NCBI GenBank assembly: GCA_041586955.1 | Contig: JBFGZE010000064.1 | Coordinates: forward strand, 1 to 19,966 | Direction: 5' to 3' | Length of the DNA: 19,966 bases | From: Bacteriovoracaceae bacterium | GTDB taxonomy: Bacteria; Bdellovibrionota; Bacteriovoracia; Bacteriovoracales; Bacteriovoracaceae | Part shown: positions 1 to 19,966 of the stretch, piece after piece | How positions within the stretch are numbered: position 1 is the first letter of the stretch | Layout of the letters: the number at the start of each line of letters is the position of its first letter | The notes under the pieces: model-generated | Databases searched by the model: none | Told to the model about the DNA's origin: nothing | Seen by the model: only the letters and a program-made list of their open reading frames with translations | Made by a program: the position numbers and the translations under genes

Positions 1-657
1 CTCTTCCCCCTTCTAGGCCTTGCTGGCCACGAGTTTTTGGGAACTATCCTGTGGACCTTATTAATGGTCTTGTTTTTAGGCAAGGCCACATATAATCAAG
101 AATTACCCGCAGATTCACTCATTGGACTTTTTCTTACCACTTCCATGGCACTTGGCCTTATTATTGGGCAATTATTTTTAAAAGGTGGTAATTCGCTTCT
201 GCATTTTTTATTTGGAAATATTCTACTACTTAATCCTGCTGACGCCGCCATCTTAGTCGCACTTTCTTTCTTTACGGTGTTCATTTTTTATCGTTATCGA
301 GATTATTGGACCCTTTTTACTTTTGATGAAACTGAGGCGATCATTTCGCAACTACCAGTCAAGCGCTTACATTATGGGCTATTGATCCTTATCTCGCTCG
401 TCATTGTCCTTGGAGTCAAATTAGCAGGAACTCTTTTGGTTTCTTCTCTGCTTATTACTCCGGGATTATTTGCCCTTAGCTTGGCCAACAATCGCCGTCG
501 CACTTTCATTTTGGCGATATCTTTTAGCTTGGGCACTTCTCTCCTAGGCCTTTTTCTTGGAAATGCTCTCGGCCTACCTGTCGGTCCTAGTATTTGTATT
601 ATCCAATTCGTCTGCCTACTACCAAAAAGTATTGGCGCACGACTCAAGTCTTCATAA
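1..657 (+). CDS. Metal (Zn/Mn/Fe) ABC transporter permease, ABC-3/ZnuB-MntB family; 5'-truncated by the window edge
   Basis: Frame is open from base 1 (LFPLLGLAGHEFLGTILW...). Multiple TM helices and family-typical motifs: DSLIG..F..SMALG, FLFGNIL, TFDETEA, GTLLVSSLLITP, P.GPSI. Confidence 0.9.
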   Translation, partial: LFPLLGLAGHEFLGTILWTLLMVLFLGKATYNQELPADSLIGLFLTTSMALGLIIGQLFLKGGNSLLHFLFGNILLLNPADAAILVALSFFTVFIFYRYRDYWTLFTFDETEAIISQLPVKRLHYGLLILISLVIVLGVKLAGTLLVSSLLITPGLFALSLANNRRRTFILAISFSLGTSLLGLFLGNALGLPVGPSICIIQFVCLLPKSIGARLKSS

Positions 658-718
658 TGCAGAGTTTTTTAACAGCTCAATATTTCATTTAAGAAAGCAC
701 GAGAAATTATTTTGTAAG

Positions 719-1078
719 TTAGGAGAATTCCCAGCTTCTACTTTTTTTCTTATAGACAAGATTAAAATTGGATAAATTATCAAGCACGAGATCTTCTTTA
801 TCTCCCAATATCTTACGATCAGAATATTTAATAATAGCCGGACTCAATAAACTATCGACATGAACAGAAAACTGGACGAAGTCACCATCCTTAGGTTTAG
901 GAGGGAGGATGAAAACATCTTCATTTTTGGGCACGCAAATATCCCCAGAAGAGAGCTGAGTTCTACTATCAGTTCCCTCCTCATCTAATAACTTATTTCC
1001 ATTGATAAAACCGAGTACTGGAGTAAGAAGTACAGTACGCAAAAAATTCCAAATTAAGTTTCTTCTTCTAATGGCCAT
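719..1078 (-). CDS. Small protein with a twin-arginine-like leader and a phage long-tail-fibre (T4 gp34 N-terminal repeat-like) module
   Basis: N-terminus IRRRNLI followed by a hydrophobic stretch. C-terminal pattern ILPPKPKDGDFVQF...KILGDKEDLVLD...FNLVY...W resembles the LP..P..GD.V...I.G...DL.L...LVY...W tail-fibre repeat. Recognised by eye. Confidence 0.5.
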   Translation of the reverse strand: MAIRRRNLIWNFLRTVLLTPVLGFINGNKLLDEEGTDSRTQLSSGDICVPKNEDVFILPPKPKDGDFVQFSVHVDSLLSPAIIKYSDRKILGDKEDLVLDNLSNFNLVYKKKSRSWEFS

Positions 1079-1121
1079 GGCCCAATGTTACCATAAATTA
1101 TAAAAAAACGAGGAATTTATT

Positions 1122-2369
1122 GTGAAGAAATTTTTATGGCGTGGCTCCCGCTCGCAGGATGGCTTTAGTTTAGTTGAAGTTTTAGTGACTGCCGGTATTT
1201 TAGGGGGTTTGAGTGTCATTTATATGCGGCTTGCGGAAACTCAAATTAAGACCTCTAAAACCGTCGAGTCCCGCTATGAAACGACGGCCATACTTAATGA
1301 TATTCGAACTGTCTTATCGTCACCAGGATCCTGCCTGGAGTCGTTCAGCAATAATCCAGTCAGTCCCGGGGTCCCCTTTGCTTATAACCAAGGCGTTCTG
1401 CCCGACCCAGTCGGTCTAAGGCTAGTTCGAGGTGCCGCAACCACAGACCGCTTTATGGCAAACTCCGATGAAAACTTGGCCCAGGCCTATGGCAATGGCG
1501 CTATTAAAATTTTATCCTATTCACTAGATGATACCGACCCAACTGTTGGTATTGCCCCCGGAGAGACGATAGGAACCACCCATTTAATTGTTGAGTTTTA
1601 TCGTGGAAAAGGAGTTATGGGACAAGAAAGTATCACACGAAAAATAGTCCTGAACGTCGAGCGAGTCTCCCCTGGAGATAATAGTATTCGAGATTGTAAT
1701 ATTGCACCGGTTGGCCTAGGGCCCATGTCGTGTTCTTTATTACAAGGGGTTTACTCAGCAGGCCCACCTTCAAGGTGTGATCTCGGTCTTTACCGTGACC
1801 CTTCGGCCAATGATCAAAGAGACTATGCTATTTCAGAAAACTATATTCGAGATATGCTACTTCTTGACGACGATATGGGAACGTTAACGATTGGAAATAG
1901 TTCTGTAGCAGATGTCGTCACCATTAATGCGGCCACGACTATTTCCGGAAATACAGTCATTTCAGATGGCTTTACTTTTTCTATGGTTTCAGACAAAAAG
2001 CTAAAGGATGATATCCAAGAGCTAGGTCCAGTGCTTCAGAGTATCTCTAATTTACATGGCGTGCAATTCTCATGGAAATCAAATGGTCGGCCGGATATCG
2101 GCCTCATCGCCCAAGAGGTTCAAAAAGAGTTTCCACTACTAGTGCTTAAAGACAAAAAAACGGGAACTCTCTCAGTGAAATACGCACAATTAATTGCCGT
2201 AACGATTCAAGCGATCAAAGAGCTCAACGAAAAGAACCGTTTATTAGAAAAAGAAAACCAAGAGCTTATGATCAAGGGACGCGTTCAAGAAGAAAAAATT
2301 GATTTAATGGCAAAAGGCCTATGTCAAATCAATCCCACAATGGAAATCTGTAAATATCACAACGATTAA
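1122..2369 (+). CDS. Type IV pilin-like (prepilin N-methylation motif) protein fused to a C-terminal peptidase S74 intramolecular chaperone (tail-fibre ICA) domain
   Basis: GTG start with GAGGAA RBS. G|FSLVEVLVTAGILGG prepilin motif at 1161. S74 motifs SDKKLKDDI (Ser290 at 1989), LHGVQFSWK, IGLIAQEVQKEFPLLV and LSVKYAQLIAVTIQAIKEL, then a coiled coil. Confidence 0.88.
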   Translation: MKKFLWRGSRSQDGFSLVEVLVTAGILGGLSVIYMRLAETQIKTSKTVESRYETTAILNDIRTVLSSPGSCLESFSNNPVSPGVPFAYNQGVLPDPVGLRLVRGAATTDRFMANSDENLAQAYGNGAIKILSYSLDDTDPTVGIAPGETIGTTHLIVEFYRGKGVMGQESITRKIVLNVERVSPGDNSIRDCNIAPVGLGPMSCSLLQGVYSAGPPSRCDLGLYRDPSANDQRDYAISENYIRDMLLLDDDMGTLTIGNSSVADVVTINAATTISGNTVISDGFTFSMVSDKKLKDDIQELGPVLQSISNLHGVQFSWKSNGRPDIGLIAQEVQKEFPLLVLKDKKTGTLSVKYAQLIAVTIQAIKELNEKNRLLEKENQELMIKGRVQEEKIDLMAKGLCQINPTMEICKYHND

Positions 2370-2383
2370 ACTGAGGAGTTTAT

Positions 2384-2983
2384 ATGGGTCAACTATCAGA
2401 CAAATTAACTCAAATAGTGTTTGGAACAGGTGCGGGTCAACCATCCATCGCTCGCTGCCAAATCAATACTAACACCGGTGCCACGGTTGGTGCTGTCCCA
2501 AAAAATACAGCAAGTGCGACATCTCTCATTGTCAGTGGAGAATTTAAGGCCAATAAAGTATGGAATGCGGTATGGAATGATATCGCGGATTTTCAATTAT
2601 TAAACGATGAATTGAAATATGGCCTATGTTATTTTGACACTAAAGATGGCGCACGCATTTGTACCTCTCGTTGCCAAATGTCAGTCATTGGCATTGCCTC
2701 TGACTCTTTAGGATTTGGTGTAGGCTCAGGTGCTCACCCTGGCCAAGAAGTTCCGATAGCTGTTGCTGGTTGGGTTTTGGCCCATGTTGATCAAGAGTAT
2801 GAATGTGGCACTGTTTTAACAAACGATAAAAATGGATTCTTAACAAAGATGACAAAAGAGGAAAAACTTGAATATCCAGAGCGCATCGTGGCCCTCTATA
2901 AAAGGAAAGAAATGGACGAGTTCTGGGGGCCAGCGGGTCAACAAATTACTGTCAATGGTCGCCACTGGGTTAAAGTAAAATAA
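2384..2983 (+). CDS. Phage tail-fibre/appendage-like protein with a peptidase G2-like autoproteolytic chaperone domain
   Basis: GAGGAG RBS, 14 bp downstream of the pilin gene. KVWNAVWNDIADF resembles the NAVWNDYAE motif of phage fibre chaperones. Followed by VIGIASDSLGF, VPIAVAGWV, GTVLT, EYPERIV and ITVNGRHWVKVK. Confidence 0.62.
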   Translation: MGQLSDKLTQIVFGTGAGQPSIARCQINTNTGATVGAVPKNTASATSLIVSGEFKANKVWNAVWNDIADFQLLNDELKYGLCYFDTKDGARICTSRCQMSVIGIASDSLGFGVGSGAHPGQEVPIAVAGWVLAHVDQEYECGTVLTNDKNGFLTKMTKEEKLEYPERIVALYKRKEMDEFWGPAGQQITVNGRHWVKVK

Positions 2984-3034
2984 TTTTCAAAAGGATCATG
3001 TCAATTGATGACATAGAGATTTTTCGAAGGTTTT

Positions 3035-3337
3035 TTACTTGGGTTGCCAGATGCAACGATCGCTTTCTTCAAGGCAATCCTCTTGATCATTATCATACCG
3101 CGCGCAAAAATCGTCGTCTTCCTGGTTATTGTCTCGCTTTGACTCACAAGAATCTTTTTTTCCAGGAGTCCATAAACATTTATCCTGCTTGAGGCATTGC
3201 TTTTCATTATTGTCATACTCTTCACAATACTCCACATCGGTCTTCTTGTCCGATGCTTTAGCACCACATTCACCAGCTGATATATTTGTCATAATAGAAG
3301 TGACGAGTATAATTAAAAAAAATTGATATATTTTCAT
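3035..3337 (-). CDS. Small secreted Cys-rich acidic protein with two 40-aa repeats
   Basis: GAGGGAG RBS and Sec signal peptide (MKIYQFFLIILVTSIMTNISA). Eight Cys in two units of C-x13-C-x9-C-x5/6-C-x-W-x-P. Confidence 0.8.
   Translation of the reverse strand: MKIYQFFLIILVTSIMTNISAGECGAKASDKKTDVEYCEEYDNNEKQCLKQDKCLWTPGKKDSCESKRDNNQEDDDFCARYDNDQEDCLEESDRCIWQPK
3038..3274 (-). repeat. Intragenic tandem duplication of a 4-Cys module (aa ~22-61 and 62-100)
   Basis: YCEEYDNNEKQCLKQDKCLWTP aligns with FCARYDNDQEDCLEESDRCIWQP. Cys pairs at 24/64, 38/78, 48/88 and 54/95. Confidence 0.8.
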
Positions 3338-3523
3338 TTGGGACTCCCTCTTATCGTCAACCCTTTCATTATAGGCCTAACTCGATTAATATTATAAATG
3401 TATTTGAAAGATATTTTACATGGAAGAAAAATATCAAGCAGTTAGAATTAATTTTACCACCGTCTTCCATTGGCCATTTTACTATATCTGTTTATAAATA
3501 AATTTCACGAAGGGGCTTTATTC

Positions 3524-4600
3524 ATGACAATCGAAAAAAACTTTCTCCATAAAATGACGAATACTAATATTGATAATATTGAAAGTATGGACTTTGTTTT
3601 AAACCTTGATATTTTAGATGGATGTGTCCACTTCTGTGACGGCTGCTTCGTCAGAAAGAATAATGATATTAAAAATTGGGATACAGTCCTTGAAAAGGCC
3701 CTTACAATTGCTAAAGAATTAACGTCTAAGGGACTCCGCTTTAGGGAGTTAATATTAGGGCCAACCGACTTCTTTAGTGCTCATAATACTAAGGCGATTC
3801 TATTAGACCCACGCTTTCAGTCCCTGCTTACTCTCAACGAAAAAACACGTATCACCGCCTCTTGTGTTTTTGATTCCTTGGACAAAAACCATTTCCTAGA
3901 AATTTTTAATATTCTTGATGATACTCGCTATTTTAGAAAAGAGATGATTTTAGAGTTTCTCGTGCCTTTACACGCGGAAAAGATGCTTAACAAAGAGGCG
4001 CAATACATACAGGATAATAAATGGGCATTAGAGCATTTTAAAAATAAATCCCCTAAAGTGATCGACTGGTCTTATGTTATTAATATTAATAATAATGAAT
4101 TATTAAAAAATAATTATATGACAGTTGTTGATACCATTAAAAGAGAGTTTAATACTATTCTTGAATTTAACCCGGGGTTTTTTAGAACCAATAATAATCA
4201 ATTAATTGATAAAAACCTTACTTATTGGAAAGGCTTTCTGCAGAAAATCCTTGAAGGAAATCACTACTCAAACCTCTGTTTAACCAGCCTCGATAAGCAC
4301 CATAATACCGCCAATACCATCTGCCTTAACCTTATTGGGGATAAGGTCTATTTTAGTCCCTTTATCTATGAACAAATTATTGAGGCAAGCGATCTCTTTG
4401 CGGTAACCCCTCTCGATGGCGAAACAATTTTAAATAAGCATCTCGATCTCCAAAAGCAAGGCTTCCGCTATGCTGAAAAAACCAAGGAATGTATTGATTG
4501 CGAATTTCTCACTCCCTGTGTTGGCCGCAATGTCTTAAATTATATGGAAGTCAAAAACAAAGAGGATTGTTTATTTCCGGATAAATTTAAAGATCTTTAA
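3524..4600 (+). CDS. Atypical radical SAM protein (GPTDFF-type paralog 1) with a C-terminal 4-Cys auxiliary motif
   Basis: ATG at 3524 with AAGGGG RBS, preferred over the track's TTG at 3470. CVHFCDGC (CxxxCxxC); LILGPTDFF where GGE is expected; C-terminal CIDCEFLTPC-x16-C. Confidence 0.85.
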   Translation: MTIEKNFLHKMTNTNIDNIESMDFVLNLDILDGCVHFCDGCFVRKNNDIKNWDTVLEKALTIAKELTSKGLRFRELILGPTDFFSAHNTKAILLDPRFQSLLTLNEKTRITASCVFDSLDKNHFLEIFNILDDTRYFRKEMILEFLVPLHAEKMLNKEAQYIQDNKWALEHFKNKSPKVIDWSYVININNNELLKNNYMTVVDTIKREFNTILEFNPGFFRTNNNQLIDKNLTYWKGFLQKILEGNHYSNLCLTSLDKHHNTANTICLNLIGDKVYFSPFIYEQIIEASDLFAVTPLDGETILNKHLDLQKQGFRYAEKTKECIDCEFLTPCVGRNVLNYMEVKNKEDCLFPDKFKDL

Positions 4601-5679
4601 CTCTTATCAAGAAATTTATAGAATGACTTAAGGGGACAGGTATCCATGTCCCTTTTTCTATTTCGCCAATCCCATTGGGTAAAGCAACGAAATCCACATT
4701 TTTGAAAATACTCACAGGAGAGACATCCCATCTCATCCAAAAAATTTTGCATCATCCCGGCATTATCTTTTAAATTTAATTTTGTATTAAAATCTTTTTG
4801 CTCGTAGCGATGCCAACGACAATTAGAGGTTCTATTATCGGGAAAAATTGTGATCTTATTTAATGATAAGCAATGCATTTTATTAAAGTTATTATTAATT
4901 AAATCGGCCACGGGCTGAATTCGAGGGTACTTTTCTGCAATAAATTTATACCAATTAAAAAACTCTGAGTCTGTGGGGACGGATTCATCTGAACCAGCAT
5001 CTGGTATAAAATCATCAAAATAGATATTAAAATTATTATATAAAAATTTAAAATAGAGATCTTTATCTTTAATAAATTCCTTAATCGATTCGCTTGTTCC
5101 GACAAGATTAATTGAGCAAATATACTCTGGCCCAAACCACGAGATATTATCGGTATAAAGCCTAGACATAGGCCTTCCATGAAAATCATACGACGCTATA
5201 AGATAACTATCAATTTCGGCCTTCCTAAGGTCGAGAAGGAGTTTTTTAACTCTCTCCCTTTTCTTAAAGAGGAAGTTACTGACGATAACGACCTTCATCT
5301 TAAAATTGAACTCATCAAAATAAGGTTTTAGCTCTTTTAGAAGATCAGTATAGTCTTGGCATAAGCGATCCATCCAGCGATCTTGTAATAGTTCACCTCC
5401 GACCAAATTAATTTGAACTAAATCCACTCGTCCTCGTTGTTTTTTTAAAAAGTCAACAATCAGAGGAATCTTAGAAAACATTTCTTCTCGTGTCAGTCCT
5501 GTTTGAGATTTCTTATCGTGAAAGCAAAAGTCACAGGTAATATTACAATTTTCAAAAAGAGTGAGTTCAATTTCGGCAATATCAGGCCTTTTACTTTCAA
5601 GGATCGATTTAGTGGCGCTCATGGGTAGCGCTGGAGACTTAAAGCTATCGGAGTTTTCTTTTTCTTTAAGCGTAATCAT
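4597..5679 (-). CDS. Radical SAM protein with a SPASM/twitch-like C-terminal Cys cluster
   Basis: CNITCDFC; LVGGE; C-terminal HC...NC...CLSCEYFQKCGFRC...TC. Confidence 0.9.
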   Translation of the reverse strand: MITLKEKENSDSFKSPALPMSATKSILESKRPDIAEIELTLFENCNITCDFCFHDKKSQTGLTREEMFSKIPLIVDFLKKQRGRVDLVQINLVGGELLQDRWMDRLCQDYTDLLKELKPYFDEFNFKMKVVIVSNFLFKKRERVKKLLLDLRKAEIDSYLIASYDFHGRPMSRLYTDNISWFGPEYICSINLVGTSESIKEFIKDKDLYFKFLYNNFNIYFDDFIPDAGSDESVPTDSEFFNWYKFIAEKYPRIQPVADLINNNFNKMHCLSLNKITIFPDNRTSNCRWHRYEQKDFNTKLNLKDNAGMMQNFLDEMGCLSCEYFQKCGFRCFTQWDWRNRKRDMDTCPLKSFYKFLDKS

Positions 5680-5710
5680 CGCAGACCTAGGGAAAAAATT
5701 AGAATATTTT

Positions 5711-5751
5711 TATAGTTCTTTAACTATAGATTTCCCCGTTATTACTGTCAA
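5711..5751 (-). promoter_or_regulatory. Sigma70-type promoter for the 4597-5679 gene, overlapped by a short inverted repeat
   Basis: Minus strand TTGACA (5751-5746), 17-nt spacer, TATAGT (5728-5723). Inverted repeat TATAGTT-cttt-AACTATA at 5711-5728. Confidence 0.6.
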
Positions 5752-5760
5752 ATTATAAGC

Positions 5761-6807
5761 CTACATCAGTTCTAATAGATTGAGGACTTTAGAAGGGAAC
5801 GGGCATTCCTTAATTTCCTTAAGCTCCATAATTGAAAGAACATTCTTCCCGACACAGGAATTGAGATTGCTGCAATCAGAGCAATCATGAGTTTTAAGAC
5901 TGTAAAGGTATTGCGACCTCATGAGAGTATCCACTTTATCAATAATCGAGCGAGGGCCGATAGTTTTGATTCGTAAACCTTCATCGCATTCATTGAGAGG
6001 CCTATAGATGAAAGGAGAAATGTAAAGGTGTTCATCAGAATAATTGAGGTAGAGGACTTGAAAAAAGTGATAATCCTTCTCTCCTATTGGCAATAGAAGC
6101 CCTTTATAATTTTCATTTGATATATAATCATTTAGGAAATCCTTGAGGTTTTGTAATCTTACTATCAAACCTCCTTGGGCACCTGTCATTTGTTCAGGTA
6201 AAAACTGAATGACAAACTCGACGTCTTGCCCTAAGGAAGTTTCAAGAGATGACACGATTTTATCACTAAATTCTTCAAATAATTTACAATCATTATAGTC
6301 CACATTAAAGGAAAAGATAGGCCTTCGCTGATGATTATTAAAATGTTTCGAAAGCGAAGAGAGTGTTCCTAGAAAGTCTTCATCCGCTTGTAAAAGCCTC
6401 GCTAGAGGGCACGTTAAGACAATATTAATATCCAGAGTTTGAGGATATAGGAGCGGATTATTGAGCAGTGAAAAAGGGCCTAATAGAGCTTTTACATCAC
6501 CATTATCTACTTCATCAAGTTTTATGGGTATGGTGATCCTCATATAGGGATGTTCTTTCAAAAAACCTTGAAAATGAGGACTGCTCATAACCCCATCGAC
6601 CTGAAAACTTCTGGAACCTAAAACAAGCCCCTTAAACCGATAATTCTGATCAACCAGTTGATTGATGGCGTTTAAAGTTAAAAGAAAAGGATGCTTAGCG
6701 CTCAATTTTTGGCGCAACAAACCTGCAATATTAAGTACAATATTTATTTTATGAGAAATGCTATCATCCAAATGCTGATTGAGTTTTTCAATGCTACTTA
6801 TGGCCAT
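5761..6807 (-). CDS. Degenerate radical SAM-fold paralog lacking CxxxCxxC (GPTDFF-type paralog 2)
   Basis: Aligns with the 3524 and 11446 proteins (RFKGLVLGSRSF vs RFRELILGPTDFF; LYISPFIY vs VYFSPFIY; CSDCSNLNSCVGKNV-..C). No N-terminal Cys triad. Intact 348-aa ORF. Confidence 0.75.
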   Translation of the reverse strand: MAISSIEKLNQHLDDSISHKINIVLNIAGLLRQKLSAKHPFLLTLNAINQLVDQNYRFKGLVLGSRSFQVDGVMSSPHFQGFLKEHPYMRITIPIKLDEVDNGDVKALLGPFSLLNNPLLYPQTLDINIVLTCPLARLLQADEDFLGTLSSLSKHFNNHQRRPIFSFNVDYNDCKLFEEFSDKIVSSLETSLGQDVEFVIQFLPEQMTGAQGGLIVRLQNLKDFLNDYISNENYKGLLLPIGEKDYHFFQVLYLNYSDEHLYISPFIYRPLNECDEGLRIKTIGPRSIIDKVDTLMRSQYLYSLKTHDCSDCSNLNSCVGKNVLSIMELKEIKECPFPSKVLNLLELM

Positions 6808-6880
6808 GCCAAATTATGGCATATTTTTAAGTTTGACCCAATAATTATTCCCACTGCAAAGGTAATGATCCTACCATTAA

Positions 6881-6950
6881 GTTAGGTTTACACCAACAAG
6901 GTCAGCGTGTAACATTTAACTATAATCCATCGAGGTACATCAGGAGGAGA
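6881..6950 (+). promoter_or_regulatory. Putative promoter/operator and RBS of the candidate substrate gene
   Basis: Perfect TATAAT at 6921-6926 with no consensus -35. Dyad TTACAC (6888-6893)-N13-GTGTAA (6907-6912), flanked by GTTA/TAAC. AGGAGG RBS at 6942-6947. Confidence 0.45.
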
Positions 6951-6955
6951 TAAAC

Positions 6956-7492
6956 GTGACAACACATGTTGATCGAGCGGCTAAAATTCAAAAATTCATT
7001 GATGATGTTATCACCCCAGCAACCAATGCATTTGAAGTTGGTAGGGAGGCCATTCCTGGAGGTCAAGGCCCCATCCCCAATATTCTCTCTCATTGTGATG
7101 AGTTTAGAATCACTCCTAATGATTTTAATACAATCGCCCCTCGTGGCGGGCAACTCACGGCCTCCGCCTTGGCCGATATTTTTCAATATTACGCCTATAT
7201 TCTAACTTCCTGTCGGCGGGCCACAATCAGTCGGTACGGAGGAGGAGTTATCTCCACCGATAAAGTCACAACCCTAAACTCTAACTATAGAATGAACTTT
7301 GCCGCCTTTAAGTCGGCGGTTACCGCAAGTCCCAACCCCTTAGATAATCTTCAACCTGGCAACCCCGCTGCTTCAGCTGCGCTAGATGCCTTAATCGCAA
7401 GACTTGCTTCAATTGTTACAACCCAGCGTAATATGGCCCCCGTCAACGTTACGATATGCCATGGCTGCCATAGCTCACGCGGAAGACGTTAA
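6956..7492 (+). CDS. Candidate radical SAM substrate/precursor protein with a C-terminal CHGCHSSRGRR tail
   Basis: GTG start with a strong AGGAGG RBS. Ala/Gly/Thr-rich 178-aa protein, unlike the neighbouring enzymes in composition, with no signal peptide. Cys/His/Ser-rich basic C-terminus; central position in the rSAM cluster. The ORF is secure but the function is inferred. Confidence 0.65.
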   Translation: MTTHVDRAAKIQKFIDDVITPATNAFEVGREAIPGGQGPIPNILSHCDEFRITPNDFNTIAPRGGQLTASALADIFQYYAYILTSCRRATISRYGGGVISTDKVTTLNSNYRMNFAAFKSAVTASPNPLDNLQPGNPAASAALDALIARLASIVTTQRNMAPVNVTICHGCHSSRGRR

Positions 7493-7520
7493 ATAAATTT
7501 TAAAAAGAGGTAGATTTTAA

Positions 7521-8288
7521 ATGAATAATGACCAAGAAATTAAATATATTGATGTTCCTCTTAAAGTAGAGGAGTTAAAAGAGTTTATCGAAAATAAGAC
7601 AAAATATTCTTATTTTATTAATTACCAAACCTCTGAACTCAAAGATTTGGTACTTCTCAATTATATTTCCAACCTCGAGTTACCAGCAGAAATCATCATG
7701 GACAATTGCTCCTATGATGAAAAAGCAGGTCTGCTTAAGGCCTATATGGATACACGGAATATTGTTAAAATAGACTCTCTTGCTCTTAACGTCGCCAAGA
7801 TCCTTTTAGATTATCGAGGCCTTGACACTACAGAAATATTTAACCGGCCCTATTTCGATCAAAATGAAAGTAAGCAATTTATCAATGATCATAAAGAGCT
7901 TATCCAGAAATGGGAACATTTTCTCGAGAGCACTATTATTTTCGCCCAATCTTGTGTCAAAGAACTTAACGAGCTTCTTAAAATTAAAGAAGATATTGAA
8001 GTTATCAATGACAGTCGTTATGTTGGATCGAATATAGTCAATCTATTTTCTATCCCCTCTTTTTCCGAATTATTCTTTCTCGTCCCCTTAAGAACGGAAC
8101 TCAAATATTTCAGGCCACAATTTGAAGAGAGAATGTTTAAGGGCAGAAGTTTTTACGATTATTATTTTTGTCAGCAAAATGATGTTTTAAATATGTTTTT
8201 AGCGCATATTGAAAATGATATTACTCGTAATGATATGAACGCTGCTTATAAAGAAGCACAGGCCATTTTAATGGAAAGCAATCCATAA
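7521..8288 (+). CDS. Hypothetical protein, rSAM-cluster accessory factor
   Basis: AGAGGT RBS; 255 aa, soluble; 28 bp downstream of the candidate substrate. No catalytic motif recognised. Confidence 0.75.
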   Translation: MNNDQEIKYIDVPLKVEELKEFIENKTKYSYFINYQTSELKDLVLLNYISNLELPAEIIMDNCSYDEKAGLLKAYMDTRNIVKIDSLALNVAKILLDYRGLDTTEIFNRPYFDQNESKQFINDHKELIQKWEHFLESTIIFAQSCVKELNELLKIKEDIEVINDSRYVGSNIVNLFSIPSFSELFFLVPLRTELKYFRPQFEERMFKGRSFYDYYFCQQNDVLNMFLAHIENDITRNDMNAAYKEAQAILMESNP

Positions 8289-8293
8289 TTTAA

Positions 8294-9376
8294 TTATTCT
8301 TGCCCCATAAACCCTGCTAGAACCTTTTTATAAAGAGTAGCATTTTCATCGGCATTGGCCTTTAATTCATGCATCAAGCTCTTTGGCGCCGCACATACAT
8401 CACCTTGCCAACCAAGTTGGTGGCAATCACCATTACAAATATCATAGACCGGGCATTCATTACATATAGGGTTTCTCAAGACCTCGTCATTGATATTACA
8501 AAGACGACCAGTACTTCCCATTAAGGCGGAAATATCATCATTAATGGTGCCAAAAGTATTAGAGACAGCGCCGTTAGGGCAACCACCAATGGTACCATCA
8601 GCATTAAGCGTCAGGACTTTCTGCTCACAACTACGCGAACGACATCCTGAATGAGTATTATAGACCAGCGAAGATAGGATTGAGTCCAGAAACAGATTAT
8701 CAATAGACTCCCAGGTTTTATGCTCAACGGTTTGTATCCACATAAGATGGAGCCAACGATCAATATCAATATTTGAGGGCATAATATTATTTTCTAAATT
8801 TAAAAGGGCATTTCCATCAGCAGTCACCCTCTCAAAGTTAATATATTTCACCCCCAAAGACGCCAGATCTTTAATTATATCTATCGGCTGTAGTTCTTTA
8901 ATAACATTTCCGGTCAAACTCACCATAACAGTAATCTGATGACCTCGGTCGGCCAATTCTTTGACATTGGAGCGCCATAATTTTTCTTGTGCCGAATTGG
9001 TCCAGCGAATACCATAATCCCAGGAAGTTCCCCACGACTTCTGGCAAATTTTATCTAAAACAGCTACTTTATCCTCTGTTAATTTATAAGTCAGGTTAGT
9101 TTGAATAGACCACCAAATATTGGGCCATAAGTCTTTAATTCCATTCCAGGCCTCAAACATCATTTCTGTAGGACATAAGAAGGGCTCTCCCCCGTGAAAG
9201 GAGATATGGCCATTATCATAATGAGGATGATAGCGCTTTAAACGCTTAAAAAAATCGATTGTTTTTGCGACATCAAAAAACCCCTTTTTACCGTTACTAC
9301 CATTGGTGAAACAATGAGAGCAATTGAGCTGGCAGGTGTCAGTTGTTTTAAGATAAACGATTAAGTCATTTGCCAA
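8294..9376 (-). CDS. Radical SAM/SPASM domain protein (peptide/protein maturase-like)
   Basis: TTG start with GAGGA RBS. CQLNCSHC; SFHGGEP; IQTN; SPASM-like CRSRSC...DGTIGGCP...CNECPVYDICNGDC...C. Confidence 0.92.
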   Translation of the reverse strand: MANDLIVYLKTTDTCQLNCSHCFTNGSNGKKGFFDVAKTIDFFKRLKRYHPHYDNGHISFHGGEPFLCPTEMMFEAWNGIKDLWPNIWWSIQTNLTYKLTEDKVAVLDKICQKSWGTSWDYGIRWTNSAQEKLWRSNVKELADRGHQITVMVSLTGNVIKELQPIDIIKDLASLGVKYINFERVTADGNALLNLENNIMPSNIDIDRWLHLMWIQTVEHKTWESIDNLFLDSILSSLVYNTHSGCRSRSCEQKVLTLNADGTIGGCPNGAVSNTFGTINDDISALMGSTGRLCNINDEVLRNPICNECPVYDICNGDCHQLGWQGDVCAAPKSLMHELKANADENATLYKKVLAGFMGQE

Positions 9377-9481
9377 AGTCTTTTTCCTCGTTGATCATTA
9401 GTATAATTCTTTATGCTAGTAAAAATGGTAACATTCTAACTTTCAAAAGAACAATAGTTTTGGCAGAGAAATGGAATTCAA

Positions 9482-10537
9482 TTGGAACTAATCGTTAAAC
9501 CGACAGAGATATGTAATTTCGCTTGCACTTTTTGTAGCTCACCTCACTTATCAAAAGAAAAAGGGAAAATACTCGATATTGATAAAATATTTCAATTCTT
9601 AAAGCGCTTTCCCCAAACCAATACTCTTATTATCAACGGTGGCGATCCACTAATGGTTAGACCGAACTATTATTGGAGAATATTAGAACATATTGAAGCG
9701 AATAATCTAATCACCAAAATAAGTTTTACCACCAATCTTTGGGACTTCTATTTGCACCCTGAGAAATGGACAGCATTATTTCAGCATGAGAGAGTTGGGG
9801 TCACGACCTCCTTTAATTATGGTGAGACCAGAAGAGTCAGCAAATCAAAAAATTTTACCGAAGACTTATTTTGGAAAGTATCAGACAAATTTTCAAATTT
9901 AATTGGGTATCGGCCCGATTTTATCAGTGTTGTCAATGATCAAAATGAATCTACCGCTCTCGACAATGTTCTTCTGGCCAAGAAGATGAATGTCGAATGT
10001 AAATTAAACTACGCCATGGCCTCTGGCAGAGAATCTAGACCCTATCAATTATCAAAAATATATCAAATATACCTAGAGATTATTAAAAATAAACTAACCC
10101 CCTGGGAATTTAATACCAAAGAATTAATTAAGGGGATAAATAAACGGACAACAATTTGCCCCCGCAACCGTACTTGCGACTCAGGAATACGCTGTATCCA
10201 ACCTTCTGGTGATTATTATAGCTGTGGCGCCTTTGGCGATGATCACGAACATAGTATTGATTTTGATCAAGAGATGAATGATACTAATATCTCTACCCCA
10301 TTATCTGATAATTTTGAATTATCATCATTAAAAATGGAATGCTTTGGATGTCCCATGTTCGAGATATGTAATGGATGCCATAAAACTATTAGTGACTTAA
10401 AACGATTCAATATGGTCGAGTCTCATTGCCAACTAATGAAGCAATTGGAAAAAGAAATATGTCTTCTCGGTAACGATTTTAACCTCTTCAAAGTAAAAGA
10501 GATGGACAATGTTGGAAAACATAACTCTTTCAATTAA
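9482..10537 (+). CDS. Radical SAM/SPASM domain protein (peptide/protein maturase-like)
   Basis: TTG start. LIVKPTEICNFACTFC; INGGDP; FTTN; SPASM-like CPRNRTC...GDYYSC...CFGCPMFEICNGC...HC. Confidence 0.92.
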   Translation: MELIVKPTEICNFACTFCSSPHLSKEKGKILDIDKIFQFLKRFPQTNTLIINGGDPLMVRPNYYWRILEHIEANNLITKISFTTNLWDFYLHPEKWTALFQHERVGVTTSFNYGETRRVSKSKNFTEDLFWKVSDKFSNLIGYRPDFISVVNDQNESTALDNVLLAKKMNVECKLNYAMASGRESRPYQLSKIYQIYLEIIKNKLTPWEFNTKELIKGINKRTTICPRNRTCDSGIRCIQPSGDYYSCGAFGDDHEHSIDFDQEMNDTNISTPLSDNFELSSLKMECFGCPMFEICNGCHKTISDLKRFNMVESHCQLMKQLEKEICLLGNDFNLFKVKEMDNVGKHNSFN

Positions 10538-11462
10538 CCCTATTTATCAATGCAATTTCCGTTGCGACTTCTGCTATTTAAGGCCAGAACAATTATCGGA
10601 TCCCAAAACCCTATCTCTCAATAAACTTGAGGCCAGACTCAAAGAAATCTCATCCCACCGTCGAATTTCTTTTATCGACCTCTATGGTGGTGAGATCGCC
10701 CTATTAAAAAATGATTACCTCAACGAGATGCATGCCATCGTACGGAATTTCTACCGCGGGCCCATTAATGTCATCACCAACTTAAGTATGAATATTCCCT
10801 ATTTTGATAAAGAAGATGTGACCCTTTCCGTCAGCTGGGATTACGATGGTCGGGCCCAATATGACAAAGTCTTGAGTCATATCATGGGAATGAGTAAAGA
10901 TGTTCATATTCTCATGCTCGCTTCCCCTCAAATGCTAAAATGGGATGTTCAAAAAGTCACAGACGTGGTCTCACTTTTTAATCTGGCCAAAAATATTAAA
11001 AGTGTCGAAATCAAACCTTATTCAGCGAATCAATCGAACCAATATAATATTACCTATAATGCTTTCGAAGAATTTATTAAATTATGGCTCAGCTTAAAAG
11101 AAACCTTCCAATTCCAATTTATCAACGAGCAATTAATCCTTGATTCATTAAAAGGCGTTAAAAACTCTTGGTCAGATGACCATCTCTATATAACTCCCAA
11201 TGGGAAATTGGCCGTTTTAGATTTTGATACAAATTATAATGAGCAATTTATTGAACTTAATAATTTTGAGCAATATACCCAGTGGCATAAAAAAGAAAAA
11301 ATTAAAATTACCCAAAACAAAGAATGCTCATCTTGTTCCTATATGGGCCATTGCCTTAGTGAACATTTAAAAAATCATTCAAATCATAAAAACTCATGTG
11401 ATGGTTTCAAAGGTCTATTGGATTGGTATAAGGAGGAAGATCATTATGGCACTAGTGAGTGA
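10509..11462 (+). CDS. Radical SAM protein with a C-terminal 4-Cys auxiliary motif
   Basis: CNFRCDFC; LYGGE; VITN; C-terminal CSSCSYMGHCLSEH...SC. Overlaps the upstream gene by 29 bp. Confidence 0.9.
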   Translation: MLENITLSINPIYQCNFRCDFCYLRPEQLSDPKTLSLNKLEARLKEISSHRRISFIDLYGGEIALLKNDYLNEMHAIVRNFYRGPINVITNLSMNIPYFDKEDVTLSVSWDYDGRAQYDKVLSHIMGMSKDVHILMLASPQMLKWDVQKVTDVVSLFNLAKNIKSVEIKPYSANQSNQYNITYNAFEEFIKLWLSLKETFQFQFINEQLILDSLKGVKNSWSDDHLYITPNGKLAVLDFDTNYNEQFIELNNFEQYTQWHKKEKIKITQNKECSSCSYMGHCLSEHLKNHSNHKNSCDGFKGLLDWYKEEDHYGTSE

Positions 11463-12549
11463 TAACTTTCAGGCGATGGCAATCAGTGATAAAATGAATA
11501 TCACGATGGATCAGGCGTCTACCTTCAATATTCGCTTCAATATAGAGGTTCTCAAGGGTTGTGAGTTTCATTGCCCAGGTTGCTATGTGAATCGGGATAA
11601 TGCCTTTGACGAAAATGATCTCGAAATTCTACTACAGGCTTCCGAACAATTCAGCACTAATGGATTCCACTTCGAAGAAATTATTATCGGCCCAACTGAT
11701 TTTTTCGCCGCCTATAATACGATTGACCTCATTACCAATCCCAAATTTGCCCAATTAATTCAACCCAAAAGAGTCATGACGATCCTTTCAACTCTCCTTA
11801 GTCACAAAAATGAAATCCTTAAACGTATAGGTCTTGTCAATCAATATCTAGGCAAGGATTTTGAAGTAGAAGTTCTTATTCCTTTTGATGTCATGAAAAT
11901 TCTTTCTAAAGATCCACAATACATTCACCAATTAAAGGAAAAAATTGAATTACTACAATTCTTTGATGCGGATGTTGAATATGCCCTACAAATGAATATT
12001 CAAGATACCTCACAACTTGAACATTTTGACCTTTTCGAGGTGGCCCAATATATAAAAAATGAGTTCAGCTCCATTACCGAGTTTAATCCCTCATTTCTGC
12101 GTACCGGCAATGACCAATTGATTATCAAAACCATGAGTGCATGGAACCAAATGCTCAATAAAAACTTCTGTCATAAAATGTCTAAGACCATGGATAATAT
12201 TTTATTTACCATGGGAGATCCCATCCATGCAGGACTAAATGAGGTCACTTATAATTTTAAAAAAGGTATTTTTTATGAATGCCCTTTTATTTATGAAAAT
12301 GTCTTTGACAAAGGATCGCGCTTTAAAATTACACCTAATGGAGAAAATGGTCGTTATCTCTTAGATGACTTTATTAACCATCGCCATCAGGTTGATCGCC
12401 AGCAATTGCAATATCTTGAGCAAACAGATGAATGCTCGACTTGCCCTCATGTTATATCCTGCGTCGGCAAACAAGTAATTCATTATATGATGGATAAAAA
12501 AATAACTCATTGTCTCTTGGCCAAAGATGTCATGGATCTCTATGCTTAA
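11446..12549 (+). CDS. Atypical radical SAM protein (GPTDFF-type paralog 3)
   Basis: ATG at 11446 with AGGAGG RBS, preferred over the track's 11398. CEFHCPGC; IIIGPTDFF; EFNPSFLRT; C-terminal CSTCPHVISC-x16-C. Confidence 0.87.
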   Translation: MALVSDNFQAMAISDKMNITMDQASTFNIRFNIEVLKGCEFHCPGCYVNRDNAFDENDLEILLQASEQFSTNGFHFEEIIIGPTDFFAAYNTIDLITNPKFAQLIQPKRVMTILSTLLSHKNEILKRIGLVNQYLGKDFEVEVLIPFDVMKILSKDPQYIHQLKEKIELLQFFDADVEYALQMNIQDTSQLEHFDLFEVAQYIKNEFSSITEFNPSFLRTGNDQLIIKTMSAWNQMLNKNFCHKMSKTMDNILFTMGDPIHAGLNEVTYNFKKGIFYECPFIYENVFDKGSRFKITPNGENGRYLLDDFINHRHQVDRQQLQYLEQTDECSTCPHVISCVGKQVIHYMMDKKITHCLLAKDVMDLYA

Positions 12550-13012
12550 AGATCATAAGTTCAGGCAACACCTCTTTCTCACCTTCAGTGGCCCTGAAAA
12601 ACTAAAAAAGGGCAAAACCTATATTTATCCCAATCTTTCAAAGGAAGAATTAATTGGCCATATTACCGCCTATTTTAGGGTGGAGCAAAAAGATCTTATC
12701 TATCCCGCCAAATCCTATTGTGTCGCCATCATTTATGCCCTTTTATTAGAGGAATATTTTGGTGAGGACTTTTATCATACCCTCAATGATCCTGAACTAT
12801 TTCAAAATACAGATCAATACTTCCTGCCCTATTCACAGAATAAAGAGATTTACGATCAGGTCTTGCTGCAACTCAAAGAAGAGGGAACTTTTCCCCAATT
12901 GAACTTAGAACTCGACCAAGTTCAAACCACGGTCAATTGTTTTAAAGATGAGTTTTTTGTTAATTTTACAGATTTAAAGAAATTGGTCCAGGATTTGGCC
13001 TTTCAAGCATAA
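12542..13012 (+). CDS. Hypothetical protein, rSAM-cluster accessory factor
   Basis: Likely ATG at 12542 overlapping the upstream stop (ATGCTTAA); alternative start at 12527. Distinctive YPAKSYCVAIIYA...FGEDFY..LNDPEL...DQYFLPY segment. Last gene of the rSAM operon. Confidence 0.75.
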   Translation: MLKDHKFRQHLFLTFSGPEKLKKGKTYIYPNLSKEELIGHITAYFRVEQKDLIYPAKSYCVAIIYALLLEEYFGEDFYHTLNDPELFQNTDQYFLPYSQNKEIYDQVLLQLKEEGTFPQLNLELDQVQTTVNCFKDEFFVNFTDLKKLVQDLAFQA

Positions 13013-13019
13013 GGTTTCT

Positions 13020-13048
13020 TTGACCTCTATCTCTTAAAGGCCTAAAAT
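13020..13048 (+). promoter_or_regulatory. Sigma70-type promoter, probably leaderless, marking the right boundary of the rSAM operon
   Basis: TTGACC (13020-13025), 17 nt, TAAAAT (13043-13048). ATG at 13055 with no Shine-Dalgarno. Confidence 0.6.
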
Positions 13049-13054
13049 AAAGTC

Positions 13055-13669
13055 ATGAAATACCTTTTTTCTCTCTTATTTTTCATTTTTATCCAGGCAG
13101 AGGAGCCTGCCCTTCACTCTTTCCCTCCTCCCCATAAAGGCTGCCCTTTAAACGCCTGGTGTTCTGAACAAACCGGACAATTAATCACCAAATGGGAAAA
13201 TGAGCAGGAAAAAGGCATCAGTACCACTGTTCCATTATTAATATGGAGTCAAAAAGAGGGAGAGCTCAAGCAAACCGTCAGCTATAGCGGTATCTGTAAA
13301 AACCCACTCTCCATGGCCATTTATTTTGGCAAGAGTCTCCCAACCCAAACTCATTGGCAGACAAACACCATCAATATTTGGCATCAAAAGAAAATCACCA
13401 AAAGTTATCCTGCCCTTCGCCAGGAAATCCCCATAAAGGCCACGCCAGAGGGGCTTACCTATTTAATCCGCTTTAACGGCCATTATTCTATTTTTCATCT
13501 CAATAATAAGTCACAAGTTACGGTTCTTGAAAACCCTCCTAAAGTTATGGATCAAATGCGCGAAATCAATTGTCCCGCTCATATCAAAGATTCGGATAAG
13601 TCGAAAGTTCGGTGCTACTTTATAAATGGCGGTCCTCAGATTTTGGCGATGCGCTCTCCCTGCCTATGA
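13055..13669 (+). CDS. Secreted hypothetical protein
   Basis: Signal peptide MKYLFSLLFFIFIQA; six Cys; ATGA overlap with the next gene. Confidence 0.75.
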   Translation: MKYLFSLLFFIFIQAEEPALHSFPPPHKGCPLNAWCSEQTGQLITKWENEQEKGISTTVPLLIWSQKEGELKQTVSYSGICKNPLSMAIYFGKSLPTQTHWQTNTINIWHQKKITKSYPALRQEIPIKATPEGLTYLIRFNGHYSIFHLNNKSQVTVLENPPKVMDQMREINCPAHIKDSDKSKVRCYFINGGPQILAMRSPCL

Positions 13670-14532
13670 AAATCGTTTTTTGGAATGTTGAAAATTTATT
13701 TTTACCGCATTGTGATCCCGGTCCACTAAAGTCACAAAAAAATATTGAATCATTAGCGCAACAAATCCATTATATGGATCCCGATATTTTATTTCTTGCC
13801 GAGGTGGGGGGACTTTTAGCGCTAGAGACATTCAACCTTAATTTTTTACAAAATAAATACCGCATTCTCTTTACCCCGGGAAATAGTAATCGCAATATTC
13901 AATTGGCCTGCCTCATTAAGTCCGAATTTGAAAGCAAAAGCTCTCACTTAAGTTACGCCAAATCACTTTTAGGGCAAAGTCCCGATGGCCGTGATCTTTA
14001 TTTTGCTCGCGACTTAGGTCATCTTATCTTAAAGGATGAAGACCGAGAAAAACCACTGCACCTTTGGTGGGTTCATCTCAAAAGTCAATTAACAGTCGCC
14101 GCCGATGATCACCGAGGCATTATTCACCGTGAACACGAAATCAAGTTTATTTGCCAAAAAATAAATGAATATCAAGATGACCAGCATATACTGATGGGTG
14201 ATTTTAATGGCCTGGCCTTTCATGAATTTCCCGATCGCGAGTTCCGGCCATTGATGGAGCTTCCTCTCTCCTGCCTTTATGAGAAATTGGATGTCGAACC
14301 CCAGTTTTCCTGGCTTGGTTTTGACAGGGCCAAAAAGTTTACACCCCTAATGCTTGATTATGCCTTTTTATCCGAGGATCTTTTTGATTTTCTCGATAAA
14401 AAAGAATCAGGACTCTTTCACCCTCTGAATGAAGATGGAAAACCCCTATCATGGCCTAAGCACCCACGTGATCGTGTTAATTTTCCAGCCGATCATTTAC
14501 CACTGGTTATAAAGCTCAAAGCTAGTCGTTGA
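13666..14532 (+). CDS. Endonuclease/exonuclease/phosphatase (EEP) family protein
   Basis: Start at ATG 13666 (MKIVFWNVENLF). Motifs PDILFLAEV, VHLKS, ILMGDFN, LDYAF and ADHLPL. Confidence 0.92.
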   Translation: MKIVFWNVENLFLPHCDPGPLKSQKNIESLAQQIHYMDPDILFLAEVGGLLALETFNLNFLQNKYRILFTPGNSNRNIQLACLIKSEFESKSSHLSYAKSLLGQSPDGRDLYFARDLGHLILKDEDREKPLHLWWVHLKSQLTVAADDHRGIIHREHEIKFICQKINEYQDDQHILMGDFNGLAFHEFPDREFRPLMELPLSCLYEKLDVEPQFSWLGFDRAKKFTPLMLDYAFLSEDLFDFLDKKESGLFHPLNEDGKPLSWPKHPRDRVNFPADHLPLVIKLKASR

Positions 14533-14557
14533 TTTAACCCGCCTTTTTTTATAAGCT
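14529..14557 (+). promoter_or_regulatory. Sigma70-type promoter, probably leaderless
   Basis: TTGATT (14529-14534), 17 nt, TAAGCT (14552-14557). ATG at 14565 with no Shine-Dalgarno. Confidence 0.45.
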
Positions 14558-14564
14558 TATTCCT

Positions 14565-14927
14565 ATGAAAATTTTAATCGCTATTTTATTTATGCAGGGC
14601 CTCGTTTATGCCGGCCCTTACCAATTCAACCTGCAAATTACTGAACCTGACTTTACTCTTAAAAACTACCCTTTAGACGATAAAGAGTTTCGCCCCTTTA
14701 TGCAAAAAACCAGTTGGCGTTGTTTTTTTGGCGAGACAAAAGAGAAAGGGAAAGATCAGTTTTATAAAAATGTCCGCTGCAATTATAGTGTCAAAAAAGT
14801 TGGGGAATTCACGACAAAAATAGTCTGTGGAAAAAATATGCCCTTCAATGAGCTCCATCTCGATTTATTAGATGAGAAGAAAAACCTGACCTTTAAGATC
14901 TACCTCTTTTGTAAACCTAAGGCCTAG
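14565..14927 (+). CDS. Secreted hypothetical protein
   Basis: Signal peptide MKILIAILFMQGLVYA; four Cys; beta-rich pattern. Confidence 0.75.
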   Translation: MKILIAILFMQGLVYAGPYQFNLQITEPDFTLKNYPLDDKEFRPFMQKTSWRCFFGETKEKGKDQFYKNVRCNYSVKKVGEFTTKIVCGKNMPFNELHLDLLDEKKNLTFKIYLFCKPKA

Positions 14928-14944
14928 GCAAGATCTTCCGATAG
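14918..14944 (+). promoter_or_regulatory. Putative sigma28 (FliA)-type promoter
   Basis: TAAG (14918-14921)-N15-TCCGATAG (14937-14944), compared with the consensus TAAA-N15-GCCGATAA. Followed by CAGGAGG RBS. Confidence 0.45.
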
Positions 14945-14964
14945 GTTCTCTACAGGAGGACCTC

Positions 14965-15798
14965 ATGTCTCGGAATTTCATTACATTTATTGCCCTAGGA
15001 TCACTTTTTAACGCCTGTTCATCCATATATCGCGATCCTTTTGACGTTAATCAAAAAATTAGCTGGGCCGACTCTCATTATGAGAATAAAAACCCCCTGC
15101 CACAGATAGAATTACCTCAAGACAGGTCCATCCAACGAGGCCCTGCCTCAACCCCTAAAAAGGCAAAAGAAGCTCCCAACCCAGTTAATGGCCTAAACCC
15201 TAAGGCGCTCTACCTAACAAGTCTATGGGAGCAGTACAGGGATCTAGGACGCTATTCAAATGCTCACAGTGAAAAAATTCAGCATTGCCCAAAATATCAT
15301 AATCTATTTTTAAAATATAAGAAAAAGTATAACGACTTTGAAGGGCCAAAATCGCCTTTAACGGCCAGCCGCTATGAAAAAATGTGGGATCTACCGGGTC
15401 ATCACTACCCTGAATTAAAATTACGGCCGGATGATAGGCCACTCGAAAATAGACTTGATAAAGGAATGACAGCGCAAGCGATCGTCACACAGGCACAAAA
15501 GGCGATTGACCAATATCGCCTCAATATGCGCAAAGAACTTACAGAGATTTGCGAATCAGGATCAAGTCCTAACCTTAATGCTTATCTCAACCTTTTAAAT
15601 CATAAAAAGGATAATAAAAAGTTAACGGCCAAAGATCTTATTAAAATAGGGCCCATGGCCAATGAATATTTATTATTATCACTTGAAAAGGGGCACAAGA
15701 TGCGTGCACCAGCCTCTGCGACCAGCAAGCGCCATAGTGCCAATGCCATCCTTAATGAAGTGGATGGCCATTGGTTTAAGGCCTATTTAATGCATTAA
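14965..15798 (+). CDS. Hypothetical lipoprotein
   Basis: AGGAGG RBS; lipobox-like LFNA|C; low-complexity RGPAS/RAPAS linkers. Confidence 0.75.
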   Translation: MSRNFITFIALGSLFNACSSIYRDPFDVNQKISWADSHYENKNPLPQIELPQDRSIQRGPASTPKKAKEAPNPVNGLNPKALYLTSLWEQYRDLGRYSNAHSEKIQHCPKYHNLFLKYKKKYNDFEGPKSPLTASRYEKMWDLPGHHYPELKLRPDDRPLENRLDKGMTAQAIVTQAQKAIDQYRLNMRKELTEICESGSSPNLNAYLNLLNHKKDNKKLTAKDLIKIGPMANEYLLLSLEKGHKMRAPASATSKRHSANAILNEVDGHWFKAYLMH

Positions 15799-15801
15799 AT
15801 A
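15784..15801. repeat. 18-bp perfect palindrome spanning the overlapping 3' ends of two convergent genes
   Basis: TATTTAATGCATTAAATA is its own reverse complement. Confidence 0.9.
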
Positions 15802-16899
15802 AAGGCGGTGGCGAGAAGAAATGAACGCCAATTCATCATTCTTTTGGACTAATTCTCCAAAAACAGCGGAATGAGCATGCCCTAAGAATTTTTGTTCAAT
15901 GATTTTTTTCTTTTTAGGGGAAAAAACAAATAAATGGCCATCGAGGGAAGAGACCACCATTTCCCCTTTGTAGGAAACAATGGAACTAAGACCTTTTTTG
16001 GCCATGGGATAGCGACCTATTTCTTCATAATTAGCATCCATCACAACGAGGTCACCACTTAAAGTACCGACATAGATATGGCCTTGACGGATAAAAGGGG
16101 CCCTTGAGGGGGCCATTTCAAAGCGCCTAAGAACCTGTCCATTTTGTGGATTCACAACAACCATGGGCCCTGTGACAGAACCTGCAATGATATTACCACG
16201 ATGCCACACAGGGGTGGTATCCACATCACGGAATTTAATTGCCGTCCCTATCTGGCGTTCCCACTGAAGCATCCCCTCTTCTAAAGAGAGAGATACCAAA
16301 GCACCATCGGCAAATCCTACATAAACGCGATTGTCTTTAACCAGTGGCCGCGACACCCTTTGGATCGTGGTTAAAAAAGGGACTGAGCGTTTATAGGCCC
16401 ATAAAATTTTCCCTGTCACTACATCGAGACAATAAACTTTATGATTACGTAAATGAATTAAAAGCCTATCTTGCGCGACAAGAGGCTTGGCCTCAATAGA
16501 AGATCCGACATCAACTTCATAGATTTTTTTACCAGAATAAACGTCGCGGGCCAATAAGCGGCCTTCACCTGTCCCGTAAATAATAGTTTCTTTATGAAAG
16601 GTCGGGGCAGCGTGATGAACGCCAAGATCTTTCTTTTGCCAAATTAAGCGGCCATTTTCGAGATCCCATGCCGAGAAATTCCCCATCCCATCGGCCGCAT
16701 AGACCATGCCAAAACCAATGACAGGAGAATTAAGGGCGATTGGTAAATTGCCACTATCGTAAATGGGATCAAGGTTTTTCGTCCATTTGGTAAAAAACCA
16801 TTCTTTATTCTTTTCTGGGGCCTTAGGGCGAAAGCTCTCAGGCAGAGAAGAACAACTTGTTATCATCAATATCGCCAATAAGGCCAAAATCCGCATCAT
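15787..16899 (-). CDS. bamB: Outer membrane protein assembly factor BamB-like PQQ beta-propeller lipoprotein
   Basis: Start at ATG 16899 (AAGGA RBS; MMRILALLAILMITS|C lipobox). Repeated A.D...G...W propeller motifs (AWDLENGRLIW, CLDVVTGKILW, LSLEEGMLQW). Directly downstream of a YfgM-like gene. Confidence 0.8.
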   Translation of the reverse strand: MMRILALLAILMITSCSSLPESFRPKAPEKNKEWFFTKWTKNLDPIYDSGNLPIALNSPVIGFGMVYAADGMGNFSAWDLENGRLIWQKKDLGVHHAAPTFHKETIIYGTGEGRLLARDVYSGKKIYEVDVGSSIEAKPLVAQDRLLIHLRNHKVYCLDVVTGKILWAYKRSVPFLTTIQRVSRPLVKDNRVYVGFADGALVSLSLEEGMLQWERQIGTAIKFRDVDTTPVWHRGNIIAGSVTGPMVVVNPQNGQVLRRFEMAPSRAPFIRQGHIYVGTLSGDLVVMDANYEEIGRYPMAKKGLSSIVSYKGEMVVSSLDGHLFVFSPKKKKIIEQKFLGHAHSAVFGELVQKNDELAFISSRHRLYLMH

Positions 16900-16909
16900 C
16901 GAGGGTCCT

Positions 16910-17587
16910 TTATTTTTGCTTAAGTCCGGTGAGATAAAGTTTTGCCATCTTTTTAAATTCCGGATCAACTCCTTTATCAATGACATACTGGAAATGTTCG
17001 CGCGCTTTGACGGTATTTCCTTTCTTCATATAGAGACGGCCTAAATCCAAATAAATTTTTCCTTCGAATAATTTGGTTTGTGCTTTAATAAGATCAGTTA
17101 GACTGCCAATCGCCTTATCAATTTCCCCATTGTCCTCATAGGCCTGAGATAAACGGCTTTTAATCAAAAAATTAGCATATTGATGATTTGTTCCAGAACC
17201 TAATTCTAAAACTTCAACAGCTTCTTTCACCATTTTCTCGGCAGTCAACTCATCAGCCACTAATAAAGTGGTAGGTAAAAGCCCGGAAAAGCCATTTACA
17301 TCTTTAACCAAATTTTTATAGGCCATGATAACTTCTGGTGCCTTTGCTTTTTTGTCTTGAAAATTTTTAAAAATTCCCGACTCAAAAGTGTTAATTTTCT
17401 CTTGATATTGAGTGTCTTTATTTTGGGATTGGTGCTGATAAACACCTTGTCCGATAATGGCCGCAATAATTAAAATTAAAAGGCCAAATACGAGCCCCTT
17501 ATTACTGGCGATAAATGAACCCATGTTCGTTTCATTGAGTACTGCATCCAATTGTGACTCGGTTGTCGCTGTTTGTTGCGTGGTCAT
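16910..17587 (-). CDS. yfgM: YfgM-like membrane-anchored TPR protein (ancillary SecYEG subunit)
   Basis: Single N-terminal TM helix after FIASNK, followed by TPR-like helices (LDLGRLYMKKGNTVKAREHF). yfgM-bamB synteny; AGGAGG RBS. Confidence 0.72.
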   Translation of the reverse strand: MTTQQTATTESQLDAVLNETNMGSFIASNKGLVFGLLILIIAAIIGQGVYQHQSQNKDTQYQEKINTFESGIFKNFQDKKAKAPEVIMAYKNLVKDVNGFSGLLPTTLLVADELTAEKMVKEAVEVLELGSGTNHQYANFLIKSRLSQAYEDNGEIDKAIGSLTDLIKAQTKLFEGKIYLDLGRLYMKKGNTVKAREHFQYVIDKGVDPEFKKMAKLYLTGLKQK

Positions 17588-17610
17588 AGCTCCTCCTGAT
17601 TGATCTTGTC

Positions 17611-17639
17611 ATTCTAAGAGCGGGTCCAGAAGTTGTCAA
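17611..17639 (-). promoter_or_regulatory. Sigma70 promoter of yfgM-bamB
   Basis: Minus strand TTGACA (17639-17634), 17 nt, TAGAAT (17616-17611). Confidence 0.7.
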
Positions 17640-17699
17640 AAATAGAAGGAATAGTTTAGAATATTAAAAATGGCCACTTTTTTTGACAAGGATAGTTAA

Positions 17700-18179
17700 A
17701 TGCACCGAATCATCAGTTTTTTCTTTATACTCATCATCAGTGGACAAATTGATGCTATGGACCGCCGTGGCCGCCTAGGTATTGGCCTTAATAACCAGCT
17801 CCGGAACGACCTGCCAGCTGTTTCCTTCAAATTACAAAAATCCAAATCCTTTGCTCTTGGTGGCCTTGTTGCCGTCAATAATAATTCCGTGGGCGGTGGC
17901 TTTGGTGCAGGGCTAAAAATTTATCGCAACTTTTTTTCTGAACCCCTCCTCAATTTTTATGGCTCCCTATTAACCGCGATTATAAAAAAGGAATACCCTG
18001 GTGATTCTCAGTCAGGCTTCCAAGTCGATGCGACCATGGGCTCGGAATTCTCCTTCCCCAACCTCGAATCGATTGGTTTTAGCTTTGAATTTGGCCTTTC
18101 ACTCAATAAATTGGATGACTTCATCGTGCAGACCGTCGGCGACCATATCGTCTCCGCTGGCATCCATTTTTATTTGTAG
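17700..18179 (+). CDS. Small outer membrane beta-barrel protein
   Basis: Signal peptide; alternating amphipathic strands; C-terminal beta-signal-like AGIHFYL. Confidence 0.75.
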   Translation: MHRIISFFFILIISGQIDAMDRRGRLGIGLNNQLRNDLPAVSFKLQKSKSFALGGLVAVNNNSVGGGFGAGLKIYRNFFSEPLLNFYGSLLTAIIKKEYPGDSQSGFQVDATMGSEFSFPNLESIGFSFEFGLSLNKLDDFIVQTVGDHIVSAGIHFYL

Positions 18180-18188
18180 GTTTCTTTC

Positions 18189-18980
18189 ATGCTGAAAACG
18201 CTTAATGGTTTTATTATTCTTCTTTTCTTGCTGCCCAGTGTGATTTTTGGCCAATATAACCATGACCCCTTTTCTATCGATGATGACGATCTTAATTTAG
18301 GATCTGATATTTTTTCTGATTTCAGCGAAGATCTTGATCAGGCCAATGTCGTAGAAGATGAACGTTTTTTCCGTCATGGCCGTTTTTTTAGCTTTCAAAT
18401 TGCCATTGGTACCACCACCTTTACCGGCAACCGGGGTAGCGCTTATGAAGACGACTTACCGGCCTACGGCATGGGCATCAATTATTTTCAAGATTTTAAT
18501 AATTCTTTTGGCCTAGGTTTTGAGTTTTCAAAGCATCATTTTTTTCTAGATGAGGCGGTTAATGCCTATAGTGATGGAGAGGGCGGTGGTGTCGGCCTAG
18601 TCGATGTTAGTATGCTGCGAGTCTATTTTTCCTATCGCTATTATATTGAGACCACTGACCTTGGGACGGCGATCACATGGTCCAACCCCTATCTGACTGG
18701 CCGTTTAGAATATTGGTATAACACCACTAAATTCTATGACCGCGCGGACTTACCCGATGACTCCGGAGGTGGCCTAGGCCTAGCTCTTGGGGGCGGTCTG
18801 GAGTTTCCGATCAAGCTCAAAGAATATTACGTCGGAGTCGAAGCACTTTACCACCAAGTCAATTTTCACGATAAGTATACACAAGCCTACGCACCGACCA
18901 AAAATGGCAGTGGTTTTGGCTTTGATGATATGACAGGGAAGGTTGTCACCTTAATGGTGAGCTACGTTCTTAATTGGTAA
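18189..18980 (+). CDS. Outer membrane beta-barrel protein with an acidic N-terminal extension
   Basis: Signal peptide; Asp-rich segment; amphipathic strands (GLGLALGGGLEFP, YVGVEALYH); terminal VSYVLNW. Confidence 0.78.
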   Translation: MLKTLNGFIILLFLLPSVIFGQYNHDPFSIDDDDLNLGSDIFSDFSEDLDQANVVEDERFFRHGRFFSFQIAIGTTTFTGNRGSAYEDDLPAYGMGINYFQDFNNSFGLGFEFSKHHFFLDEAVNAYSDGEGGGVGLVDVSMLRVYFSYRYYIETTDLGTAITWSNPYLTGRLEYWYNTTKFYDRADLPDDSGGGLGLALGGGLEFPIKLKEYYVGVEALYHQVNFHDKYTQAYAPTKNGSGFGFDDMTGKVVTLMVSYVLNW

Positions 18981-19224
18981 AATTTAATTTTTTTTTAAAA
19001 CACCTCCAAAAAAATCATACCAAAAAGGTATTATTTAAATGAAGTTTCTTTGGACTAATATCACAGCAAAAAACATTGAATAATCCCCAAATTGCCTTCG
19101 TTCTTAGGCAACTTTTTTTACCAAAATCTTAGGCCCATTTCTAATTCACTGATTATACGTTGGCCAAAAAACCTATATTAAAATAACTCTACAGGCCCAT
19201 TACCTTTTAACCGAAAAGAGTGAC

Positions 19225-19966
19225 ATGGAACTATATAGTATTTTAATTCAGTCATTTGTTTTAATAACACTTGTCTTATTTAGTGCCTGTAAAAATAAAG
19301 TCAATATCCAAATAAAACGCGGGCCCACAAACACGCCCGCCTCTAGGGCCAATATTAGCTCCATTAATATTGCCAACGACCAAGTTGTTCTTATTGGCAC
19401 AAATCTCAACCATGTCACCAATGTGCGAGTAACTGGTGCCAACTCTTTTGATGAAACATTTACCATTGATGCCGCTTCCAATAATACCACCCTTTACGCC
19501 AATGCTTCCAATGCCATTAATGTTTTGGCCGAGGGACTGTTTGATTTAATCATTACCGATGCCCATGGGGCGGCGACTTTTCCAATAAATATTTCTGTCA
19601 CCGATGGTACCGTGACCGCAGCGAAACTTTCCACCGCTGGAGCAAGCTCAGGTGATATCTATCAATTTAATGGCGTCAATTGGCAATTAACCAATCTTAA
19701 TGGCGCTAGTATTTTGGGAACCTGGGATGCTAATGCCAATAACCCTATTTTGACCGATGCCTCTGGAAATTGTGATGGGAATAGCAACGGCGAGTATTAT
19801 ATTGTCTCCGTTGCAGGGACAACCAATATCGATGGGGTTAACACCTGGAATGCTGGTGATTGGATCTTTTGTCATAATAGCGGTGCTTGGGAGCGAATAC
19901 AAAACGGTGGTGCTGTTAGCCTATTTAATGATCTCGCCGATGTTGATACAGTGAGCTCCACTCCCA
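19225..19966 (+). CDS. Fibre/adhesin-like lipoprotein with phage tail-fibre-type motifs; 3'-truncated and not in the supplied ORF track
   Basis: Open from ATG 19225 to the window end: MELYSILIQSFVLITLVLFSA|CKNK..., an Ig-like beta region, then VTDGTVTAAKL, GDIYQFNGVNW, GTWDANANNP, GEYYIVSVAGTTNIDGVNTWNAGDWI and FNDLADVD. Confidence 0.8.
   Translation, partial: MELYSILIQSFVLITLVLFSACKNKVNIQIKRGPTNTPASRANISSINIANDQVVLIGTNLNHVTNVRVTGANSFDETFTIDAASNNTTLYANASNAINVLAEGLFDLIITDAHGAATFPINISVTDGTVTAAKLSTAGASSGDIYQFNGVNWQLTNLNGASILGTWDANANNPILTDASGNCDGNSNGEYYIVSVAGTTNIDGVNTWNAGDWIFCHNSGAWERIQNGGAVSLFNDLADVDTVSSTP

Follow-up and report, generated by a model that had tools for sequence, protein, structure and literature searches.

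The locus analyzed here raises the question of what seven radical SAM-family genes, grouped with accessory genes around one small protein, would act on. The window, a 19,966-nucleotide stretch from a Bacteriovoracaceae bacterium (contig JBFGZE010000064.1), had been described from its sequence as carrying a ten-gene cluster at 3524-13012, with six CxxxCxxC proteins, one motif-less paralog, and a 178-aa protein with a Cys/His tail as the candidate substrate. All ten ORFs are present at these positions (Table 1), and the gene at 11446 starts as in a database gene call of 367 aa (P0004). The ATG at 3524 is internal to a longer TTG frame opening at 3470. Chance is excluded for the gene set because the whole set is conserved in other genomes. 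We consider it fairly probable that the cluster constitutes a phage-derived pathway which post-translationally matures the C-terminal tail of a dedicated folded protein. The unit probably reaches to the left, to about 719-2983, including tail-fibre-like genes.

Table 1. Genes of the cluster and its probable or possible neighbors in the window. Family A comprises proteins matching phrog_1802, and family B proteins matching phrog_31457.
Feature	Position	Strand	Description
g1	3524..4600	+	Radical SAM-like enzyme, family B, 358 aa, CX3CX2C
g2	4597..5679	-	Radical SAM enzyme, family A, 360 aa
g3	5761..6807	-	Family B paralog without radical SAM Cys triad
g4	6956..7492	+	178 aa, candidate substrate/carrier; tail ICHG-CHSS-RGRR
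g5	7521..8288	+	255-aa accessory protein
g6	8294..9376	-	Radical SAM/SPASM enzyme, family A, anSME-like
g7	9482..10537	+	Radical SAM/SPASM enzyme, family A
g8	10509..11462	+	Radical SAM enzyme, family A, 317 aa
g9	11446..12549	+	Radical SAM-like enzyme, family B, 367 aa
g10	12527..13012	+	161-aa accessory protein
Probably associated: pilin-leader/tail-fibre-like protein	1122..2369	+	Peptidase_S74 chaperone domain
Probably associated: 199-aa protein	2384..2983	+	Resembles phage Peptidase_G2 intramolecular-chaperone domain
Possibly associated: 119-aa protein	719..1078	-	

The CX3CX2C triad was found in six of the seven radical SAM-family proteins (g1, CVHFCDGC; g2, CNITCDFC; g6, CQLNCSHC; g9, CEFHCPGC; also g7 and g8) and is absent from g3, in line with the preliminary description; a C-terminal CX2CX5C...C motif occurs in all seven, g3 included, and g6 contains 14 cysteines. 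As judged by BLASTP, g3 is a true paralog of g1 (E 7e-27) and g9 (E 2e-9), which are themselves related (E 1e-52). The GPTD stretch, invariant in the g9 family, has likewise disappeared from g3, and the g3 orthologs in two related loci (L001 and L003) also lack the triad and form one clade with it (support 97); g3 is probably a non-catalytic pseudo-enzyme. The Pfam Radical_SAM model (PF04055, gathering cut-off 29.5 bits) was passed only by g7 (42.2 bits) and g8 (31.1 bits), with g6 (28.6), g9 (14.8), and g2 (13.8 bits) below the cut-off and no match in g1 or g3. With the SPASM model TIGR04085 (cut-off 27 bits), g6 (26.7 bits) and g7 (24.7 bits) fell just under the cut-off, g8 scored 16.5 bits, and the remaining four proteins gave no match.

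The presence of seven radical SAM-family genes is supported by profile and structure comparisons. A profile of g6 and g7 orthologs aligns full-length, through the SPASM region, to anSMEcpe (4k36; E 9.4e-18). The g9 family, the one modelled (AlphaFold, pLDDT 87.6), is predicted to adopt a partial TIM-barrel radical SAM fold, its best PDB matches in Foldseek being EpeE, anSME, ChlB, CteB, SkfB, and SuiB (E about 2e-5, TM 0.4-0.54). The same fold is attributed to g6 and g7 because of their sequence match to anSME, and to g1 and g3 because they are paralogous to g9. The SPASM type, earlier ascribed to these enzymes in general, is supported on sequence grounds for g6 and g7 only, the other five carrying a shorter four-Cys C-terminal motif. 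In the proposed HMM check against Pfam and NCBIfam, every cluster enzyme stayed below the cut-offs of the curated cofactor and RiPP families.

Co-occurrence, the other check suggested at the outset, was assessed in 12 related genome loci (L001-L012), mostly Bacteriovoracia/Bacteriovoracaceae MAGs. Further cluster genes are present in 10 of them, and a protein with the same tail is encoded in eight. All ten gene families are found in L003, nine in each of L004-L007, and eight in both L009 and L012; in L001 and L008 the contig stops within the cluster, and L002 and L011, from one MAG, hold a solitary family B gene amid housekeeping genes. Indirectly, the lists of g4 and g9 homologs have three contig sizes in common (7871, 15180, and 15855). 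The g1 protein (phrog_31457, E 1e-13) has orthologs of 63-67% identity in L001 and L003-L008 and of 48% in L009, and 37 homologs were found for g9. Among family A members, g2 (phrog_1802, E 7.7e-27) has an invariant GGE motif and no PDB sequence match at E<=0.01, and g8 matches phrog_1802 with E 2e-34, its orthologs in L004-L008 having a variant three-Cys motif, CX6CX3C.

The candidate substrate, g4, does end in a Cys/His tail, ICHGCHSSRGRR, which is invariant in a 12-sequence alignment (A3). It belongs to a large family without a name (485 representatives at 50% identity). Neither g4 nor the accessory proteins g5 and g10 are covered by any Pfam or NCBIfam model, and no description of a g4-type tail protein/radical SAM system was found in the published literature. 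The canonical tail of the family comprises three C-H-x-S repeats, then R-G-R-R and the C-terminus; among the 150 best family members, the CHxxR[GSA]RR terminus occurs in 130 and exactly three CHxx repeats also in 130. The window protein fits the family profile and keeps CHSSRGRR, with two Cys-His pairs and a first unit of three residues, and by this comparison its tail is a shortened variant of the canonical one. Given this shortened tail and the probably inactive g3, the window copy could be partly decayed. Conservation across the family is far higher in the tail than in the body (3.70 vs 1.37 bits per column). AlphaFold predicts a confident 160-residue fold with a flexible tail (pLDDT 81.9; disorder in the last residues only), which has no PDB match and is common to uncharacterised phage proteins, including Atu_ph07 gp170. 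The g4 gene has an AGGAGG-type ribosome-binding site and a GC content of 0.479 vs 0.364 for the cluster.

These features bear on two alternatives to a matured tail. HydE/HydG and NifB provide a precedent for radical SAM enzymes building non-protein ligands of metal centres, and g4 might in the same way be a scaffold or carrier whose tail ligates a metal or metal-sulfur centre, with the cluster enzymes making the non-protein ligands of that centre; Cys and His residues invariant at fixed spacing, the many radical SAM genes around one small protein, the additional C-terminal Cys motifs in every enzyme, and the lack of a protease or exporter among the cluster genes would all be compatible with this, and a Cys/His tail could as readily be a metal-binding scaffold as a substrate. 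We regard such metallocofactor assembly as rather improbable, since the cluster shows no conserved recipient apo-enzyme or scaffold NTPase, the best matches of both the family A profile and the family B fold are enzymes that modify peptides or proteins, and the invariant Ser and the R-G-R-R stretch have no evident metal-ligating role. Peptide-derived cofactors such as PQQ and mycofactocin offer a different comparison, in which the last 12-16 residues of g4 would be a core cut from a leader domain to yield a free bioactive peptide or cofactor. The position of the presumed modified region at the very C-terminus, the resemblance of the enzymes to radical SAM/SPASM maturases, and a weak match of one tail to the SCIFF peptide model (15 bits vs a cut-off of 27) point in this direction. 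However, inspection of the cluster genes in the window, in L004 and L012 (with their extra cluster genes), and in the three phage loci described below revealed no protease, transporter, exporter, or immunity gene, the g4 body is a confidently predicted 160-residue fold, and the 'core' hardly varies between phages and bacteria and the 'leader' is variable, opposite to most RiPPs; a classical RiPP of this kind is decidedly improbable. The early preference for a modified protein over a secreted peptide is supported by gene content, predicted fold, and the conservation of tail over body.

The phage origin of the pathway is suggested by jumbo phages, in which PHROG families 1802, 31457, 20767, and 20737 are true orthologs of the window genes (RSF1/RSL2 group, Atu_ph07, Phosso, and pPa_SNUABM_DT01). 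Of 12 distinct phages matched, the loci of three were inspected (RSF1, Atu_ph07, and pPa_SNUABM_DT01), and all three contain the same module: the tail protein adjoins the g6 ortholog and is accompanied by g5, g2, g7, g8, and g10, the neighborhood order around the tail-bearing protein being the same as in the window. Four enzyme lineages are common to bacteria and phages, with mixed clades in the enzyme tree (FastTree, 73 rows) supported at 99 for g2 and g8 and 100 for g6 and g7; the lineage best conserved between the window and phages is g7, with 50-56% identity to its phage orthologs. The phage versions possess an additional cupin and 2OG-Fe(II) oxygenases and are set among baseplate/virion genes, whereas the window's lineage has no cupin and is located in a bacterial chromosome. 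The RSF1 RefSeq record assigns the tail protein no virion role and labels it simply hypothetical, and the phage papers, in the parts dealing with module genes that are cited here, name these by annotation alone, without function (PMC8066314, PMC11898562, PMC5468394). It is very improbable that the enzymes, with the phage cupin and 2OG oxygenases, modify nucleotides, DNA, or a metabolite, with a regulatory or bystander role for the tail protein. The module is phage-borne, RSF1 has dihydrofolate reductase (DHFR) genes interspersed in it, and weak viperin-type N-terminal matches occur; however, those matches are limited to the CX3CX2C region and far under the cut-off (28-31 bits vs 180), Atu_ph07, pPa_SNUABM_DT01, and the bacterial loci all lack DHFR genes, and the tail protein strictly adjoins g6 or g5.

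The g5 protein matches phrog_20767 over its full length (E 6.8e-57), has tblastn matches in 14 jumbo-phage records and no PDB match, and its gene lies directly after g4 in the window, L003, L009, and Atu_ph07, or with one gene between in L004-L007, RSF1, and pPa_SNUABM_DT01. Homologs of g10 (phrog_20737, E 7.3e-27) occur in L003-L007, L009, L012, and the three inspected phage loci. Scans with Pfam and NCBIfam models found no RiPP recognition element or PqqD-like domain in the cluster. In L009, peptidase genes lie just beyond the cluster edge.

In the predator genomes, two tail-fibre-like genes (1122-2983 in the window) accompany the cluster. The first matches PF13884 (E 5.5e-13), N_methyl, and PHROG tail-fibre families (down to E 1.6e-28), and its homolog adjoins the cluster in five of the 12 loci (L003 and L004-L007). 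The 199-aa protein has homologs of 58-69% identity in L003, L004, L006, L007, and L009, and adjoins the cluster in six of the 12 loci, on a side that differs per lineage; its ESM Atlas score to viral clusters is 0.95, one of these clusters having PF11962 in 37% of members. In L004-L007, homologs of the 119-aa protein (35-44% identity), which has no family match in Pfam or PHROG, are encoded between the cluster and the fibre gene. The preliminary description included neither this leftward extension nor the large tail family, the jumbo-phage module, or the analogy to the HXS system discussed below; new here are the tail family, the phage module, the four shared enzyme lineages, and the tail-fibre-like companions.

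In the proposed maturation pathway, the flexible, invariant C-terminal tail of g4 would be the substrate, and the folded N-terminal body would serve as carrier and recognition handle. Each of the four anciently diverged family A enzymes (g2, g6, g7, and g8) would perform a different radical step, and further separate steps would come from family B, with one to three enzymes (g1, g9), all directed at Cys, His, or Ser of the tail repeats; anSME-type Cys oxidation, thioether or carbon cross-links, and epimerisation would be likely candidates. Proteins g3, g5, and g10 would hold or present the substrate, and, with neither a protease nor an exporter among the cluster genes, the product would stay on the protein. 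The modified tail, basic and rich in His, would bind a polyanion or metal. By analogy with the HXS system, the tail protein may have nucleic acid as its target during phage or prey entry, and its gene neighborhood points to possible cooperation with adhesion structures of the tail-fibre or baseplate type. A bolder reading, which we put forward as a tentative possibility, is that these are a new class of radical SAM-matured protein 'warheads', in which five to seven enzymes turn the C-H-x-S repeats into a structure, polycyclic or resembling a cofactor, that binds metal or nucleic acid and is kept on its carrier, used by jumbo phages during infection and captured by Bacteriovoracia together with tail-fibre-like adhesins against prey. 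If true, phage uses could include genome entry, superinfection exclusion, or a role at the baseplate or fibre, and the tail chemistry would be without a described counterpart.

Among known systems, RiPP maturases (SCIFF/ranthipeptide ScfB and PapB, the CXXX-repeat type TIGR04115, and QhpD-QhpC) share with the cluster a SPASM-type enzyme adjoining a Cys-rich target, and the g4-family tail, like CXXX-repeat targets, has Cys at every fourth residue; thioether formation is a plausible step on the tail. They differ in that the g4-family target is a folded protein of 125-300 aa and is accompanied by five to seven enzymes, rather than one or two. Membership in the SCIFF, CXXX-repeat, or QhpD-type maturases was rejected, all scores being 15-38 bits vs cut-offs of 300-650 (TIGR03974, 19.2 vs 425; TIGR04115, 20.2 vs 350; PapB, 32 vs 340; QhpD, 31.8 vs 453).

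By the full-length alignment given above, anSME is the best match among solved relatives of g6 and g7; as in the proposed pathway, its substrate is a protein, folded or unfolded, and not a leader-core peptide. The last repeat of the tail, C-H-[GS]-S-R, presumably resembles the sulfatase C-x-[PA]-x-R motif; however, the third position is Pro or Ala in sulfatases and Gly, Ser, or Thr in the g4 family, and the window cluster contains several further enzymes. Identity with anSME was rejected (TIGR03942, 38.2 bits vs a cut-off of 349; no sulfatase domain in g4).

The closest known system is the HXS antiphage system (HxsA-D), in which HxsA, an effector with HxS repeats, is matured by two radical SAM enzymes, HxsB and HxsC, as far as the published account is drawn on here (PMC13128918; Nat Commun 2026). 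The cluster does not belong to HXS: the HxsC model TIGR03977 (cut-off 267.9) gave 36.6 bits with g7 and 18.2 bits with g8, the HxsA, HxsB (TIGR03978), and HxsD models gave no match, and Pfam found no peptidoglycan-binding domain in the cluster. PADLOC-DB 2.0 likewise gave no defence-system match, apart from pVip at 19-30 bits over the CX3CX2C region. The preliminary description named no characterised pathway with this architecture; HXS is a partly analogous one. HXS, as presented in the portions of its description used here, has two radical SAM enzymes, compared with six and a probably inactive paralog in the window cluster, and is 99.7% Pseudomonadota and chromosomal, whereas the present module occurs in jumbo phages and Bacteriovoracia (PMC13128918). 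The window-type repeats also differ in their invariant Cys start and in the site at the extreme C-terminus. According to the same portions, the radical SAM enzymes of HXS mature a protein effector rather than a small peptide, as proposed for the window cluster, and the description mentions no protease or exporter gene dedicated to the system (PMC13128918). Both have small accessory proteins (HxsD in HXS; g5 and g10 in the window cluster). The targets are also alike: that of HXS is described there as a short array of His-x-Ser-type repeats rich in basic residues, H-x-S is present within each C-H-x-S repeat of the g4 family, and the +8 Da modification of HxsA falls on SHRSS in its last repeat, to be set beside the last repeat of the window type, C-H-[GS]-S-R (PMC13128918).

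The ten-gene cluster at 3524-13012 is real, and it probably encodes a phage-linked radical SAM maturation system with a previously undescribed substrate family. As the preliminary description had it, ten genes (g1 to g10 in map order) were found there, tightly packed with spacings of -29 to 148 bases. The motif scan agreed with the six proteins that it had listed as carrying CX3CX2C (g1, g2, g6, g7, g8, and g9) and with the paralog that does not (g3), which matches g1 (E 7e-27) and g9 (E 2e-9), g1 and g9 matching each other at E 1e-52; the GPTD stretch, invariant across the g9 family, is likewise missing from g3. An auxiliary Cys motif, noted earlier for six of these proteins, takes the form CX2CX5C...C and ends all seven, and the 178-aa candidate substrate with the Cys/His tail, g4, ends ICHGCHSSRGRR. 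The g4 gene starts with GTG, preceded by a strong AGGAGG-type ribosome-binding site, and its GC content (0.479) exceeds that of every other gene in the cluster (0.33-0.40 in its neighbours).

Genes of the cluster and of its upstream neighbourhood
Feature	Position	Strand	Description
Small protein	719-1078		Homologs beside cluster in 4/12 loci
Fibre gene	1122-2369	+	Type IV pilin-like leader (N_methyl, G|FSLVE) and tail-fibre-like C-terminus, Peptidase_S74, S-D-x-x-x-K
2384 protein	2384-2983	+	199 aa, 58-69% identity across Bacteriovoracaceae loci
g1	3524-4600	+	Family B
g2	4597-5679	-	Family A
g3	5761-6807	-	Family B, paralog without CX3CX2C
g4	6956-7492	+	Candidate substrate
g5	7521-8288	+	
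g6	8294-9376	-	Family A
g7	9482-10537	+	Family A
g8	10509-11462	+	Family A
g9	11446-12549	+	Family B
g10	12527-13012	+	

Curated-model, fold, and profile tests divide the seven enzyme-like proteins into two deeply separated families, A (g2, g6, g7, and g8) and B (g1, g9, and g3); all members of the former match phrog_1802 and all members of the latter phrog_31457. Curated models matched weakly: the Pfam Radical_SAM cut-off was passed by g7 and g8 only, g6 being one bit short, and the SPASM model stayed below its cut-off of 27 for g6 (26.7) and g7 (24.7). No NCBIfam equivalog came near its cut-off with the cluster enzymes, and none of them reached that of a curated cofactor or RiPP family. Stronger tests confirmed the suggested radical SAM assignment: a profile of g6/g7 orthologs aligned over its full length with 4k36, an anaerobic sulfatase-maturating enzyme (anSME; E 9.4e-18), and for the g9 family AlphaFold gave a model (36 sequences; pLDDT 87.6, pTM 0.88) whose best structure matches were the radical SAM peptide maturases EpeE, anSME, ChlB, CteB, SkfB, TigE, and SuiB (E ~2e-5, TM 0.4-0.54). 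hhalign aligned the g9 family with the g6/g7 profile in the CX3CX2C region alone (5% probability), so that motif and fold are what link family B to radical SAM enzymes. PDB profile searches gave no match with the g5, g2, and g8 profiles and chance-level matches only, none of them radical SAM, with the g9 profile; ESM Atlas recognition of g5 was too low to use.

The tail of g4 defines a large, unnamed family whose C-terminus is almost invariant letter for letter and which is accompanied by five to seven radical SAM enzymes. We know of no characterised peptide- or protein-modifying cluster with anywhere near that number. When 1.84 billion representatives were searched with a profile built from 12 tail proteins, 485 of them (representatives at 50% identity) matched at E<=0.001, 75 of these at E<=1e-10. 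Among the best 150 of these 485, 130 end in CHxxR[GSA]RR and 125 in RGRR, and exactly three CHxx repeats precede the terminal R-x-R-R in 130; by the same pattern, the remaining 20 have no repeat (12), one (6), two (1), or four (1). Three or more repeats occur in 131 of the best 150, and the logo of these members reads [VI]-x-[VI]-x-[VI]-C-H-[SA]-S-C-H-S-[SN]-C-H-[GS]-S-R-G-R-R-end, in which the Cys, His, and three Arg positions are fixed by the selection pattern and Ser (87-91%) and Gly (85%) were free to vary. In these members, picked for three or more repeats, conservation averages 3.70 bits per column over the last 16 columns and 1.37 over the body. Shortened tail variants occur in g4 itself (CHG-CHSS-RGRR) and in its closest relative.

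AlphaFold predicts a confident alpha/beta body for g4 (pLDDT 81.9, pTM 0.80), with a disordered tail leaving the last strand. The fold matches uncharacterised phage proteins, among them Atu_ph07 gp170, and Foldseek found no match in the PDB (best E 1.1), nor did a PDB sequence search. Pfam and NCBIfam gave no match to g4 and at most sub-threshold, chance-level matches to 15 other family members. A CxxCH haem-binding motif was considered and rejected, as it fits the tail of the window only, canonical tails space their Cys as CX3C, and an export signal is absent. The tail proteins of four closely related loci (L004-L007) have a proline-rich spacer, CHGNFPPPCHGSRGRR.

The same module occurs in phages. 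In PHROGs, g5 corresponds over its full length to phrog_20767 (E 6.8e-57) and g10 to phrog_20737 (E 7.3e-27). tblastn with g4 found no match among phages, and the phage tail-protein homologs were reached through g5 and g7 and by reading ORF tails. By tblastn, 14 phage records contain g5 and 15 contain g7; the latter represent 12 distinct phages (genome size 223-490 kb), namely the Ralstonia/Burkholderia RSF1-RSL2-FLC group, Atu_ph07 (Agrobacterium), Phosso (Sinorhizobium), and pPa_SNUABM_DT01 (Pseudomonas). In all three phages inspected of the 12 (RSF1, Atu_ph07, and pPa_SNUABM_DT01), g6, the tail protein, g5, g2, g7, g8, and g10 form one block surrounded by baseplate, spike, or virion-protein genes, and the tails end CHSSCHSSCHGSRGRR, CHSSCHASCHNSRSRR, and CHTSCHTSCHSARGRR. 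Family B genes are also present in RSF1 and pPa_SNUABM_DT01, as are a cupin and 2OG-Fe(II) oxygenases; the cupin adjoining g6 is common to the phages, L004-L007, and L012 and is missing from the lineage of the window. The radical SAM block of RSF1 is interrupted in its middle (15593-16709) by two genes for dihydrofolate reductase and one for an HNH endonuclease.

In a FastTree phylogeny of 73 radical SAM-like proteins (seven from L005 were left out as near-copies of L004), g2, g6, g7, and g8 each form one clade with bacterial and phage members (support 99-100), and family B forms a separate clade with lineage-specific duplications. Since each of these four clades mixes bacteria and phages, divergence of the family A lineages preceded the spread of the module, which argues for four distinct conserved roles. 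According to the available text of the phage genome papers, these genes are named by annotation only (PMC8066314, PMC11898562, PMC5468394), and another paper notes, without explaining it, that one T4-like marine viral genome has 12 radical SAM genes (PMC5332604). The presence of the module in cultivable jumbo phages makes the role of the many radical SAM genes of large phages directly testable.

A word-indexed protein search with g4 alone returned two relatives only, and a genome scan with their alignment gave no locus. With g9, 37 homologs were found, one named as from a Bacteriovoracia MAG, and a second scan of species-representative genomes with the g9-homolog alignment yielded 12 loci (L001-L012), nine titled Bacteriovoracia, Bacteriovoracaceae, or Bacteriovorax, one "Proteobacteria bacterium", and two from a Rhodobacteraceae-labelled bin. 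BLASTP of every locus ORF against the proteins of the window bore out the expectation that homologs co-occur with each other and with the tail protein: further cluster genes are present in 10/12 loci, and reading of ORF tails revealed a protein ending ...CHxxRGRR in 8/12, as a tandem duplicate in L010 and L012. All ten families are present in L003, nine in L004-L007, where the place of g3 is taken by a second motif-bearing g9-like gene, and eight each in L009 and L012; in L001, L008, and L010 the contig ends inside the cluster. Three contig sizes shared by the g4- and g9-homolog lists (7871, 15180, and 15855) indirectly support this co-occurrence. A lone family B gene amid housekeeping genes in L002 and L011 (one MAG) counts against strict linkage. 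In L002 (2686-3798), this solitary g9 ortholog (53% identity) is flanked by a bicarbonate-transporter gene on one side and acetyl-CoA hydrolase genes on the other, with no other cluster gene within 13.8 kb.

Several loci show features of their own. The g8 orthologs of L004-L008 (e.g., L004 12658-13596, minus strand) have CX6CX3C instead of the radical SAM triad, and a 372-383-aa protein with no family match, absent from the window, follows the tail-protein gene in L004-L007 (~7400-8680) and in L008. L003 (12258-12791, 177 aa) and L001 (7577-8008, 143 aa) encode weakly similar in-cluster proteins (E 5e-5) with 12 Cys each; the window lacks a counterpart. In L004-L007 (~13600-19900), the cluster adjoins a block encoding a 946-aa multihaem cytochrome c, a cytochrome b, a Rieske protein, and a HEAT-repeat protein; L001 has this block too, which is probably synteny only. 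Giant ORFs in L010 (585-9164, 2859 aa) and L012 (3-6014, at least 2003 aa), which share 51% identity, stop one or two bases ahead of the tandem tail-protein gene pairs; these contigs, from a Rhodobacteraceae bin yet with very different coverage, look like phage contigs. A giant virion protein likewise lies upstream of the Atu_ph07 cluster.

The window itself is bacterial chromosome with an acquired island, as follows from the lower GC content of the cluster (0.364 vs 0.41 in the flanks) and from the bacterial flank genes (ABC-3 permease, BamB, and a TPR_21 protein). Scans for Rfam families, tRNA genes, and repeats in the window revealed neither an RNA gene nor attachment-type repeats that would mark the island ends, and promoter and terminator scans gave consensus matches only. 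Homologs of the 2384 protein lie beside the cluster in 6/12 loci and those of the fibre gene in 5/12. The position of these neighbours differs between the window (next to g1), L003 (near g2), L004-L007 (next to g6), and L009 (next to g10); the 2384 protein is always cluster-adjacent and changes side with lineage, in about four independent arrangements, because L004-L007 are close relatives. ESM Atlas places the 2384 protein near viral clusters (0.95), in one of which 37% of the members carry a Peptidase_G2 intramolecular-chaperone domain; its match to phi29 gp12 is weak (E 0.28), and tblastn against phages found none. The fibre gene joins a pilin leader to a tail-fibre-like protein, an unusual fusion. 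According to the available text of one study, Bdellovibrio recognises prey by S74-terminated fibres (PMC10769870). The location of the module in predators beside tail-fibre-like genes suggests that a functional module was exchanged between phages and bacterial predators.

We favour the reading that the radical SAM set post-translationally matures the g4 tail, with the folded body as a handle; the tail family, the phage module, and the co-occurrence support and extend the multi-enzyme modification proposed earlier. Oxidation of a Cys may be the task of the anSME-like g6, whose gene adjoins that of the substrate in phages; cross-linking or epimerisation of residues may fall to family B and the rest of family A, and presentation of the substrate to g3, g5, and g10. 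An unlikely reading of the same gene set is metallocofactor assembly on a scaffold. A protease or exporter was found neither in the cluster of the window nor in the additional cluster genes scanned from other loci, and none is annotated in the block of the three phage records; the product therefore probably remains attached to the protein, in line with the modified protein originally envisaged, and a released RiPP or peptide-derived cofactor is improbable. A nucleotide or small-molecule pathway is very improbable. The matured tail could act on nucleic acid at entry, in the manner of the HXS system described below, or serve a fibre or baseplate function.

PADLOC detected no defence system in the cluster, literature text searches found no paper describing it or printing the tail motif, and Ophion, a radical SAM defence against jumbo phages, has an unrelated architecture in the available text (bioRxiv 2025.09.30.679545). 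The nearest characterised system is HXS, an antiphage system in which, according to the available text, the radical SAM proteins HxsB and HxsC together with HxsD mature the protein HxsA, whose five His-x-Ser repeats are basic; in the last of them a +8 Da change was mapped on SHRSS, and matured HxsA binds DNA and blocks phage DNA entry (PMC13128918). Membership of the cluster in HXS fails at the level of sequence models, since the HxsC model reaches 36.6 bits against a cut-off of 267.9, and the HxsA, HxsB, and HxsD models and the peptidoglycan-binding domain have no match among the cluster proteins in NCBIfam and Pfam. The likeness lies in the tail, whose C-H-x-S repeats include H-x-S and are followed by R-G-R-R. 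HXS, reported in 2026, is the only experimental precedent for a radical SAM-matured effector with His-x-Ser repeats; from a second system, richer than HXS, new kinds of radical chemistry on Cys, His, and Ser could be learned.

Follow-up and report, generated by a model that had tools for sequence, protein, structure and literature searches.

Some predatory Bdellovibrionota and large tailed phages carry a common kit of radical SAM-family genes that would serve in protein maturation. On balance, its enzymes are best explained as modifying the Cys/His tail of a single folded protein (D), which would tip an exported, phage-derived fibre used in prey recognition. The kit is described here from a window (the whole stretch of DNA analysed, 19,966 nucleotides) of a Bacteriovoracaceae genome of 3.46 Mb that is 88% complete. 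A preliminary description of this DNA placed a ten-gene cluster at 3524 to 13012, and all ten open reading frames were confirmed there: six CxxxCxxC proteins, a motif-less paralog (5761), two accessory genes and a 178-aa protein with a Cys/His tail. The module is larger than this cluster, however, as it starts at 719 and comprises 13-14 genes. These do not form one operon, since 4597, 5761 and 8294 lie on the minus strand; a promoter scan was near chance (57 vs 42 +/- 6). No description of the kit was found in the openly readable literature. The genes, named by letter or by first position, are:

719..1078, minus strand: Tat-type protein, 119 aa, twin-arginine signal and small mature domain; candidate export carrier
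1122..2369, plus strand: prepilin-S74 fibre, type IV prepilin N-terminus fused to a fibre with a C-terminal Peptidase_S74 self-cleaving chaperone (SDKKLK)
2384..2983, plus strand: short fibre, stub of ~65 aa and phi29-gp12-type intramolecular chaperone, motif WN-DIADF
3035..3337, minus strand: Cys-rich protein, 100 aa, signal-like N-terminus; optional passenger
3524..4600, plus strand: A, divergent radical-SAM-like, CxxxCxGC, one auxiliary 4-Cys motif; phrog_31457
4597..5679, minus strand: B, radical SAM, 5 conserved C-terminal Cys; phrog_1802
5761..6807, minus strand: C, pseudo-radical SAM, paralog of A and I without the SAM-binding Cys triad
6956..7492, plus strand: D, folded, 178 aa, candidate substrate and structural protein, disordered tail CHGCHSSRGRR
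7521..8288, plus strand: E, conserved accessory, no family, usually immediately 3' of D; phrog_20767 (6.8e-57)
8294..9376, minus strand: F, radical SAM, SPASM-like 7-Cys C-terminus
9482..10537, plus strand: G, best-conserved radical SAM of the kit, SPASM-like 8-Cys C-terminus
10509..11462, plus strand: H, radical SAM, short auxiliary Cys/His motif
11446..12549, plus strand: I, paralog of A (31% identical), CxxxCxGC
12527..13012, plus strand: J, conserved accessory, no family; phrog_20737 (7e-27)

The CxxxCxxC triad is present in A (C34/38/41), B (C45/49/52), F (C15/19/22), G (C11/15/18), H (C15/19/22) and I (C39/43/46). C lacks it but keeps the C-terminal CxxCxxxxxC..C motif and matches A (BLAST, 7e-27) and I (2e-9); motif-less counterparts of C were found in two other genomes. 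Such clustering is not due to chance, as the kit holds six of the 23 long open reading frames with CxxxCx[FYHMWG]C in the genome. The earlier count of seven radical SAM-family genes stands by the triad in six and by paralogy in C, yet only G and H pass the Pfam cut-off for Radical_SAM (PF04055). F is borderline (28.6 vs a cut-off of 29.5), and the profile is weak for B and I and Pfam gives no match for A, though all three have the triad. The designation of these enzymes as SPASM-type is uncertain: F and G conserve seven and eight C-terminal Cys, but the other CxxxCxxC proteins have 4-5, and no kit enzyme passes the SPASM model TIGR04085 (cut-off 27; scores of 26.7 for F, 24.7 for G, and 16.5). 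Mapping to known cofactor pathways, named beforehand as grounds for rejecting a protein-modifying system, was not seen, as no kit enzyme reaches any NCBIfam family cut-off, cofactor pathways included. The best NCBIfam matches of F and G, all below cut-off, are peptide or protein maturases, and the nearest solved relative of G is anSME (PDB match, 3e-9). Both accessory genes are conserved: E occurs in 47/47 long viral and 15/16 long bacterial loci, and J in 71/79 viral and 29/36 bacterial loci. D, E and J match no Pfam or NCBIfam model.

D has a confidently modeled fold with a poorly ordered end (pLDDT 86; last block 56). Its bodies have diverged, most homologs being 15-45% identical to the window's D, and the conserved part is the extreme C-terminus. 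Among 98 distinct homologs, selected by their CH...RxRR end, a 16-residue (CHxS)3-R(G)RR register is kept, with Cys at -16, -12 and -8 in 92, 91 and 96 of them, respectively. The family norm is (CHxS)3-RGRR. The window's D has two CH units only, abnormally spaced, and is alone among 25 aligned D proteins in its CxxCH spacing, the rest having CxxxCH or longer. This short tail is identical in contigs from two of three sequencing runs of one study, the third having no coverage. Since a two-CH-unit D coexists with seven enzyme-family genes, the number of enzymes is not matched to the length of the tail. The final CHSSR resembles the CxPxR sulfatase motif. D has no signal peptide or hydrophobic N-terminus, and a weak search found no longer, fused forms. 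Comparison with solved folds gave no clear match (Z 6.2 at most, to a designed helical protein), a result that shows neither novelty nor absence.

The fold of D does match phage proteins, among them a 296-aa protein of phage Atu_ph07. The D homolog of this phage, gp170, is a virion protein by the published analysis, with 8 peptides in virions; the phage's maturases are not virion proteins in that analysis, where gp165, gp168, gp169, gp171 and gp172 are not listed. Twenty proteins in the part of the table analysed have a mass of 28-37 kDa and 3 or more peptides, and of these gp170 alone peaks in the top gel band. As no reductant is given for the gel buffer in the published methods, this migration could be due to disulfides alone. 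The confident fold of D and its virion homolog support the earlier view that the target is a modified protein rather than a bacteriocin.

The kit is linked to fibres in both settings, through different genes. In phages, a fibre with a C-terminal gp12-type chaperone lies nearby in 26/47 long loci; the phiKZ-like phages RSL2 and DT01 have the kit and no recognisable gp12-type fibre among the upstream genes examined. Among 16 long bacterial loci, the short fibre (2384) is near 13, the pilin-S74 fibre near 11 and the Tat gene near 9, and none of the three is near the kit in 79 viral loci. Counted over all 36 Bdellovibrionota-type loci, the pilin-S74 fibre is near 18 and a homolog of 719 near 16. 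Exceptions occur: 2384 is undetected in 4/25 G-positive genomes (83-97% complete), and genome G083 has neither 1122 nor 719 within the 20 kb mapped. The genes at 719-2983 had escaped the preliminary description, as had the phage connection and a swappable second kit.

The twin arginine of 719 is invariant in 20 aligned homologs, and TatC was found in the host genome. No convincing PHROG or PDB match was obtained for 719, so its likeness to phage fibre repeats is putative. The 415-aa product of 1122 matches Peptidase_S74 (PF13884, 5.5e-13) and PHROG tail fibres, and its prepilin N-terminus is above the cut-off of TIGR02532. The 2384 product has no signal peptide and no Pfam match. Its top fold match is the phi29 gp12 chaperone 3gqh (Z 11.2, rmsd 3.2, 108 aligned, model residues 66-199 on chain residues 692-854), tied within 1 with a capsid decoration-type fold (Z 10.4); the gp12 assignment is favoured because register and sequence motif agree. 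The sole PDB sequence match is also gp12 (residues 687-743, E 0.83), and Asp69 aligns with the gp12 Glu, which is catalytic. In all 120 longer homologs among those listed, the 2384-type domain is C-terminal. Neither the records of cultured phages nor a viral scan with the single sequence gave a match to 2384, but an alignment search recovered 30 viral loci, mostly long fibres, one of which has the kit, in the bacterial-type arrangement. Binding of 719 to 2384 is weakly supported by a predicted complex, which scored 0.40 against 0.01 for the best control, with contact agreement of at least 17% between runs and partner pLDDT of at least 78. That mark was reached by 116/157 solved pairs and 2/215 mismatched pairs; at or below 0.60 it comprises only 18 solved pairs and both mismatches. 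Weak homologs of 3035 lie within the kit in genomes G126 and G200 alone among the other genomes examined.

Among 238 genomes of the order, D and G are each found in 25, of which 24 are shared; in both mismatched genomes the locus is at a contig end. D and the enzymes therefore co-occur, as the reading in the preliminary description required. The kit is carried by only ~10% of the family's genomes and thus is not essential for predation. Where present in Bdellovibrionota, it is chromosomal, flanked by housekeeping genes, and clearly under purifying selection: between genomes G180 and G173, every one of the 15 kit genes has a dN/dS of 0.00-0.09. F shares 36-49% identity with homologs in 15 phage records, and homologs of G occur in 323 viral stretches. 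In trees with midpoint roots only, viral G forms one clade (0.967) amid diverse bacterial G, and F of Atu_ph07 and Phosso is nested within bacterial F.

The short fibre also occurs with a different set of enzymes. Of 31 genomes with 2384 among the 238, 21 have this kit, nine have a second multi-radical-SAM kit and none has both, so that 30 carry one of the two. In the congeners G199 and G222 both flanks are common and the interior differs, the kits having been exchanged at one chromosomal site. The second kit has its own Cys-rich target, with no detectable homology to D (hhalign probability 0.9%) and no occurrence in the viral scan. In G199 this target continues directly into SDKRLK and an S74 domain, and so looks like the fibre tip itself.

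These observations suggest how the kit may work. In the cytoplasm, a core of F, G, H and B with variable A, I and C would modify the Cys-His-x-Ser tail of D, which is unstructured, with E and J as helpers. Most likely, Cys, His and Ser would be cross-linked or oxidised, with RGRR-COOH as the recognition handle, to give a rigid tip that is probably metal-binding or covalently oligomerised. In phages, D would enter the virion next to a fibre folded by a chaperone. On the bacterial side, the prepilin-S74 trimer would become part of a type IV pilus, and 719 would carry the signal-less 2384 stub and D out through Tat. The cell would so gain a chemically tailored adhesin on its surface, whose most plausible use is recognition of Gram-negative prey, and a kit swap would change the chemistry of its tip. 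Within this scheme, D is probably the substrate of the enzymes and is fairly likely to be assembled with the fibre genes; whether the kit has a role in predation is evenly balanced. A broader proposal is tentative: predators and large phages may share an interchangeable means of chemical tip-building, in which the Cys-rich tail becomes cross-linked or metallophore-like on a pilin-anchored, Tat-loaded fibre and kit exchange alters prey specificity.

The best-surviving alternative, considered unlikely, keeps the appendage and changes the product: the enzymes would make an independent product, be it a small molecule, a sugar or a metal cofactor, which the fibre or D would bear or chelate, and the tail of D would be a ligand or attachment site instead of a radical substrate. 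Many kit loci also hold GT8-like, B12-dependent radical SAM, JmjC and 2OG oxygenase genes, a set that suits the synthesis of small molecules or glycans just as well; genes for a DegT aminotransferase, PIG-L and a polysaccharide deacetylase belong to the second kit; and the window's D offers too few tail residues for seven enzymes. However, no transferase, ligase or sugar gene can be recognised in the window's kit, which is intact, and the relationships of G to the protein-modifying anSME and of F and G to maturases favor a protein target.

It is less probable still that D, once matured, is sent to the periplasm to keep phage DNA from entering, as in HXS anti-phage defence, the phage-borne kit acting in superinfection exclusion and the fibre genes being decoys or neighbours. 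HxsA, as described, is matured by radical SAM enzymes and has His-x-Ser repeats and basic residues (PMC13128918), and patchy occurrence with swapping is typical of defence islands. Yet no HxsA or HxsD model matched, HxsB was absent from the matches listed and the best HxsC score was 36.6 against an NCBIfam cut-off of 267.9. PADLOC gave weak partial matches only (viperin N-terminal stretches, JetA, PDC-M51A). Defence also does not account for how closely the kit is linked with genes for fibres and pilins, and a homolog of D is found in virions.

That the locus is a decaying prophage, a tailocin or a phage contig binned in error is very improbable and largely refuted. PHROG matches for 8/10 kit genes and phage-type copies in some bacterial bins (9/45 loci) would fit it, but BamB, a TPR protein and an ABC-3 permease lie on the window's contig (Pfam scan), the fibre genes have bacterial signal peptides, and selection and the common chromosomal site point to a resident locus. 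No sheath or baseplate J match was found in the host genome, nor a sheath in five carrier genomes of 1-5 contigs, the search covering sheath and baseplate families. Least credible is a known cofactor pathway (heme d1, PQQ, MoCo) or c-type cytochrome maturation locus, for despite the CHGCH of the window's D and the cytochrome bc genes adjoining some loci, all such models are far below cut-off, the CxxCH spacing is peculiar to the window, D has no export signal and the flanks vary by genus. A classical RiPP cluster (ranthipeptide, sactipeptide or cyclophane) was also considered and rejected: D is a folded protein of 178 aa and no short leader-core precursor, the S74 and gp12-type domains are self-cleaving chaperones, and no leader protease or dedicated exporter is among the 24 window proteins scanned with Pfam, as had been noted earlier.

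If the maturation of D by the kit is correct, it would represent a new class of radical SAM chemistry, with four to seven enzymes tailoring one structural protein, and adhesin specificity would be set by post-translational chemistry and not by sequence alone. It would also provide a concrete factor that sets prey range in Bdellovibrionota, a group in which recognition is as yet little understood. What is new is a Bdellovibrionota kit that is chromosomal, selected, linked to 719, 1122 and 2384 and exchangeable with a second kit. Because the culturable Atu_ph07 has a D homolog in its particles, the tail chemistry is readable by mass spectrometry now.

Several known systems resemble parts of the module. 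In HXS (HxsA/B/C/D), a folded protein that is exported undergoes maturation at its His-x-Ser repeats by radical SAM enzymes with a small helper; as described, the system has two enzymes, compared with four to seven in the kit, and HxsA has a peptidoglycan-binding domain (PMC13128918). D differs from HxsA in the Cys before each His, the C-terminal RGRR, another fold, the missing signal peptide, a virion homolog and linked fibre genes. With anSME and the SPASM peptide maturases DynA, DarE and PapB, the kit shares a radical SAM core and auxiliary Cys clusters; unlike them, it scores far below family cut-offs, has no leader peptide, protease or transporter, and includes several paralogs that have just one auxiliary motif or lack the SAM triad. 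The Campylobacter phages CP220 and CPt10 swap multi-radical-SAM blocks at one locus, with an amidinotransferase as in the second kit, a likeness by description; the account treats them as possible metabolic genes, with no substrate or fibre link noted there (PMC2853527). The 2384 product shares the fold and register of the phi29 gp12 C-terminal intramolecular chaperone (PDB 3gqh, 6qz9) over residues 66-199, but has WN-DIADF in place of WS-DFAEY, making self-cleavage putative, and is a stand-alone bacterial gene with a stub of ~65 aa. Finally, Bdellovibrio MAT fibres are by description ~1000 aa long and have a signal peptide followed by an N-domain of 130 aa that is beta-rich and conserved; 1122 is 415 aa with a prepilin N-terminus, and the words 'pilin' and 'radical' do not appear in the main text of that report (PMC10769870). 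Like 1122, these phage-like trimeric fibres, which are adhesins of the predators for their prey, end in an S74 domain with the SDxxxK motif (PMC10769870).

The ten open reading frames of the cluster lie where the preliminary description placed them. Six have the CxxxCxxC triad, the paralog 5761 lacks it, and D carries a Cys/His tail, all as described. The genes concerned, named by start coordinate, and three smaller features of the window are as follows:

719: twin-arginine (Tat) protein
1122: fibre with a prepilin motif fused to an S74 chaperone
2030-2144: S74 part of 1122; eight letter differences clustered in one run's contig, few elsewhere, probably a strain variant
2384: short fibre with a gp12-type chaperone
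3035-3337: small secreted-looking protein inside the module, with eight Cys in repeated C-x-x-Y-D-N-x-x-x-x-C units
3524 (A), 4597 (B), 5761 (C), 8294 (F), 9482 (G), 10509 (H), 11446 (I): radical SAM-like genes
6956-7492 (D): candidate substrate
7521 (E), 12527 (J): accessory genes
19225-19966: 5' part of a gene truncated by the end of the contig; its product starts like a lipoprotein and weakly matches the phage family phrog_29238

Three of the ten cluster genes are on the minus strand, and the cluster holds 6 of the 23 long CxxxCxxC-type frames of the 3.46-Mb genome. BamB, a TPR protein and an ABC-3 permease are encoded on the same contig, which the window covers entirely. The enzymes are divergent: two pass Pfam Radical_SAM and none reaches an NCBIfam cut-off, in keeping with the uncharacterised system first proposed. 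Auxiliary Cys motifs had been assigned to all six triad enzymes; a SPASM-like set is present in F and G and in no other. This kit (type I) is real, intact and, as far as searched, without earlier description. Searches of the openly accessible literature, PMC13128918, PMC10769870, PMC5468394, PMC2853527 and PMC12801897 among it, yielded no account of the kit or of any connection with predator fibres, and the word 'radical' is absent from the main texts of PMC11656739, PMC7824862 and PMC13147790.

The pairing of the enzymes with the 178-aa D protein is borne out by their distribution. Across 238 genomes of the order, G and D occur in 25 each and together in 24, both exceptions being contig ends; these genomes supplied part of the D profile, the informative part being that just one additional genome was matched. 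G's closest titled relatives are Bacteriovoracaceae bins, which suggests a Bacteriovoracaceae-like predator as host. Scanning a single genome for each species returned 45 loci, 34 of them titled as Bdellovibrionota lineages, including Bdellovibrionaceae, a figure biased by a query mostly from that group. Nine loci were classed as phage-like; the bacterial set (n=36) comprises these 34 and two other-titled loci admitted by gene content and tree. Sampled flanks include glyA/fabF/acpP, etf, sda, dinG, cytochrome bc, tlyA, aroC (beside a second kit) and, once, IS21. Neither sheath nor baseplate J was found in the window's genome (88% complete), nor sheath in five carrier genomes of 1-5 contigs. 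All 15 kit genes show dN/dS of 0.00-0.09 between G180 and G173. In the more distant pair G180/G174, the D body falls to 42% identity and enzymes and helpers stay at 63-89%, as would be expected if D were a binding protein whose recognition tail stays constant. In one genome (L263:866-7948, G084) a 2355-aa lipoprotein-like gene interrupts the kit, with F on one side and E/D on the other.

Near the 36 bacterial kits, a short 2384 is found at 21 loci, the pilin-S74 fibre at 18 and the Tat gene at 16. The RR signal of 719 is invariant, and the window's genome encodes TatC and a prepilin peptidase. From residue 66 on, the 2384 model has the phi29 gp12 C-terminal chaperone fold (Z 11.2, rmsd 3.2, 108 aligned), with capsid decoration proteins of similar fold ranking close behind, and aligns to the gp12 WS-DFAEY site (E 0.83). 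Among the matches listed, this domain is C-terminal-most in all 120 longer homologs, some of which also contain a tail-collar domain or another fibre domain. A predicted complex of 2384 with mature 719 scores 0.40 against 0.01 for the best control (contact agreement 17% or more, partner pLDDT 78 or more), weakly supporting an interaction; 116 of 157 solved pairs and 2 of 215 mismatched ones reach the score mark, 18 of the solved and both mismatches at 0.60 or below. Five loci (L128, L129, L130, L134, L138) carry two or three pilin-S74 genes, and L128 and L129 have D genes doubled in tandem.

The fibre genes adjoin a slot that can hold either of two kits. Of 31 genomes with 2384, 21 carry type I, nine another kit and one ends at the contig edge; no genome has both kits, and four G-positive genomes lack a detectable 2384. 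In the second kit (type II), which occupies the same slot in 9/238 genomes, about seven radical SAM genes surround an unrelated protein with the C-terminus CxCNxDCxCNxVCxCHNxCxCxY, accompanied by amidinotransferase-like, DegT and deacetylase genes. Its target starts MACSG and has a nine-Cys tail (L087:9946-19995 in G015; also L086, L088-L091, L094, L255). In the 2384 tree (22 sequences; kin not independent) type II branches at three positions. G199 (type II) is sister there to G222 (type I), and the two share 86-91% identity across 9.4 kb of one flank and 97% across 5.3 kb of the other. In G199 (L255:11965-12839) the target leads directly into SDKRLK, with the remaining S74 domain in an overlapping frame; either the chaperone is split, or a frameshift or an error in the sequence separates its parts. 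With SDKRLK following it directly, the type II target of G199 resembles, from sequence, the end of a chaperone-folded fibre, and looks like the tip.

Eight of the ten cluster genes match PHROG families 1802, 31457, 20767 or 20737; D, and 2384 outside the ten, match none of these. A search of 50,697 phage records gave 15 matches to F, and each of the four loci examined (Atu_ph07, Phosso, RSL2, DT01) has, amid enzyme homologs, a D-like protein with the ending (CHxS)3-R(G/S)RR. Of 323 viral stretches detected with a G alignment, 80 were retained and one duplicate locus dropped; among the 47 viral loci of at least 18 kb, E and B occur in 47, F, H and J in 46 and D in 44. None of the 79 has a short 2384, pilin-S74 or Tat gene, and 33 have a related-chaperone fibre. 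One viral-collection record (L149) shows the bacterial-type order of pilin-S74, short 2384 and full kit, and is probably a bacterial island filed as viral.

According to PMC6102473, Atu_ph07 virions contain the D homolog gp170 (8 peptides, 35% coverage) and the fibre gp176 (14 peptides); gp165, 168, 169, 171 and 172 are absent from its virion protein list. In these data gp170 (31.9 kDa) peaks in gel band 1, level with or higher than the band in which 117-137-kDa proteins run. By our count over the part of the table covered, it alone does so among the 20 proteins that measure 28-37 kDa and have three or more peptides; two further proteins of this size, with one or two peptides, likewise peak there. 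Since the gel buffer as printed contains no reductant, this migration could be due to disulfides or stable oligomers instead of enzymatic cross-links. gp176 (66 kDa) peaks alongside 50-55-kDa proteins, which fits the size expected after cleavage of its chaperone.

The protein-modification role originally proposed for the cluster still stands as the reading of these sequences, in a context that proves wider and more surprising. In the simplest account, the D tail would be matured in the cytoplasm, exported and assembled onto a phage-type fibre with the pilin as anchor. The chemistry of the nearest families suggests as candidate reactions thioether or His-carbon cross-links, metal-binding heterocycles derived from Cys, or Cys-to-formylglycine oxidation at the final CHxSR, the last because G's nearest solved relative is anSME. 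A model of pure tail chemistry is weakened by the window's own D tail, the shortest of the alignment though all enzymes are kept, and by the extra sugar-type and oxygenase genes of many loci. D tails vary elsewhere: in one genus (L053, L054, L055, L056, L065) the middle CH unit is missing (CHGNFPPPCHGSRGRR) and each locus has three A-type paralogs and a JmjC gene; at L058:9062-9670 and L066:4310-4918 the tails keep His with fewer Cys (CHSNHCSHSNHGSRGRR; CHSSHSSHSSHSSRGRR), nearer His-x-Ser repeats.

As to function, the main rival to prey recognition is a defence role like that of HXS. A role in prey recognition for the kit and its fibre is suggested by analogy with the MAT fibre and by the parallel with phages.

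What the first reader, a model, noticed from the sequence alone, without database searches (positions are those of the whole stretch)
6956..7492. Candidate substrate: protein-sized precursor ending in ICHGCHSSRGRR
Seen: strong RBS, its own TATAAT, no signal peptide, small-residue-rich body, and a tail with two CH units, SS and RGRR. The tail contains a CxxCH and a His-Xaa-Ser triplet (HSS). Established: rSAM/SPASM enzymes form Cys thioethers (sacti-/ranthipeptides) and three-residue cyclophanes on aromatic residues including His, and His-Xaa-Ser repeats mark a known rSAM-associated system. From memory and unverified here, similar proteins ending in repeated CHxS units plus SRGRR occur beside rSAM arrays in tailed phages. 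This copy would be a shortened variant. Inference: the tail is cross-linked or metal-loaded by the neighbouring enzymes.
Basis: partly seen in the sequence, partly recalled or inferred. Interest (0 to 1): 0.85.

Follow-up and report, generated by a model that had tools for sequence, protein, structure and literature searches.

The report
Radical-SAM-matured Cys/His-tailed phage/predator protein
A small protein with a strictly conserved Cys-His repeat tail sits inside an array of radical SAM enzyme genes that jumbo phages and predatory bacteria share, and it is most likely the protein those enzymes modify, which would be an undescribed kind of protein maturation.

Summary
The ORF is real and as described: 6956-7492(+), GTG start, AGGAGGAG RBS, 178 aa, no signal peptide, ending ICHGCHSSRGRR.

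It belongs to an unnamed family. There are 23 representatives among 1.84 billion proteins and no Pfam or NCBIfam match. The body is a confidently predicted fold with no PDB match. The tail is disordered and almost always reads (CHxx)n-[S/A]RGRR. Cys168, His169, His172, Arg175, Arg177 and Arg178 are invariant. This copy is a shortened variant with 2 CH units; 55 of 64 unique members have 3.

All 38 loci that carry a family member also carry cassette radical SAM genes (1-7 each, 7 here). 31 of 38 also carry a 255-aa partner of unknown fold. The cassette occurs in Bdellovibrionota chromosomes and in jumbo or T4-like phages (RSF1/RSL2 group, Atu_ph07), often beside fibre genes.

The Atu_ph07 homologue is gp170, which a published proteome found in virions, most abundant in the top gel band despite its 31.9 kDa. 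The enzymes were not found there.

Best reading: a protein-sized substrate whose Cys/His tail is radically cross-linked and which ends up as a structural, fibre-associated component. The chemistry is unproven. The heme (CxxCH) and His-Xaa-Ser links are not supported.

The parts
6921..6926 (+). Exact TATAAT hexamer in the 148-bp divergent intergenic gap upstream of the tail-protein gene
   Evidence: Read directly. It is not listed by the promoter scan because no -35 hexamer fits. A promoter must lie in this gap, because the upstream gene (5761-6807) is on the other strand.
6942..6949 (+). Ribosome-binding site AGGAGGAG, 6 nt before the GTG start
6956..7492 (+). Tail-protein gene: 178 aa, a folded alpha/beta body (residues 1-167) plus a disordered tail
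   Evidence: ORF. Homologues. AlphaFold2 model on a 24-sequence alignment: pLDDT 85.9, pTM 0.83, last block 54. No PDB fold match, best E 1.8. Viral predicted-structure matches are to its own family only.
7457..7489 (+). C-terminal tail CHGCHSSRGRR (residues 168-178): two CH units followed by RGRR
   Evidence: Invariant across 24 aligned homologues: C168, H169, H172, R175, R177, R178.
7521..8288 (+). 255-aa partner protein, same operon; unknown fold and function
   Evidence: phrog_20767 at E 6.8e-57. Matches 14 jumbo-phage records. Present in 31 of 38 family loci and within 100 bp of the tail gene in 17. AlphaFold2 pLDDT 90.5. No PDB fold match, best E 0.14. No Pfam match in any of 20 members at useful E-values.
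8294..9376 (-). rSAM/SPASM enzyme 'rA2': CxxxCxxC at residues 15-22 and seven conserved C-terminal Cys; the rSAM most often next to the tail gene
   Evidence: Pfam Radical_SAM, NCBIfam SPASM domain, phrog_1802 at 2.9e-52. Invariant Cys in 25 orthologues. Its profile matches anaerobic sulfatase-maturating enzyme 4k37 over the full length at E 2.2e-9. Synteny.
9482..10537 (+). rSAM/SPASM enzyme 'rA3'
   Evidence: Orthologues at E 1e-110 to 1e-160 in phage and Bdellovibrionota loci. Tree.
10509..11462 (+). rSAM enzyme 'rA4' with a four-Cys C-terminal motif
   Evidence: Forms its own orthologue cluster in 26 loci.
4597..5679 (-). rSAM/SPASM-like enzyme 'rA1'
   Evidence: phrog_1802 at 7.7e-27. NCBIfam matches to the rSAM core only. 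Cys motifs.
3470..4600 (+). rSAM-like paralogue 'rB1' (phrog_31457) with CxxxCxxC and a CxxCx5C...C C-terminus
5761..6807 (-). 'rB2': paralogue of rB1 that lacks the CxxxCxxC triad, so probably not a catalytic rSAM
   Evidence: No CxxxCxxC motif. 24% identity to rB1 over 307 residues, E 7e-28.
11398..12549 (+). rSAM-like paralogue 'rB3' (phrog_31457)
   Evidence: The rB family is present in 24 loci.
12527..13012 (+). 161-aa cassette protein of unknown function
   Evidence: phrog_20737 at 7.3e-27. Present in 26 loci.
1122..2369 (+). Fibre-like protein: prepilin-type N-terminus plus a C-terminal S74 intramolecular-chaperone domain. It is linked to the cassette in Bdellovibrionota, but whether it takes part in the system is inferred.
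   Evidence: Pfam Peptidase_S74 at 5.5e-13 and N_methyl. Tail-fibre PHROGs down to 1.6e-28. Homologues in 13 of 38 family loci.
2384..2983 (+). 199-aa protein that travels with the fibre gene. It is linked to the cassette, but whether it takes part in the system is inferred.
   Evidence: Homologues at E 1e-59 to 1e-93 in 13 of 38 family loci. 276 homologues, named ones from Bdellovibrionota. None in 50,697 phage records.

Best explanation
The 178-aa protein is the dedicated, protein-sized substrate of the surrounding radical SAM cassette, and the whole matured protein is the product.

**Shown**
- It has a folded body of unknown fold and a disordered C-terminal tail, (CHxx)n-RGRR, which is the only strictly conserved part of the family.
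- The gene always lies among four orthologous rSAM/SPASM enzymes plus rSAM-like paralogues and two unknown proteins. This holds in Bdellovibrionota chromosomes and in jumbo and T4-like phages.
- In phage Atu_ph07 the homologue is packaged in virions, while the enzymes were not detected there.

**Inferred**
- The body docks the protein on the enzymes. These lack the usual peptide-recognition (RRE) domain and resemble the protein-modifying sulfatase maturase in architecture.
- The enzymes abstract hydrogen atoms in the tail and create covalent Cys-based links. Thioether type is the most likely, within the tail or to a partner chain. Cys oxidation is a second option.
- The terminal RxRR anchors the chain end.
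- The matured protein then serves as a stable structural element associated with fibres or whiskers of the virion, and with S74-type fibres in the predatory bacterium.
For: - **Tail versus body.** The tail is conserved against a variable body: mean column identity 26%, six invariant tail residues, and no conserved acidic or catalytic residues in the body. 63 of 64 unique members end (CHxx)n-RxRR. 40 of these were retrieved by a tail pattern, but 23 of the 24 found by homology alone do so as well.
- **Linkage to rSAM genes.** 38 of 38 family loci carry cassette rSAMs, median 4.5, with the nearest within 1 kb in 32. Of the 28 pattern-only control loci, one carries them (L060), and that is a cassette cut at a contig end. 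The order rA2 - tail - p255 recurs in phages and bacteria.
- **Precursor-like duplication.** Tandem duplicate tail genes occur in L008, L026, L043 and L063, and a hyper-repeated tail in L044, as with multi-copy precursors.
- **Enzymes.** They have intact CxxxCxxC and SPASM-type Cys. The rA2 profile aligns full-length to anSME, which acts on proteins and has no RRE. Lineage-specific extras (cupin/JmjC-like, 2OG oxygenases, a B12-binding rSAM) look like tailoring enzymes.
- **Virion proteome.** The Atu_ph07 homologue (296 aa, calculated 31.89 kDa) is gp170 of Supplementary Table S5 of PMC6102473: 8 unique peptides, 35.16% coverage, bands 1-9, most abundant in band 1. None of gp165-169 or gp171-175 is listed. 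By my count, 43 proteins of 25-40 kDa are in that table. Most peak in bands 5-9, and only gp170, gp321 and gp616 (a single peptide) peak in band 1.
- **Fibre genes nearby.** Fibre-like genes lie in the fetched flanks of 20 of 38 loci.
Against: - No call shows a modification. The chemistry is inference from enzyme class.
- No RRE/PqqD-like domain was found, and the two accessory proteins have no recognisable fold.
- The window protein has no signal peptide, although the neighbouring fibre has an export-type N-terminus. A surface role in the bacterium therefore needs an unknown export route.
- One homologue (P0007) has lost all but one Cys but keeps extra His residues. That fits a metal-ligand role better than a strict enzyme substrate.
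- The virion evidence is one proteome of one phage. Running at the top of a gel can also reflect non-covalent SDS-resistant assemblies, and the paper itself does not comment on gp170.
- S74 fibre genes are numerous in Bdellovibrio (13 of 21 MAT fibres in strain HD100, passages of PMC10769870). Part of the fibre linkage could therefore be chance.
Confidence: 0.55

Rival explanations
1. The tail is a metal or iron-sulfur binding site that is not covalently modified. The protein would be an accessory of the enzymes, such as a cluster carrier or electron donor for up to seven Fe-S enzymes. Alternatively it could be a metal-stapled structural tip, like the His-ligated iron sites in the T4 long tail fibre tip (recalled, not checked here).
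For: - Cys and His are the invariant residues, and every member keeps at least four Cys/His ligands, including the odd P0007.
- The window copy's CHGCH would give a 2 Cys + 2 His site.
- Marine T4-like phage genomes with up to 12 rSAM genes also carry Fe-S assembly genes, which shows that cluster supply matters to such phages (passage of PMC5332604).
- The cassette lies next to fibre genes.
Against: - The body has no ferredoxin, flavodoxin or A-type-carrier similarity, and no PDB fold match at all.
- The tail is predicted to be disordered.
- The number of CH units varies from 1 to 6, and the spacing changes in this copy.
- Tandem duplicated copies occur.
- A packaged virion protein is an odd fate for an enzyme accessory.
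Confidence: 0.17
2. It is a classical RiPP precursor. The 167-residue body would be a very long leader, and the modified CH-repeat peptide would be cut off and released as a small bioactive or metal-chelating compound.
For: - The layout is precursor-like: a conserved C-terminal core, a variable N-terminal part, multi-copy precursors and a set of tailoring enzymes.
- An ABC exporter-type gene lies in one related locus, L006, and belongs to a family found in 5 loci.
Against: - No protease or exporter lies in the window cassette.
- The body is a well-folded conserved domain, pLDDT 85.9.
- In Atu_ph07 the protein is in the virion with 35% sequence coverage.
- Lytic jumbo phages have no obvious use for a secreted peptide.
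Confidence: 0.12
3. The protein is a structural gene that merely sits beside the rSAM genes. The enzymes would act on something else, such as the fibre proteins, nucleic acid or a small molecule.
For: - It is virion-associated in Atu_ph07 while the enzymes are not.
- Giant fibre-like genes lie directly upstream in 7 phage-like loci.
Against: - The gene is embedded between rSAM genes on both sides in phages and bacteria of different phyla, in 38 of 38 loci.
- No other neighbouring ORF carries a repeat motif.
- The fibre genes are absent from many of the loci (18 of 38 flanks).
Confidence: 0.1
4. The CxxCH in the tail is a c-type heme attachment site.
For: The window copy reads C-H-G-C-H.
Against: - It is the only one of 64 unique members with CxxCH. 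The others have CxxxCH, which suggests a one-residue deletion in this copy.
- There is no signal peptide.
- No cytochrome c maturation genes lie in the window.
Confidence: 0.01

Closest known systems
Anaerobic sulfatase-maturating enzyme (anSME) acting on sulfatases
   Same: An rSAM/SPASM enzyme without an RRE domain that acts on a Cys inside a short motif of a full-size protein. The rA2 profile aligns to anSME over its whole length (E 2.2e-9). The last tail unit reads C-x-x-x-R, like the outer positions of C-x-P/A-x-R.
   Different: - rA2 scores 38.2 bits against the family cut-off of 349.45.
- The +2 position is never Pro in 191 CH units and is Ala in only 16.
- The substrate is not a sulfatase.
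- Four to seven enzymes are present instead of one.
Quinohemoprotein amine dehydrogenase gamma subunit with QhpD (recalled biology; the enzyme model was tested)
   Same: A small protein, not a peptide, receives several Cys thioether cross-links from an rSAM/SPASM enzyme and stays as a subunit of the final assembly.
   Different: - rA2 scores 31.8 bits and rA1 19.2 bits against the cut-off of 453.
- There are no Asp/Glu acceptor residues in the tail.
- There is no dehydrogenase partner.
- The context is phage or predator.
Repeat-targeting thioether maturases: PapB ranthipeptides, SCIFF, and the CXXX-repeat peptide system
   Same: Cys recurs with a period of four residues in a C-terminal core beside rSAM/SPASM genes.
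   Different: - Enzyme scores are far below the cut-offs: PapB 32 against 340, SCIFF maturase 19.2 against 425, CXXX-repeat maturase 20.2 against 350.
- The precursor is 120-310 aa with a folded body.
- His is invariant next to each Cys, and the protein has an RxRR end.
His-Xaa-Ser system (HxsA-D) and three-residue cyclophane (triceptide) maturases
   Same: H-x-S triplets are frequent: the third position is Ser in 144 of 191 units. rSAM pairs lie next to a repeat protein.
   Different: - No member matches any NCBIfam model (0 of 24).
- HxsC scores 36.6 against 267.9. XyeB, YhhB, FxsB and GrrM all score below 30 bits against cut-offs of 310-450.
- The third position is also Ala, Asn or Asp, whereas Cys is invariant.
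phrog_35144 (phage protein family of unknown function)
   Same: This is the PHROG family that holds RSF1 ORF071 (E 4.7e-129). Other family members match it through the tail region. It is the same family in the broad sense.
   Different: The window protein and its closest relative do not reach E 0.01 against it. The family carries no annotation.

Membership tests
rSAM/SPASM-dependent peptide or protein maturation system (generic) | Adjacent radical SAM enzymes with a CxxxCxxC motif | tested here: met
   Six of the seven rSAM-like genes in the window have the motif. Pfam Radical_SAM matches three of them, two above and one just below Pfam's cut-off.
rSAM/SPASM-dependent peptide or protein maturation system (generic) | SPASM or twitch auxiliary-cluster cysteines | tested here: met
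   The NCBIfam SPASM domain matches rA2 and rA3 at 26.7 and 24.7 bits, just below its cut-off of 27, and rA4 weakly. Seven invariant C-terminal Cys are found in 25 rA2 orthologues.
rSAM/SPASM-dependent peptide or protein maturation system (generic) | A co-located substrate with a conserved core motif | tested here: met
   Tail conserved in 63 of 64 unique members. rSAM neighbours in 38 of 38 loci.
rSAM/SPASM-dependent peptide or protein maturation system (generic) | A peptide-recognition (RRE/PqqD-like) domain in an enzyme or partner protein | tested here: not met
   No such Pfam or NCBIfam match. rA2, rA3 and rA4 start directly with the cluster motif at residues 11-22. The fold of the 161-aa protein was not examined.
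rSAM/SPASM-dependent peptide or protein maturation system (generic) | Demonstrated modification of the substrate | not testable with these tools
   Needs mass spectrometry after co-expression.
Sactipeptide/ranthipeptide systems (SCIFF, PapB) | Maturase scores above the family cut-off | tested here: not met
   19.2 against 425 (SCIFF maturase) and 32 against 340 (PapB).
His-Xaa-Ser system | HxsA repeat protein and the HxsB/C/D proteins recognised by their models | tested here: not met
   None of 24 family members matches any NCBIfam model. HxsC scores 36.6 and 18.2 against 267.9, and no HxsB or HxsD match was found.
Triceptide (three-residue cyclophane) maturases | Maturase of the XyeB, GrrM, FxsB or YhhB families and an aromatic-x-x motif | tested here: inconclusive
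   All enzymes score below 30 bits against cut-offs of 310-450. The H-x-[S/A/N/D] triplets are compatible with the motif, but Cys, which these systems do not need, is invariant.
c-type cytochrome heme attachment | A conserved CxxCH motif and export to the periplasm | tested here: not met
   CxxCH occurs in 1 of 64 unique members. There is no signal peptide.
anSME / formylglycine sulfatase maturation | A C/S-x-P/A-x-R motif and a maturase scoring above the cut-off | tested here: not met
   38.2 against 349.45. Pro never occurs at +2. The architecture is similar.
CXXX-repeat peptide system | Maturase recognised by TIGR04115 | tested here: not met
   20.2 against 350, and only the rSAM core region matches.
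Tail-protein family defined here (includes phrog_35144) | Homologous body plus a (CHxx)n-RxRR C-terminus | tested here: met
   A profile of 24 homologues scores the window protein at 3.4e-65 and RSF1 ORF071 at 1.7e-12. The tail is present, with 2 units.

The most novel reading that the evidence does not exclude
Radical SAM enzymes build a covalent Cys/His-based cross-link, or a protein-derived metal centre, at the C-terminus of a small adaptor protein. This would fix the adaptor irreversibly onto giant fibres or whiskers. It would be the first radical-SAM-matured virion structural protein, and the same device would be shared between jumbo phages and the prey-recognition fibres of predatory Bdellovibrionota.
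Probability: 0.25. Interest if true: 0.9.

Novelty: new variant of a known kind. Interest (0 to 1): 0.72.

Why it matters
Radical SAM/SPASM enzymes are known to mature small peptides and a few enzymes. Here a conserved set of four to eight of them surrounds a folded protein of unknown fold that ends up in phage particles. If the tail is modified as proposed, three things would follow:
- a new substrate class and probably new Cys/His chemistry;
- an explanation for the unexplained radical SAM gene arrays that several jumbo-phage papers only list as accessory genes (passages seen);
- a shared piece of surface or fibre technology between phages and predatory bacteria that attack Gram-negative cells.

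It also gives a simple, testable system: one substrate and a defined set of enzymes.

Tried and rejected
- **Complex prediction** of rA2 with the tail protein, both given as alignments (collected): no verdict (score 0.00, mark 0.32). It is not used as evidence either way. Five earlier hand-ins met a full queue.
- **The search for related loci** with the 24-sequence alignment failed because no stretch was conserved enough. It was replaced by a degenerate DNA pattern for the tail.
- **tblastn** of the window protein against phages found nothing. The phage copies were reached through the 255-aa neighbour and then RSF1 ORF071.
- **Protein atlas**: no usable hit for the tail protein. For the 255-aa protein only uninformative helical look-alikes appeared, with recognition below the reliable range.
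- **PDB sequence and fold searches** of the tail protein and the 255-aa protein found nothing. Single-sequence PDB searches of rA2 and rA3 also found nothing.
- **A search for longer fused forms** found none, which is weak evidence.
- **Defence-system library**: only rSAM-core matches to viperins, so a defence system was rejected.
- **Literature.** The tail motif strings appear in no relevant paper. No paper combines radical SAM, tail fiber, phage and post-translational modification. The searches gave no functional account. The RSL2/RSF1 genome paper is not held, so its virion data stayed unchecked.
Full report
**Observation.** The ORF at 6956-7492 (+) is exactly as described.
- It has a GTG start preceded by AGGAGGAG (6942-6949) and an exact TATAAT at 6921-6926.
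- The sigma-70 scan does not list that TATAAT because no -35 hexamer fits.
- The gene lies in a 148-bp gap, divergent from the minus-strand gene 5761-6807, and is followed by 7521-8288 on the same strand. The two genes therefore form their own transcription unit.
- The product has 178 residues, 48% of them A/G/S/T/N/P, and no hydrophobic N-terminus.
- It ends ICHGCHSSRGRR.

**The protein family.**
- No Pfam, NCBIfam, PHROG or PADLOC model matches the protein.
- The word-indexed search found two relatives.
- The exhaustive search of 1.84 billion representatives found 23 with E <= 0.001, of which 19 were <= 1e-10.
- I aligned 24 sequences, leaving out the 72-aa fragment P0026. Lengths are 178-311 aa and mean column identity is 26%, with many insertions in the body.
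- C168, H169, H172, R175, R177 and R178 are invariant, and C171 is nearly so.
- 23 of the 24 end (CHxx)n-[S/A/N]-R-x-R-R. The exception, P0007, keeps one CH and an HNH before RSRGRR.
- The conserved body positions are hydrophobic or structural (F14, V18, A69, F76, T84, R87, F118, G135). None looks catalytic.
- AlphaFold2 on this alignment gives a confident alpha/beta domain (pLDDT 85.9, pTM 0.83), with the last nine residues at low confidence.
- Foldseek finds no PDB match (best E 1.8). In the viral predicted-structure library it finds only members of the same family, including the 296-aa Atu_ph07 protein.
- A profile search of PDB sequences finds nothing either.

**The surroundings in the window.** Seven rSAM-like genes flank the ORF.
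- Four belong to phrog_1802: 4597-5679(-), 8294-9376(-), 9482-10537(+) and 10509-11462(+).
- Three belong to phrog_31457: 3470-4600(+), 5761-6807(-) and 11398-12549(+).
- Six carry CxxxCxxC. The gene at 5761-6807 is a paralogue of 3470-4600 (E 7e-28) that has lost the triad.
- rA1, rA2 and rA3 have SPASM-type C-terminal cysteines, and the others have a four-Cys motif.
- Two proteins of unknown function complete the set: 7521-8288 (phrog_20767, E 6.8e-57) and 12527-13012 (phrog_20737, E 7.3e-27).
- The 255-aa protein is predicted with pLDDT 90.5 but has no PDB fold match.
- The outer flanks are cellular: an ABC-3 permease, BamB, a TPR protein and outer-membrane-like proteins.

**Related loci.** The 255-aa protein led to 14 jumbo-phage records.
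- In Ralstonia phage RSF1, ORF071 (186 aa) ends CHSSCHSSCHGSRGRR. It lies between genes annotated as Fe-S oxidoreductase, radical SAM, cupin and 2OG oxygenase. Eleven records of this phage group hold it.
- A degenerate pattern for CHxxCHxx-RGRR-stop found 63 loci in one genome per species of bacteria and archaea.
- A profile of the 24 homologues recognises a family ORF in 35 of those 63 loci, and also in the two phage loci and the window, giving 42 ORFs in 38 sources.
- The other 28 loci serve as a control. Only one of them has any cassette gene (L060), and that is a cassette cut by a contig end.
- All 38 family loci carry cassette rSAM genes: 1-7 each, median 4.5, with the nearest within 1 kb in 32.
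- 31 of the 38 carry the 255-aa protein, within 100 bp of the tail gene in 17.
- The four phrog_1802-type enzymes keep one-to-one orthology between phages and bacteria, with E-values from 1e-36 to 1e-180.
- Other loci add a further rSAM between the tail gene and the 255-aa gene (15 loci), a B12-binding rSAM (10 loci), a cupin with JmjC similarity (10 loci) and 2OG oxygenases (9 loci).
- Tandem tail genes occur in L008, L026, L043 and L063. A Dysosmobacter contig (L044) has a greatly expanded CH repeat.
- Across 64 unique members, 55 have three CH units, four have two, three have four, and one each has one and six. The window copy is the only one with CxxCH. These counts are biased, because the pattern required two units and RGRR.
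- A tree of the rA3 enzyme (27 rows with E <= 1e-90 and at least 280 aa) separates two clades with support 99/95. The phage-type clade holds Atu_ph07, RSF1, phage-like contigs binned into various MAGs, and one Halobacteriovoraceae locus. The other is an 18-row clade of Bdellovibrionota loci plus one Flavobacteriaceae-bin locus (L055).
- The window groups with Bacteriovoracia.

**Link to fibres and virions.**
- In the window, the cassette follows a 415-aa protein with a prepilin-type N-terminus and an S74 intramolecular-chaperone domain, which matches tail-fibre PHROGs. A 199-aa protein comes next.
- Both recur in 13 of the 38 loci.
- The 199-aa protein has 276 homologues, the named ones from Bdellovibrionota, and none in phage records.
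- In the phage-like contigs L011 and L013 the cassette is bordered by tail-fibre, fibre-assembly and baseplate-connector genes.
- In L026 a 2019-aa fibre-like gene ends 5 nt before the first tail gene.
- In Atu_ph07 a 13,350-bp structural gene lies 6 kb upstream.
- Altogether 20 of 38 loci have a fibre-like gene in the fetched flank.
- S74-terminated fibres are known surface adhesins of Bdellovibrio, with 13 S74 and 8 non-S74 members in one genome (passages of PMC10769870). Part of this linkage may therefore be chance.

**The published virion proteome.**
- The Atu_ph07 family member is 296 aa with a calculated mass of 31.89 kDa.
- Its upstream neighbours calculate to 66.07 and 21.66 kDa, which fixes it as gp170, next to gp176 and gp177.
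- Supplementary Table S5 of PMC6102473 lists gp170 among virion proteins: 8 unique peptides, 35.16% coverage, found in bands 1-9 and most abundant in band 1.
- In that table, proteins of about 120-140 kDa peak in bands 1-2, the 43.5-kDa capsid protein peaks in band 6, and 30-kDa proteins peak in band 8.
- By my count, 43 proteins of 25-40 kDa are listed. Only gp170, gp321 and the single-peptide gp616 peak in band 1.
- None of gp165-169 or gp171-175 (the enzymes, the 255-aa homologue and the cupin) is listed.
- The main text of the paper does not mention gp170.

**Interpretation.** The data fit a protein-sized substrate. A folded, non-catalytic body carries a short, disordered, strictly conserved Cys/His tail and is always embedded among rSAM/SPASM genes.
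- The enzymes lack an RRE domain. The one most often adjacent, rA2, aligns over its whole length to the protein-modifying anSME (E 2.2e-9) and over its N-terminal part to ChlB and CteB.
- The whole protein, not a released peptide, appears to be the product, since the phage homologue is packaged.
- Its position at the top of an SDS gel is what covalent attachment or an extremely stable assembly would give. This is one data set, and other causes are possible.
- The chemistry is inferred from what rSAM/SPASM enzymes are known to do with Cys-containing substrates. It could be thioethers, Cys oxidation, or a Cys-His or His-Cbeta link.
- The main rival is an unmodified metal site. Cys and His are the invariant residues, and P0007 keeps its ligand count after losing Cys.
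- Known families were tested and none fits. Every named maturase model scores 15-38 bits against cut-offs of 180-855, and no family member matches any NCBIfam model.
- The CxxCH is peculiar to this copy.

**Literature.**
- Jumbo-phage genome papers list the rSAM, Fe-S oxidoreductase, cupin and 2OG genes only as accessory genes (passages of PMC8066314, PMC5468394 and PMC11898562).
- A marine virome paper notes T4-like genomes with up to 12 rSAM genes alongside Fe-S assembly genes (passage of PMC5332604).
- A comparative review of jumbo phages does not contain 'radical SAM'.
- Searches for the tail motif and for rSAM modification of fibre proteins found nothing relevant.
- Within the held library, the family and the cassette are therefore undescribed. 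Subscription papers, including the RSL2/RSF1 genome paper, were not seen.

**Verdict.** The system is a new variant of rSAM-dependent protein maturation. It has an unusual substrate and an unexpected structural, phage-and-predator context.

Noticed in passing
window 1122-2369 (+) and 2384-2983 (+): A 415-aa protein combines a prepilin-type N-terminal methylation motif with a C-terminal S74 intramolecular-chaperone domain of phage tail fibres. A highly conserved 199-aa protein follows it. One source names a homologue of that protein 'Peptidase G2 IMC aut...', and it has 276 homologues, the named ones from Bdellovibrionota. The pair accompanies the rSAM cassette in 13 of 38 loci.
   Followed up: partly
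window 5761-6807 (-): An rSAM-like paralogue has lost its CxxxCxxC cluster motif but keeps the C-terminal four-Cys motif. It may be a non-catalytic scaffold. An orthologue was seen only in L006.
   Followed up: partly
L044:3907-4266 (-), Dysosmobacter segnis BX15 contig: A family member from a cultured Firmicute whose short body is largely replaced by many CHxx units separated by NV(P)V spacers. It still ends CHSARGRR and lies next to cassette rSAM genes on a 4.3-kb contig.
   Followed up: no
L011 and L065: Two contigs with the same T4-like phage gene layout and near-identical rA3 proteins (tree branch lengths 0.02-0.04). One is binned into a Marinovum MAG and the other into a Methanobacteriota archaeon MAG, which probably means phage contigs were mis-binned.
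   Followed up: partly
L002 (Atu_ph07), record 121118-122008: In the published virion proteome, gp170 (31.89 kDa) is most abundant in the top gel band. The giant neighbouring structural protein gp180 (13,350 bp) is not in the list at all.
   Followed up: partly
L001, L002, L011, L013, L026, L043, L053, L055, L065, L060: A small cupin with JmjC_2 similarity (the family of ribosomal Arg/His hydroxylases, as I recall it) sits directly upstream of the rA2-type enzyme in 10 loci. The window has none. His and Arg are the invariant tail residues.
   Followed up: no
window 10509-10537 and 11398-11462: Consecutive cassette genes overlap by 29 and 65 nt as listed. The true start of 11398-12549 may be a later in-frame ATG.
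   Followed up: no
window 13055-13669 (+) and 13612-14532 (+): A 204-aa protein with a signal-peptide-like N-terminus overlaps the listed start of an endonuclease/exonuclease/phosphatase-family protein. Neither has homologues in the related loci, so the cassette probably ends at 13012.
   Followed up: no
L010, L014, L016, L023, L027, L029, L035, L036, L048: Nine Streptococcus loci match the DNA pattern, but no ORF there ends in the motif and none has a cassette gene. This is a conserved unrelated sequence, and it was useful as a control.
   Followed up: partly
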